A stretch of DNA of 36,195 nt, from NCBI GenBank assembly GCA_964363965.1, contig CAYIKH010000003.1:1-36195 (forward strand). Reading direction: 5' to 3'. A program made the translations under genes and the position numbers. Positions within the stretch are counted from its first letter, which is position 1, and each line of letters starts with the position of its first letter. Below are positions 1 through 36,195 of the stretch, in pieces. The notes beneath the pieces were generated by a model, which was given only the letters and a program-made list of their open reading frames with translations, had not been told where the DNA came from and did no database searches. This DNA is from an uncultured Candidatus Saccharibacteria bacterium (GTDB taxonomy: Bacteria > Patescibacteriota > Minisyncoccia > Sungbacterales > SURF-37).

Positions 1-726
1 ATTGATGTTGCATCCGCTAAAGAGCGGGGGATAATGGTGACCAATACCCCGGAGGTGCTCACCGAGACAGTGGCCGAGCATACTTTTGCCCTAATGCTTG
101 CGATCGCGCATCGCATCGCCGAATCGGATCGGTTCTCCAGGGCCGGCCAGTACCACGGTTGGGCGCCGGAGTTACTCCTCGGTACCGATGTATCGCACAA
201 AATTCTTGGCATCATCGGCCTCGGTCGGATCGGATCGCGCGTGGCGCATCATGCCAGTCGTGGCTTTGACATGCGCGTCATCTATCATGACGTGAAGCGG
301 AATGAAAGTTTTGAAAAGGAATTTGGTGCCATCTATAAAGAGAAGCTTGAGGGTCTAATGCGGGAAGCTGACTTTGTCTCCATCCACGTGCCGCTCCTTC
401 CGGCGACTCGCCACCTTATCAACGCCGAGCGGCTCAAGCTCATGAAACCGACGGCTTATCTTATCAACACCTCGCGGGGTCCAATTGTGGATGAGGGCGC
501 GCTCCGCGATGCTCTGAAATCCGGCACCATCCGCGGTGCGGCCATTGATGTCTGGGAGCATGAGCCCGAGTTAACGCCGGGGCTGGCCGAGCTCGAGAAC
601 ATTATCATTACACCCCATACCGCTTCGGCGACCGAGGAAACGCGCCAGCGCATGGGTGAGGTGGCGGCAAAGAATATCATCGAGGCGCTCGAGGGGCGGC
701 CGCCGCCGAATCTTGTCCGGATTTGA
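1..726 (+). CDS. D-isomer-specific 2-hydroxyacid dehydrogenase (glyoxylate/hydroxypyruvate reductase-like), 5'-truncated at window edge
   Basis: Frame 1 is open from nt 1 (IDVASAKERGI precedes the listed Met at 34). NAD-binding GxGxxG motif GIIGLGRIGSRVA is followed by LINTSRGPIVDE, DVWEHEP and ITPHTASAT, the Arg/Glu/His signature order of this family. Confidence 0.9.
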   Translation: MDVASAKERGIMVTNTPEVLTETVAEHTFALMLAIAHRIAESDRFSRAGQYHGWAPELLLGTDVSHKILGIIGLGRIGSRVAHHASRGFDMRVIYHDVKRNESFEKEFGAIYKEKLEGLMREADFVSIHVPLLPATRHLINAERLKLMKPTAYLINTSRGPIVDEGALRDALKSGTIRGAAIDVWEHEPELTPGLAELENIIITPHTASATEETRQRMGEVAAKNIIEALEGRPPPNLVRI

Positions 727-787
727 CATATAGCGTATACGGTAGTATTATTGTTTTTGATCTATCCCATCTTGAAAGGAGGGAGCG

Positions 788-1183
788 ATGGCTGATGTCG
801 TGGTGTTTGAGACCGATCAATCCGTCTCGGAGGTGCTTGACGACGTCCTCTCCTACTGCGGGATCGAGCATCGAACCTTCTGCTTTCCGATCGGCAAGAG
901 AGGGCTGGCGCGGGTTGAATACTTCCGTGAGATTCTTGCGGAGCATCAGCCGAAGATCGTTCTGATGAGTTACCGTCATATCTGGCCGGTGGTTCTGGAA
1001 GCCGTCTTGGGGGTCCAGCCGCGGCCGCAGCTCTGGGTATTCACGGGCTACAATGCCGAGATGCTCAATCGCCAGGGCGTGTTCTTCCGCGCCGACCGGG
1101 TCTTTGAGAAGCCGTATCACGTCTACAAGCTCGGCCGCGAGCTCCAGCGTGAGCTCAATCTTCCCGAGAGGGTCTCACCGTGA
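788..1183 (+). CDS. Small CheY-like (pseudo-receiver) protein, function unknown
   Basis: GGAGG at 778-782 lies 5 nt upstream of the ATG. Same strand as its neighbours. Receiver-like layout (VVVFETD..., KIVLMSYRHIWP, FEKPY), but the phospho-acceptor Asp position is not Asp. Preferred over the overlapping antisense ORF 677-1120. Confidence 0.55.
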   Translation: MADVVVFETDQSVSEVLDDVLSYCGIEHRTFCFPIGKRGLARVEYFREILAEHQPKIVLMSYRHIWPVVLEAVLGVQPRPQLWVFTGYNAEMLNRQGVFFRADRVFEKPYHVYKLGRELQRELNLPERVSP

Positions 1184-1213
1184 TGAGATCCTCTTTTTCT
1201 TAGGTGCATCGTA

Positions 1214-1222
1214 TGGTATGAT
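1214..1222 (+). promoter_or_regulatory. Candidate extended -10 promoter element (TGGTATGAT) for the bL25 gene
   Basis: TG-N-TATGAT at 1214-1222 in the 47-nt gap upstream of the GTG start at 1231. No Shine-Dalgarno lies between them. Confidence 0.3.
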
Positions 1223-1230
1223 GAACATCC

Positions 1231-1911
1231 GTGGCTGAATTACAGGCGGAAAAGCGCATAATCCTCGGCAAGAAACTTACTGCCCTTAGGAAGGGCGGTA
1301 TTTTGCCGGCCGTGCTCTATGGTGAGGGAGTGTCGTCAACGGCGCTCGCCGTGCCCATGCGGGAGTTTGAAAAGGTCTTGAAGGAGGCCGGCGAGACAAG
1401 TTTGGTAACGCTCCGGGTGGAAGGAGGCAAGGCCTATAATGTTTTGATTCACGATGTAGCCACCGATCCTCTGACTTCAAAGCCTATCCACGCCGATTTC
1501 TATGCCGTGCGCATGGATAAACCAATTGAGGCCAAGGTGCCGCTAAGTTTCTCCGGCGAATCTCCGGCGGTGACGAACGAAGGCGGAATTCTGGTGAAAG
1601 TCCTGCATGAGCTTGAGGTGAAGGCTCTACCTAAAGACTTACCGCATGAGATCGCAGTTGGCGTTTCCGTACTTGAACATATCGGAGACAAACTTCATAT
1701 TCGGGATCTGGCGCTGCCGCCCGGCGTGAGCACCGAGATTCCACTTGAAGAGGTGGTGGCTTTGATTGAGCCGCCGCGGGCTGAAGCCGAGCTTGAAGCC
1801 GTTGCCAAACCAGAAGAAGCTCCGGTGACCGAAGTAAAGACCGAGCGGGAGGTCAAGGCCGAGGAAAAGGCCGCCAGAGGCGAAGCCAAAGGGACCGAAG
1901 AGGGCGCCTAG
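1231..1911 (+). CDS. rplY: 50S ribosomal protein bL25, long Ctc (general stress protein) form
   Basis: N-terminal GKKLTALRKGGILPAVLYGEG and central HADFYAV motifs. Two-domain length (226 aa) with a Glu/Lys/Ala-rich tail. GTG start; no in-frame ATG upstream. Confidence 0.9.
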   Translation: MAELQAEKRIILGKKLTALRKGGILPAVLYGEGVSSTALAVPMREFEKVLKEAGETSLVTLRVEGGKAYNVLIHDVATDPLTSKPIHADFYAVRMDKPIEAKVPLSFSGESPAVTNEGGILVKVLHELEVKALPKDLPHEIAVGVSVLEHIGDKLHIRDLALPPGVSTEIPLEEVVALIEPPRAEAELEAVAKPEEAPVTEVKTEREVKAEEKAARGEAKGTEEGA

Positions 1912-1919
1912 CTATTAAC

Positions 1920-3299
1920 ATGATCTTTAAGGAGGGGATTTTCGCATTCGGGGATACCGCGTTTAGGCGCGGGGTGACGGCGGTCGCCGTCGCCTTGGTG
2001 CTTTTTATCGCAAGCGACAGCAGAGCCCAAACTACCAGCGGCACTCTTCGCCAGACTCTTCAAAGTCAAATTGAAGCTTTGGAACGCGAGGCTGCGGAGC
2101 TGGATAGCCAGATTCTGGAAACCCAGGAGGAAGCGCGAACCCTGCAGAGCCAAATTAAACTTTTTAACAACGAGATCCGCCGCCGCGAGCTTGAAATCCG
2201 GCGTCTGACTCTGGCCACCCGGCAGGCGGATATTGACATCCAGGCCAAGGCCGAGGATATTGCCGTCTTAACGGAACGCATTGCCAAAAACCGCGCCATC
2301 TTGGCGCGGAGTCTGCAGCGTATGTATGACTATGACCAGGAAAATATGCTGGTCGTGCTGGCCAAGAATGAGACACTTTCCGATTTTTTCTCAGCTTTGG
2401 ACAGCATAAGAAGCCTGCAGTCCCAGGTGGGGGAATTAGTCAGCGAACTCCGCCAAACCAAGCAGGAAGTGGAAAGAGAAAAAGAAGCTCTGGAGGATTT
2501 TCGGGTTGAACAGCTTTCACTGAAGGCTCTCGCCGAAATTGAGCGCCGAGCCGTGCAAGGCAAGAAGGCGGAGAAAGATAGTATTTTGAAGCTCACCCGC
2601 GGCAAAGAAGCCGAATTCCAAAAAATCCTTGCGCAAAAGAAGCGCGACCTTACCGCCCTAAAGACACAGCTTTTTTACTTAGAACGAACAGGTATCAGCG
2701 CCGGCGATGCCTTGAAATTCGCCGAGCTTGCCGCGAGCCGCACCGGCATCCGGACGGCTTTTCTTTTGGCACTCCTGGAGGTGGAAACCGGCCGGCAGTT
2801 TGAAGGCGGAGTGATCTCCGCGGGCACTTATCTCGGCACCGGCAATTGGAGAGAGGATATGTATAACTGCTACCTCCGATTAGGCCGCCGTTCGGCCGCC
2901 GAAGCCCAAAAAAACGCCTTTTTTAAAATTACAGCCAAATTGAATCTTGACCCGGACAAAATGCCGGTCTCGCGCCGGCCCAGCTACGGCTGCGGAGGAG
3001 CCATGGGCCCGGCGCAGTTTATTCCCACGACGTGGCTGCTCTTTGAGGCCAAAACCGCCTCTCGAACTGGGCATAATCCCCCCAACCCCTGGAATATTGA
3101 GGACGCTTTTACCGCATCGGCCATTTTCCTTGCCGAGGCCGGCGCCGGTTCGAAAACTCGAGCCGGGGAACTCGCGGCGGCCCGCACCTATATCAGCGGC
3201 CGGCCGAGCTGTCCGGCTCTGGGATCAGCCCGCTATGCCTGCTTGGCCTATGCCAACCGCGTGCTATCTCTGGCCGAGGATATTGATCGCGTGATATAA
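1920..3299 (+). CDS. Membrane-anchored coiled-coil protein with C-terminal lytic-transglycosylase-like (SLT/MltB-type) domain
   Basis: Hydrophobic N-terminus (VTAVAVALVLFIAS). About 230 aa of coiled coil (EALEREAAELDSQILETQEEA...). C-terminal domain with LLEVETG (catalytic Glu context) and GAMGPAQFIPTTW. Confidence 0.75.
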   Translation: MIFKEGIFAFGDTAFRRGVTAVAVALVLFIASDSRAQTTSGTLRQTLQSQIEALEREAAELDSQILETQEEARTLQSQIKLFNNEIRRRELEIRRLTLATRQADIDIQAKAEDIAVLTERIAKNRAILARSLQRMYDYDQENMLVVLAKNETLSDFFSALDSIRSLQSQVGELVSELRQTKQEVEREKEALEDFRVEQLSLKALAEIERRAVQGKKAEKDSILKLTRGKEAEFQKILAQKKRDLTALKTQLFYLERTGISAGDALKFAELAASRTGIRTAFLLALLEVETGRQFEGGVISAGTYLGTGNWREDMYNCYLRLGRRSAAEAQKNAFFKITAKLNLDPDKMPVSRRPSYGCGGAMGPAQFIPTTWLLFEAKTASRTGHNPPNPWNIEDAFTASAIFLAEAGAGSKTRAGELAAARTYISGRPSCPALGSARYACLAYANRVLSLAEDIDRVI

Positions 3300-3325
3300 A
3301 AATCATCTTATTCGCAGAACCAATT

Positions 3326-3354
3326 TTGACGCGCACTATCTAGTTGCTTAGCAT
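3326..3354 (+). promoter_or_regulatory. Candidate sigma70-type promoter (TTGACG - 17 nt - TAGCAT)
   Basis: -35-like TTGACG at 3326-3331, a 17-nt spacer, and -10-like TAGCAT at 3349-3354, 11 nt upstream of the ATG at 3366. Confidence 0.3.
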
Positions 3355-3365
3355 GGAATAAAGGT

Positions 3366-4817
3366 ATGCGACGTCTTGTTTTGGCTTATCTTTTTGTTTG
3401 CGGTTTACTGGTTCTGCCGCGTTTTATTTTTGCCTCTATAGTAATCAATGAGATCGCTTGGATGGGGTCGTTACCCAAGGCCGGCGAGACGGCGAGCGCG
3501 GCCGCGGGGAATGAATGGATGGAGCTTGCAAATATAGGGGGCGAGCCCGTGGATCTCACCGGTTGGATCCTCGGAGCCCAGGATGGGACGCCGCGGATAG
3601 AATTTTCTGGAACCATCGCCACTGGCGGATTCTTCCTCCTTGAACGCACCAACGATGACACCATTCCTGGTGTTTCTGCCGACCAACTCTATACTGGTGC
3701 CATATCGAATAGCGGTGAGTTTCTTTCGTTGAGGAACGCGGCGGGCGCAGTGGTGGATTCCGTGGATGCTTTGACCGGCTGGCCGGCCGGGGATAATACG
3801 ACCAAGGATACCATGCAGCGCTCGGGCTCGGGGTGGATTACCGCCGCACCGACACCACGGGCGCCGAATGCCGGCACCACAACACCACCGCCGCCGGCAG
3901 GGCCGCCGCCAGCCAGTATTCCCTATTCAGTAGCTGCGTTGCCACCGCCGCCTTCGCTTCGCGTCGAGGCTGGGGAAGACCGCACGGCGCTAGCCGGAGC
4001 GGTTGTCGAGTTCCGCGGACAGGTCTTCGGCTTAAACAGTGAGCTCATCGAAAATGCTCGTATGCTCTGGAACTTCGGCGACGGCTCAACGCGAGAGGGC
4101 AAGGCCGTGACACATATCTTCCCCTTTCCCGGCACCTACGTGGTCTCGCTTGCTGGGAGCTCTGGAGAATACACCGGCTCGGATTATTTCACCCTACGCG
4201 TGGTCGCGGCCGAGATCCTAATTTCGGAAATCAATCCCGGCGGCGACGGGTTTGTCGAGCTTTTTAATGCCGCGGCAGAACAACTTGATCTTGGCGGAAT
4301 ACGCCTTATAGATGGGAGCGTAAAAACATTTTCCATTCCGATGAATACTCTCATTAAGGCCAAGACTACATTTGTGCTTCCCAATGCCCTTACCGGCTTT
4401 ATTCCCATATCACCGCTTGCTCTTCGTGATGCTGGTGGACGTCTCATCGAAGAAATGTCGTTCGGAAGCGGCATTCCGGCCGGTGCAAGTTGGGAGAGGT
4501 CGGGAGAGGGGTTTATTGTTCAGGTAACGCCGACTCCTGGGCGCTTCACTGGTCTCGCTGGTGAGCCGAAGATTCTTTCCTCACCGCCTTCAATTCCGTC
4601 ATCCCCGCCACCTCCTCGCGTGGCGGTATCTGGCAACGGTGAGGCAGGAAGAATAGCCACAGCTTCGCCTCCAGCCATGACCAATGGGACTAGTGATCAG
4701 GATAAGCCGAGGACCCTGGCTTCAATCCTTGCCGCCAACTTTTTCCTGGCCGCAAGCATTATTTTGGGCCTGGCTGCGGCCGCGGGATTTATCGTGGTGA
4801 AGCGGAGGCTGTCTTAG
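3366..4817 (+). CDS. Secreted/anchored lamin-tail-domain (LTD) - PKD - LTD surface protein
   Basis: Two LTD-like segments (IVINEIAWMGS...NEWMELANIGGEPVDLTGW; ILISEINPGGDGFVELFNAAAEQLDLGG). A PKD-like repeat (WNFGDGSTREGKAVTHIFPFPGTYVVSL). Pro/Ser/Thr-rich linkers. N-terminal signal-like segment and a C-terminal TM helix followed by KRRLS. Confidence 0.8.
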   Translation: MRRLVLAYLFVCGLLVLPRFIFASIVINEIAWMGSLPKAGETASAAAGNEWMELANIGGEPVDLTGWILGAQDGTPRIEFSGTIATGGFFLLERTNDDTIPGVSADQLYTGAISNSGEFLSLRNAAGAVVDSVDALTGWPAGDNTTKDTMQRSGSGWITAAPTPRAPNAGTTTPPPPAGPPPASIPYSVAALPPPPSLRVEAGEDRTALAGAVVEFRGQVFGLNSELIENARMLWNFGDGSTREGKAVTHIFPFPGTYVVSLAGSSGEYTGSDYFTLRVVAAEILISEINPGGDGFVELFNAAAEQLDLGGIRLIDGSVKTFSIPMNTLIKAKTTFVLPNALTGFIPISPLALRDAGGRLIEEMSFGSGIPAGASWERSGEGFIVQVTPTPGRFTGLAGEPKILSSPPSIPSSPPPPRVAVSGNGEAGRIATASPPAMTNGTSDQDKPRTLASILAANFFLAASIILGLAAAAGFIVVKRRLS

Positions 4818-4827
4818 AAGAGTAACA

Positions 4828-7119
4828 TTGAGTATGAATGTCTCGGCCAAGCCCGCTATTTTTGTATTTACGACGGCCTATTACCCATTTACCGGCGGCG
4901 TCGAAACTGCAATCCAGGAGGTTGCCAGGCGACTCAATCAGGAGTTTCGGTTTTTTATTTTCACCGCCCGCTTCCGCCGCGATTTACCCCGGCGCGAGGA
5001 GCGCGAAGAGGGGATAGTTATCCGTCTTGGCGCGGGCGGATTGTTTGACAAGTGGCTTCTTATAATCCTCGGGCCATTGGCGGCCATTTGGGAACGTCGG
5101 CGTTTGGATGCGCAAAGCCAGATTCTACTTTGGGGTGTTGACATATCCGTCGCTTCAGCCGCTGCCTCTTTGCTCAAGTTTTTCTGGCGTCGAGTTCCTT
5201 TTGTTCTGAATGTGCAATACGGCTACGGCGAGGAACGAATTCGACGCGGTCGCTTTGGCTTAATCGGCTTCGGCTTCCGCTTCATCCTTGCCGAAGCCGA
5301 TGCCCTTACTGCCATCAGCACCTATCTTCTTGATCTTAGTCGCCGCTTCGGCTACCGCGGTCCGGCCGAGGTTATCCATAACGGCGTGGCCCTGGAGCGT
5401 TTCCGGCCCCGGCCGGGCGAGCGCTCTAGAGGCGAGCCTCCGGTTGTCATTACCGTATCACGCCTCGTCCCGAAAAACGCCGTGGATACGCTGATTCGTG
5501 CGTTGGCTGGAGTGCGAGAGTCAGTGCCGGATGTCCGTTGCCATATTCTCGGCGATGGCCCGGAGCGCCAGTCGCTTGAAGTTTTAGCTCGTTCACTCGG
5601 TGTGGCGCAGTCACTCACGTTTTTTGGAGATGTTCCCAATGCCGATGTTCCACACCACCTTGCCCAAGCTGATATTTTCGTGCGCCCTTCGCGTTCCGAG
5701 GGCATGGGCAATGCCTTCGTGGAGGCGCTGGCCACCGGCCTTCCGATCATCGGCACGCCGGTCGGCGGGATCACTGACATTATCCGCGACGGCGAAACCG
5801 GACTCTTTAGCCGGGTGGATGATCCGGACGATCTTGCCGAGAAAATTGTGCGCCTGCTCACTAACCGGGCGCTCGCCGTAAAGATAGCGGCCAAAGGCAG
5901 GAAGATGGTCGAGAAACGCTTCTCTTGGGCCGTGATTGCCGATAAGTTCAGGGTCCTCTTTCTTCGTCAATTACGGTCTCCGGAGTGCATCCTCATTGTC
6001 ACCCCGCAATTCCCGCCAGACATTGGCGGGGCTGGCAACTACGCCAGGAATCTTGCCGCATCACTCCGCAGGCGCGGACATGCCGTAGCCGTTCTTTCAT
6101 ACGGCCTCGGCGGCAGGATGCAGTTACCCGACGGCGCCTCTCTCACCAGGGTCTCCAGCCGCATTCCTTCAGGACTGAAACATTGCATTTTTTTCATCCG
6201 CGCCTGGCAACTCGCGAGGCGGAGCGATGCGGTCGTGGCGCTGGATCCGGTCATTGTCGGCGCGCCGCTAGCGCTAGCCTGCCGCTTGCGCGGCAAACCT
6301 TTTTTGCTTCGCATTGAGGGCGATTTTCTCTGGGAATGGTATTCGGAGCGTACCGGCCGCGAGCTTACCCTCCGGCAGTTCTACGAGCGTCTCACCGGCG
6401 AGGAGCTTTCCCGAAAAGAGCGGTTCATGCTGCGGATGGCGCGGTGGGTATTTCCGCAGGCCAAGCGGCTCGTGTTTTCATCTTCGTGGCGCTGGGATAT
6501 TTTCAAGCTTGGCTATCCCTTGCGCCAAGAGCAACCAGTACTCATCGAGTCTCCATGGCCAAGGCCGGAGCCGGCGCAAGGTGCGCGCGAGCGGCTATTC
6601 GTCTTCGCCGGCCGCTTCATCCGCGTCAAGAACCTGTCGCGGCTGATCCGGGCCTTCTTGACTGCGGCGCCGCCGGACTGGCGGCTTGAGCTTATCGGCG
6701 ACGGCCCGGAGCGAGAAAATTTAAAATTTATGATTCATAATTCAGATTCGCGGAATCGGGTCATCATTCGCCCGCCAGTTGAAAAATCCGAGCTTATCTC
6801 TAAAATCGTCTCGGCCCATGCTTTTGTTTTACCTTCACTTTCAGATGTAAGCCCAAATGTTATTTTAGATTGCCTGGCCACGGCAACGCCTTTTCTTCTT
6901 ACCCAAGAATCCGGTTTTTATGAGACATTAAAAGATTTTGGTCTTTTTGTGGATCCGTTAGATGAGAAAGACATAGTCAGTAAACTCTCTATGCTCTTTG
7001 ACGCCGAGCTGTACGCCGGGTACCGAAAACGCCTCGAGCAATTCAGAGCTGATCGGTCTTGGGACAAAGTAGCTGAAGCGTGGTTAGAGCTCGTGCGAAA
7101 TGCGCTCGACGGCCAATGA
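4828..7119 (+). CDS. Tandem-fused double GT4 glycosyltransferase (two GT-B units in one 763-aa ORF)
   Basis: Unit 1 (aa 1 to ~385) has GDGPERQSL and E-X7-E (SEGMGNAFVEA). Unit 2 (aa ~390-763) has GDGPERENL but D-X7-D (SDVSPNVILD). TTG at 4828; the first ATG is at 4834. Confidence 0.85.
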   Translation: MSMNVSAKPAIFVFTTAYYPFTGGVETAIQEVARRLNQEFRFFIFTARFRRDLPRREEREEGIVIRLGAGGLFDKWLLIILGPLAAIWERRRLDAQSQILLWGVDISVASAAASLLKFFWRRVPFVLNVQYGYGEERIRRGRFGLIGFGFRFILAEADALTAISTYLLDLSRRFGYRGPAEVIHNGVALERFRPRPGERSRGEPPVVITVSRLVPKNAVDTLIRALAGVRESVPDVRCHILGDGPERQSLEVLARSLGVAQSLTFFGDVPNADVPHHLAQADIFVRPSRSEGMGNAFVEALATGLPIIGTPVGGITDIIRDGETGLFSRVDDPDDLAEKIVRLLTNRALAVKIAAKGRKMVEKRFSWAVIADKFRVLFLRQLRSPECILIVTPQFPPDIGGAGNYARNLAASLRRRGHAVAVLSYGLGGRMQLPDGASLTRVSSRIPSGLKHCIFFIRAWQLARRSDAVVALDPVIVGAPLALACRLRGKPFLLRIEGDFLWEWYSERTGRELTLRQFYERLTGEELSRKERFMLRMARWVFPQAKRLVFSSSWRWDIFKLGYPLRQEQPVLIESPWPRPEPAQGARERLFVFAGRFIRVKNLSRLIRAFLTAAPPDWRLELIGDGPERENLKFMIHNSDSRNRVIIRPPVEKSELISKIVSAHAFVLPSLSDVSPNVILDCLATATPFLLTQESGFYETLKDFGLFVDPLDEKDIVSKLSMLFDAELYAGYRKRLEQFRADRSWDKVAEAWLELVRNALDGQ
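6716..6757 (+). repeat. Degenerate 7-nt-periodic AT-rich tract inside GT4 unit 2
   Basis: aaaattt aaaattt atgattc ataattc agattcg cggaatc, directly after the GDGPE codons. Encodes NLKFMIHNSDSRN. Confidence 0.7.
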
Positions 7120-8952
7120 CTAGGGTTTTTTCATAGTGACGATGTAGCCGGTGGCCAGGAACTTGAGTCTTGTCCGCGCCAAGCTCGCCATCCGTTCTGC
7201 CGCAGCAACCGTGAGTCTGGGGAACATGCGGTCCAGCGGAAAAAGCAAGAGTTTGAAGTTGTAGCCGGCAAAATCAGTGATTTCAAACCCATATTGTCGA
7301 GCCACTCGCCGGATGGCGGCCGCGGTGTATTCGCGGTGTTGGATAGGGTGAGGTTTATGGCCGCTCAAAGCTTGGAATGCTCTCCAAGGGAATTTAAAAA
7401 TGGCCAGTAGAATACGGTTCCAGAGCCGCCAGGGGCTCCAGAGGTTCGGAAATGAGACGATGGCTCTTCCGCTTTCTTTGAGCACACGCTTGAGCTCGCC
7501 TAGGGCATGCTGGTCACTGGAAAGGTATTCAAAAACACCAAGGGCAATGGCTATGTCGCAGGATCGTTCCGGTAGTCCAAGAGCCTCAATATTGCCGACT
7601 TGGGCCTCGAGCCGCGGGTGCCTGAATCTCGCCTTGAGGAGTTCGATCATGGCCGGCGCTATATCAATGGCCATGACCGAAGCCCCGGCCTCAAGCAGTT
7701 CTTCGGTGAGCACGCCGGGCCCGGAACCGATATCAAGCACGCGCTGGTCGCGGATTGGGCCTATCATCTCAAGGGTCAGACGTTTTCGTTCGCGGAAGGA
7801 GAAACCTTCCGGAGTCGGCTCTCCGTAGGCTTTAGCATAGGACTCCGCGCTGGTTTCAAAATATTCATCAGCCGCCAGAGCTCGCCGGGGCCGGAGCAGT
7901 TGTGAAAGCATACTTCGAATACCGGTAACTGTCAGCCGAAAAAGCCGCGGGTCATCAGTGTTATCAAGCGTGAAGCGCGGCAGGACATAAGGGTTTCTAG
8001 CCGAGCCAGCCAAGTCCGGGATAGTGCTCAACGCGGCCCTAAATCCATTCTGGCGAAGTATTGCGATTGTTGAGGCGTCAAAATCGTCTGGTTGACCGTT
8101 GGGATAGGCGAAAATATCCAGAACATCCTTGAGTCGTTGGCGAAGAAGCAAATAAGAGCCGGTTATTTCTTCTTCGGCTTCCGCCGGCGTGAGCCGCGAG
8201 AGGATTGAGTGCGAGCGCGTATGGGCGCCGATGGTAATGCCAGAGCCCTGCATCTCCTTAATTTGCTCCCAGGAAAGGCCGCGGTAGGGCGAGGCCGAAA
8301 AGGTTTTTGCCAACTCGGCTCCGGCTTGATTTTCAACCGCCTCAAGCAGTTTGCTTCCGGCGCGGGCCGTAAGCAGTTTGATGCGTTGGCGGATGGTTTG
8401 GTCGCTCGCGCACCGTTCGGCCAAGGTTGAAAGCGGAAATTCGCGAAACGCCCCGTCCCACGGCAGAATAATGGAATTTTTCCGGCTGTGGCCAATGGCA
8501 TATTCCAGTCGGTCAAACCACAGCGGTTTTCCCGGTTGAACCAGGTCAGTGGCCACGAATACGCTCGCCGGGATGTTGAGCCGCCTTAAATGCGGAAAAG
8601 CGTGAGTGTAGACGTTGTCGTAGCCGTCGTCAAAAGTAATGGCCAGCGCCCGAGGCGGAAGCTGGCCTGGCCCGGCCAGCCGTTCCACCAGTTCGGCCAG
8701 GGGCAGAATAACATAATGCCGTTTTAACCAGACGAGTTGTTCGGCAAAAGCTTGCGGGCCGATGAATTTTTTACGGTAGTTGAATATGCCCTCACCCGAG
8801 CGCGGTGGAATTACGCCATGATAGAGAACAATTGTCGCCTGATCGCGGCGCGAGAGAAGGGCCAGACGCGGCAGCTGGAGGATATCGAGCGCCGTGAAGA
8901 GCCACTGCTTGGCCGTGTTTCCGGCGGCAGTTGGGAAAAATGCTATCATCAA
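7120..8952 (-). CDS. Polysaccharide deacetylase (CE4/NodB) fused to class I SAM-dependent methyltransferase
   Basis: CE4 motifs TFDDG, HTRSH and YPNG in the N-terminal ~330 aa. Methyltransferase motif VLDIGSGPGVLTEELL...AIDIAP and DIAIALGVFEYL in the C-terminal ~220 aa. TTG at 8952; the second codon is an ATG (8947-8949), the likelier start. Confidence 0.85.
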   Translation of the reverse strand: MMIAFFPTAAGNTAKQWLFTALDILQLPRLALLSRRDQATIVLYHGVIPPRSGEGIFNYRKKFIGPQAFAEQLVWLKRHYVILPLAELVERLAGPGQLPPRALAITFDDGYDNVYTHAFPHLRRLNIPASVFVATDLVQPGKPLWFDRLEYAIGHSRKNSIILPWDGAFREFPLSTLAERCASDQTIRQRIKLLTARAGSKLLEAVENQAGAELAKTFSASPYRGLSWEQIKEMQGSGITIGAHTRSHSILSRLTPAEAEEEITGSYLLLRQRLKDVLDIFAYPNGQPDDFDASTIAILRQNGFRAALSTIPDLAGSARNPYVLPRFTLDNTDDPRLFRLTVTGIRSMLSQLLRPRRALAADEYFETSAESYAKAYGEPTPEGFSFRERKRLTLEMIGPIRDQRVLDIGSGPGVLTEELLEAGASVMAIDIAPAMIELLKARFRHPRLEAQVGNIEALGLPERSCDIAIALGVFEYLSSDQHALGELKRVLKESGRAIVSFPNLWSPWRLWNRILLAIFKFPWRAFQALSGHKPHPIQHREYTAAAIRRVARQYGFEITDFAGYNFKLLLFPLDRMFPRLTVAAAERMASLARTRLKFLATGYIVTMKKP

Positions 8953-9001
8953 GATAAAAGAAGCCGAAAGGTATGATGCATGGGTAGAATATAACAGCGT
9001 G

Positions 9002-10159
9002 ATGCAAGCCGGTCAAAACAAGCTACGAGTTCTTAGCATCGGCACGGATGCGACAATTTTTGAATCTGGCGCCCCTAGCCGAACTCGCCTCCAGGCTTAT
9101 GCGCAGTGTTTGGACGAGCTACACGTCATTAGTTACACTAGTTACTCATCCCAGTTTCAAGCCGAGCACATCAGCCCCAATATCTGGTTTTACCCGGCCA
9201 GTTCCCACTTATTTTCCCTACAGCCGTTTCATGCTTTTCGGATCGGGAAACGCATTATTGGGGAGCGGAAAATCAATATTATAAGCGTTCAGGATCCGGC
9301 CGAATCCGGGCTGGCCGGATGGCTGCTTAAGCTAAAAACCGGTCTGTCGCTTCATATTCAGGTCCATGCCGATTTTTTCAGCCCGTATTTCCGCCGTAAT
9401 TCCTGGAAAGAGCGGCTCCGGTATTGGTTAGCGCTATTTCTCATTCCGAGGGGCGATGCCTTTCGGGTTGTGTCACCGCGCATCAAACATTCCCTTGAAT
9501 CAAGATTCATGATTCATGGATCAAGAATCGCGGTGTTGCCCATTTTCGTGGATCGGGAGCGGATCGCGTCGGCAGAGCCAGCATTTAATCTCCATCAAAA
9601 ATACCCGCAGTTTGACTTCATTATCCTCGTAGTTTCGCGGTTATTCCGTGAGAAGAATATTAGCCTGGCCATTGAGGCTTTTTGCGAACTTTTGAAAGAA
9701 TTTCCGAAAACTGGGCTGGTGATTGTCGGCAACGGACCGGAGCACAAGAAGTTAAAAGTTAAAAGTGAAAAGTTAAAAATTGCGGTGAGTGTTCACTTTG
9801 AGGGTTGGCAGGAGGATTTGGTTTCTTATTACAAAACAGCCGATCTTTATCTTTTGACATCGAATTTCGAGGGTTATGGCCGCACAGTTATTGAGGCCGC
9901 GGCCGCCGGATTGCCGATAATCATGACTGATGTTGGGGTGGCCGGCGAGATCATTCGTGAAGGCGAGAACGGCCGCGTGATCGGAGTAGGCGATAAAGCG
10001 TCATTTGTCAAAGCCCTGATTGAGGTCCGCCGTAATTATGCGGCAAAGCAAAAAATGGCCGAGCAGGCGCGAAGAAAAGTCATTGAAGCTGAACCTCGAA
10101 CGTTTGAGGCGTACCTTGGAGAATATCGCAAATCTTATGAAGATATTTTACGTAACTAA
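9002..10159 (+). CDS. GT4 glycosyltransferase
   Basis: Start moved to the ATG at 9002 (MQAGQNKLRVLSIGTD...), because the longer ORF from 8894 would overlap the divergent gene. GNGPE motif and E-X7-E (FEGYGRTVIEA). Confidence 0.85.
   Translation: MQAGQNKLRVLSIGTDATIFESGAPSRTRLQAYAQCLDELHVISYTSYSSQFQAEHISPNIWFYPASSHLFSLQPFHAFRIGKRIIGERKINIISVQDPAESGLAGWLLKLKTGLSLHIQVHADFFSPYFRRNSWKERLRYWLALFLIPRGDAFRVVSPRIKHSLESRFMIHGSRIAVLPIFVDRERIASAEPAFNLHQKYPQFDFIILVVSRLFREKNISLAIEAFCELLKEFPKTGLVIVGNGPEHKKLKVKSEKLKIAVSVHFEGWQEDLVSYYKTADLYLLTSNFEGYGRTVIEAAAAGLPIIMTDVGVAGEIIREGENGRVIGVGDKASFVKALIEVRRNYAAKQKMAEQARRKVIEAEPRTFEAYLGEYRKSYEDILRN
9751..9778 (+). repeat. Heptanucleotide tandem repeat (gttaaaa x4, one with t>g) inside a GT4 ORF
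   Basis: gttaaaa gttaaaa gtgaaaa gttaaaa directly after the GNGPEHK codons. Encodes LKVKSEKLK. Confidence 0.8.
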
Positions 10160-11351
10160 CGCCCGCCTCCCGACGGAAAAAGCTCATGGTTTGGCCACGA
10201 TCAAGCTCTGTGAAGCCTTTGCCAAGGAGGGGATTGAGGTCACAGTTTTTTGTCCGTGGCGGGTTAACCCCGTTAGAGGCAAGCCGCCGCCGGCGGCTGC
10301 CGCGCCATCGGTGCGGGCCTCTAACGGGGTAAATCCTCTCAAGCAGGATCTTTATGGCTATTATCGGGTCCAGCGCAATTTTAAGGTTTGCTTTTTGCCG
10401 AGCTTTGATTTTTTGTGGCTGGGATTTGGTAAGCGCTTTTTCTTTTTGCTGCAGCTTTTTTCATTTTCGAACATTGCCGCAATTTGGTTATTTTTCCGCT
10501 ACGGTATTTCCGGTCAGCTCCGTAATACAGTCATTTTTTCGCATGACCACATCCCCTTATTTTTCGTAAGCTTTTTTGCCTCAAAGATTTTTTACGACAT
10601 CCACCACTATCCCGAGGATACGCTGCTTTACCGGCGGGTTTTAGAGCGAGCCATCGGCATCGGTGTCCAGACCAGATGGAAGATTCAAAAGCTCCATGAG
10701 GATTTCGGAGTGCCGGCAGAAAAAATCGTCTATTGGCCAAACGGCACCGATATTGAGCGCTTTGACATTAGGCCTAGCGTCAAAGAGGCGCGAGCGCAGT
10801 TAAATTTACCGCAGGACAAAAGAGTTGTTCTCTACACCGGCTCGCTCCAGCGCTGGAAAGGGGTAGAGATATTACTTGAAGCCAGCCAGTTCTTGTCTCC
10901 CGAAGCGGTTGTCTACATCGTGGGCGGCAGCGAGGAGGAGATACAAAAATTCAAAATTCAAAATTCAAAATTCAAAATTAGGTTTGTTGGTCATAGGCCA
11001 TGGGCCGAAATCCCGTTGTGGCTGAAAGCCGCGGATGTTTTGGTTTTGCCCAACACCGGACGCATGAGGGTTTCGCAATATTACACCTCGCCGATGAAAT
11101 TATTTGAATACATGGCTTCGGGCCGGCCGATCGTAGCCTCGGACATTCCTTCCATACGTGAGATCGTGGATGAGACCATGGTTTTCTTTGCCACTGCCGA
11201 TGATCCAGAGTCGTTCGCTCAAGTCATCCAGCAGACACTCAACAGACCCGGGGAGGCCAGGAGTCGAGTTGAGAAGTCACTGGCCGAGGTTAAGAAATAC
11301 ACTTGGGATAACCGCGCCACACGCCTCCTGGAGCCGATGCATAAGTTATAG
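10137..11351 (+). CDS. GT4 glycosyltransferase
   Basis: Start moved to the ATG at 10137 (MKIFYVTNARLPTEKAHGLA..., a typical GT4 N-terminus), overlapping the upstream gene by 23 nt. C-terminal SPMKLFEYMASGRPIVASD motif. Confidence 0.85.
   Translation: MKIFYVTNARLPTEKAHGLATIKLCEAFAKEGIEVTVFCPWRVNPVRGKPPPAAAAPSVRASNGVNPLKQDLYGYYRVQRNFKVCFLPSFDFLWLGFGKRFFFLLQLFSFSNIAAIWLFFRYGISGQLRNTVIFSHDHIPLFFVSFFASKIFYDIHHYPEDTLLYRRVLERAIGIGVQTRWKIQKLHEDFGVPAEKIVYWPNGTDIERFDIRPSVKEARAQLNLPQDKRVVLYTGSLQRWKGVEILLEASQFLSPEAVVYIVGGSEEEIQKFKIQNSKFKIRFVGHRPWAEIPLWLKAADVLVLPNTGRMRVSQYYTSPMKLFEYMASGRPIVASDIPSIREIVDETMVFFATADDPESFAQVIQQTLNRPGEARSRVEKSLAEVKKYTWDNRATRLLEPMHKL
10264..10333. repeat. GC-rich palindromic element embedded in frame in the GT4 ORF
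   Basis: Perfect 14-bp inverted repeat accccgttagaggc (10267-10280) / gcctctaacggggt (10317-10330). The 36-nt GC-rich spacer itself contains the palindrome gccgccggcggc. Encodes PVRGKPPPAAAAPSVRASNGV between two VNP tripeptides. Confidence 0.8.
10944..10979 (+). repeat. Heptanucleotide tandem repeat (caaaatt) inside a GT4 ORF
   Basis: caaaaatt, then four perfect copies of caaaatt (10952-10979). Encodes QKFKIQNSKFKI. Confidence 0.9.
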
Positions 11352-11359
11352 TCGTGGTA

Positions 11360-11387
11360 TTGTATTTTTGCTATAATGTCGTATAAT
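11360..11387 (+). promoter_or_regulatory. Candidate sigma70-type promoter (TTGTAT - 16 nt - TATAAT)
   Basis: AT-rich gap after the GT4 stop. TATAAT occurs twice (11372-11377 and 11382-11387). TTGTAT at 11360-11365 is 16 nt upstream of the second copy. Confidence 0.35.
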
Positions 11388-11486
11388 TATATGGCTTTTT
11401 TAGGCGGCTCTTAATTTAATACAGAAATCAACCGGGATCAACGATAGAAATTCAAACAGCCGCTGATGCGGCAAGGGAGGCGGCAA

Positions 11487-12452
11487 ATGGGCAGGGTTCC
11501 GACGGTTGATGAGGTTAGGGCGCATCTCAATGCGCGCGGTCTGTTGAGACTCGTGAACGCGAGTGTGGAGCTCGTGGCCGCGCGGAATCATCTCGTATTT
11601 CGCGTGGAGAAAGCCGGGCAGGTTTTCTGCCTCCGCATGATCAACCCGGAGAGCTACCGGCGGCACGAGTGGATCACGATGGCTGAAGAGTATGCGCTCC
11701 TGCGGGCCATCGAACCCATTGGCCTGGGACCGCAGGCGTACTACCTCGACAAGCACTTCGAACCACCGTTCCTGATTCAGGAGTTCGTCCGAGCGGCGTG
11801 CTTCAACGACTTGAAGCCGCTCGCCGAGGAACACCTCACGGCCGCGGCGCGGGCCATCGCCATACTGAACGCGATGGACATCTCTCCTGCGCACTTCCCC
11901 TTCATGCGGAAGTACGTGCGGAAGGACTATGGGGGGAGCGGCCGCGTCTGGTATTTCCGGCTCTTTGACTCGCTCCGGCGTTTGCCACGGCGGGATGTTC
12001 TCCGGTGGGCCTTGCGGATTCTTCCGCTCATCGGGCGGACCATGGGGTTGCTCTCCCGTACCGCGCCGCTCCTGGGATCCGAGTTCTCCTTCCACTTCGA
12101 TGGCGCTCACTGTGGGAATACCTACTGGCGGGACGGGAGGGTACTCTTCCTCGACTGGCAAAAGGTGAGCTGGCGGAATGACCCGAGCTTCACGCTCGTC
12201 CGTTTCGCCACGTCAGCTGGCGAGGGGGGTATCGTGCCGGAGAGCGTCTGGCAGACGCTCATCGCGGCCTACACCGAAGTGCGGCCGCTTCCCGACTTCG
12301 GCGAGCTCGCTTGGGTGCGGTTTGTCGAGCGCCAAGTCGCGGATCTCGTGTGGGTTCTTTGGGATCATGCACGACGGCAAGATTCGCGGCCGGTCGAGCA
12401 AGGTACGAGCGTCGTACCGCGATACGCGGAAGTGCGGCGGATGCTCCGATAA
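11487..12452 (+). CDS. Aminoglycoside-phosphotransferase / choline-kinase-like (APH fold) kinase
   Basis: AGGGAGG at 11474-11480 lies 6 nt upstream of the ATG at 11487. Catalytic-loop-like HFDGAHCGN followed by LFLDWQ (metal-binding Asp context). Visibly more GC-rich than the flanking GT genes. Confidence 0.7.
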   Translation: MGRVPTVDEVRAHLNARGLLRLVNASVELVAARNHLVFRVEKAGQVFCLRMINPESYRRHEWITMAEEYALLRAIEPIGLGPQAYYLDKHFEPPFLIQEFVRAACFNDLKPLAEEHLTAAARAIAILNAMDISPAHFPFMRKYVRKDYGGSGRVWYFRLFDSLRRLPRRDVLRWALRILPLIGRTMGLLSRTAPLLGSEFSFHFDGAHCGNTYWRDGRVLFLDWQKVSWRNDPSFTLVRFATSAGEGGIVPESVWQTLIAAYTEVRPLPDFGELAWVRFVERQVADLVWVLWDHARRQDSRPVEQGTSVVPRYAEVRRMLR

Positions 12453-12475
12453 CTCACAAGGGAACAACTAGACGC

Positions 12476-12511
12476 GGCGGGTAGCCACTATGGGCCCGCC
12501 ATTTTTCTTTT
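12476..12511 (+). terminator. Rho-independent terminator
   Basis: Stem ggcggg (12476-12481) / cccgcc (12495-12500) followed by atttttctttt, 24 nt after the kinase stop codon. Confidence 0.55.
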
Positions 12512-12524
12512 GTTGAAAACCGGT

Positions 12525-12553
12525 TTGACCAAATCGTAGCCTGGCGTTAAAGT
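12525..12553 (+). promoter_or_regulatory. Candidate sigma70-type promoter (TTGACC - 17 nt - TAAAGT)
   Basis: Located between the terminator and the ATG at 12565. It would give a very short leader. Confidence 0.35.
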
Positions 12554-12564
12554 ATGATCGCTGT

Positions 12565-13203
12565 ATGCAGAAAAAATCCAGGGAACAAATTCAGCGCGAA
12601 TTGGTGAGGGGTTTGCTGGTTTCGCGGCGGAGGACCAAGCAGCCGGTTATTTTGGCCATGATCGGTGTTACCGGAGCGGGTCTCTCCACGGTGGCCAAAG
12701 GACTCGCCAGGCGTATTGGTTGGAGCGTGATTGAGAAGAATAGGATTCGGGTCAAGCTCCGCGAGGGAGGGCCGGGTTTCACGCCGGCCTCAACCGACCA
12801 GATCGCCTATCTCATGCTTAATCACGTCCTACGATCCAGAGGCAATGCCATTCTTGATTCGGACTGTGTAGAAAAATCAAAGCGCAAGCGCCTGGAGCGT
12901 TTGGCCAGGCGCCACAGCGGACGGGTGGTGTATCTCCACATTATCTGCGATCGCGACGTGATGATTGAGCGGATGATCCGTGCCAACTACAATCCCAAAA
13001 ACGATATTTTCAAGAGTCCGGCCATTGCCGTCCAGGAACACTGCCGACGCTATCCATGGCATTATCGTTGGTCAGCGGCTCTGGGCGGGCAATATATTCC
13101 CCGGCGGCCGCCAACTAAAGTTTTGGCCACACTCGACACCACTGGTTCTGATAAATGGAAGAAACGGCTTAAAGTAATTGCGAAGAGGTTGCGCCGAATG
13201 TAA
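12565..13203 (+). CDS. P-loop kinase-like (AAA_33 / zeta-toxin-like fold) protein with degenerate Walker A
   Basis: Walker-A-like GVTGAGLST, in which the invariant Lys is Leu (codon ctc). Overall size and layout match small nucleotide/sugar kinases. Confidence 0.55.
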   Translation: MQKKSREQIQRELVRGLLVSRRRTKQPVILAMIGVTGAGLSTVAKGLARRIGWSVIEKNRIRVKLREGGPGFTPASTDQIAYLMLNHVLRSRGNAILDSDCVEKSKRKRLERLARRHSGRVVYLHIICDRDVMIERMIRANYNPKNDIFKSPAIAVQEHCRRYPWHYRWSAALGGQYIPRRPPTKVLATLDTTGSDKWKKRLKVIAKRLRRM

Positions 13204-13231
13204 TAATGCGAGGCAGAGATGCCTCGCATTA
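13204..13231 (+). promoter_or_regulatory. Perfect 12-bp hairpin with GAGA tetraloop sequestering the SD and start codon of the downstream gene
   Basis: taatgcgaggca (13204-13215), gaga, tgcctcgcatta (13220-13231). The GAGG (13210-13213) and the ATG (13219-13221) lie inside it. The upstream stop TAA (13201-13203) abuts it. Confidence 0.75.
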
Positions 13232-14979
13232 ATGTTTGGGCAAAAATACTCCTGCGTGAACATTGGCCAGCACTGATTCTGGCGGTTCTGGTGGGTTTTA
13301 ATTTAGTTTTGCCGGCGCTTACCGCCAAGATCCGCTATGGTATTCCATTTGATAATCCGGCCAACATTCCGGTGGCGGACGAATTTTTTTATTTTGCGCG
13401 AGTACGCGAGGTCATTGACGGCCATCCCACACTAGGCAACCCCTATCTTTGGGAACATAAGTCCAAGCCGCCCTCCCCCGTGTTTCTCGGCGAATACATG
13501 GTGGCTCTTCCAATTATGGCTTGGCAGGAGCTAAGCGGAGAGACCCAACCGCGGGTCGTGGCTTGGGGGGTTTTTTACGATTTCTTCTTCCCGGTGCTCA
13601 TCACCATTCTTGTCTATGCCTGTTTAATTGCAATCACGCGGAGCAGATGGCTAAGTTTGTTGGCGGCAGTGTTGCTTCTCTGGGGATTGTTTCCAAGCGA
13701 ATTTATCCGCCTAGTTAGCCCGCAGTTTAATTTCCTTTTTTGGCTGAGCCTGTTTTTCTTGAGTTATCTTGTAATTCGGTCAAGCAGCGATTCACGACAA
13801 CGGTGGGTGTTGATATCAGCCGCGGCTCTAAACTTCGGAGCACTTTTTTACCTCTACACCTACTACTGGACGTTTTATCTTGCTTTTTTTGTCATCTTCG
13901 CGGCGCTGGCCGTGTGGAGAGGCGAGCGTGCCGCAGTGATCAACGCCGGCGCGATAGTTACCGGCGGCCTTCTCGTTGCCATTCCATATTTTCTCGTAAT
14001 GCTTCGTGCCGTTCGGTTGCCCGAATACGCCGAAACCCTCCGCCGAATCGGCATGATTGACTCGCACTTCCCTTCGGGAATTGCTATTGTCATTCCGGGA
14101 TTTCTGATTCTTGCTGTTATCTTGTGGCTCCTCCGGCGCCGCGTTATTGAGTGGAATGGCGAGACAGTCTTTTTTACCAGCGGTGTTCTGGCTGCCATTT
14201 TGAGCGTCAACCAGCACGTAATAACCGGGAAAAATCTCGAATTCTCAAGCCATTATTACCTGCTTTCGATCTTTTGGTTTACGTTCACCTCGGCCTACCT
14301 ACTGCGACGAATCGTGGAGCGTCCGTTCATCCCGCGGCACCTTGTTAAGCTCGGCGTTCTTGCCGTTACGGCCGCCATTGTCCTACCCAATCTCTATGCC
14401 TTTACCTCAAGGTTTGTCACCATGGCGCGGCCGGTGACATCTTTTGAGCGGGCTATGCCTCTTTTTAACTGGATTGACCACTCGACAACCAAGGATGATG
14501 TCGTAATGTTTATACCGGCGTCACTTTCGGGCGCCATACCGATTTACACCTCAGCCAATGTCTATTTTTCAAACGGCGCGCGGCTCTATTTTGTGTCCGA
14601 TGAGGAGCTGATTGACCGCTTCATTGTGAATCATTTTTTCACTAAAATTGACGAGGATTTGATTAGGCGAAATCAACGGGCTTTGGCCGGAGTGTATGAT
14701 ATTGATGTTGCCGGCCATGCCAAACAGGGAAACAAGTTGCGCCGTCTTCTTGGACTCAAGCCTAAGGCCGTCGAACCTTTCCCGGTATCATTGCCCGTGC
14801 GAGTGAGAGAGCGCGAAAAAGAACTCCGGGCCATGGGGTTTGAGCCTGCGCTCAAACGCTTCCGTATTGACTATATTGTTTGGGACCGTTTTGCCGAGCC
14901 GACTGCTCCATTGGCCACACTGCTGTCTCTGACCAAGGTCGCGGAAGTAAGTGATTTCGTAGTATTAGGCGTAGATTAA
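13219..14979 (+). CDS. Polytopic membrane protein, candidate GT-C-fold glycosyltransferase or glycan polymerase
   Basis: About 11-13 hydrophobic segments over 400 aa plus a ~190-aa soluble C-terminal domain. An Asp-Glu motif (PVADEFFYFARV) sits in the first extracytoplasmic loop after TM1, as in ArnT/PMT-type GT-C enzymes. Confidence 0.5.
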   Translation: MPRINVWAKILLREHWPALILAVLVGFNLVLPALTAKIRYGIPFDNPANIPVADEFFYFARVREVIDGHPTLGNPYLWEHKSKPPSPVFLGEYMVALPIMAWQELSGETQPRVVAWGVFYDFFFPVLITILVYACLIAITRSRWLSLLAAVLLLWGLFPSEFIRLVSPQFNFLFWLSLFFLSYLVIRSSSDSRQRWVLISAAALNFGALFYLYTYYWTFYLAFFVIFAALAVWRGERAAVINAGAIVTGGLLVAIPYFLVMLRAVRLPEYAETLRRIGMIDSHFPSGIAIVIPGFLILAVILWLLRRRVIEWNGETVFFTSGVLAAILSVNQHVITGKNLEFSSHYYLLSIFWFTFTSAYLLRRIVERPFIPRHLVKLGVLAVTAAIVLPNLYAFTSRFVTMARPVTSFERAMPLFNWIDHSTTKDDVVMFIPASLSGAIPIYTSANVYFSNGARLYFVSDEELIDRFIVNHFFTKIDEDLIRRNQRALAGVYDIDVAGHAKQGNKLRRLLGLKPKAVEPFPVSLPVRVREREKELRAMGFEPALKRFRIDYIVWDRFAEPTAPLATLLSLTKVAEVSDFVVLGVD

Positions 14980-14993
14980 CTTCTAGCGGGGGC

Positions 14994-15908
14994 ATGATTT
15001 TAAAGCGCCAACCAGCGGACGGACCATCGTGTCTGGTCTGTGCTAACCCAAAGACCGACTTCGATTTTGCCAAAAAGGATTTTGCCATCTACCGTTGCGC
15101 AAGATGCGGTTTCCAGTTTGTTTACCCTCCGCCGCCGGACACCGCCAGCATCTACAGCGAGGATTATTTCCGCGGGGCCAGGCACGGTTTTGGCTATGTC
15201 AACTACGATGAGGATAAGGTGGCCATGCAGGCGTTCTTTGAAGCCGTACTCAAGGCCATGGAGCGTTTATTGCCGGCAAGAGGGCAGCTTCTTGATGTCG
15301 GAGCGGCGACAGGCTTTTTCCTTAAGCTGGCCCGCGGGCGCGGCTGGGTGGTGGCCGGACTCGAAATTTCCGGCTACGCCAGCCGCCTAGCTCAGCGCTC
15401 CGGCTTGCCGGTGACCCAGGGCACCCTCCAAAGTGCCGGCTACCCATCGAATTCTTTCGATGCTGTAGTCCTCCTCGATGTTATCGAGCATCTATCCGAC
15501 CCGGCCGCATTGGTTGATCAGTGTCGCCGAATTCTCCGTCCCGGAGGGCTTCTGGTCATCAACACGCCGGATACCTCAAGCCTTTGGGCAAGAATCTTTA
15601 AATCGCGGTGGCATGCTTTCTGCCCCCCCGAACATCTTTCTTATTTCAGTCCCTCCAACCTCGGTCGTCTTTTGGACAGTCGTGGGTTTAAAATTGAGCG
15701 TAAAAGCAAGCTAGGCAAGCGATTTAAACCGGCTTATGTCTTTTCTATGCTTTCTAGATGGCAGAAGTTAAGATTATGGGAGCGGCTGGCCAAGTGGAGC
15801 GAGAGTAATTTTCTTAATCGTGTCGCTCTGCCCATAAACATCCGCGATAATTTCTTCATGATCGCCAAGAAAGGGATTGCTGCGGCTAACGACAAGCCCC
15901 GGCTTTGA
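14994..15908 (+). CDS. Class I SAM-dependent methyltransferase with N-terminal zinc ribbon
   Basis: CLVC...CARC zinc-ribbon pair, then LLDVGAATGFFL (motif I) and DAVVLLDVIEHLSDP. Confidence 0.8.
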   Translation: MILKRQPADGPSCLVCANPKTDFDFAKKDFAIYRCARCGFQFVYPPPPDTASIYSEDYFRGARHGFGYVNYDEDKVAMQAFFEAVLKAMERLLPARGQLLDVGAATGFFLKLARGRGWVVAGLEISGYASRLAQRSGLPVTQGTLQSAGYPSNSFDAVVLLDVIEHLSDPAALVDQCRRILRPGGLLVINTPDTSSLWARIFKSRWHAFCPPEHLSYFSPSNLGRLLDSRGFKIERKSKLGKRFKPAYVFSMLSRWQKLRLWERLAKWSESNFLNRVALPINIRDNFFMIAKKGIAAANDKPRL

Positions 15909-15916
15909 GTATTACT
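15905..15916 (+). promoter_or_regulatory. TTGAGTATTACT start-proximal motif (copy 1 of the 12-mer)
   Basis: Identical 12-mer to 19950-19961. It lies 8 nt upstream of ATGGCTG at 15925 and overlaps the upstream stop codon. Confidence 0.3.
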
Positions 15917-15924
15917 GAATAGTA

Positions 15925-17034
15925 ATGGCTGGCCAGAAACCAAGGATCTGCTACATTCTGCCGCGCTTTGACCCTGCTACGAGCAGCCATTTTTTCCATC
16001 TTTACGAAATGATAAATCTTGCCTCCAGGTCTTTGGATATCCGGCTGATCTTGGAGCGATCCAGCCGAAGCACCTTGACGCTTTCGGTGTCTGGCTACAG
16101 ACAAAGATTTGCTTTCCCGCCGTTACGGTTTCTTGAGCTTCTTTTCGTTCTCATTGGCGAACGCCTGTCGGGGCGGAGATTTTTCTACACCCACTACTCC
16201 TTTTACGGAGCTTTTGTCTCCTGGCTGGTGACGCGGCTTTTGGGCGGTACGGCCTATTATTGGAACTGCGGCATGCCCTGGCTCTACCGGCGATCTTTCT
16301 TTGAAGAGGCAGTGTTTCGGTTCATACTCCGCCATACCATTCTGGTAACCGGTACGGCTGGCCTGGCCGAAGAATATGCCCGCCGTTACACTCTCGATTC
16401 CAGCCATATCCGCGTAATGTCGAATTGGATTGATCTTTCTCGTTTCGAAGATGGCCGTGATCGAAAGCACTTCCGAGAGCGGCTGGGAGTTCCGGTTGAT
16501 GCCGAAATGGTGCTTTTTGTCCATCGTTTATCGCGACGCAAAGGCGTTCACCTCCTGCCGGAGATCATGGCCGAGGTTACAAAGCGCAATAGAAATGTTA
16601 TCTTTGTGATTGTTGGCTCGGGACCGGAAGAAGAAAGTTTAAGATTTAAAGTTAAAAGTTTAAAGTTGGAGCCGTATGTGCGGTTGGTGGGCGAAGTGCC
16701 GCATCGTGGTATTCCAGTTTATTTCCACGCCGCCGATATATTTTTGATGCCTTCCGAGGAAGAAGGTTTTCCGCATGTTTTACTTGAAGCACAGGCCAGC
16801 GGTGTGCCGTATGTGGCCAGCGACGTCGGCGGAGTTCGGGAGATCACGCCGCCGGAGCTAGAGCCCTCCGTTGTTGCAGGTGGAGATGTGGGAGGGCTTA
16901 CTGCCAAGCTAAGCGAGCTCCTTTTTCTGTCGGAGCGCGAACGCGCTCGCATCAGCGCTGTCGGGCAGGAGTGGGTGAAGCAGTACGACATTAAAGCTGT
17001 GCTCCCGAAGTTTTTGGAGCTTTTCCAGCATTGA
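15925..17034 (+). CDS. GT4 glycosyltransferase
   Basis: GSGPEE motif and E-X7-E (EEEGFPHVLLEA). Confidence 0.85.
   Translation: MAGQKPRICYILPRFDPATSSHFFHLYEMINLASRSLDIRLILERSSRSTLTLSVSGYRQRFAFPPLRFLELLFVLIGERLSGRRFFYTHYSFYGAFVSWLVTRLLGGTAYYWNCGMPWLYRRSFFEEAVFRFILRHTILVTGTAGLAEEYARRYTLDSSHIRVMSNWIDLSRFEDGRDRKHFRERLGVPVDAEMVLFVHRLSRRKGVHLLPEIMAEVTKRNRNVIFVIVGSGPEEESLRFKVKSLKLEPYVRLVGEVPHRGIPVYFHAADIFLMPSEEEGFPHVLLEAQASGVPYVASDVGGVREITPPELEPSVVAGGDVGGLTAKLSELLFLSERERARISAVGQEWVKQYDIKAVLPKFLELFQH
16637..16671 (+). repeat. Degenerate heptanucleotide tract inside a GT4 ORF
   Basis: gtttaag atttaaa gttaaaa gtttaaa gttggag directly after the GSGPEEE codons. Encodes SLRFKVKSLKLE. Confidence 0.75.
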
Positions 17035-17139
17035 AATCCAAATGCCAAAATCCTAATGTCAAATAAAGCTCAAAATTCAAAATCCAAAACATTTGAGCTT
17101 GGGGCTTTAGATTTGGTTTGACCTTTGGACTTCGGATTT
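17035..17139. repeat. Intergenic heptamer-array imperfect palindrome
   Basis: The left arm is 7-nt periodic, C-rich and G-poor (aaatcca aatgcca aaatcct aatgtca ... ttcaaaa tccaaaa). The right arm is its approximate complement (tttggtt tgacctt tggactt cggattt). The inner perfect 9-bp stem is aagctcaaa (17066-17074) / tttgagctt (17092-17100). Confidence 0.75.
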
Positions 17140-17847
17140 ATGAAGGTCCGGATTATCATTCCCACCTACAACGAAGCCGAGAATATCATCACGCTCATCA
17201 CCGAGCTCCTCAGCCTCATGCCGGCGGATACTCGGATTCTTGTCGTGGATGATAACTCTCCGGATGGCACCGCGGATTTGGTTAGGAATTACATGTCCAG
17301 GGAGGGGCGGGTGTCAATCCTCGCCCGGCCGGGCAAGCTCGGTTTGGGCTCGGCCTATCGAGCCGCGTTCCGTAAGGTGCTCGACGAAGGCTCGGCTGAT
17401 GCCATCGTCACCATAGATGCTGATTTTTCTCACAGCCCCAAATACGTTCCCCAACTGGTTGGAGAGTGTGGGAATAATGATTTGGTAGTCGGTTCGCGCT
17501 ATATTACTGGCGGCGGCATCCGCGACTGGGAGCTTTGGCGCAGGCTCCTTTCATGGGGCGGCAATCTTTATGTTCGGCTGATCACTGGTTCTCCGATCCG
17601 CGACTGCACTGCCGGGTTTTCCTGCATGAGAGCTGATTTTTTGAGAAAAGTGCCGTTTGAGAAAGTGGCCGCCAACGGCTATGCCTGGTGGTTCACCCTC
17701 CGGCAAATGTTTTATCGGCGAGGCGCGCGCATAAAGGAAATCCCCATTGTCTTTACCGATAGGAAATTGGGTCAGTCCAAAATATCAACCCATATCATCT
17801 ATGAAGGGTTGATTGAACCGTGGAGGATCAGATTCTCGAAATTATAG
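17140..17847 (+). CDS. Polyprenyl-phosphate mannose synthase (dolichyl-phosphate mannosyltransferase-like, GT2)
   Basis: MKVRIIIPTYNEAENI...ILVVDDNSPDGT...IDADFSH...RDCTAGF is the typical Ppm1/DPM1 catalytic-domain signature. The ATG at 17140 is preferred over the TTG at 17125. Confidence 0.85.
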   Translation: MKVRIIIPTYNEAENIITLITELLSLMPADTRILVVDDNSPDGTADLVRNYMSREGRVSILARPGKLGLGSAYRAAFRKVLDEGSADAIVTIDADFSHSPKYVPQLVGECGNNDLVVGSRYITGGGIRDWELWRRLLSWGGNLYVRLITGSPIRDCTAGFSCMRADFLRKVPFEKVAANGYAWWFTLRQMFYRRGARIKEIPIVFTDRKLGQSKISTHIIYEGLIEPWRIRFSKL

Positions 17848-17897
17848 CTGCAATGCCAACGTTGCGGTTCAAGCTTTAATAAGCTATTTCCGGGCTT

Positions 17898-18026
17898 CCA
17901 AAATTCCAAGCACCAAGCACCAAATCCCAAACAAATCCCAATGACCAAAATCCAAAATTCAAAACACGTTTGGAATTTCGAATTTTGAATTTGTTTCGAA
18001 TTTCGAAATTCGGATTTCGAATTTCA
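17898..18026. repeat. Intergenic heptamer-array imperfect palindrome (largest copy)
   Basis: The left arm (17898-17966) has only 3 G in 69 nt (ccaagca ccaagca ccaaatc ... caaaatc caaaatt caaaaca). The right arm (17968-18026) is tttggaa tttcgaa ttttgaa tttgttt cgaattt cgaaatt cggattt cgaattt. Confidence 0.8.
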
Positions 18027-18028
18027 CT

Positions 18029-19768
18029 TTGAGTATGAGTGTACTACGAAGACCCATCTTCTTGATTCTGTTTGTTGCCATAATCTTGCGGCTTTGGGGG
18101 ATTGGTTATGCTTTGCCCCAGTTTTTTGTAAATGACGAGCGGGCCAATATCTACGGGGCACTGAAGATGCTTGAGCTTAGAACCCTTGTTCCGGCCTGGC
18201 ATGAAGAAGAATTCCGTAAAGTCCTTTATTATTCGCCCCTGCCCTCGTATTTCTATCTGGTGACGCTAACACCGGTGATTGGCGTACATTATCTTATCTC
18301 CGACGCCGCTGACTTGGCCGAATACAAAAACCGGCTGGCGATTGATTCTGGTTTTATCTTCCTTGCCGCGCGGATCCTGGTGGCTCTGATCGGCGTGGCG
18401 AATATCTATGTCATCTATCTTTTCAGCCGCAAGCTTTTCCAGAGCGAACGCGCCGGCCTCCTAGCGGCGGTGTTTCTTAGCCTTTCTTTCTTTCACGTTC
18501 AGCTTTCTCATGTCACCCGTCACTGGTTGATTGCGACGTTCCTTATATATCTTGCCTGGCTTGCCGTGCTTGGTATCTACCGTACTGGGGCGCTGAGGTA
18601 TTATTTGGGGGCTGGAATAGCGGCTGGCTTGGGCGTTGGGACAAATTCGGCTTCGGCCGTGGCCATGGTGCCGTTGACATTGGCTCATATTTTGCGCGAC
18701 GGCAGCGCGTCTTTTATCCGACGTCTTTTTGGCCGACGATTGATTATTTCGCTCGCGGTCTTCGCGTTCCTGGCCGCGATCCTGATCGCCCTTTACCCCT
18801 ACGGCTTTACCCAAGGCGAAGTCGGTCCAGCCGGAACCGGATTTTTCCTTGGCGGCAAATGGAGAGCATTGGCAGCAAAAAGTTTTTCCGGCTGGCTAGC
18901 CTTTCTTTGGGAGTACTTTAAGTTGCTCCTGCGCTATGAGTGGCCTATTTTCATTACCGCTTTAGTCGGAGGTATCTTGTTTTTGCGTCGGGACTGGCGT
19001 TGGGTAGTAATCACTACCGCCTTTGTTGCGGTCTACCTTACGCTTCTTTATCTCTTTTTCGTCCGCATACCCCGGGGAATGATTTTTATCCTGCCCGGAC
19101 TTGCGGCTTTTGCCGGCTACGGGTTGGATCGTCTTATTCTCTGGTGCCAGAATCGTTTTCGTCCCGCCTTGGTGAGTATATTTTTGATCTTTGGATTTTG
19201 CTTTTTAATTTTCTTTGCTTGGCCTCTGGCTGTTGTGCTCCGTTATGATTATCTCTTGAGCCGCGATGACACCCGAATTCTTGCCAAGAACTGGATTGAG
19301 CGCGAGATCTCTCCGGGTAGCAAGATTCTCACTTATCTTCCCACCCTCCGTCTTAACAACACCCCAGAAGGAGTTCGCCAGTTGGATGAGATTGATTCCT
19401 CGGCTCTGCGTGCTTCTGATCGCGCAATATTAGCTTTGGGCAAGGCCCCATCTCCGGCGTACGCCATACTAAATCTTCATTTCCTCACTTCCGACATTCC
19501 GCTCCGGTCACTTTTGGATCCGGCTGCATTTCGAGCTATGGGCTATCGTTATCTCGCAGTTGAGTATCTTTACCCGGATCAACGCGATCTTGACCCGCAG
19601 GCCCGCTCCCTTGCGTCGCAGGGCCGGCGCGTCGCGCGTTTCGACCAATTTGGCGCAAAGACATTCGAGTATGCCCTAGACATTCGCGGAGAGGTGGATA
19701 CGGTTAGACCCGAGCATCTGTTTTTCATCGATCGTTTTGGGCCGATCGTGGAGATCTATGAACTATAA
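18029..19768 (+). CDS. GT-C glycosyltransferase of the ArnT/PMT (GT39/GT83-like, PMT_2) type
   Basis: Multi-TM N-terminal ~400 aa with NDE in the first loop (FFVNDERANIYGALKM), plus a soluble C-terminal domain. TTG at 18029; the first ATG is at 18035. Confidence 0.8.
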   Translation: MSMSVLRRPIFLILFVAIILRLWGIGYALPQFFVNDERANIYGALKMLELRTLVPAWHEEEFRKVLYYSPLPSYFYLVTLTPVIGVHYLISDAADLAEYKNRLAIDSGFIFLAARILVALIGVANIYVIYLFSRKLFQSERAGLLAAVFLSLSFFHVQLSHVTRHWLIATFLIYLAWLAVLGIYRTGALRYYLGAGIAAGLGVGTNSASAVAMVPLTLAHILRDGSASFIRRLFGRRLIISLAVFAFLAAILIALYPYGFTQGEVGPAGTGFFLGGKWRALAAKSFSGWLAFLWEYFKLLLRYEWPIFITALVGGILFLRRDWRWVVITTAFVAVYLTLLYLFFVRIPRGMIFILPGLAAFAGYGLDRLILWCQNRFRPALVSIFLIFGFCFLIFFAWPLAVVLRYDYLLSRDDTRILAKNWIEREISPGSKILTYLPTLRLNNTPEGVRQLDEIDSSALRASDRAILALGKAPSPAYAILNLHFLTSDIPLRSLLDPAAFRAMGYRYLAVEYLYPDQRDLDPQARSLASQGRRVARFDQFGAKTFEYALDIRGEVDTVRPEHLFFIDRFGPIVEIYEL

Positions 19769-19926
19769 ATTTCTAAATCCTAAACTCGAAATTCGAAACA
19801 AATGACGCGGAGCGTCATCCTGAGCGAAGCGAAGGATCTCGTTGGAGTTCCTTCGGGCTTCGCCCTCAGCATGACCCGCCTCGGGCAGGTCAGTTTAGGA
19901 TTTCGGATTTCGTGCTTCGGATTTTA
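19769..19926. repeat. Intergenic heptamer-array palindrome with a nested GC-rich hairpin
   Basis: Left arm aaatttc taaatcc taaactc gaaattc gaaacaa. Right arm agtttag gatttcg gatttcg tgcttcg gatttta. Perfect 12-bp inverted repeat aaatcctaaact (19775-19786) / agtttaggattt (19892-19903). Confidence 0.75.
19814..19875. repeat. GC-rich imperfect hairpin (REP/MITE-like palindromic unit)
   Basis: gtcatcctgagcgaagcgaagg ... ccttcgggcttcgccctcagcatgac. The stem is ~21 bp with one mismatch and two 2-nt bulges, centred between the AT-rich arms. Confidence 0.7.
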
Positions 19927-19949
19927 TAATGACACCGCAGCCGAGTAGG

Positions 19950-19961
19950 TTGAGTATTACT
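19950..19961 (+). promoter_or_regulatory. TTGAGTATTACT start-proximal motif (copy 2 of the 12-mer)
   Basis: Identical 12-mer to 15905-15916. It lies 7 nt upstream of ATGGCTG at 19969. Confidence 0.3.
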
Positions 19962-19968
19962 CATTGTC

Positions 19969-21354
19969 ATGGCTGAACCGTCCAAACACTCCTTCTCCGA
20001 ACTTTTCATCTGGATGGCATCGCGGGGCCAGTTTTGGAACATCATCATGCGGGGACTCTCGGCCGCGAGCTCCTTCTTTGTGCTTGCGGCGCTCTCGGTG
20101 TACCAGTTCGGGCTCTACCAGTTAATCCTCGCCGCGGTGGCCATTGCCGGCTCTTTTGCCTCCGGTTTTTTCGACGATATTATTTCGAACGAAATCGCGC
20201 GGGCTCTGGCCGAGGGGAAACCGGGCTGGGCCAAGCGCCTGTTCCTGCAGTTTTTTGCATCAAAAGCCCTACTGGCGTTTCTTGCGGCCGGAATTTTGTT
20301 CCTTGGTGCAGACCTGGTGGCTCGCTACTACGATCGGGATATGGCGGGTTTCATTCGCATTGCCAGCGCGCTCGCCCTCCTCGGGCCGCTCCGCGCGGCT
20401 GAATCGCTCTTCTTCAGCGCCACACGCTCCTTCGCCGCTTTCGGCGCCGGAGCCATCCAGGAGGTAGTGAGACTTTTAGCCCTTGCGGCCTTTTGGGTTT
20501 GGGGGGCGCTCGGGCTTGGCGAGGTCCTGGTCGCAAGCGTGATTGCCGCGCTCACAGTCCTCGGCTACACGAGTTTCTTTTTTTTCCGAGAGTACCGGCG
20601 CCGCTTCTGGGCGATCCCAGCCGAACCCGGAAAGCCGCTTTGGGGGCTCATCCGCGGTTACGGGCTATGGCTATCTTTGCGTTTCGGGATTACGCGCAGC
20701 CTCAAGGGGACTGACGTTTGGATCGTGCGCCTTTTTTTGAACACCGAAGCCGTGGCTTTCTACGCTTTGGTTATAAACCTTATCTCTTTTGTTCAGAGCA
20801 TGGCTCCTACCGCCATCCTCGGCACCCTCCTGCCGTGGGAGGTTAAAGATCGCCAGCGCCTCCAGCACATCTATCGGCGAATGATGAAGTACGGGTTCTT
20901 TTTTGGTATAGCGTTGGCGGTGGGAGCTTTTTTTGCAGTGCCGTTCGCCATTGAACTGTTCTTCCCCAAGTACCTTACGGCCATGCCCCTATTCCGACTT
21001 ATGCTTATTGCTATGCCGTTTTTTGTCGTCTACAAATTCCAAAAGATTTTTCTTATTGTTCTCCGTGAGCAGAAAATTCTTGCCTTGCGGCGCATGGGTG
21101 AAGAGTTGCTTACCCTTGGGGTTTTGGCGCTTTTTCTCCCGATTGTTGGGCTTTTTGCCGTGGTGGTCTCATTCCTGGTGGTCTATGCTAGCCGGGTGGC
21201 GCTTCTTACCCTTTATTTAAGTCGGCACTACCCCGAACTTCGATTAAAGCTCCGGCATATTTTTTCCTTTGACCGCGATGACCTTAAGGTGGGTCAGCAA
21301 ATCCTGCGGGAAGTGGTTCGGCCCCGGCGTTGGTTAGGATCGATCCAGCCTTGA
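19969..21354 (+). CDS. Oligosaccharide/polysaccharide flippase (Wzx-like, MOP superfamily)
   Basis: 461 aa with ~12-14 hydrophobic helices throughout. Its position in the glycan cluster is typical of Polysacc_synt-type flippases. Confidence 0.7.
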   Translation: MAEPSKHSFSELFIWMASRGQFWNIIMRGLSAASSFFVLAALSVYQFGLYQLILAAVAIAGSFASGFFDDIISNEIARALAEGKPGWAKRLFLQFFASKALLAFLAAGILFLGADLVARYYDRDMAGFIRIASALALLGPLRAAESLFFSATRSFAAFGAGAIQEVVRLLALAAFWVWGALGLGEVLVASVIAALTVLGYTSFFFFREYRRRFWAIPAEPGKPLWGLIRGYGLWLSLRFGITRSLKGTDVWIVRLFLNTEAVAFYALVINLISFVQSMAPTAILGTLLPWEVKDRQRLQHIYRRMMKYGFFFGIALAVGAFFAVPFAIELFFPKYLTAMPLFRLMLIAMPFFVVYKFQKIFLIVLREQKILALRRMGEELLTLGVLALFLPIVGLFAVVVSFLVVYASRVALLTLYLSRHYPELRLKLRHIFSFDRDDLKVGQQILREVVRPRRWLGSIQP

Positions 21355-21416
21355 TGTAAAACGCTCGCATTTCTTACAGTTAACAGATGAATTCTACTCA
21401 ATAAGTAAGGCAAGAC

Positions 21417-22508
21417 ATGCGGATTTGTTTTCTCAACCATGATCTCAAGCCCGGGAGCGGCGCCGGGCGCTTTGGTCTGAATTTTATCGGTCATCTTCGC
21501 TCAACCGATTCCGGCATCAAGTCCGTTGTCCTAACTTCCGAGGCCTCCAGCCATTCTTGGGAGCAGCCGTTGATCTCGCCCCGGCGTTTGAGACTCCTTC
21601 GCAATCTGCTAAAGATCAGGCGCATATTCCAGGACTCCGATATAATCCATGCGCTTGACGGTTGGCCGTACGGCGCGCTTGCGGCCATTGCTGCCGTTGG
21701 CACCGGCAAGCCATTGCTCATCACCGCCATCGGCACCGGAGCGATCAAGCCGCTTTACGACTGGCGCAGGCCGCTTTTGGCCTGGGCCTACCGCCGGGCC
21801 ACACGGTTGGTTGCTATTTCAAAAAACACCCGCGACGAAATTTTGCTGGTGCTGCCGGATTTGGAGATCGAGGTAATCAATCATGCCGTTGACGCTGATG
21901 AATTTGGCGGGGATCCGGACGCCGGTTTAAGCCGAGAGGAGCAAGAGAACATTGCCAAACTAAAGCCCTATATCCTTTCCGTGGGCAGCTGGAAGCGCCG
22001 CAAAGGTTTTGAGTATTCGTTTCCGGCATTCGCCGAGGTCAAAAAGCATTTTCCCAATCTCAATTATGTTGTCTGCGGCATTGGGCCTAAGCTCCAGCTA
22101 ACCGACCCTCTTAAAATCACCGGCTCGGTATTTTATTTTAAGGGCGTTCGCTGGCCGTTTTTGCGCTCGCTCTACCGTAATGCCGAGCTTTTTATACTTC
22201 TTCCCGTGGATGATAATAAAGACATTGAGGGATTTGGATTTGCATTTCTTGAAGCCGCGGCTGCGGGTCTTCCGGTCGTAGGCACGACTAATTCCAGCGT
22301 CGAGGATGCAGTGGAAAGCGGAAAAAACGGTCTGCTTGTTCCGCCGCGGGATTCTCCGCGGGCGGCCCAGGCCGCAATTCGGATCCTTGAGAATGTCGGC
22401 ATGCTTAAGGAATTCAGGAAAGGCTCGCTTGATTTTGCCAAACGTATGTCCTGGTCGATGGTAATCGATCGCTACCTATCGATATATCGCGATCTTCTTT
22501 CAAAGTGA
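21417..22508 (+). CDS. GT4 glycosyltransferase
   Basis: C-terminal IEGFGFAFLEAAAAGLPVVGT (E-X7-E) with an N-terminal GT-B Rossmann half. Confidence 0.85.
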   Translation: MRICFLNHDLKPGSGAGRFGLNFIGHLRSTDSGIKSVVLTSEASSHSWEQPLISPRRLRLLRNLLKIRRIFQDSDIIHALDGWPYGALAAIAAVGTGKPLLITAIGTGAIKPLYDWRRPLLAWAYRRATRLVAISKNTRDEILLVLPDLEIEVINHAVDADEFGGDPDAGLSREEQENIAKLKPYILSVGSWKRRKGFEYSFPAFAEVKKHFPNLNYVVCGIGPKLQLTDPLKITGSVFYFKGVRWPFLRSLYRNAELFILLPVDDNKDIEGFGFAFLEAAAAGLPVVGTTNSSVEDAVESGKNGLLVPPRDSPRAAQAAIRILENVGMLKEFRKGSLDFAKRMSWSMVIDRYLSIYRDLLSK

Positions 22509-22548
22509 CGGTGCGGCAATTCTAGCATAAACTTATGACGGTCTTATG

Positions 22549-22557
22549 TGGTATAAC
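22549..22557 (+). promoter_or_regulatory. Candidate extended -10 promoter element (TGGTATAAC)
   Basis: TG-N-TATAAC lies 18 nt upstream of the ATG at 22575. The same TGGTAT core is seen at 1214 and at 11356. Confidence 0.3.
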
Positions 22558-22574
22558 TTCATATATAAACATCT

Positions 22575-23867
22575 ATGATTCATGACATATGCATCATTGG
22601 CGGGGCCGGGCATGTCGGACTGCCGCTAGGCGTGGCTTTTGCCAACCAAAGAGTACGGACTGTCCTTTTTGATCGGAACCGGGAGGCTCTTACTAAGATC
22701 CGTTCAGGCGTTTTCCCCTTCAAAGAGAAAAATGGCGAGGCCGAACTCCGGCGTGCCCTCCGGAAAGGGACGCTCGCCACCTCTGAGTCGCCGTCGGTCA
22801 TTGCCAAGAGCGATTTTGTGCTTTTGGTGGTAGGCACGCCGGTGGATGAGTATCTAAACCCGGATATCCACGGCATTGCCCGCACCATCGAGAGTTATTT
22901 CCCATATTTTCGGAACGGGCAAATTTTAATTTTGCGGAGCACGGTCTATCCCGGCACAGCGGAGCGGATTCAAAAATACTTTCAGGAGAATAAAAAACGC
23001 GTCCAGGTCGCCTTTTGCCCGGAGCGCATTGCTCAGGGTCGGGCCCTCGAGGAGATTAGGAAGCTGCCGCAGATTGTATCCGCTTTTGACCCCAAGGCTT
23101 TAGCCCGAGTGGCCGCGCTATTTAAGAAAGTGACGACAAGTGAGATCATTATTGCCAAACCCATGGAAGCGGAACTGGCCAAGCTTTTTTCCAATGCCTG
23201 GCGCTACATTAAATTCGCCGTGGCCAACCAGTTCTACATGATCGCCGCAGATCATCATCTCAATTACCATAAGATCTATGAGGCGATGATGGAGGGTTAC
23301 CCCCGCAATAAAGATCTGCCTCCTCCTGGGTTTGCCGCCGGACCTTGTCTCTTAAAAGACACCATGCAGCTTTCGGCATTCCACTCCAATAACTTTTTCC
23401 TTGGGCACGCAGCCATGCTTGTAAACGAGGGCTTGCCAAACTTCGTAATCAAAAAGTTGAAGCGTTCCTCACCGCCTGGGCCGTCAATACCAGTTAAGCT
23501 GCCCAAGCCAATGGCCCGTTTGGCCAGCGCAAATACTCTGGAAACACTCCTGCATGGAGCGCTCGGCGGGTATGATCTTAAGGCCAAGACCATAGGCATC
23601 TTAGGCATGGCTTTTAAGGCTGATTCCGATGATCCCCGTGATTCTCTATCCTACAAATTGAAAAAAATCGCCGAGGCCGAAGCCAAGGCCGTGCTCTGCC
23701 ATGATGTCCATATTAAGGATCCCTCGTTCGCGCCGCTTGAAACCGTGCTCCGAGAATCGGACATCGTCATTCTGGCCGCGCCGCACAGGGAATATCGCAA
23801 AATTGATCCGCGAAGGTTTCCGCAGAAACACTTTGTTGATATTTGGAATCTTTGGCCACGAAAATGA
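22575..23867 (+). CDS. Nucleotide-sugar dehydrogenase (UDP-glucose/GDP-mannose dehydrogenase family)
   Basis: N-terminal IGGAGHVGLPLGVAFA Rossmann motif. Catalytic Cys context GFAAGPCLLKDT. C-terminal GMAFKADSDDPRDS motif. Confidence 0.85.
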   Translation: MIHDICIIGGAGHVGLPLGVAFANQRVRTVLFDRNREALTKIRSGVFPFKEKNGEAELRRALRKGTLATSESPSVIAKSDFVLLVVGTPVDEYLNPDIHGIARTIESYFPYFRNGQILILRSTVYPGTAERIQKYFQENKKRVQVAFCPERIAQGRALEEIRKLPQIVSAFDPKALARVAALFKKVTTSEIIIAKPMEAELAKLFSNAWRYIKFAVANQFYMIAADHHLNYHKIYEAMMEGYPRNKDLPPPGFAAGPCLLKDTMQLSAFHSNNFFLGHAAMLVNEGLPNFVIKKLKRSSPPGPSIPVKLPKPMARLASANTLETLLHGALGGYDLKAKTIGILGMAFKADSDDPRDSLSYKLKKIAEAEAKAVLCHDVHIKDPSFAPLETVLRESDIVILAAPHREYRKIDPRRFPQKHFVDIWNLWPRK

Positions 23868-24859
23868 AGATTTTAATCACCGGCGCGGCCGGGTTCATTG
23901 GCTATCATCTGGCGCGCCATCTTCTTCATGATCCTAAAGTTGAGCTTGTATTTGTTGATAGCCTCCAACGTAGCAGGATGGATGAAGAGTTTTCGGCGTT
24001 GGTCAAAGAGCCGCAGGTAAGATTTCTCAACTTTGATCTTACCGATCCTGCGGTTTACTCCCAGCTTGGCCGTGGGTACGATCACGTCTATCACCTCGCG
24101 GCCATCAACGGCACCAAGCTCTTTTACGAGATGCCGCAGGAGGTGCTGCGCATAAACACTTTGTCGCTTATCTATATGCTGGAGTGGTTCAAGCGTGAGA
24201 ACCGCCAGGGTAAGTTTTGCTTCACATCCTCTAACGAGGCCTATGCCGGAGCGCTTGCGGCCTTTGGTAAGCTCCCGATTCCGACGCCGGAAAACGTGCC
24301 GCTCGTTATCGAGGATCCTTATAACGCGCGCTGGTCCTATGCCGCATCAAAGCTGGTGGGCGAGCTATTCGTGGTTCATTACGCGGCCAAGCATAATTTC
24401 CGCGCCCTGATTGTCCGGCCGCATAACTTCTACGGCCCACGCGCCGGCTATGACCACGTGATCCCCGAGTTTTCGTTTCGCATTTCAAAGCGCATCGACC
24501 CTTTCCCTATCTGCGGTGCAGATGACACTAGAACCTTTTGCTACATCGGGGATGCTGTGCTGGCAATGCAGTTGTTAATGGATTCGTCTGCGACTGACGG
24601 CCAGCCGATCGAAACCGTTCACATCGGCGATGTCGAGGAGATCACCATGGTTGATCTGGCCGAGAAACTTTTTGCCATTGCCGTCTGGCGGCCGCAGGAG
24701 CTTGACATTAAAAATTCACCCGAAGGAAGCGTGAAGCGGCGGAAGGCCGACATTACTAAGATACAAACTCTTGTCGGCTGGAAGCCAGAAGTCCCGCTTG
24801 AGGGTGGACTAAGGCAGACTTATGAGTGGTATCTGGCTCATCCTAGAGTAGAAATATGA
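23864..24859 (+). CDS. NAD-dependent sugar epimerase/dehydratase (extended SDR)
   Basis: MKILITGAAGFIGYHL (GxxGxxG) and YAASK (YxxxK). The ATG at 23864 overlaps the upstream TGA (ATGA). Confidence 0.85.
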   Translation: MKILITGAAGFIGYHLARHLLHDPKVELVFVDSLQRSRMDEEFSALVKEPQVRFLNFDLTDPAVYSQLGRGYDHVYHLAAINGTKLFYEMPQEVLRINTLSLIYMLEWFKRENRQGKFCFTSSNEAYAGALAAFGKLPIPTPENVPLVIEDPYNARWSYAASKLVGELFVVHYAAKHNFRALIVRPHNFYGPRAGYDHVIPEFSFRISKRIDPFPICGADDTRTFCYIGDAVLAMQLLMDSSATDGQPIETVHIGDVEEITMVDLAEKLFAIAVWRPQELDIKNSPEGSVKRRKADITKIQTLVGWKPEVPLEGGLRQTYEWYLAHPRVEI

Positions 24860-26049
24860 AAGTCTCGATTGGCGCACCAATTTACGATAAACGAGAGATA
24901 CAAGCAGTCTTGAGGGCACTTCGCGAAAAAAGACTGTCGCAGGGAAAGTATGTTAAGGCTTTTGAGCGGGCTTGGGTGAGGTACATTGGTTGTCGTTTTA
25001 GCATTGGCGTAAATTCAGGATCTTCAGCCAATCTCGTGGCTATTCAGGCCATGAAAGAACGTTACGGCTGGAAAGTTGGGGATACGGTCATTGCCCCGGC
25101 TCTTACCTTTGCCACGGCGGTCATGCCAGTTTTACAGGCCGGATTAAGGCCTCTTTTTGCTGATGTGGATTATCGCGGCAATATGACCGCCAAAAGCGTT
25201 TTGGCTGCTTTTAGGAAACATCGAGGTCCTAAAGTGCGGGGCTTGGTACTGGTTCATTCCCTGGGCGTGCCCTGCCTGGATGCTCCAAAAATCCAAAAGT
25301 TTTGCCGTGAAAAAGGCATTAGGATTTTGGAGGATTGTTGTGAATCGCATGGCGCCAAGGTTCAGGGGAAGATGGTCGGCTCTTTCGGCGATGTTTCCAC
25401 CACCTCGTTTTATGTTGCCCATAACATGACCACTGGCGAGGGCGGTATGATCACAACTGATGACCCGAAACTTGATGAAATTTGCCGATCGCTTCGCGAA
25501 TTTGGTCGGCGCATTGATCCGAAAAGCCCGCGCTATGTTCGTTTGGCTTCCGGACCCTCATACGACATCCGTTACGCCTTTGATCGCCTTGGATACAATG
25601 TTCGCATGACTGATATTGCGGCCAGCCTCGGTTTAGTTCAATTATCGAAACTTGAAAAGATGAATGCCAAGCGCAGGCAGATTGCTGGTTGGTACAAAAA
25701 AGGCTTTTTAAATCTTATCTCTCAACGCCTGATTTCCTTGCCTGATGAGCCGGCTGGCACCAAAAACACTTACTACACTCTGCTCATCACTTTTTTGAAA
25801 ATGCCGCCTCGTTTGCCGAGCATCGAAAAGATAGCTCTAAGATTGGAGAAGGCCGGCATAGAGACAAGACCTTTTATGGCTGGAAATCTATTGCGTCAGC
25901 GCGCTTTTAGCCGATGGGGTAAGCCGCAGTTATATCCAATGGCCGAATTTTTGCACCGGAGAAGCCTTTCTGTCGGATGTCATCCGCTGGTCACCGAGGC
26001 CGGCGTGAGTTATGTATGCGAGAATATCAATCGGCTTTACGCCATATGA
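24856..26049 (+). CDS. DegT/DnrJ/EryC1-family PLP/PMP enzyme of the ColD/E1 3-dehydratase subtype
   Basis: NSGSSANL motif. The Schiff-base Lys position reads His (SFYVAHNMTTGEGG; His189, codon 25420-25422). ATGA overlap with the upstream gene. Confidence 0.8.
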   Translation: MKVSIGAPIYDKREIQAVLRALREKRLSQGKYVKAFERAWVRYIGCRFSIGVNSGSSANLVAIQAMKERYGWKVGDTVIAPALTFATAVMPVLQAGLRPLFADVDYRGNMTAKSVLAAFRKHRGPKVRGLVLVHSLGVPCLDAPKIQKFCREKGIRILEDCCESHGAKVQGKMVGSFGDVSTTSFYVAHNMTTGEGGMITTDDPKLDEICRSLREFGRRIDPKSPRYVRLASGPSYDIRYAFDRLGYNVRMTDIAASLGLVQLSKLEKMNAKRRQIAGWYKKGFLNLISQRLISLPDEPAGTKNTYYTLLITFLKMPPRLPSIEKIALRLEKAGIETRPFMAGNLLRQRAFSRWGKPQLYPMAEFLHRRSLSVGCHPLVTEAGVSYVCENINRLYAI

Positions 26050-26197
26050 CCCCGCACTCATCTTGCGAGGAAGATTCTGGCAACCCGCTTCACCCATGAA
26101 GGGATGCGGCTATTCGCCGCACGCGGGTTGCGACACTTTTTCGTATTTTTATCCGGCCAGCATTTTCTCCTATTTCGTGGCAAAATGAGTGCGGGGT
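26049..26197. repeat. 149-nt intergenic element bounded by 13-bp perfect inverted repeats
   Basis: accccgcactcat (26049-26061) / atgagtgcggggt (26185-26197). The interior carries a further 9-bp stem plus sub-hairpins. Confidence 0.6.
26080..26150 (+). terminator. Possible branched intrinsic terminator
   Basis: gcaacccgc (26080-26088) / gcgggttgc (26123-26131) with an inner gcggc/gccgc stem, followed after 5 nt by ttttt cg ta ttttt. The spacing to the T-run is not ideal. Confidence 0.3.
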
Positions 26198-26238
26198 TCT
26201 ATAATTTATAGCTGTTCGCTTTGGCTCGCAGATAAATT

Positions 26239-27504
26239 ATGAAAATCGCCATGATTATCCGCCGTCTGGATTTGAAGGGCGGATCGCAGCGGCTCTTCCT
26301 CTATATCGCCAATCAGTACCGGCGGCGGGGGCATAAGGTCAAAATCTACGCCTTTTTTTATTCCAAGGAGAACTGCTTCCCCGACCTTCTTGAAGGATTT
26401 GAGGTTGTGGCGCTCGATCAGAAGTTTGCGGCTGATCCGGAATTTGAGACCCTGCGTAAAATTCCAATCCTCCGGTATTTGGCAACGCTTTTGACCACGT
26501 GGCACGAGACGGAAACCGCAAAAGCCCTCGCGAATCTCATGGCGCCGGATGCCGATATCTTAAATCCGCATGAACGCGTCGCGCATCGCACCGCCTACTT
26601 TTACCGAAAATATATGAGGGATGTGCCTTCGGTCTGGAACACGAATGACACGCATTCAATGCGCCATCTCGTAGACAAGCTTGCGGCAGTTGATCCAGCT
26701 CACTACGCCCAACCCTGGTGGAAGATGCTTATCTACCTCCTCCGCGATTGGTACGAGAACTGGCGTTACATTTCTAGCCAGGAGGCAATTGTGGTCGTGG
26801 ATAAATTCAACCAGCGCGCAACGCGAGATTACTTCGGCCGGCACGCCTTTGTGAATCGCAACGGGCCGATCTTGAGTCAATTTATCTATAAACCTCGGCA
26901 GGCCCCTTCAAAACGCGTCCAGCTTCTGACAAGCGGCATCTTTTTTCCGCACCGCCGTTTTGAGGATGCCATACGCGCCACAAAGTTGCTCGCCGATCAT
27001 GGCTATGTTCCTACGCTTCGCATCATTGGCGATCCGGCCGGAGATCCGGAGTATGCCAGCCGGCTCTACAAACTCGTTGACGGGATGAATGTTAAAAAGA
27101 GCGTTGTTTTTCTCGGAAAAATTAGCGAAGAGGAACTGATCCGGCGCTACCATGAAGCCGACATTTTTCTCTACCCGCACACCATGCAGTCAAACGGCCT
27201 GGCCCCAACCGAGGCCATGGCCTGCGGTTTGCCTCCGGTTGTTTCCCGCGGAGCAGGGATTCACGAGATTATTACCGACCTGGAGACCGGCCTTCTTGTT
27301 GACCCCATGAAACCGGAAGCTATTACCCGCGCCATAAAGGAGCTCGTTGAGAACCCAGGCCTTTATATCAAAATCAGCCGGCAGGCGGCTGACTTTGTGC
27401 GCAATACCTTTACTTGGGAGCGCTACGGCGAACGACAGCTCGCCATCCTCGAGCATGTGCTCCGCGGCACACCGATCCCGAATGTTCCGGATCGGCGCGA
27501 ATAG
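26239..27504 (+). CDS. GT4 glycosyltransferase
   Basis: MKIAMIIRRLDLKGGSQR N-terminus. C-terminal QSNGLAPTEAMACGLPPVVS (Q-X7-E variant). Confidence 0.85.
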   Translation: MKIAMIIRRLDLKGGSQRLFLYIANQYRRRGHKVKIYAFFYSKENCFPDLLEGFEVVALDQKFAADPEFETLRKIPILRYLATLLTTWHETETAKALANLMAPDADILNPHERVAHRTAYFYRKYMRDVPSVWNTNDTHSMRHLVDKLAAVDPAHYAQPWWKMLIYLLRDWYENWRYISSQEAIVVVDKFNQRATRDYFGRHAFVNRNGPILSQFIYKPRQAPSKRVQLLTSGIFFPHRRFEDAIRATKLLADHGYVPTLRIIGDPAGDPEYASRLYKLVDGMNVKKSVVFLGKISEEELIRRYHEADIFLYPHTMQSNGLAPTEAMACGLPPVVSRGAGIHEIITDLETGLLVDPMKPEAITRAIKELVENPGLYIKISRQAADFVRNTFTWERYGERQLAILEHVLRGTPIPNVPDRRE

Positions 27505-28404
27505 CTAGGCCGTCGGGTAGCGCTGACGGAGGTATTCTCTCATCGCCTCCCGCCAATATCGCAGTTTGGGCAGCTGGGTATTTAGGAGTACATTTGATGG
27601 CGCGCGGGGAATTTTGAAAAAGTCCTTGCGCGAGACGAGTTTCAAACGAGAGGCATCCGGCTTGATGCCAAAATGCGAGCTAATTTCTTCGACGACGTCA
27701 ATCGCCGTCGCTTCTCCGGGCTTAACTTCGTTTGCGATATGGTAGGTCCCGCTCGGCGACGATGATGTTATAAGCTCGAAGAGCCCGGCAGCGAAATCTT
27801 TTGTCCAAGTCGGAGAACTCCAGCGATCATGCACAGCCACGATCTCTCCTCCGGCGCGGATTTTCTCCGTGAATTCATCAATGATCGTCGGCCGAGCTTC
27901 GCCGTAGAGCACACTTGCGCGTACGATATACCACCGGCCAAGGAGTTCGCGGCTTTGCGCCGCAACCGCCTTGATCAGATCCTCGGCCTCTTTTTTCGAT
28001 TGCTCATAGACGTTGTTGGGACGGCGTAGGTCCTCCTCCGCGTAGCCGTTGATTTTATATTCGCCCTCCTCCCAGCCGCCGAAGACCACAGAGGAGCTGA
28101 TTTGAACAAAGGTCGGCGGTATGGGGAGTGTTGCGGCGGCCTCGGCCAGGACCAGAGCGCCGTCGCGATTCACGGCAAAGGCGCGCTCGGGATCGGCTTG
28201 GCATCGCTCGACCGGTACGATGGCCGCGCAGTTGATAAGTACGTCGGGTCTGATACGTTTAAGCAGCGGAGCCGCAATCTCCGCTTTTGTAACATCAAGG
28301 TCTTGATGGGTGAGCGGTATTACCGCCCAGCCGGCTATGTCTTTAAAGTAGCGGGTTAGTTCCTGACCAAGAAGTCCGTATGCGCCGGTAATTATCATTT
28401 TCAT
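27505..28404 (-). CDS. dTDP-4-dehydrorhamnose reductase-like (RmlD family) NDP-sugar 4-ketoreductase
   Basis: MKMIITGAYGLLGQEL, DVLINCAA, and YEQSK (YxxxK). The ~300-aa length is typical of RmlD-type reductases. Confidence 0.8.
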   Translation of the reverse strand: MKMIITGAYGLLGQELTRYFKDIAGWAVIPLTHQDLDVTKAEIAAPLLKRIRPDVLINCAAIVPVERCQADPERAFAVNRDGALVLAEAAATLPIPPTFVQISSSVVFGGWEEGEYKINGYAEEDLRRPNNVYEQSKKEAEDLIKAVAAQSRELLGRWYIVRASVLYGEARPTIIDEFTEKIRAGGEIVAVHDRWSSPTWTKDFAAGLFELITSSSPSGTYHIANEVKPGEATAIDVVEEISSHFGIKPDASRLKLVSRKDFFKIPRAPSNVLLNTQLPKLRYWREAMREYLRQRYPTA

Positions 28405-28409
28405 ATTTG

Positions 28410-28433
28410 AGCTGTTTTAAAATTGAAACAGCT
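28410..28433. promoter_or_regulatory. Palindrome in the divergent promoter region (operator-like)
   Basis: agctgttt (28410-28417) - 8 nt - aaacagct (28426-28433), 6 nt from the minus-strand start codon and ~50 nt from the plus-strand start. Confidence 0.3.
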
Positions 28434-28480
28434 GGATCAGGGGAATCGTATTATATATTGGGGTTTTTGACCAGTTTAGA

Positions 28481-29809
28481 ATGAAAACCATATTCATTAC
28501 CAGCTTCCACGTCCTGATTTCGCGGAATATTCTGGCCGCTCCGCTTCTCGGCGAGCTTCTTAATCAGGGTAATGTTCGGGCGGTATTGCTTGTTCCCGAA
28601 CGCAAGCGCCAATTTTTTGAGCAGGAGTTTGGCCGACCGGGGGTGATCATTGAAGGAGTACCGCGCATGCTTAACCGGCGCGATGCTTTTTTACGCTATT
28701 TGGCTCTTGCTTCGTTAAACACAAAATCGCTTGCCATCAAGCGCCGGACCGAGATGCGGGGGATGGGCAGTTGGCTGGTTAAGTTCATCGGCAACCGGCC
28801 GCGGGCAAGAAGCATTATCCGGCGGCTGGATAACTGGCTTACTCCCCGCGAACGTTTCGGTTCATTGCTTGACCGCTACCAGCCAAGGCTGATTTTCTCG
28901 ACGGATGTTCAGAACGAAAATGATATTCGGTTCATTCGCGAAGCTAAGGATCGGGGTATTACGGTTGCCGGTATGGTCAGGTCGTGGGACAATCTCACTG
29001 CCAAGGGTTTGATTCGGGCGATACCCGATATCCTTATTGTCAACAACGAAATCATTAAGCGCGAAGCAGTAGAACTTCATGGCATTCCGGAATCAAGGAT
29101 TCGCGTAGTCGGCATTCCGCACTATGACCGCTACACCGGGCCGGCTCATTCCCGGGAGGAGTTTTCGCGGCAAGCCGGCCTTGATCCGGCCAAGCCATTC
29201 GTGCTTTACGCGCCTACCGGAGACCGCTACCTTGCCGAAAACCAGGTTGATCAGGAAATTATAAAAATAATCGCCCCCTCTTTACCCGCCAGTCACCAGC
29301 TTCTGGTGCGATTACCTCCGGCAGATAGCGTGAATCTTAAAGATTTTTCAACTCCGGCCAATGTTTTTTTTGACCGCCCTGGCCGACAGCTCGCGCGAGA
29401 TCCGAATCTTTTCCGGCTGAATGAACTTACCCGCGAGGATGATGATCATCTCCGCGATACTCTGGCTTTTTGTGATCTGGTTATTGCCGGCCCCTCAACC
29501 ATAATCATTGACGCCGCGGTTTTTGATAAGCCGGTGATTTTAATAGGTTTTGACGGCGCCAAAACTACTCCTTACTATCAAAGCATCCGCCGCTATTATG
29601 ACTATGACCATTTCCAGCCGGTATTAAAAAACAGGGGAGTGAGATTGGCAAAAAGCGTGGGCGAACTAAAAGAATGGCTGGCAAAGTATATTAAAGAGCC
29701 GGCACTGGATCAGGCCGGCCGCGCAAAAATTCGGGAGGAGCAATGCCTCAAGCTTGACGGACAGTCCAGCCAGCGTCTGGCCGAGACGCTTTTGAGCTTT
29801 CTGGCATAA
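28481..29809 (+). CDS. Uncharacterised GT-B-like protein, distantly TagF-like (paralogue 1)
   Basis: The motif order GIPHYDRY ... PFVLYAPTGDRY ... CDLVIAGPSTIIIDAAVFDKPVIL ... YYDYD parallels the G-x-P-R-x-D ... LYAPT-x-R ... ITDYSS ... KP layout of CDP-glycerol glycerophosphotransferases. The key residues differ. Confidence 0.55.
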   Translation: MKTIFITSFHVLISRNILAAPLLGELLNQGNVRAVLLVPERKRQFFEQEFGRPGVIIEGVPRMLNRRDAFLRYLALASLNTKSLAIKRRTEMRGMGSWLVKFIGNRPRARSIIRRLDNWLTPRERFGSLLDRYQPRLIFSTDVQNENDIRFIREAKDRGITVAGMVRSWDNLTAKGLIRAIPDILIVNNEIIKREAVELHGIPESRIRVVGIPHYDRYTGPAHSREEFSRQAGLDPAKPFVLYAPTGDRYLAENQVDQEIIKIIAPSLPASHQLLVRLPPADSVNLKDFSTPANVFFDRPGRQLARDPNLFRLNELTREDDDHLRDTLAFCDLVIAGPSTIIIDAAVFDKPVILIGFDGAKTTPYYQSIRRYYDYDHFQPVLKNRGVRLAKSVGELKEWLAKYIKEPALDQAGRAKIREEQCLKLDGQSSQRLAETLLSFLA

Positions 29810-29811
29810 AT

Positions 29812-31206
29812 ATGAAAACCATTTTTATCACCAGTTTCCATCCGCTCATTTCTCGGAATATCATCTCCACCGAGTTTCTTTCGGATTTGACGGCAATGGG
29901 AAACGAGGTCGTGGTTCTCGTGCCGAGTTACAAGCGTTCGTTCTTCGAAGAAACCTATCGCCGTTCCGGCATCCGCTTCGAGGGCATTGATACCGGGCCG
30001 GGGGCGCGTTCCCGCTGGGTGAAAATCGCAAAGCGAGTTGCCGAAGCTTTGCCGGATACCCGGCGCGCGGCCATTGGGCGCAGGCGCACACTCACCGGGA
30101 AACGGAAACACGCCTTCATCTACTGGCTCTTCTATGCCCCGCTGGGGCTCGCCGGAAAATCGCATCGTGCGGTTCGATGGTTCCGGTGGCTCGATTTCTT
30201 TCTTGCGCCGGCTGGGCGTTTCTACTCGATCCTGGACCGCTACCGGCCGGCATTGGTGTTTTCAACCGACATTCAGAACGAACACGACGTCGGGCTTATG
30301 CAGGATGCCCGGCGCCGGGGTTACCCGATTCTCGGCATGGTGAGGTCGTGGGACAACCTCACCACGCGGGCATTGCGGTTTGTACCTCCGCATATTGTTG
30401 TCCACAACGAAATCATAAAAGCCGAGGCCGTGCGTTACCACGGCATTACGCCGGAGGAGGTGAGTGTGGTCGGGATCCCGCATTACGATCGTTACCTCCG
30501 GGGACCAACGCTCGGCCGGGCGGAGTTTTTCGAGAGCATCGGCGCGCGTCTCGGTACCAAACTGATCCTCTATTTTCCGATTTGCGACTATCGCTTGGAG
30601 AGGAATATCGTGGATCCCTACGTCATCGGCCTTTTAGGCAAAACCGACGGCATCACCACGCTGGTTCGTTTTCCACCTGCGGCATCGGTGGATCTTGGGG
30701 ATTTCGTCAAACCTCGCACAGTGGTCTATGATACGCCCGGCCGCGAGTTTCAATCAGGACGCGTGGATGATCGGGAGCTCACGCCCGCGGATGATGAACG
30801 GCTGGTGAATGCTCTTGTCTGGTGTGACGTCGCAGTTGCCGGCCCGTCGACGGCGGTCATTGATGCGGCACTTTTCAACAAGCCGGTCATGCTCATTGAC
30901 CTGTATCCGCGCGATCTTCCGGACGAAGGGCGGATTTACGAGTACGGAGCGGAGCATATCGCGAATATTCTTGCGGCAGGCGGCGCGCAACTGGTCAGGA
31001 GCGAGCGGGAATTCTTCGCGGCACTCAACCGGTATCTGGAACATCCCGAGGCCGATGCGCTCGGGCGCGAGTGTATTGTTCGGGAACAGTGCTGGCAATG
31101 TGACGGGAAAGCCTGCGAACGGCTGGCCCGCCTTGTCCATGCGTATGCGAGTTCCGGGCATCGCGCCCTCGGTGATCAGAAAACCCGGAATTCTCCGGGA
31201 AGGTAG
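29812..31206 (+). CDS. Uncharacterised GT-B-like protein, distantly TagF-like (paralogue 2)
   Basis: Same N-terminus as paralogue 1 (MKTIFITSFHPLISRNI). Shared MVRSWDNLT, NEIIK, VVGIPHYDRY and AGPST motifs. It starts 2 nt after the upstream stop. Confidence 0.55.
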   Translation: MKTIFITSFHPLISRNIISTEFLSDLTAMGNEVVVLVPSYKRSFFEETYRRSGIRFEGIDTGPGARSRWVKIAKRVAEALPDTRRAAIGRRRTLTGKRKHAFIYWLFYAPLGLAGKSHRAVRWFRWLDFFLAPAGRFYSILDRYRPALVFSTDIQNEHDVGLMQDARRRGYPILGMVRSWDNLTTRALRFVPPHIVVHNEIIKAEAVRYHGITPEEVSVVGIPHYDRYLRGPTLGRAEFFESIGARLGTKLILYFPICDYRLERNIVDPYVIGLLGKTDGITTLVRFPPAASVDLGDFVKPRTVVYDTPGREFQSGRVDDRELTPADDERLVNALVWCDVAVAGPSTAVIDAALFNKPVMLIDLYPRDLPDEGRIYEYGAEHIANILAAGGAQLVRSEREFFAALNRYLEHPEADALGRECIVREQCWQCDGKACERLARLVHAYASSGHRALGDQKTRNSPGR

Positions 31207-31229
31207 TAAGGATAGGATTCTTGGGCTAC

Positions 31230-33281
31230 ATGACAGCATTTGAACGGCGACTCCGATCACTGCTCAAACCGGATACGCGCCGGCTAATTTTGCGTCGCAT
31301 CAGGAATCGCGCCGCCATGCGCTGGCGTCATGTTGTCTCGCCCCATCCCGCCCTGATTCATGCCGGAGCACGGCGAATCGGCCCGGGGGAGCCTGTGTTC
31401 GTTATCGCCGAAATCGGCGTGAACCATAACGGGAGCGTGGAGCGGGCCAAGCAGTTGATTGACGCGGCGCATGCGGCCGGGGCTGACGCGGTGAAATTTC
31501 AGATTCGGCATCTTCCCGCGACCTATCGGGCCGACGTCCTCGAGCACCCCGAGCGCGAGGAGCAGTCATTCCAATATTTGATTCCACTCTTGAAGGAATT
31601 TGAACTTTCGCGGGATGCGTACCGCGAGCTTTTCCGCTATGCCCGCGCGCTCGGCATACTCGCCTTCGCCTCGGCCTTCGATGAACCGACGGTTGATTTT
31701 GTCTCCGAATTCCAGCCGCCCCTGTACAAAGTCGCGTCAGCCGACCTTATTCATTTCCCCCTGATCGAGCGCCTCCTCGAGGAGCGAACGCCGCTCCTGC
31801 TCTCGACCGGAATGTCCACACTGGATGAAGTTGATGAAACCGCGGCGTTCCTCGATCACCGCCGCGCCTCCTTCGCGCTCCTTCATTGCCAGTCAACGTA
31901 TCCGGCGTCGGTTGATACGCTGAATCTTGCGATGATTCCGAAACTGCGGCATCGCTATGGCGTTCCCGTTGGCTATTCGGGGCACGAGCTCGGCATCACG
32001 AACACGATTGCTGCGGTGGCCCTTGGCGCCTCGGTCATCGAGCGCCACATCACACTCGACCGAACGCTCGCTGGTCCGGATCACTCATCTTCGCTCGAGC
32101 CCGCCGTGTTCGCTCTGCTGGTGAAAGGAATCCGCGAGTACGAGATCGCCTACGGCGTTCCGGTGAGGCGTATTTCGCGGGGTGAAGTCGGTAATCGCCT
32201 GACGCTCCGCAAGAGCTTGGTTGCGGCCTCCGATATTCCGGCCGGTGCGGTGATTACGCGCGATCGAGTGACGGCGAAGAGTCCGGGGAACGGCATTTCG
32301 CCCCAGCGTTTGTATGAACTCGTGGGCCGCAGGGCTTCTCGCGCCATCACGGCCGATGAGATGTTCACCGAATCGGATCTCGGCCGCGTGGAGAAGCCGC
32401 CGGCAACGCTTCCCGCGTTCTCATCCTCGTGGGGGCTGAAGGCGCGATTCCTCGAGCTTGACCGGCTTTCGCAGATTCGCCCCCGACCGAAGTTTTTTGA
32501 ATTTCATTGCTCGTACGCGGACCTGGATGTTGGGCTCGATCCGGACACGCGCTACCCGCAAGGGCTTGTCGTGCACGCGCCGGAATACTTCGGGAGGAAG
32601 GTTGTGGATCTCGCGGCTGCCGATCCGGCACTGTGGGAGGATTCCATTCGCGTCATGCAGCGTACGATCAACAAGACCCGCGAAATCGCGGGAAGCTTCG
32701 TGGGAACGCCCAAAGTCGTGATTCATGTGGGCGGTATGTCCCTTGAACCGAACGCGGATCATGCCGCTTTACTTAAGCGCGCCGAGGACGCGTTTCGGCG
32801 GCTCGATACCGCGGGCGTTGAAATTTTGCCTGAAAACCTTCCTCCATTCGGCTGGTTTTTTTCCGGATTGTGGCACTGTAATGTCTTCGGGGACGCCGAT
32901 GAGATGGTGAGGTTCTGTAGGCACCTCGGATACCGCATGTGCTTGGATCTTTCGCATGCCTGGCTCTACACGACGCACCATGGCCTTGATTACCTTGAAT
33001 ACCTGGAAAAGACCGCGCCCATCGCTGGTCACCTCCACATTGCCGACGGTCGCGGTTCGCACAAGGAGGGGCTTCAGATTGGCGAAGGCGATGTTCCGTT
33101 TGGAGAGGCATTCCGGGTGCTCGCAAAACACTTGCCGCGCGATCGCGAAGTCACCTGGGTTCCTGAAGTATGGCAGGGTCAGCTTGATGACTATCGTCAT
33201 TTCCGGATTGCGCTTGCGAAACTTGCGGCCTATCCGTTTCTGATGAACGATAGGGGGCAGGAACCCGTCCACGAAGTATGA
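31230..33281 (+). CDS. NeuB-type ulosonic (sialic) acid synthase with SAF domain, fused to a xylose-isomerase-like TIM-barrel domain
   Basis: NeuB motifs IAEIGVNHNGS, KFQ, STGMS, LLHCQSTYP, GYSGHELG, ERHITLDR..GPDHSSSLEP. SAF-like RKSLVAASDIPAGAVITRD. The C-terminal ~290 aa carry VVHAPEYF, VIHVGG, PENLPP, DLSHAW and HLHIADGRG (sugar-phosphate isomerase/epimerase TIM-barrel pattern). ATG at 31230 (TTG at 31221). Confidence 0.8.
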   Translation: MTAFERRLRSLLKPDTRRLILRRIRNRAAMRWRHVVSPHPALIHAGARRIGPGEPVFVIAEIGVNHNGSVERAKQLIDAAHAAGADAVKFQIRHLPATYRADVLEHPEREEQSFQYLIPLLKEFELSRDAYRELFRYARALGILAFASAFDEPTVDFVSEFQPPLYKVASADLIHFPLIERLLEERTPLLLSTGMSTLDEVDETAAFLDHRRASFALLHCQSTYPASVDTLNLAMIPKLRHRYGVPVGYSGHELGITNTIAAVALGASVIERHITLDRTLAGPDHSSSLEPAVFALLVKGIREYEIAYGVPVRRISRGEVGNRLTLRKSLVAASDIPAGAVITRDRVTAKSPGNGISPQRLYELVGRRASRAITADEMFTESDLGRVEKPPATLPAFSSSWGLKARFLELDRLSQIRPRPKFFEFHCSYADLDVGLDPDTRYPQGLVVHAPEYFGRKVVDLAAADPALWEDSIRVMQRTINKTREIAGSFVGTPKVVIHVGGMSLEPNADHAALLKRAEDAFRRLDTAGVEILPENLPPFGWFFSGLWHCNVFGDADEMVRFCRHLGYRMCLDLSHAWLYTTHHGLDYLEYLEKTAPIAGHLHIADGRGSHKEGLQIGEGDVPFGEAFRVLAKHLPRDREVTWVPEVWQGQLDDYRHFRIALAKLAAYPFLMNDRGQEPVHEV

Positions 33282-34021
33282 ATACGTCCGCTCCCAGAAA
33301 ATCGGTGAATATCCTCGGCATTATTCCCGCGCGCGGCGGTTCAAAATCCATTCCCCGGAAAAACTTGGCGCCGGTGCTCGGCAAGCCGCTGGTTTCCTAT
33401 TCAATCCGTTCGGCCCAGCAGTCGAAGCTCTTGGATGCGTTTCTTGTAAGTACGGATGACGCCGAAATCGCCGAGGTAGCGCGATCCTGTGGGGCCGACG
33501 TGCCGTTCCTGCGGCCGAAGGAGTTTTCACGGGATGATTCTCTGGACATTGAATTCCTGCGTCATGCTCTTGATTGGCTTGAGGCTGAACGCGGCTGGAA
33601 GCCCGAGATTGTCGTGAACCTGCGCCCCACCGGGCCGCTTCGCACCGGTGAGGATATTGACCGCGTTATTCAGCTGATGCTCGATACCGGCTGCGATTCA
33701 GCGCGCACCGTATCAATTCCCGCGCATAACCCCTTCAAGATGTGGCGAGTGGATGCGGCGAGCGCCAGAATGGATCCGCTCATTCCCACCGAACATTTTG
33801 CCGTGCTCGGCACGGACGTGCCGCGTCAGCTCCTCCCCCAGAACGTCTATTGGCAAAACGGCCTCGTGGACGCGACGCGGGCGAAGTTCATCCGCGAGGG
33901 CAGGATCTACGGTCCGGATATCCGCGGCGTTGTCGTTGACCTCCGCAAGGCCATTGACATTGATGATCCCGAGGACCTGGACCGTGTCCAAAAGCGGCTG
34001 GAGGAATTCGGCCTCGCTTGA
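33278..34021 (+). CDS. Acylneuraminate cytidylyltransferase-like CMP-ulosonic-acid synthetase
   Basis: GIIPARGGSKSIPRKNL...STDD...FLRP signature of the NeuA/CTP_transf_3 family. ATGA overlap with the upstream gene. Confidence 0.85.
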   Translation: MNTSAPRKSVNILGIIPARGGSKSIPRKNLAPVLGKPLVSYSIRSAQQSKLLDAFLVSTDDAEIAEVARSCGADVPFLRPKEFSRDDSLDIEFLRHALDWLEAERGWKPEIVVNLRPTGPLRTGEDIDRVIQLMLDTGCDSARTVSIPAHNPFKMWRVDAASARMDPLIPTEHFAVLGTDVPRQLLPQNVYWQNGLVDATRAKFIREGRIYGPDIRGVVVDLRKAIDIDDPEDLDRVQKRLEEFGLA

Positions 34022-34025
34022 TGTC

Positions 34026-35000
34026 ATGAATATCCTCATTGTCGGGACGGGATCCATCGGGCGCCGTCATTTCCGGAACCTTCATGCGCTTGGCTTTCGG
34101 AAACTTGCCGTTGTTCGATCCAAGCATCGCATGGACGGGCCCCAGCGCGAGTTTTTTGCAAAATACCGGCCGCGGGTGTTCTATGACCTCGCCACCGCCC
34201 TAGCTGAAAGATCCGATGCCATGGTTGTCTCGAATCCGACGAGTTTGCACGTCCGAACGGCTCGCGTCGCGATTCGCGCCGGCGCCCATGTTTTCATCGA
34301 AAAGCCCATCTCTCACTCGCGATCCGGTGTTGCCGAGCTGCTTCGCGAAGCGCGGCGGCGAAAACTTATCGTATACATGGGTTATCATTTTCGTCACCAT
34401 CCGCTCCTGAAAGCGGCTAAGCGCCTGCTCGATGCAGGCAAGCTCGGCAAACTCCATAGCGCTCGATTCATCACCGGCGAATATTTGCCGGGCTGGCATC
34501 CCTGGGAGGACTACCGCAAGGGCTATGCCGCCAGGCGCGATCTTGGCGGGGGAGTGGTGCTCACCCAGAGCCATGACCTTGATCTCATCTCCTGGTTTTT
34601 CGGGAAGCCCCGATTGGTTGCCGCTGACGTGCGCTCAAGCGGCGCGCTTGGCATTCCCGTGGATGATATCGCCGTGATTACTTTCGCCACCCCGCGCTGT
34701 CCGGTCGTTGTTTCGCATCTCGATTATCTCTCGCGGCCGCCGGTGAAAGAATTTACCATCAGCGGATCGCGGGGGCGCCTCGAATGGGACTATCAGGGGA
34801 ATTTTTTGCGCCTTGTCTTAGCGAACGGCAAAGCGCGCACCATGAAACTACCGACTGGCTTTAAGCGGAACGACATGTACGTTGCGGAAATCAAGGATTT
34901 CATCCGCTGCATTCGGCAGGGGAGGAAGCCGGAAACGGACGGGCAAGCTGGCGCAGCCGTGCTCGAAATAGCTCTCGGCGCAATGGACGCAAGAAGGTAA
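34026..35000 (+). CDS. Gfo/Idh/MocA-family NAD(P)-dependent oxidoreductase
   Basis: MNILIVGTGSIGRRH Rossmann N-terminus and the HVFIEKP motif. The start is set at the ATG at 34026, 4 nt after the upstream stop. The 33753 extension overlaps the NeuA-like gene in another frame. Confidence 0.85.
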   Translation: MNILIVGTGSIGRRHFRNLHALGFRKLAVVRSKHRMDGPQREFFAKYRPRVFYDLATALAERSDAMVVSNPTSLHVRTARVAIRAGAHVFIEKPISHSRSGVAELLREARRRKLIVYMGYHFRHHPLLKAAKRLLDAGKLGKLHSARFITGEYLPGWHPWEDYRKGYAARRDLGGGVVLTQSHDLDLISWFFGKPRLVAADVRSSGALGIPVDDIAVITFATPRCPVVVSHLDYLSRPPVKEFTISGSRGRLEWDYQGNFLRLVLANGKARTMKLPTGFKRNDMYVAEIKDFIRCIRQGRKPETDGQAGAAVLEIALGAMDARR

Positions 35001-35167
35001 CGACAGACGTTGCAAATCGAAAGAGGACGGAGGTATCGCGAGGTTCGCGCTACAACAGTTTGCAGATCTTTCTTGGCGAGAGCCAGGGTTACTTCCGCCA
35101 GCGCATGATCGGCGTAACGCTCATGGCAGTCGGGGCTGCACTCCTCGCGTTTTGATCCGTCTTCCAA

Positions 35168-35205
35168 CAGCGGCCGTGGCAAGCCACGCCGCTGCCTTTA
35201 TTTTT
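35168..35205 (+). terminator. Rho-independent terminator (plus-strand orientation)
   Basis: 11-bp GC-rich stem with one bulge (cagcggccgtgg / ccacgccgctg), loop caag, then cctttattttt. The T-tract overlaps the stop codon of the convergent minus-strand gene. Confidence 0.65.
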
Positions 35206-36058
35206 GCGCTTTAAAACAATACGCAAGAACATAATTGTCCGCCTCCGGAATGGATGCATACAGCGGAGAGAACGCTCTGAGCAATATATTATGGGCTTTT
35301 CTCGAAAGCCGAACGAGAAGCATCAATATTGTATTGATGAAGAAATTCGAAGAATAGGTGGCCTTCATGGCATATACGTTGAAGAAGCTTCTGTGGAACG
35401 TCCGATAGACATCGAAAGGCCGTCCGATATTTTTGACCTCAACTTCCTTAAAGCCGCTTTCACGAAAGAGTTTCTCGAGCGCAAATCTTGTATAACGGTA
35501 AAAATCATACGGGGCAGAATGAATGGGATGGAAAAAAGGAACCGAGCCAAGACAATATCCATCTGGTTTCAAAATCCGCGAAATTTCTGAAATAAAAAGG
35601 AGTGGATTCGGAATATGTTCTAACACCTCAGTAATAAAAACAATGTCGGCAGCGGAATCTTTAATGGGAAGCGGCTTCGTAAGGTCGGTAACGATATGAA
35701 CCGAGCTGTAGGGCACAAAATCCACTCCGATCTTCGTGTGAAAGTCCTTAGTGAGCTCCTGGAGGCGGTTGGTGCCGATTCCCATATCTAAAAAAATTTT
35801 ATTGCGATCTTCTTTTTCAAGAATTCGTTTAAAATAATCAATCCCGATTTTTCTTTGGACGCTAAAATCGCGAATGTATTTTTTCGTCTCATCGTGCATT
35901 TTGGCGTCCTGCGGAACTTCAGAAAAAAATATTCTGCCATCTTTAAATAAATATTTTTCTTCACAGCGAGAACACTGCAAAAAATCTCCAACAAAAAAAA
36001 GATCCGACCCAAAACACTTTGTGCATCGAATCAATTTTGTCAATTTAGTTTTGTCCAT
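35198..36058 (-). CDS. Class I SAM-dependent methyltransferase with N-terminal zinc-ribbon (Trm112-like) segment
   Basis: CTKC...CSRC zinc ribbon. FLDMGIGTN (degenerate motif I) and DIVFITEVLEHIPNP. Clearly AT-richer than the rest of the window. Confidence 0.75.
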   Translation of the reverse strand: MDKTKLTKLIRCTKCFGSDLFFVGDFLQCSRCEEKYLFKDGRIFFSEVPQDAKMHDETKKYIRDFSVQRKIGIDYFKRILEKEDRNKIFLDMGIGTNRLQELTKDFHTKIGVDFVPYSSVHIVTDLTKPLPIKDSAADIVFITEVLEHIPNPLLFISEISRILKPDGYCLGSVPFFHPIHSAPYDFYRYTRFALEKLFRESGFKEVEVKNIGRPFDVYRTFHRSFFNVYAMKATYSSNFFINTILMLLVRLSRKAHNILLRAFSPLYASIPEADNYVLAYCFKAQK

Positions 36059-36092
36059 GCGTTTTTAAAAATTTAAATGTTTTGGGAATTTC

Positions 36093-36195
36093 TTACCCGG
36101 CGAAAGTTTGAGCGGTGTGTTTAACACCATTCAGCAATCCCCTAATGACAGAACCAACGTTTTCTTTATTTTGAGTTTTCATTCTGACCCTGGTA
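36093..36195 (-). CDS. Possible 3' end of a minus-strand gene that starts beyond the window edge (or a 29-aa ORF from the ATG at 36182)
   Basis: Open frame from the window edge to the TAA at 36093-36095 (...MKTQNKENVGSVIRGLLNGVKHTAQTFAG). It lies 34 nt upstream of the methyltransferase start and has the same AT-rich composition. No recognisable domain. Confidence 0.2.
   Translation of the reverse strand, partial: TRVRMKTQNKENVGSVIRGLLNGVKHTAQTFAG

Follow-up and report, generated by a model that had tools for sequence, protein, structure and literature searches.

Four AT-rich tandem repeats with a 7-nt unit occupy the same structural position in four GT4 modules of the window (the whole stretch of 36,195 nt analysed here). 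We consider it reasonably probable that these tracts are coding members of a family of heptanucleotide tandem repeats found throughout this Patescibacteria order, i.e. that they are entities of the DNA for which the protein merely acts as a filter. This would mean that heptamer repeats, which are regarded as intergenic and unexplained, can hold one secondary-structure element of an enzyme over evolutionary time while the sequence turns over.

Four period-7 tracts at one position of the GT4 fold

The tracts lie on the forward strand in four genes: tract 1 in unit 2 of a fused double GT4 gene (4828–7119), tract 2 in the 8894 gene (9002–10159), tract 3 in the 10020 gene (10116–11351; public records start at 10116 or 10137) and tract 4 in the 15925 gene (15925–17034). 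An earlier note on this DNA had placed period-7 AT-rich tracts in four GT4 modules. All four were confirmed, and all four host genes matched the C-terminal GT4 families PF00534/PF13692 in Pfam. The N-terminal families PF13439/PF13579 were found in three of them, the 15925 gene having the C-terminal families only. For the product of the 8894 gene an AlphaFold2 model (pLDDT 92) gave BshA, MshA, PimA and WaaG as top Foldseek matches (E 1e-15 to 5e-23). The model predicts a GT-B fold with two Rossmann-like domains as in solved GT4 enzymes. In total the genome has eight GT4 C-domain modules. The host is a tiny groundwater bacterium (Patescibacteria).

Tract 1 (6716–6757) follows GDGPE and codes for ENLKFMIHNSDSRN. 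It starts with two units aaaattt (2.1 perfect copies at 6716–6730 in Tandem Repeats Finder), after which a degenerate second unit family comes (atgattc, ataattc, agattc). Tract 2 (9749–9778) consists of 4.3 copies of the period-7 unit aagttaa with 91% matches and codes for KLKVKSEKLK. In tract 3 (10943–10979) caaaaatt precedes four units caaaatt, which makes about five near-perfect units (10946–10979: period 7, 4.9 copies, 100% matches); the encoded peptide after GGSEEE is QKFKIQNSKFKI. Tract 4 (16634–16671) is built from units aaagttt, aagattt and aaagtta (16634–16667: period 7/14, 85–92% matches) and codes for SLRFKVKSLKLE after GSGPEE. The Lys-rich peptides quoted previously (KLKVKSEKLK, KFKIQNSKFKI, LRFKVKSLKLE and LKFMIHNSDS) were all recovered. 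The lag-7 identity of the four tracts was 0.60–0.90, the value of tract 1 being 0.60, compared to 0.1–0.4 at unrelated lags (3–5, 9–12); side-lobes of 0.4–0.6 were seen at lags 6 and 8. Their AT content was 76–86%, in a genome with 54% GC.

Each tract starts 1–3 codons past the G-x-G-P-E motif of its host gene, as had been proposed, with GGSEEE instead of GxGPE in the 10020 gene. In the AlphaFold2 structure predicted for the 8894 gene product, KKLKVKSEKL maps to the surface helix 253–262 between strands 242–247 and 269–272, with a pLDDT above 90. In unit 1 of the fused gene, which is without a tract, this helix is canonical (LEVLARSLGV). The segment from GPE to the next strand comprises 16 aa in unit 1 as well as in three tract-bearing modules. 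Since the length is the same with or without the tract, the tract takes the place of the helix rather than being added to it; the protein length is unchanged by all four tracts. The third unit of tract 2 reads gtGaaaa precisely where a perfect array would yield an in-frame TAA, such that this deviation removes the stop codon.

A fifth array (9496–9518, forward strand) of tgattca type, coding for LESRFMIHG, was found in the 8894 gene at a helix other than that of tract 2, namely at the end of the last N-domain helix ahead of the VLPIFVD strand (hot-spot B, see below). Unit 1 and the modules at 21417 and 26239 had no period-7 array in Tandem Repeats Finder, in agreement with the earlier note. 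In the eighth GT4 of the genome (contig C1) the array is shifted upstream by one structural element and precedes the GxG strand. By a rough hand estimate, ~71 coding arrays in ~590 kb correspond to ~0.01 arrays per 48-nt segment, and the chance for 4 of 8 GT4 modules to carry an array at one segment is, equally roughly, ~7e-7.

Orthologues keep the period and change the unit

We aligned 137 GT4 genes, with orthologues drawn from about 54 related genomes. At the GxGP(E) helix the orthologues carry 7-nt arrays of their own, with units ctacaag, aattatc, aaaactt, ccaaatt and others. Strong arrays, defined by at least 17 of 21 lag-7 matches, occurred at the helix in five GT4 families (17/30, 10/30, 7/17, 2/30 and 2/30 orthologues). 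At the position of tract 2, strong arrays of other units were present in 17 of 30 orthologues, and at the position of tract 1 gaatcta-type arrays were found in L080, L081 and L087. Most strong arrays beat 500 synonymous resamplings of their own peptide at p<=0.006, a few only at p=0.02–0.03. The signal resides in the DNA and not in the protein. In three families, 26/30, 16/17 and 30/30 sequences had the same segment length whether an array was present or absent.

Arrays in the 137 genes were almost confined to the hot-spots A, B and C, minor sites occurring in 1–2 sequences each; GT4 genes thus have three or four permissive surface hot-spots, chiefly the helix after the GxGP strand. Hot-spot B held cattcag x4, cattcca x4, gtacgga x3 or in-frame palindromes in orthologues. 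The few differences between close strains concentrate at hot-spots A and C.

What the orthologues have in common at the helix is limited to the period and a hydrophobic i/i+7 pattern. Neither the lysines nor the peptide are conserved, because orthologues code for YKLQATSYKL, NYQLSIINYQL, LQLTTNNLQL and YELRIMNYGL there. The earlier note had named a conserved peptide with free synonymous sites as the case against a DNA-level repeat, and we found the opposite: the DNA period is kept and the peptide is not. This also bears on its suggestion of a Lys-rich amphipathic helix that is selected in the protein for membrane association, with the AT-rich period as a side effect. GT4 enzymes act at the membrane and the peptides of this genome are Lys-rich. 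However, the orthologous tracts encode Tyr/Gln/Thr-, Asn/Ile- or Leu/Thr-rich peptides, the lag-7 DNA identity lies far above synonymous resampling, and heptad peptides do not need a 7-nt DNA periodicity. Contradicted by orthologue peptides and resampling alike, the membrane helix was rejected and appears hardly credible.

Units were shared (<=1 mismatch) by 23% of same-genome/different-locus pairs and 23% of same-locus/different-genome pairs compared to 7% of unrelated pairs, figures that are inflated by genome kinship. Both inheritance of the locus and sharing between loci contribute to the unit distribution. Sites with ctacaag x3 number 0 in this genome, ~4 distinct loci in G034 and ~8–11 in each of G030, G043 and G012. 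A 2.3-kb stretch of G030 has ctacaag arrays in unit 1, in unit 2 and in the 8894-type gene.

Such sharing of an array between paralogues of one genome would be expected if the tracts were recombination hot-spots at which GT4 modules swap C-terminal parts, as suggested before, and assembly breaks do occur close to arrays (contigs end at 9499 and 6758). Yet the sharing ends at the array edges with unrelated flanks, and contig breaks are expected at any repeat. A crude comparison of upstream and downstream identity revealed no breakpoint: the two correlated with r of 0.58–0.76 in three families, the unit-1 family having an r of 0.21, and in two families the outliers that deviated most were contig-truncated sequences. 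Array-limited sharing is the only sign left for module shuffling, which we regard as very improbable.

Small GC-rich palindromes nest in the GT4 hot-spots and add 7–50 residues where nested in frame. Near-identical inserts with two differing bases and the core gccgaggctacggc were found in L005/L033 (G008) and L039/L100 (G027), and further nested GC-rich hairpins in L035, L074, L087, L177 and L178. In-frame palindromic elements that add residues occur in GT4 orthologues of G023, G008 and G027.

Heptamer arrays throughout the genome

Among tandem repeats, arrays of ~3–5 heptamer units predominate both in this genome and in the relatives' loci. Genome-wide, 172 of 491 Tandem Repeats Finder arrays had period 7 and a further 38 had period 14; the next commonest periods were represented by 49, 44 and 41 arrays. 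The relatives' loci (614 kb) gave 101 of 169 arrays with period 7 and another 27 with period 14. The genome has over 50 canonical units, of which the top four (AAAATTC, AAATCCT, AAAAGTT and AAAAATC) make up only 45 arrays. After merging, 71 of 178 arrays lie inside long ORFs. With 107 arrays in ~60 kb of non-coding DNA and 71 in ~590 kb of coding DNA, the former is ~15-fold denser. Despite this non-coding preference, the coding share of heptamer arrays is unusually large.

According to Pfam, hosts of coding arrays include ValS/IleS/LeuS-type proteins, ProS/ThrS/AlaS/PheT, GatA, GatB, TrmD, TsaD, LepA, UvrC and PolX. In the essential gene TrmD, one loop shows unit turnover between gtcaaaa, gcaaagc, gcgacaa and aatcaaa, and LepA of this genome contains a complete palindromic array element of 98 nt in frame. 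In 55 of 71 coding arrays the sense strand is the A-rich one, and array "imperfections" fall where stop codons are avoided.

The same units make up ~25 dispersed hairpin elements of 130–160 nt between genes. In the window these include inverted heptamer arrays at 17034–17139, a palindrome at 17898–18026 that follows the genome-wide plan (outer array, aaacaaat, inner ccaaaat array, cacgttt centre, inverse arms) and an element with a nested GC-rich hairpin at 19769–19926. The kinship between tract units and intergenic palindromes claimed earlier was borne out: tcaaaat at 17070–17089 is the unit of tract 3, and an aaagtta-type palindrome lies at G000:C8:2562–2665. An Rfam search gave no family match for the palindrome at 17898–18026. 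We looked for MutS and MutL and found neither; no Y1 transposase or reverse transcriptase was found as a mobiliser of the arrays.

The arrays might alternatively be functional nucleic-acid elements that are incidentally translated, i.e. single-stranded heptamer protein sites (cold-shock type, one heptamer each) or signals for RNA processing or stability. Intergenic copies form long hairpins in spacers of co-directional genes, about four units are preferred here as for GGGNATC repeats (PMC4692102), and CspB binding to heptamer repeats has been reviewed, with post-transcriptional roles proposed for TAACTGA (PMC4679880). Against this, units differ widely between loci and genomes, which does not fit a sequence-specific reader; near the coding tracts there is no inverted partner, and Rfam offers no family. 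We consider such a role unlikely.

How the arrays may be maintained

Under the repeat-family reading, arrays would arise and stay homogeneous by replication slippage, supplemented by array-to-array conversion or re-seeding out of the genome's pool. Their survival at the helix may have a simple structural cause: three 7-nt units equal 21 nt, i.e. 7 residues or one heptad, which is about two turns of a helix. The peptide encoded by any array is therefore heptad-periodic, with its hydrophobic residue on one helix face, and an array could replace an amphipathic surface helix without changing its length. As a by-product a mutational hot-spot would be created, where adding or losing a single unit leaves an enzyme truncated ahead of the catalytic C-terminal motifs.

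This route has a difficulty, since slippage-type renewal via frameshifted intermediates cannot operate in essential genes. Of the three options in the earlier note, the evidence is closest to the one in which a permissive surface helix has repeatedly captured an intergenic repeat. The units do belong to the genome's repertoire and the site is permissive, but simple insertion does not fit the constant helix length. More speculatively, and with rather low probability, the arrays may be order-wide, self-renewing "heptad cassettes" that are continually rewritten at the same few protein sites, their units turning over while the length stays fixed, in a 7-nt register set by the replisome or another factor, serving as frame-independent helix-compatible modules and as ON/OFF switches in dispensable glycan genes.

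A putative truncated allele of tract 3

Loss of one unit from tract 3 would cause a frameshift and a product of 300 aa rather than 411. The public protein P0123 equals the predicted minus-7-nt product exactly over 300 residues, such that one of five public versions of the gene product has one unit fewer. Slippage at tract 3 thus probably occurs, as judged from this match to the expected product of a one-unit loss. P0123 stems from a short, low-coverage contig and may be a de Bruijn collapse of the 35-nt repeat and not a real allele.

Arrays in several genes of one glycan locus together with an out-of-frame allele look like a contingency locus, which speaks against the repeat-family reading. 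In this alternative, one-unit gain or loss by slipped-strand mispairing would toggle single glycosyltransferases and diversify the surface glycan of the episymbiont, e.g. against phages, and constant ON length with homogenised units would be the trace of minus-one/plus-one cycles. The unit is not divisible by 3 and sits mid-gene upstream of the catalytic C-terminal half, four or five tracts share one glycan gene cluster, tract 3 has about five near-perfect units, and arrays persist at the site across the order with units turning over at fixed length. A precedent is neuO of E. coli K1, where 3–53 units AAGACTC near the 5' end set the gene ON if their number is divisible by 3 and 66% of genomes are OFF (PMC13001214). 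As in neuO, the 7-nt unit lies within the coding region of a glycan-modifying enzyme, in-frame units code for 7-residue repeats, the in-frame state depends on the unit number, and for tract 3 a truncated allele with one unit fewer is on record.

Unlike neuO, the arrays here have only 3–5 units at fixed length in the middle of the gene. Nor do they keep to dispensable surface or host-interaction genes: essential genes, in which OFF would be lethal, show the same conservation of the site and the same turnover of units, with arrays in aminoacyl-tRNA synthetases, GatA/B, TrmD, TsaD and LepA. None of the 137 GT4 sequences was frameshifted at an array in alignments judged by eye. Tracts 1 and 4 are too degenerate for good slippage. 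A second assembly shows the same sequence for tracts 2–4, and a close strain does so for tract 2; the lone OFF allele could stem from misassembly or be no more than a deleterious variant. Selected phase variation therefore is a live rival, weaker than the lineage-wide repeat reading and on the whole doubtful. Tract 3 is a concrete candidate site at which this uncultivated lineage of episymbionts may switch a glycan gene.

Relation to known repeats

Heptameric repeats are known as STRR of heterocystous cyanobacteria, as GGGNATC of Xanthomonas and Nostoc (PMC4692102) and as TAACTGA of Beggiatoaceae and cyanobacteria (PMC4679880); Mrazek et al. (2007) surveyed heptameric simple repeats, according to both papers, which cite this survey. 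The arrays described here resemble them in having tandem 7-nt units, usually 2–6 copies with about four preferred, in hundreds of mainly intergenic sets per genome, and in the restriction of coding placement by stop codons in some frames. A small number of coded copies are located in surface loops, e.g. LSVINYQLS of an RpoC-like protein, and the origin was ascribed to polymerase slippage with a ~7-nt contact (PMC4679880). The period-7 excess and the mostly intergenic location of heptameric simple-sequence repeats are thus found here, but with many units per genome and no single dominant one. Further differences are that ~40% of arrays are in genes, including essential ones, that the same protein site is used across the order while the unit changes, and that a GT4 secondary-structure element is overwritten at constant length. 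For annotation of Patescibacteria it follows that odd low-complexity, AT-rich or Lys-rich stretches and contig breaks within otherwise normal genes may be such arrays.

Ogata and colleagues reportedly described, in 2000, Rickettsia palindromic elements (RPE) as selfish repeats inserted in frame. Like these and intragenic REPs (PMC3733652), the arrays are dispersed between genes and in frame in housekeeping genes, at surface positions with the fold intact, the 98-nt element in LepA being an example. In contrast, the four GT4 tracts are one-armed, not palindromic and add no residues; they share 7-nt units only, with no conserved element sequence, and the search for a transposase partner found none. 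In 2008 Elhai and colleagues reportedly described small dispersed repeats that nest in heptamer arrays of Nostoc. The small GC-rich hairpins inside the heptamer arrays are alike, except that here nesting also takes place in reading frames, where it adds the 7–50 residues at the GT4 hot-spots.

Heptamer tracts replace a helix of the GT4 C-domain

The window is contig C3 of a 651 kb genome (G000; 66 contigs, 54% GC, estimated completeness 98%), and the nearest relatives of its proteins are in MAGs that bear the names Candidatus Sungbacteria, Parcubacteria and Paceibacterota. Hainich groundwater is the source of further assemblies of this population. A glycan-synthesis cluster at 4.8-27.5 kb holds seven GT4 C-domain modules, alongside a GT2 gene, an enzyme of GT-C/PMT-like type and a flippase-like gene.

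In four of these modules an earlier note had described AT-rich tracts of period 7 at the same position, and all four are present with the peptides it quoted. Tract 1 (6716-6757) lies in GT4 unit 2 of the fused gene 4828-7119, tract 2 (9749-9778) in gene 9002-10159 (the 8894 family), tract 3 (10943-10979) in gene 10116-11351 (the 10020 family) and tract 4 (16634-16671) in gene 15925-17034 (the 15925 family). Lag-7 identity amounts to 0.60, 0.88, 0.90 and 0.71 for tracts 1-4, at an AT content of 76-86%. Unrelated lags (3-5, 9-12) give 0.1-0.4 and lags 6 and 8 form side-lobes of 0.4-0.6.

Each tract starts one to three codons 3' of the G-x-G-P-E motif, which reads GGSEEE in the 10020 gene. Unit 1 of the fusion, which lacks a tract, and three modules that carry one all have 16 residues between this motif and the following strand (V-x-F/L-x-G), so the tracts take the place of a helix instead of inserting a loop. 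When the 9002-10159 product was modelled with AlphaFold2 (26-sequence alignment, pLDDT 92), this helix fell at residues 253-262 (KKLKVKSEKL), between strands 242-247 and 269-272; the nearest folds are the GT4 enzymes BshA, MshA, PimA and WaaG.

The period is a property of the DNA

We gathered orthologues of five GT4 families from 60 relatives, spanning the family of G000 plus four more in the order, and read out the DNA under the aligned helix. Arrays with at least 17 of 21 lag-7 matches were taken as strong. The 8894 family carries a strong array at the helix in 17 of 30 sequences, with a different unit for each; among them are (ctacaag)x4-5, (ctacaaa)x4, (aattatc)x4, (aaaactt)x5, (aaagttt)x5, (acaactt)x5, (aaatttc)x4, (gaattat)x4 and cagttac. 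Strong arrays were also found in 10 of 30 sequences of the 10020 family (ccaaatt, gcaaagc, accctaa and others), 7 of 17 of the 15925 family and 2 of 30 of the unit 2 family. The unit 1 family, tract-less in G000, has two in 30 sequences and several weaker arrays. Compared with 500 synonymous resamplings of the same peptide, most strong arrays reach p<=0.006 and a few only p=0.02-0.03.

The helix peptides themselves vary (KLKVKSEKLK, YKLQATSYKL, NYQLSIINYQL, LQLTTNNLQL, YELRIMNYGL), and only a hydrophobic i/i+7 recurrence is constant. Protein-level selection had been expected to leave a conserved peptide with free synonymous sites and no DNA period. The opposite was found, which removes the selected Lys-rich helix from the options of the earlier note: as a (membrane) helix kept for its peptide it ranks below phase variation (see below) and is ruled out by peptides that are not conserved among orthologues and by lag-7 identity above synonymous resampling. 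For recombination or module shuffling at the tracts, we compared identity 5' and 3' of the tract. The two correlate with r of 0.58-0.76 for three families and of 0.21 for the unit 1 family; in two families, the sequences that depart most are truncated ones. We consider module shuffling very unlikely, less probable than phase variation.

Segment length is the same as in G000 in 26 of 30, 16 of 17 and 30 of 30 sequences of three families, and one orthologue (L038) has exactly 21 nt fewer at the helix site. Three units make 21 nt, or seven residues, so that an array of at least three units would code one cyclic heptapeptide in every frame. A given residue of such a heptapeptide would fall on one face of an alpha-helix, which would explain why amphipathic surface helices (hot-spots A and B, below) accept arrays at constant length.

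Arrays in GT4 genes are largely confined to hot-spots

In 137 GT4 genes the arrays are almost confined to a few alignment positions, with minor sites in one or two sequences each. Hot-spot A is the helix 3' of GxGP, occupied in 4 of the 8 GT4 modules of G000. Hot-spot B, where the array at window 9496-9518 lies, is at the end of the final N-domain helix, ahead of the VLPIF/NGVD strand, and hot-spot C is the linker that follows NGVDxxxF between the two domains. The eighth GT4, on contig C1, carries arrays in two other loops and none at A: a near-perfect (ggtcact)x4.9 array (C1:52344-52377 (-)) codes ASLVTGHWSLVT in the N-domain, and a second one, coding SKAQNLKFKV, lies directly upstream of the GxG strand. 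Between close strains of the G000 population the few amino-acid differences are clustered at A and C, which marks both as relaxed sites.

At every hot-spot, in-frame GC-rich palindromes replace the arrays or nest in them in some orthologues. Two relatives of different families, G008 (L005/L033) and G027 (L039/L100), carry near-identical GC-rich hairpin inserts that differ by two bases and share the core gccgaggctacggc within ccgcc[tc]t?cgccgaggctacggcggg; these are in frame and nested in heptamer arrays of different GT4 genes. An 8894-type orthologue (L030 of G023) has an imperfect palindrome of ~140 nt (~50 residues), in frame and exactly at the helix after GEGP (hot-spot A). Related to the G008 and G027 inserts is a cccgacgcccgaagggg-type hairpin in a GT4 gene (L112) and in TrmD (L178).

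Heptamer arrays in other genes

Period 7 is the most frequent tandem-repeat period both in G000 (172 of 491 arrays, with 38 more of period 14) and in 614 kb of loci from relatives (101 of 169, with 27 more of period 14). Long ORFs contain 71 of 178 merged arrays; by Pfam, the genes concerned encode, among others, class I and II aminoacyl-tRNA synthetases, GatA, GatB, TrmD, TsaD, LepA, UvrC and PolX. Of the 71 coding arrays, 55 are read with the A-rich strand as sense, and lysine is the most frequent coded residue (18%). A perfect (aagttaa)n is expected to contain an in-frame TAA; tract 2 has gtGaaaa at precisely that unit, and other aagttaa-type coding arrays depart from perfection likewise.

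One shared loop of the TrmD orthologues holds gtcaaaa, gcaaagc, gcgacaa, aatcaaa or gtgacaa arrays, palindromic arrays or GC hairpins. For GatB, the tblastn matches of relatives are interrupted at residues 128-158, the array site in G000. Stops within some TrmD and GT4 matches are probably read-through 5' of start codons and not array effects.

Further coding cases were observed. In the LepA GTPase domain an entire 98-nt palindromic heptamer-array element with A-rich and T-rich arms (G000:C5:835-932, + strand) is translated in frame as ~33 extra residues. An uninterrupted ORF of 1246 aa (G000:C6:11864-15601, - strand) contains at least three heptamer arrays and a class I aminoacyl-tRNA synthetase in two halves (tRNA-synt_1, Anticodon_1, DUF5915), which flank a complete histidine-phosphatase domain (His_Phos_1, residues 553-729). 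Within the window, a T-rich array (19180-19212, + strand; atttttg x4.7) is translated as IFLIFGFCFLIF within the GT-C/PMT_2 membrane enzyme, where the T-rich strand probably codes a transmembrane segment.

Intergenic hairpin elements

Array density is ~15 times higher in non-coding than in coding DNA. Many non-coding arrays are parts of dispersed hairpins of 130-160 nt that form one family. Their shared plan runs from an outer AAATCCT-type array through AAACAAAT and an inner CCAAAAT-type array to a CACGTTT centre, followed by the inverse arms. At least 25 copies exist in G000, several at contig ends, and these elements probably cause much of the fragmentation of the assembly. The three intergenic elements of the window are of the inverted-heptamer-array class, the full plan being visible in the one at 17.9 kb. 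An Rfam search of window 16.5-20.2 kb gave no family match. The kinship of tract units with the intergenic palindromes, as proposed earlier, holds: caaaatt and aaagtta are units of such elements. A common repeat arm, cgcgcggcggtcagtttaggatttagaaattaggatttaggattt, is found at three contig ends: near the start of C35 (25-55) and C44 (25-55) and at the end of C8 (20608-20638).

Turnover of units and origin of the tracts

Units are lineage-specific, each at many loci. For example, (ctacaag)x3 is found nowhere in G000, at ~4 distinct loci in G034 and at ~8-11 loci per genome in G030, G043 and G012; the G030 loci include three GT4 modules inside 2.3 kb. Among 66 strong arrays, units were shared (<=1 mismatch) by 23% of pairs from the same genome at different loci, 23% of pairs from the same locus in different genomes and 7% of unrelated pairs (permutation p = 0.003 and <0.0005 for the first two classes, values inflated by kinship). 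Since sharing occurs in both classes, units seem both to be inherited at a locus and to be exchanged or re-seeded between loci of one genome.

On balance we favour, with moderate confidence, a passenger reading, in which the tracts belong to a lineage-wide heptamer repeat that is made and homogenised at the DNA level and kept only where the protein tolerates it, the GT4 helix being particularly tolerant. Heptamer excess has been ascribed to polymerase slippage with a contact of roughly 7 nt (PMC4679880), with about four units preferred (PMC4692102). In G000, at its estimated 98% completeness, neither MutS (PF00488) nor MutL (PF01119) was matched, and neither a Y1 transposase nor a reverse transcriptase was found as a mobilising enzyme.

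A candidate length variant and other assemblies

The product of the tract 3 gene falls into a 90%-identity cluster of five members, including the public protein P0123 (300 aa; ENA contig of 1961 nt). Over all 300 residues P0123 is identical to the predicted product of the gene with one caaaatt unit deleted, reading ...QKFKIQNSK, then LGLLVIGHGPKSRCG and a stop. Either slippage produced a natural allele whose enzyme ends ahead of the catalytic half, or assembly at low coverage collapsed the 35-nt repeat. Metagenome contigs searched with the tract 3 flanks and a variable gap gave zero matches.

Selected phase variation of the GT4 genes would fit this minus-one allele, the 7-nt unit and the glycan context. 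However, arrays in essential genes behave identically, the units are few and no out-of-frame form was seen among the aligned orthologues; we regard it as unlikely. In known loci of the neuO type there are 3-53 units and the OFF state prevails (PMC13001214). A nucleic-acid function of the tracts ranks lower still.

The closest known counterparts of the arrays are the heptamer repeats of cyanobacteria, Xanthomonas and Beggiatoaceae, themselves poorly understood; for the palindromic copies they are the Rickettsia palindromic elements and cyanobacterial small dispersed repeats. Our literature search found no paper on in-frame heptamer or hairpin repeats in Patescibacteria. New are the mapping of arrays to defined structural hot-spots in five GT4 families, the overwriting of a helix at constant length, the unit repertoires specific to each genome and the candidate slippage allele P0123.

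Tracts 2-4 are the same in a second assembly of the population, and tract 2 also in a close strain. Contig ends of other assemblies at 9499 and 6758 coincide with arrays, which is weak evidence. The sequence L219 of the second assembly is identical to the window through 9393, falls to ~75% identity over its last ~100 nt (~9394-9499) and ends at the hot-spot B array; this end has the look of a chimeric join with a related organism, although the allele may instead be divergent. In a close strain, the 15925 gene product (P0127) continues past the stop as ...FQHWKLRFG, unlike the window sequence downstream (17032-17040), so that the boundary of the first intergenic hairpin element differs between strains.

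Follow-up and report, generated by a model that had tools for sequence, protein, structure and literature searches.

Tandem TagB/TagF-like paralogues beside nonulosonic acid genes in a patescibacterial genome: candidate CMP-nonulosonic acid transferases

Bacterial transferases for Pse- and Leg-type sugars are few, and they keep founding CAZy families (GT118 in 2024, GT140 in 2026; PMC12887879). Families GT38, GT52, GT80, GT99, GT107, GT118 and GT140 have a (K/R)xHP CMP motif in common; in sialyl- and Kdo-transferases this motif, an S-S pair and an acidic residue five positions on constitute the CMP site, and in KrkA, a related CMP-dependent transferase, mutagenesis marks the motif histidine as essential (PMC12887879). 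A further precedent comes from TagB-domain proteins. Tanf_01245/TFUB4_00887 of T. forsythia (strain homologue BFO_1060) are Pse/Leg-derivative transferases of a protein O-glycosylation system, whose knock-outs lose terminal Pse or Leg (PMC5420450). [quoted passage not shown]

Here we describe two adjacent genes, A and B, in a 36,195-nucleotide stretch of DNA (the whole of which we call the window), lying beside genes for nonulosonic acid (NulO) synthesis. A literature search on this family, or on NulOs in Patescibacteria, returned nothing specific. We conclude that A and B, anciently diverged paralogues within a large, Patescibacteria-centred branch of the TagB/TagF GT-B superfamily, probably act as transferases of CMP-nonulosonic acid.

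The gene pair and its setting

A and B are separated by the junction TAA-AT-ATG; the two ORF lengths and the 2-nt gap given in an initial annotation of this DNA are exact, judged by the ORF list and the junction sequence (Table 1). BLASTP aligns the pair over its full length at 41% identity (E 4e-104), and the two are therefore true paralogues, not a chance match. The alignment contains the shared N-terminus MKTIFITSFH.LISRNI and every block reported at the outset (FSTD[VI]QNE, MVRSWDNLT, NEIIK, VVGIPHYDRY and AGPST..IDAA.F.KPV), most of them near-invariant in a 51-sequence family alignment. In the tree, B falls within subclade a2 (17 tips, support 0.999), and a B-type gene lies downstream of A-type orthologues at loci L013, L014 and L019. 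We read B as a retained ancient duplicate of A.

The pair heads a co-directional run, continuing with a NeuB–SAF–TIM-barrel fusion and a CMP-sugar synthetase (CMPs) and closing with a Gfo/Idh/MocA oxidoreductase. Packing is as tight as had been claimed—the NeuB fusion starts 14 nt after B, and the synthetase and NeuB ORFs share 4 nt at the NeuB stop. Both enzymes stay below the cut-offs of their closest NCBIfam models (TIGR03569 for the fusion, 313.8 bits; PseF, TIGR03584, as best match of the synthetase, 133 bits), and profile searches (Pfam, NCBIfam) find neither a NeuC nor a PseG gene in the window's NeuB module. The NeuB-CMPs-Gfo order is seen again at loci L013, L025 and L060. The region upstream of A offers one promoter-like match, TTGACC-16-CATATT at 28467-28494, non-significant by itself because 7 sites were found against 3.4 expected.

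Table 1 Features of the window around genes A and B
Feature	Position	Strand	Length	Remarks
DegT-family enzyme with RfbH (CDP-sugar 3-dehydrase type) as best match	24856..26049	+		PF01041 282 bits
GT4 glycosyltransferase, candidate maker of the acceptor	26239..27504	+		PF00534 106.8 bits; conserved beside A-type orthologues
Divergent intergenic region upstream of A	28405..28480	.	76 nt	Sole weak sigma-70-like match overlaps the start codon
Paralogue A (A-type subclade a1)	28481..29809	+	442 aa	GT-B, TagB/TagF superfamily; candidate CMP-nonulosonic acid transferase
Paralogue B (B-type subclade a2)	29812..31206	+	464 aa	41% identity to A; subclade from tree placement
Nonulosonic acid synthase (NeuB + SAF) with a fused TIM barrel of xylose-isomerase-like type (AP_endonuc_2)	31221..33281	+	686 aa	PF03102 250.9 bits, PF08666, PF01261
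CMP-sugar synthetase (CTP_transf_3), maker of the presumed donor	33278..34021	+		PF02348 73.4 bits
Gfo/Idh/MocA oxidoreductase, final gene of the co-directional run	34041..35000	+		PF01408, PF22725, PF02894

Upstream of the pair, the GT4 gene has orthologues (at least 300 bits) in the A-type loci L013, L014, L015, L016, L019 and L064. The DegT-family gene, 2.4 kb upstream of A, resembles RfbH (NF011936, 250.7 bits, under its cut-off), and an SDR gene is also found just upstream. DegT-like genes precede A-type orthologues at L013, L014, L019, L025 and L064.

Superfamily, fold and active-site residues

Both proteins pass, though weakly, the gathering score of Glyphos_transf (PF04464; 45.5 bits for A and 28.7 for B against 22.1), a profile that 50 of 51 family members hit at E ≤ 0.01, mainly on the C-terminal domain. 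The AF2 model of A is a GT-B fold, two Rossmann-like domains with a cleft between them, predicted with high confidence (pLDDT 93.7, pTM 0.92), in keeping with the TagF-like GT-B identity first proposed. It has no TM helix, and a strongly basic helical insert (residues 61–134) is conserved in the family. Foldseek against the PDB returns MshA, MurG, MGD1, TagF and UDP-GlcNAc 2-epimerases, all at probability 1.00; these hits are generic to GT-B (TM 0.45–0.61) and do not discriminate between subfamilies. The top 50 contain no sialyltransferase or Kdo-transferase structure. Likewise, neither A nor B matches the Pfam models for GT38/42/52/80 sialyltransferases or the KpsC/KpsS type (Capsule_synth, PF05159) at E ≤ 1.

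The top NCBIfam match is NF046086, the BFO_1060 family, in 51/51 members and in every clade tested, and it extends over the N-domain too. Scores are 42.9 bits for A, 29.5 for B and 64.5, 61.3 and 24.5 for three further paralogues of the genome (C, D and E, below); the highest found, 91.6 bits for a C-type member, does not reach the cut-off of 200. By this profile evidence the nearest curated relative of the branch is the BFO_1060-type Pse/Leg transferase family of T. forsythia, and at 43 and 30 bits the kinship of A and B to it is remote, which weighs against a CMP-NulO donor. The original description of an "undescribed family" therefore stands in part. NF046086 scores are far below cut-off, but the proteins are filed under Glyphos_transf, and superfamily and T. 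forsythia precedent are both known; the family is not wholly undescribed. At 50% identity the branch falls into about 2,000 clusters; its database names, where given, uniformly read "CDP-glycerol glycerophosphotransferase family protein".

Profile alignments to TarL, Cps3D and two bona fide classical Glyphos_transf proteins (taken from genome G010) support the motif colinearity with TagF that had been noticed by eye. GIPHYD pairs with G-x-P-R-x-D, AP.GDR with APT.R, R-L-P-P with [KR]-x-H-[PY], and GPST..D..KP with DYSS..[DE]..[KR]P. The signature residues differ just as described, proline standing where the HP histidine would be and GPST replacing DYSS. At (K/R)xHP, A has R-L-P-P and B has R-F-P-P, hhalign against the classical proteins placing the histidine opposite Pro279 of A. 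Depending on the clade, position 279 is P, Q or Y; only the C-type clade has H, in 100% of members, and keeps the full R-x-H-P.

Invariant across the family are W169-D170, G211, D216 and R277 (the last in 100%), and over 180 sequences D170, D216, R277 and S339/T340 show little or no variation. The predicted cytidine-binding residues R277, P280, S339-[ST]340 and D/E344 are all retained. Clade a1 adds near-invariant H10, H214 and R249; in the clade alignments, no histidine is invariant over the whole family. A histidine swap, with H214 replacing H279, was rejected: clade b has Gln214 in 81% and no common histidine at 279. For the WHG motif of TagF, hhalign (local and global) and extrapolation of Pfam coordinates place the counterpart on the FSTDVQNE strand, whereas secondary-structure order and W-[HD] resemblance point to RSWDN instead. 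Deposited TagF variant structures include H444N, so histidines were targets of mutagenesis in that enzyme, in which a C-domain histidine is required as well. Pro279, at the position essential in KrkA, therefore counts against the CMP-NulO reading of A and B. The His-less (K/R)xHP variant amounts to a natural experiment on the role of the motif histidine.

Genomic association and the choice of donor

Family genes and NulO genes travel together. In a phylum sample of 301 genomes, NeuB is present in 20 of the 21 family-positive genomes versus 26 of the 280 family-negative ones. All five genomes with complete full-length family matches have NeuB within 10 kb. On the other side, about half of the positive genomes hold only shorter, more distant relatives, on contigs other than that of NeuB or (in two genomes) about 30 kb off. 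Among 36 loci with full 10-kb flanks, 30 have NeuB, CMPs or NeuC and 23 have NeuB and CMPs together, with 130 of 138 NulO genes on the family gene's strand. The genome under study, 651 kb and 98% complete, encodes five paralogues (A–E, about 1% of its DNA) and three NeuB + CMPs cassettes, each paralogue adjoining a cassette or lying no more than about 2.3 kb away. One cassette, NeuB-CMPs-Gfo, has A and B at its head; another, NeuB-unk386-CMPs, has C and D immediately after it; and E sits ~2.3 kb upstream of the third, 2-Hacid_dh-NeuB-NeuC-CMPs. The co-occurrence with NeuB and CMP-synthetase genes that the initial annotation proposed as a check thus holds strongly, both within this genome and across genomes.

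This gene context strongly favours a CMP-nonulosonic acid donor. Since the branch adjoins such genes in most genomes examined, A and B most likely attach sialic-acid-like sugars to the cell surface. Were this so, the donor implied by current names would be mistaken for thousands of proteins, and chemoenzymatic synthesis would gain many new NulO transferases to draw on. Five paralogues and three NulO pathways in 651 kb suggest a cell surface dominated by nonulosonic acids in these host-dependent bacteria, which would make host recognition or evasion by CPR cells more testable.

Members of clades a1, a2, b, c and d occur repeatedly in arrays of fixed order, for example [c][a][b]-NeuC-NeuB-CMPs. 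Natural two-module fusions exist, and other members are fused to a methyltransferase or a polysaccharide deacetylase. From the fixed arrays and two-module fusions we infer that A and B are not redundant copies. Donor-specific clades were considered and found unsupported, because every major clade adjoins several cassette types (NeuC, unk386 and Gfo), leaving no one-to-one match of paralogue clade to cassette. An unlikely but far-reaching extension is that the multi-paralogue arrays (c, a, b; here a1 + a2) work as an assembly line, one member priming and the others extending a NulO-rich anionic surface polymer or oligosaccharide through a His-less CMP site. If true, CPR/Patescibacteria would possess a teichoic acid analogue in which CMP-sugars replace CDP-polyols—a new CAZy-level family and a new class of envelope polymer in ultra-small episymbiotic bacteria.

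We consider it improbable that A and B are instead nucleotide-sugar hydrolases or hydrolysing 2-epimerases (GT-B proteins like PseG, NeuC or LegG) that free the hexose for NeuB to condense with PEP. Such an activity would fill the precursor step missing from the window's non-canonical module, which encodes neither NeuC nor PseG; the best Foldseek matches include UDP-GlcNAc 2-epimerases and NeuC, with TM slightly above that of TagF, and phmmer finds weak matches (E 0.03) to a UDP-sugar 2-epimerase. However, neither A nor B matches Epimerase_2/NeuC models at E ≤ 1, and only 1/51 members matches PF02350 (E 0.0085) and 2/51 TIGR03568 (E 0.002). Arrays of 3–4 distinct paralogues are, moreover, common at loci already encoding NeuC, and the basic insert, the TagF-/CMP-type C-domain motifs and the fusions suit transferases better.

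A CDP-hexose donor, for example CDP-3,6-dideoxyhexose or its 1-phosphate, is hardly probable either. The genome probably makes CDP-hexoses, to go by two of its genes, one for an RfbF-like glucose-1-P cytidylyltransferase (292.8 bits, under the cut-off of 300) and one resembling CDP-glucose 4,6-dehydratase; with the RfbH-like DegT and SDR genes just upstream of A, and DegT-like genes recurring at five A-type loci, a different cytidine-nucleotide donor is conceivable for this pair. Yet the CDP-glucose genes lie on another contig, while A and B are packed with NeuB and CMPs, and RfbF-type genes occur near the family at only 2/76 loci, against NeuB and CMPs at most. No characterised dideoxyhexosyltransferase is known to be TagF-like.

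The database names and the Glyphos_transf score would make A and B conventional TagB/TagF polyol-phosphate transferases, using CDP-glycerol or CDP-ribitol to build a polymer akin to teichoic acid; weak matches to the TarL, TarF and TarB NCBIfam models (8–16 of 51 members) point the same way. PDB-sequence searches, with a single sequence or a profile, also reach TarL (E 1e-4) and Cps3D, weak matches being all they return. This reading is very improbable: the 98%-complete genome has no profile match to TagD-type PF01467 or IspD/TarI-type PF01128, the WHG and HP histidines are unconserved, and NeuB and CMP-synthetase genes closely accompany the family. Genuine classical proteins are scarce in the phylum (1/201 genomes, G010), and the one found precedes a TarI/J-type IspD-SDR fusion, not NeuB.

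Equally improbable are catalytically weakened or non-catalytic proteins that bind acceptor for, scaffold or regulate another transferase: the paralogues do occur in fixed arrays and fusions, and the position essential in KrkA (PMC12887879) is proline in a1 and a2 and histidine throughout the C-type clade, but no His-bearing C-type partner adjoins A and B in the window's operon, near-invariance of D170, D216, R277 and S339/T340 over 180 sequences indicates a maintained active site, and H10, H214 and R249 of clade a1 could take over phosphate binding.

A proposed transfer reaction compared with known systems

For CMP-nonulosonic acid transfer by A and B, motifs and context suggest the following course. 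The NeuB fusion and the CMP-synthetase encoded directly downstream would make the donor, whose CMP part would bind in the C-terminal Rossmann domain, with R277 and P280 at the cytosine, S339/T340 at the phosphate and D344 at the ribose. An invariant acid of the N-domain or hinge, D170 or D216, may then activate the acceptor hydroxyl, with CMP leaving. The basic, TM-less helical insert may dock the enzyme on the membrane, which would make a glycan that is lipid-linked or close to the membrane the probable acceptor; neighbouring GT4/GT2 genes are candidates for building it. A and B would carry out two different transfer steps, distinguished by acceptor or linkage or else divided into initiation and extension.

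With TagF, TagB, TarL and the TagF-like capsule polymerases (PF04464; PDB 3L7I-3L7M, 8VA1 and 8QOY), A and B share the GT-B fold and the colinear motifs G-x-P-x-x-D, AP(T)..R, [KR]-x-x-P and S-[ST]...[DE]...[KR]-P. A cytidine-nucleotide donor with CMP as leaving group, and membrane association without TM helices, are further likenesses predicted for A and B. They differ in that the catalytic and phosphate-binding histidines of TagF (WHG, HP) are unconserved, in having NeuB and CMP-synthetase genes, rather than TagD or TarIJ, as neighbours (no CDP-glycerol or CDP-ribitol synthase is found in this genome), and in a product that is predicted to be a glycosidic bond instead of a phosphodiester. 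The CMP-dependent sialyl-, Kdo- and Pse-transferases resemble A and B in the order R...P, S-S/T phosphate pair and acidic ribose ligand, and in the CMP-ulosonic donor predicted here. The motif histidine is missing from A and B, however, and their N-domain has its full size and carries a basic helical insert, whereas that of GT99/107/140 is reduced.

SpsB, from the sps legionaminic acid locus of B. subtilis, is likewise TagB-like and encoded beside a NulO pathway; its deletion left Leg transfer intact, which counts against the CMP-NulO reading of A and B. Tanf_01245/TFUB4_00887 of T. forsythia combine, like A and B, a GT-B/TagB-type domain, nearby NulO genes and a presumed CMP-NulO donor. The two groups are not the same family, scores here being 24–92 bits against the NF046086 cut-off of 200, and the T. 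forsythia enzymes reportedly have an HP histidine that is absent from A and B. The T. forsythia evidence is solely genetic and comes from Bacteroidota, the study concerning one such gene in each strain, whereas the Patescibacteria carry 3–5 divergent paralogues per genome in conserved arrays.

The A–B operon and the paralogues of its genome

A and B come first after a divergent intergenic region of 76 nt, at the coordinates and with the 2-nt gap that the initial annotation had assigned (the junction reads TAA-AT-ATG). The two proteins align over their full length (41% identity, E 4e-104); every motif block previously claimed to be shared is seen in this alignment, and most are near-invariant in an alignment of 51 sequences. 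Three co-directional genes follow, and a sequence scan found no convincing internal terminator in the run from A to the Gfo-type gene. NeuB matches within open frames of ~625–665 aa are common in our phylum sample, so the NeuB plus C-terminal extension of the window gene seems widespread there.

Judged by how its homologues are named, the organism is of Patescibacteria/Parcubacteria type. Its genome (651 kb, 98% complete) encodes five family members, A–E, whose genes occupy ~1% of it, together with three NeuB and three CTP_transf_3 genes; family members adjoin or lie near each. On a second contig, C1, genes C and D directly follow a cassette of NanM-type methyltransferase, NeuB, an unknown 386-aa protein and CMP-synthetase, and E is situated ~2.3 kb ahead of the third cassette (2-Hacid_dh–NeuB–NeuC–CMP-synthetase). 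The NanM-type gene encodes a putative sugar O-methyltransferase (TIGR04371, 149.9 bits, cut-off 44) directly upstream of a SAF-less NeuB, which hints at an O-methylated nonulosonic acid (NulO). The 386-aa protein, a conserved but uncharacterised part of one type of NulO cassette, has no Pfam or NCBIfam match; homologues are found at the equivalent position in loci L014, L027, L037, L064 and L066. In the glycan locus of the window, ORFs of 586 and 328 aa are likewise without a Pfam or NCBIfam match and one of 579 aa weakly resembles PMT_2 (GT-C), all possible polymerase, ligase or acceptor-side components.

Coordinates of the features discussed; positions are in the window unless a genome, contig or locus (L) is named (G000, the window's genome)
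Feature	Position	Remark
A	28481..29809	442 aa
B	29812..31206	464 aa
NeuB+SAF+xylose-isomerase-like TIM fusion	31221..33281	Co-directional with A/B
CTP_transf_3 CMP-sugar synthetase	33278..34021	Co-directional with A/B; 4-nt overlap with NeuB stop
Gfo/Idh/MocA oxidoreductase	34041..35000	Co-directional with A/B
RfbH-like DegT gene and SDR	23843-26049	
Poorly annotated large ORF	13219-14979	586 aa
Poorly annotated large ORF	11466-12452	328 aa
Poorly annotated large ORF	18029-19768	579 aa
NanM-type methyltransferase	L011 5378..6427	
386-aa protein	G000 C1:23470-24630 = L011 7471..8631	Between NeuB and CMP-synthetase
C, D	G000 C1:25448-28224 = L011 9449..12228	Second translationally overlapping tandem pair
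E	G000 C1:37632-38957 = L012 1552..2970	Single copy
RfbF-like and CDP-glucose 4,6-dehydratase-like genes	C1:5305-7133 (L092 1438..3269)	
Classical TagF-type genes, genome G010	L089 1396..3992; L090 1435..2535	Only ones found in 201 genomes
NeuB in long open frames, examples	G085:C2:19766-20479; G061:C2:91247-91960; G008:C3:51804-52517	

Superfamily and fold

PF04464 (Glyphos_transf) matches A at 45.5 bits and B at 28.7 bits, both above the gathering score of 22.1, chiefly across the C-terminal half. The best NCBIfam match, NF046086 ('BFO_1060 family glycosyltransferase'), also takes in the N-terminal domain, scoring 42.9 bits for A and 29.5 for B, far below its cut-off of 200. All 51 family members compared match this model, and among NCBIfam models it scores best with representatives of each clade tested (24–92 bits).

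Modelling with AlphaFold2 from the alignment gave a confident prediction (pLDDT 93.7, pTM 0.92) with a two-domain GT-B fold. In Foldseek searches of the PDB, MshA, UDP-GlcNAc 2-epimerases/NeuC, MGD1, TagF and MurG score alike, so the structure confirms the fold without assigning a subfamily. The presence of NeuC among these hits would suit a PseG/NeuC-like hydrolase; the Pfam Epimerase_2 model found no match in A or B at E <= 1, as was true of the sialyltransferase and Capsule_synth models, and we consider this reading unlikely. The protein has no transmembrane helix. A helical N-domain insert (residues 61–134) contains 18 K+R and 5 D+E (net charge +4 to +15 in 51 homologues, median +11) and may provide a peripheral membrane-binding surface like those of TagF, MurG and MGD1.

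Clades, gene neighbourhoods and cytidine donors

At E <= 1e-30 an exhaustive profile search gathered 1,991 clusters (50% identity); loosening the threshold to E <= 1e-10 raised this to 5,419. The FastTree tree of 180 family ORFs groups A-type proteins in clade a1 (46 tips), B-type in a2 (17 tips, support 0.999), D-type in b (38 tips), C-type in c (28 tips) and E-type in d (18 tips), and these clades are well supported. Because a1 and a2 have separate orthologues elsewhere, A and B represent an ancient, retained duplication, not a recent tandem copy. L013 repeats their layout (DegT...[a1][a2]-NeuB-CMP-synthetase-Gfo), and in L014 and L019 a1 is likewise followed by a2. Among the 76 family loci found in a scan of GTDB species genomes, 59 hold two or more members. 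At least eight loci have the fixed order [c].[a][b] followed by NeuC-NeuB-CMP-synthetase; pairs of the form [c][b], resembling C–D, also recur. In some proteins modules are naturally fused as pairs (~900 aa; P0121, P0123 and P0192), to a methyltransferase domain (A-type, P0122) or to a polysaccharide deacetylase domain (D-type, P0243). Clades do not map one-to-one onto NulO cassette types, and we therefore do not claim donor-specific clades. TPA bin records assign two loci with clear family members (L032, L033) to 'uncultured Gammaproteobacteria' and many others to 'Candidatus Saccharibacteria', names that may be products of binning or naming practice rather than of true taxonomy.

The co-occurrence with NeuB anticipated from the window holds in a sample of the phylum. 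Of 301 evenly sampled genomes, 21 match the family profile (E <= 1e-20) and 46 have a NeuB match; NeuB is present in 20 of the 21 family-positive genomes versus 26 of 280 family-negative ones, counts drawn from related, non-independent genomes. The single exception, G089, is 92% complete. The positives span eight taxonomic families, seven of them with NeuB. Where matches are complete and full-length (G000, G270, G125, G138 and G095), NeuB always lies 0.15–7.6 kb away on the same strand. Family f22 has shorter relatives (~395 aa), with NeuB 1 kb away in three of four genomes; the relatives in f36, a more distant group whose matches begin at profile position ~121–127, are on contigs other than that of NeuB or, in one genome, 29 kb from it. 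Among the 36 loci with full 10-kb flanks, NeuB occurs in 25, CMP-synthetase in 27 and NeuC in 25, with at least one of these in 30 and NeuB plus CMP-synthetase in 23. Of the 138 such genes in the full set of 76 loci, 130 share the strand of the family gene, and in 19 loci one lies within 100 bp of it.

CDP-hexoses are a possible alternative cytidine donor, since the genome has, on C1, a CDP-glucose 4,6-dehydratase-like gene and an RfbF-like glucose-1-phosphate cytidylyltransferase (292.8 bits, cut-off 300.25) and, in the window upstream of A, an RfbH-like gene and an SDR; together these resemble a CDP-3,6-dideoxyhexose-type pathway divided between two loci. RfbF-type genes occur near the family in 2 of 76 loci, and that this particular pair uses a CDP-hexose seems to us quite unlikely. 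Classical polyol-phosphate transfer, the activity that the PF04464 match brings to mind, is very unlikely: profile searches of the 98%-complete genome found no TagD-type (PF01467) or IspD/TarI-type (PF01128) cytidylyltransferase, in contrast to G010, the one genome of 201 in the phylum with classical Glyphos_transf proteins (E <= 1e-40), where one such gene precedes an IspD-SDR fusion, a single polypeptide resembling a TarI/TarJ CDP-ribitol synthase.

A putative CMP site and likely function

Profile alignments were made against TarL, Cps3D and the two G010 proteins (353 and 215 bits), bona fide classical members carrying CWHG/IWHA, GYPRND, YAPTWR, RAHY/KQHQH and TDYSS motifs. GIPHYD of A aligns with the classical G-x-P-R-x-D, AP.GDR with APT.R, R277-L-P279-P280 with [KR]-x-H-[PY], and G-P-S339-T340...D344...K350-P351 with D-Y-S-S...[DE]...[KR]-P. 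The 'HP' histidine is thus replaced by proline in A and B. (K/R)xHP is a CMP-binding motif common to sialyltransferases and retaining Kdo transferases: K/R touches and Pro stacks on the cytosine, the phosphate is held by the His together with a Ser-Ser pair and the ribose by an acidic residue five positions past the first Ser, and the KrkA H227A variant is inactive (PMC12887879).

All 180 sequences keep R277; conservation of P280 is 95–100% in four of the five clades, and S339/[ST]340 and D/E344 are kept with the five-residue spacing unchanged, so the predicted cytidine site is retained except for the His. That residue survives only in the C-type clade (R-x-H-P in 100% of members), which also has the canonical Arg of G-x-x-R-x-D. 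A His-less, non-catalytic partner role for A and B is very improbable; W169-D170, G211, D216 and R277 are invariant in all clades. Either FSTDVQNE or RSWDN could be the counterpart of the TagF 'WHG' strand, so only candidate catalytic bases can be named, most obviously D170 or D216.

The most economical reading of A and B is CMP-NulO transfer. We think it reasonably probable that they are cytidine-nucleotide-dependent GT-B transferases that take the CMP-NulO made by the adjacent genes, work at the membrane with a glycan as acceptor, and perform distinct steps. TagF chemistry is a natural neighbour of this reaction because CMP is released in both, and the T. forsythia precedent would be another. 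In strain 92A2 the homologue of Tanf_01245 and TFUB4_00887 is BFO_1060; these two are TagB-domain proteins whose deletion strips the terminal pseudaminic or legionaminic acid derivative from the O-glycan (PMC5420450). A TagB-like NulO transferase is therefore already known, from one genetic study; literature searches found no experimental or other coverage of the present branch. Set against the BFO_1060 family (NF046086), this branch falls under the curated cut-off, is without the HP histidine outside the C-type clade, and is distinguished by its multi-paralogue arrays and Patescibacteria-centred distribution.

Follow-up and report, generated by a model that had tools for sequence, protein, structure and literature searches.

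The five-gene block and its flanks

The window (the whole 36-kb stretch of DNA analysed) contains a block of five genes, all on the forward strand, between positions 28481 and 35000 (Table 1). The genes are separated, in order, by a 2-nt gap, a 23-nt gap that runs to an ATG at 31230, an ATGA overlap, and a 4-nt gap. In the overlap, the start codon of the CMP-synthetase gene shares letters with the stop codon of the fusion gene. The fusion reading frame has two start candidates, TTG 31221 and ATG 31230, and the ATG is the likely true start because related proteins are 683 aa long. The tight packing and five-gene content of the original prediction are borne out by the open reading frame coordinates and the domain matches.

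Table 1. Features of the five-gene block and of neighbouring genes in the window
Feature	Position	Strand	Basis
NDP-sugar dehydrogenase gene	22575..23867
Extended-SDR 4,6-dehydratase-like gene	23843..24859
DegT aminotransferase gene	24856..26049
TagB/TagF-like GT-B protein 1, 442 aa	28481..29809	+	Pfam Glyphos_transf 6.6e-12
TagB/TagF-like GT-B protein 2, 464 aa	29812..31206	+	paralogue of protein 1
NeuB-SAF-TIM fusion, 686 aa from TTG	31221..33281	+	Pfam NeuB (1.6e-74), SAF, AP_endonuc_2 (3.1e-20)
NeuB synthase domain, aa 79-313	31455..32159	+	S-G-H-E at aa 253-256; Arg96 in KFQxR
SAF (antifreeze-like) domain, aa 331-387	32211..32381	+	Pfam SAF 7.9e-12
Endonuclease IV/MJ1311-like metal TIM barrel, aa 396-686; putative ulosonate-phosphate phosphatase	32406..33278	+	profile and AF2 model
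CMP-ulosonate synthetase, 247 aa	33278..34021	+	CTP_transf_3 2.9e-20
Gfo/Idh/MocA NAD(P) oxidoreductase, 324 aa	34026..35000	+	Pfam GFO_IDH_MocA N- and C-terminal domains
GC-rich hairpin and T-rich tract, probable terminator	35168..35206	+	sequence and RNA fold

The GC content is 0.57-0.61 at 30-35 kb and 0.48-0.49 at 9-11 kb, and it falls to 0.44 beyond 35 kb. The block is thus richer in GC than the glycosyltransferase genes at 9-11 kb and ends at a compositional break, both as predicted. Where a strong terminator was also predicted, a probable one of only moderate strength is seen: a GC-rich stem of some 11 bp (approximately 35168-35194) forms a hairpin, and a T-rich tract follows it. It lies between the block and a convergent methyltransferase gene. 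A generic terminator scan returned weak hairpins only, and their number (14) is not above that in shuffled sequence (9.8 +/- 4.0).

Conservation of the module and the search for precursor genes

The block is one member of a widespread, unstudied module for a sialic-acid-like sugar, which is conserved in at least eight phyla. The NeuB-SAF-TIM architecture is present in all of the top 120 homologue clusters and is shared by more than 120 full-length clusters. The gene neighbourhoods examined come from loci with the labels Patescibacteria, Elusimicrobia, Chloroflexota, Planctomycetota, Fibrobacteria, Actinomycetota, a Geopsychrobacteraceae bacterium, and a haloarchaeon. Three classes of loci were compared: fusion-only loci (n=21), loci with an SGHE-type NeuB and no TIM domain (short NeuB, n=16), and canonical SDH-type loci (n=41). 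Comparative genomics of the five-gene block is positive: every relative has the TIM barrel either in fusion with this NeuB type or immediately beside it, and the fusion-only loci contain a CMP-synthetase (18/21), a Gfo oxidoreductase (12/21), and an adh_short oxidoreductase (10/21).

Epimerase_2 genes (NeuC/LegG-type) are found in none of the 21 fusion-only loci, whereas 35 of the 41 canonical NeuB loci have one (Fisher test, 1.6e-11). KdsC/NANP-type HAD phosphatases are likewise absent from all 21 fusion-only loci, in contrast to their presence in 15 of 16 short-NeuB loci (Fisher test, 1.7e-9), and they occur in 0/41 canonical SDH-type loci. In the short class, the HAD often forms one protein with the CMP-synthetase and passes the TIGR01670 KdsC cut-off. 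The same pattern is seen on metagenome contigs, where 10 fused and 4 split NeuB and TIM loci lack both Epimerase_2 and HAD, and Epimerase_2 is present in 43 of 55 canonical loci. N-acetyltransferases are absent from the fusion-only loci (0/21), and NTP_transferase genes are rare (2/21). The different entry route that had been proposed is supported, as is the description of the block as a coherent ulosonic-acid module entered by a non-canonical route.

No Epimerase_2 (NeuC/LegG), hexapeptide/PglD N-acetyltransferase, or KdsC/NANP-type HAD gene was found when the full 36 kb of the window was searched in six frames with HMMs and phmmer. These absences agree with the original prediction, but the predicted lack of a dehydratase and an aminotransferase is inaccurate, since the window has an SDR and a DegT gene. 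They adjoin the NDP-sugar dehydrogenase gene, and the trio lies 2.4-5.9 kb upstream of the block, with scores far under the PseB/PseC/LegB/LegC equivalog cut-offs. The conserved module does not include the SDR and DegT genes, and DegT occurs in 2/21 fusion-only loci. The window also contains an RmlD-like gene, and some 8 of the 21 loci have an extended SDR of the nucleotide-sugar-acting type beside the fusion. Together with the trio, these genes suggest that nucleotide-sugar chemistry may feed the pathway.

The synthase active-site signature is S-G-H-E in all 22 fusions, in 12 of 13 short NeuBs, and in all 5 vertebrate Neu5Ac-9-phosphate synthases. All 38 canonical loci have S-D-H-[TS] instead, as do the solved structures of the bacterial free-sugar synthases SpsE, PseI, and NmNeuB. 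Arg96 is common to the fusion and short NeuB clades only. SGHE is linked to a phosphorylated substrate by correlation between clades, and any role of the signature in setting specificity is putative. A neighbour-joining tree groups the fusion, short, and NANS sequences without statistical support, and the mean distances between groups are similar.

The Gfo enzyme of the window is 36-63% identical to those at fusion and short-NeuB loci, including loci from other phyla, and 26-31% identical to those at canonical Leg-type loci. Judged by sequence, it belongs to a module-specific subfamily that is a distant relative of PtmF. Related Gfo enzymes also occur at loci without the fused TIM type, namely in the short-NeuB class and at canonical Leg-type loci, and Gfo adjoins the CMP-synthetase in 11 of 14 control loci.

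Both TagB/TagF-like proteins exceed the Pfam cut-off for Glyphos_transf (45.5 and 28.7 bits for proteins 1 and 2) and are 41% identical to one another over 458 aa. Protein 1 has a weak match of 42.9 bits to the NCBIfam BFO_1060 family, for which the cut-off is 200, and its homologues are found in 6/21 fusion-only loci and 4/4 mixed loci. It is a putative CMP-ulosonate transferase or polymerase. The predicted place of such proteins in an ulosonic module fits both this recurrence and a published precedent, as genetic work in Tannerella forsythia has demonstrated TagB-like transferases for nonulosonic acids (PMC5420450).

The fused TIM domain and a proposed phospho-sugar route

The TIM domain (AF2 model, pLDDT 94) belongs to a small family of 569 clusters at 50% identity among 1.84 billion proteins, nearly always at the C-terminus of NeuB proteins of 620-770 aa. 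Its conserved residues are His452, His502, Glu538, Asp576, His579, His606, Asp609, Glu616, Gln619, and Glu649. Seven of the nine metal-ligand positions of endonuclease IV are kept, and both ligands of the third metal site (D-R-H segment) are deleted. His502 and Glu538 co-vary in one subgroup, where Glu538 is Gln. CbiR is also among the nearest sequence relatives, and ketose 3-epimerases are weaker; all matches to known families are far under the family cut-offs. Gfo and the TIM barrel had been proposed as an oxidation and dehydration pair in the manner of IolG and IolE, making a keto or deoxy sugar. This mechanism has no support: the nearest TIM relatives are MJ1311, endonuclease IV, and CbiR, the domain has no IolE signal, and Gfo occurs without this TIM type.

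The distribution data point to the fused TIM domain replacing the HAD phosphatase on a phospho-sugar route. This reading, to which a probability of roughly 0.45 is given, comprises condensation of a sugar phosphate with PEP, dephosphorylation by the TIM domain, CMP activation, and transfer by the TagF-like proteins. The substrate would come from central metabolism, and the simplest candidate is a hexose-6-phosphate, e.g., mannose-6-P. The Gfo/Idh/MocA oxidoreductase may first change its stereochemistry or oxidation state; the adh_short reductase of relatives would be a further modifying enzyme of this kind, and the window has none. The NANS-like NeuB domain would convert the sugar phosphate and PEP to an ulosonate phosphate. 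The fused metal TIM domain would then hydrolyse the phosphate ester, and would stand in for the KdsC/NANP-type HAD phosphatase of the sister clade, animals, and Bacteroides. The CTP_transf_3 enzyme would produce the CMP-activated sugar, and the two GT-B paralogues would attach it to, or polymerise it on, a surface glycan of this Parcubacteria-type cell. We infer a compact ulosonic-acid pathway that is independent of nucleotide sugars. Several points weigh against this reading: to our knowledge, no AP_endonuc_2 member acts as a sugar-acid phosphomonoesterase, both third-site metal ligands are deleted, the top structural matches are to epimerases, and nucleotide-sugar genes lie near the fusion.

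The TIM domain may instead be a metal-dependent epimerase or isomerase of sugars or sugar phosphates that makes the aldose for the fused synthase, which is considered unlikely. It could act by 2-epimerisation, ketose-to-aldose conversion, or epimerisation beside a keto group made by Gfo, and this reading includes the Gfo and TIM idea of a keto or deoxy sugar. The top Foldseek matches are ketose 3-epimerases (UlaE, D-psicose 3-epimerase, and D-tagatose 3-epimerase-like proteins), but at a TM of only 0.6-0.67, a range that also includes MJ1311 and endonuclease IV. Sequence profiles against PDB sequences put MJ1311 (4.9e-17) and endonuclease IV (1.5e-6) well above the epimerases (0.024). The E-D-H-E tetrad of epimerases is conserved, and NCBIfam gives weak matches to fructoselysine 3-epimerase and hydroxypyruvate isomerase. 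However, the HAP, H-x-G-G, and D-x-x-H motifs are typical of endonuclease IV, the would-be catalytic base Glu538 is the residue replaced by Gln in one subgroup, and the IolE signal is lacking. A second, UlaE-like TIM barrel is present in some loci (L092, L094). In some modules of the short-NeuB class, a separate UlaE-like barrel accompanies Gfo and adh_short, so teams of a TIM barrel and oxidoreductases do occur around such synthases. Between this short-class barrel and the fused TIM domain, no relationship is detectable (E > 10). An epimerase would also leave the SGHE-type pathway without a phosphatase, although 15/16 relatives lacking the TIM domain keep a HAD.

A role of the TIM domain in cleaving a nucleotide sugar or sugar-1-phosphate, which would free the sugar for condensation and make the domain a non-homologous substitute for NeuC/LegG/PseG, is improbable. 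The lack of Epimerase_2 in all 21 and 14 fusion or split loci, the extended SDRs and NDP-sugar dehydrogenases that often adjoin the fusion, and the phosphodiesterase-type relatives of the TIM domain are in line with it; endonuclease IV is one, and CbiR, a small-molecule phosphodiesterase, is another (PMC7733943). On the other side are the rarity of NTP_transferase genes and the NANS-type, not free-sugar-type, signature of the synthase. The mutual exclusion of TIM and HAD is also explained more directly by a phosphatase.

An equally improbable variant keeps the same organisation, but its product would be a Kdo-like octulosonate with eight carbons in place of nine, derived from a pentose-5-phosphate, as in a NeuB-family analogue of KdsA-KdsC-KdsB. 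The sister-clade HAD scores 132.6 and 108.8 bits on KdsC models and 85.8 bits on the model of the Bacteroides KDN-9-P phosphatase, and the UlaE-like TIM of that clade resembles pentulose-5-phosphate epimerases. In contrast, the CMP-synthetase of the block matches the PseF model at 133 bits but KdsB models at no more than about 60 bits, the closest characterised relatives by signature are Neu5Ac-9-P synthases, and all characterised NeuB-family enzymes known to us make nine-carbon acids. An ordinary Leg/Pse/Neu-type pathway, with precursors made by genes elsewhere in the genome or by the upstream SDR and DegT enzymes and with the TIM domain as an accessory or regulatory appendage, is highly improbable. 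These two enzymes have weak LegB/PseC/LegC similarity, which is in its favour, but they score far under every equivalog cut-off, DegT and N-acetyltransferase genes are rare or absent at fusion-only loci, the residues of the TIM active site do not vary between phyla, and no solved Neu/Pse/Sps synthase has the signature of the fusion synthase.

Comparison with known systems

The 9-phosphate sialic acid route consists of NANS and NANP in animals, and of a KDN-9-P synthase, KDN-9-P phosphatase, and CMP-KDN synthetase in Bacteroides thetaiotaomicron. The fusion module resembles it in the S-G-H-E of vertebrate Neu5Ac-9-P synthases, in the lack of a nucleotide-sugar hydrolase, in the CMP-synthetase that follows the synthase, and in the matching KdsC/KDN-9-P-type HAD phosphatase of the sister clade. 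It differs in that the HAD is absent from the window and the fusion-only loci, with the endonuclease IV/MJ1311-like TIM domain fused instead, and in having Gfo and adh_short oxidoreductases as extra conserved partners.

Canonical clusters are NeuBCA, LegB/C/H/G/I/F with PtmA/E/F, and PseB/C/H/G/I/F. Common to these and the block are a NeuB-family synthase with SAF and a cytidylyltransferase of the NeuA/LegF/PseF type. The block lacks NeuC, LegG, PseG, N-acetyltransferase, and PtmE, and its synthase has SGHE, not SDH[TS]. The Gfo gene adjoins the CMP-synthetase gene as in LegF-PtmF (PMC4481668, Table 5), but the identity to canonical-locus Gfo enzymes is low.

By sequence profile, the fused domain is closest to endonuclease IV, MJ1311 (PDB 3wqo), and CbiR, all from the AP_endonuc_2 TIM-barrel superfamily, and it shares their HAP, H-x-G-G, E-N, D-x-x-H, H-x-x-D, and E motifs. 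A family-specific G-E-G-L-Q-I-G-E-G replaces the third-site ligands, and the domain is joined to a synthase without DNA-related context. CbiR demonstrates that the superfamily is able to hydrolyse small-molecule phosphoesters (PMC7733943).

Among the closest known systems are also the Streptomyces teichulosonic acid loci (Kdn polymer), of which SCO4873-4882 is a published example (PMC13011467). The T. forsythia TagB-like transferase genes Tanf_01245, TFUB4_00887, and BFO_1060 differ from the block in the low BFO_1060 score and in the two paralogues of the window. They resemble it in having a GT-B TagB/F-like gene beside a NeuB/CMP-synthetase pair, and give genetic precedent for a TagB-like fold that transfers CMP-activated Pse and Leg derivatives (PMC5420450).

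Composition of the locus and layout of the five-gene block

The window is a large surface-glycan locus in which glycosyltransferases of the GT4 and GT2 types are numerous, accompanied by a flippase, a PMT_2-type protein, and several methyltransferases. The closest named matches to its ribosomal protein L25, at 68% identity, come from Candidatus Parcubacteria and Candidatus Sungbacteria, which places the organism in the candidate phyla radiation (CPR).

The block of interest encodes two TagB/F-like proteins, a NeuB-SAF-TIM fusion, a CMP-sugar synthetase, and a Gfo/Idh/MocA oxidoreductase (Gfo). The layout given in the original prediction is right, with spacings of 2 nt, 23 nt (from the ATG at 31230), an ATGA overlap, and 4 nt. 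The block is also richer in GC, as had been seen by eye, and the GC content falls to 44% past 35 kb. A GC-rich hairpin whose tail is rich in T makes a reasonable terminator at its end, but the description "strong" is rejected, as a generic scan did not place it above shuffled sequence or chance. All genes found downstream of Gfo in the 89%-identical relative L087 are missing from the window past the GC break, and compared with this relative the block appears to have been cut short or replaced there.

The block and the window had been described as lacking a PseB/LegB-type dehydratase, its paired aminotransferase, and an acetyltransferase. This was inaccurate for the first two gene types, since an extended SDR and a DegT aminotransferase are present beside an NDP-sugar dehydrogenase. 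What stands is that no hexapeptide/PglD N-acetyltransferase matched in the window and that no equivalog-level score was reached, the SDR and DegT proteins being far under the cut-offs (LegB 102 against 475, PseB 37.5 against 407.75, PseC 206.6 against 423.5, and LegC 163.2 against 420). The three genes look translationally coupled because they overlap. They were considered as hidden Leg/Pse precursor genes or members of the module, and were rejected on account of the low scores and the lack of co-occurrence with the fusion. Their arrangement is Ugd/ArnA/ArnB-like, and they may supply the glycan of this locus with a 4-amino sugar.

Features of the window and of related loci (L numbers denote fetched genome or metagenome contigs)
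Feature	Position	Strand	Basis or content
TagB/F-like protein 1	28481-29809	+	Pfam Glyphos_transf
TagB/F-like protein 2	29812-31206	+	Pfam Glyphos_transf; 41% identical to protein 1
NeuB-SAF-AP_endonuc_2 fusion	31221/31230-33281	+	Pfam
CTP_transf_3 cytidylyltransferase	33278-34021	+	Pfam
Gfo/Idh/MocA oxidoreductase	34026-35000	+	Pfam
NDP-sugar dehydrogenase, extended SDR, DegT aminotransferase	22575-26049		genes overlap by 4-25 nt
GC-rich hairpin	~35168-35206		T-rich tail
Region after the Gfo gene	35001-36195		44% GC; convergent methyltransferase gene
Tandem double GT4 glycosyltransferase	4828-7119	-	763 aa
Polysaccharide deacetylase-methyltransferase fusion	7120-8952	-	610 aa
GC-rich ORF	11466-12452	+	328 aa, 0.63 GC, no Pfam match; in an otherwise lower-GC glycosyltransferase stretch
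Opposite-strand ORF	11400-12161	-	253 aa; overlaps the 328-aa ORF
89%-identical relative	L087:11057-19321		Gfo, then adh_short, UDPG_MGDP_dh (NDP-sugar dehydrogenase), short NeuB, second CMP-synthetase, two more TagF-like genes
Second non-canonical module	L086:3712-8610; L070:1658-7500; L084:8754-10888; L079; L044		short NeuB (~290 aa, SGHE, no SAF), CMP-synthetase-KdsC-type HAD fusion, Gfo and adh_short
Chloroflexota loci	L010-L016, L023, L070 (e.g. L012:5354-13517)		bifunctional ATP sulfurylase/APS kinase between Gfo and adh_short; KpsS/KpsC-like Capsule_synth directly after the fusion; 2-3 sulfotransferases nearby
Split NeuB-SAF and TIM genes	L099:1389-3259; L100:2642-4530; L102:9935-11832; L103:7709-9606		different frames, few-base overlap

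The fusion family and its gene neighbourhoods

The fusion is a family and not a one-off. NeuB-SAF-AP_endonuc_2 was the sole architecture among the best 120 clusters of the protein search (45-99% identity), with MAG labels of Elusimicrobia, Dehalococcoidia, Yanofskybacteria, Nitrospinota, Anaerolineae, Acidobacteriota, and Patescibacteria. A scan of one genome per GTDB species, made with an alignment query after a single-sequence query had given no match, extended the range to Planctomycetota, Verrucomicrobia, Fibrobacteria, Actinomycetota, Saccharibacteria, and a Geopsychrobacteraceae chromosome. At least two cultured organisms, Phycicoccus sonneratiae and the haloarchaeon Natronococcus roseus, also carry a fusion. 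A further C-terminal CBS domain is present in many homologues of 766-776 aa (clusters P0087-P0120). Databases name the fusion only as "N-acetylneuraminate synthase family protein", and literature searches on the fusion, its TIM domain, and the structural relative MJ1311 found no paper describing it.

A search of 1.84 billion proteins with the TIM domain alone gave no more than 569 clusters (50% identity), mostly as the C-terminal part of proteins of 620-770 aa. In a few metagenome contigs it is a separate gene overlapping the NeuB-SAF end, and the four split loci contain neither a HAD nor an Epimerase_2 gene. Because the family is small and is mostly found as the C-terminus of NeuB or as a gene overlapping NeuB-SAF, the TIM domain is a dedicated partner of this synthase.

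For the comparison of neighbourhoods, ORFs were called in all fetched loci, HMMs were made for recurrent neighbour families and annotated with Pfam, and the loci were then sorted by NeuB type. The canonical control loci were fetched in the same scan as the fusion loci.

Precursor and phosphatase genes by NeuB type
Locus class	n	Epimerase_2	Hexapeptide N-acetyltransferase	KdsC-type HAD
Fusion-only	21	0	0	0
Short NeuB (~290 aa, no SAF, no fused TIM)	16	1	1	15
Canonical NeuB (control)	41	35	27	0

Fisher tests gave 1.6e-11 for Epimerase_2 in fusion against canonical loci, and for the HAD 1.7e-9 in fusion against short and 7e-13 in short against canonical loci. HADs near fusions are explained by four mixed loci, in which a short NeuB accompanies the fusion. 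The HAD of the short class, frequently fused to the CMP-synthetase, scores above the TIGR01670 KdsC cut-off and is matched by the Bacteroides KDN-9-P phosphatase model as well. On independent metagenome contigs, neither Epimerase_2 nor HAD occurred in 10 fused and 4 split NeuB+TIM loci (0/14), against Epimerase_2 in 43 of 55 canonical loci. The window itself has no Epimerase_2 (NeuC/LegG) gene and no match to a KdsC/NANP/YrbI-type HAD phosphatase, and the absence of a NeuC/LegG-type epimerase and of a HAD phosphatase of the KDN route, as given in the original prediction, is thus borne out in the window and extends to the fusion-only loci. This pattern indicates that each NeuB type has its own obligate partner, which is a nucleotide-sugar hydrolysing epimerase in the canonical class, a HAD in the short class, and the TIM domain in the third. 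Precursor genes may lie elsewhere in the genome of this organism, of which the window covers 36 kb only.

Comparison of the block across genomes, as the original prediction proposed, shows it to be conserved. Fusion-only loci contain a CMP-synthetase (18/21), Gfo (12/21), and adh_short (10/21), and occasionally DegT (2/21; 30/41 in the canonical controls) or NTP_transferase (2/21). TagF-like genes (6/21) and KpsS/C-like Capsule_synth genes (7/21) are present as well. The gene content of the Chloroflexota loci suggests sulfated ulosonate glycans. Some loci of the second non-canonical module have an added stand-alone AP_endonuc_2 TIM barrel, which belongs to an unrelated UlaE-like subfamily; no stand-alone relatives of the fused TIM were found in the short-NeuB loci.

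The synthase domain and the TIM domain

The fusion matches Pfam NeuB (PF03102) at 250.9 bits, above the cut-off. Across 45 homologues there is no variation at K92, Q94, K170, H255, and H276, residues that comprise the two metal-binding His together with the Lys and Gln that bind PEP and sugar. Equivalog scores were not reached for NeuB_NnaB (313.8 bits against 399.65) or PseI (248.6 against 340.25). In a neighbour-joining tree, the NeuB domains of the fusions form one clade beside the short clade and outside the canonical Leg-type clade. The first metal-binding His is flanked by S-G-H-E (aa 253-256), which is present in 22/22 fusions and 12/13 short NeuBs, whereas S-D-H-T/S is found in 38/38 canonical sequences and in the solved structures of SpsE, 6ncs, PseI, and N. 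meningitidis NeuB. S-G-H-E is also present in 5/5 vertebrate N-acetylneuraminate-9-phosphate (Neu5Ac-9-P) synthases, and in the tree these sit on the same side as the fusions and short NeuBs. L329 of the fusion is common to these five enzymes and the HAD-linked clade, and Arg96, two residues past the sugar-binding Gln, is common to the fusion and short clades only. Animal Neu5Ac-9-P synthases condense ManNAc-6-P or Man-6-P with PEP, and the product needs a phosphatase. Of the three SGHE groups, two have a connection to a phosphatase, which is experimental in one case and through linked genes in the other. By its signature the synthase domain may be a phospho-sugar enzyme; the link between signature and substrate is a correlation, and the distance tree is weak.

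The TIM domain (aa 396-686) was modelled with AlphaFold from 45 homologues at a pLDDT of 94. Foldseek gave moderate matches only (TM 0.6-0.67), to UlaE, D-psicose 3-epimerase, MJ1311, and endonuclease IV. Sequence profiles discriminate better for this domain. Against solved structures, the profile matched MJ1311 at 4.9e-17, Mycobacterium endonuclease IV at 1.5e-6, Thermotoga endonuclease IV at 1e-3, and UlaE at 0.024; the profile was needed, as a single-sequence query gave a marginal MJ1311 match only. MJ1311 reportedly has a conserved endonuclease IV-type trinuclear site and no DNA groove. The best NCBIfam matches are weak and include the cobamide phosphodiesterase CbiR, nfo (far below its cut-offs), and some epimerases. 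CbiR shows that hydrolysis of small-molecule phosphoesters is possible within this superfamily (PMC7733943).

The alignments contain the endonuclease IV motifs HAP, H-x-G-G, E-N, D-x-x-H, H-x-x-D, and the final E. Residues H452, H502, E538, D576, H579, H606, and E649 occupy seven of the nine metal-ligand positions. The D-R-H segment, which carries the other two ligands at the third metal site, is deleted, and an invariant G-E-G-L-Q-I-G-E-G is present instead. In the subgroup L019-L022 (and L018), Ser or Asn stands in place of His502 and Gln in place of Glu538, both changes occurring together, as expected if the two residues form one site. Members of this subgroup have an N-terminal extension of ~110 aa.

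Alternatively, the TIM domain could be an epimerase or isomerase. This agrees with the Foldseek ranking and with the E-D-H-E metal tetrad of the ketose 3-epimerase/UlaE group, which is present in the TIM domain (Glu538 being Gln in L019-L022). Sequence E-values to that group are 0.02 or weaker, and the idea is a poorer fit to the sequence profiles and leaves the pathway without a phosphatase. The originally predicted form of this idea, in which Gfo and TIM act as an IolG/IolE-type pair, is not supported, as the fused TIM has no IolE match and Gfo reaches 92.1 bits with the IolG model, whose cut-off is 355. A role as a nucleotide-sugar or sugar-1-phosphate hydrolase would account for the missing NeuC and for the frequent neighbouring extended SDRs, but the NANS-like signature and the exclusion with HAD would be left unexplained. 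That the TIM domain is the phosphatase is put at a little short of an even chance.

Proposed pathway and relation to known systems

In the pathway proposed as the most likely, the NANS-like domain would condense a sugar phosphate with PEP, and the fused metal-binding TIM domain would strip the phosphate in place of a KdsC/NANP-type HAD. The cytidylyltransferase would then activate the acid, and the two TagB/F-like paralogues would install or polymerise it. The product could be a C8 and not a C9 acid.

With the PseF model the window cytidylyltransferase gives 133 bits, and with KdsB models ~60 or less. Gfo belongs to a subfamily common to the fusion and short modules, within which it is 36-63% identical across phyla, and is only 26-31% identical by direct BLAST to the Gfo proteins of canonical loci. 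Those of canonical Leg loci are of the PtmF type (PMC4481668). Gfo was considered as a PtmF orthologue on a high score, which came from a control-locus HMM that also held short-class members; the BLAST identity weakens this claim. Gfo, together with an adh_short reductase, probably alters the sugar in its stereochemistry or its oxidation state. The two TagB/F-like proteins score 45.5 and 28.7 bits on Glyphos_transf (PF04464; cut-off 22.1). The presence of a CMP-ulosonate synthetase, and the absence of TarI/J or TagD genes from the window, suggests a CMP-sugar as their donor. In Tannerella forsythia, genetic evidence has established TagB-like enzymes as transferases for derivatives of Pse and Leg (PMC5420450), and the window proteins match the NCBIfam family of those enzymes weakly.

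The module is, with high confidence, real, conserved, and non-canonical. The full reading, the most novel one, is given a probability of about 40%. According to it, an endonuclease IV/MJ1311-like TIM domain, joined to a NANS-like synthase, was recruited as an ulosonate-phosphate phosphatase of a new class outside the HAD enzymes. With the dedicated Gfo and SDR, it would form a route complete in itself, leading from sugar phosphates of central metabolism to an undescribed CMP-ulosonic acid with no nucleotide-sugar step, widespread in CPR bacteria, Chloroflexota, Actinomycetota, and a haloarchaeon. From the product, TagF-like or KpsS/C-like enzymes would build surface polymers resembling teichulosonic acid, sulfated in Chloroflexota. 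The higher-carbon CMP-ulosonic acids of Magnetospirillum (SugarBase preprint) were also considered, and no gene-level link to the module was found.

Sialic-like acids shape the interactions of microbial surfaces with hosts, phages, and the environment, and genome surveys predict them mainly via Neu, Leg, and Pse gene sets. The fusion module, found across many uncultured lineages and in two or more cultured organisms, would be missed or mislabelled by rules based on these sets. If true, the reading would give the AP_endonuc_2 superfamily a new catalytic role, present a clear case in which a non-orthologous enzyme has displaced the KdsC/NANP phosphatase, connect bacterial synthases with the 9-phosphate route of animals, and allow a CMP-sugar that may be new to be made in few enzymatic steps. 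SGHE against SDH followed by T or S may serve as a simple, directly testable sequence marker for predicting the use of phospho-sugars or free sugars.

When compared to endonuclease IV, the TIM domain keeps 7/9 ligands of the trinuclear site and has the D-R-H segment deleted. The module differs from the canonical Neu/Leg/Pse cluster in having no hydrolase of the Epimerase_2 (NeuC/LegG) family, no acetyltransferase, and another active-site signature (SGHE). It differs from the 9-phosphate route (NANS/NANP; KDN-9-P) in having no HAD phosphatase, and would otherwise work like this route in animals and Bacteroides and, by analogy, like KdsA-KdsC-KdsB.
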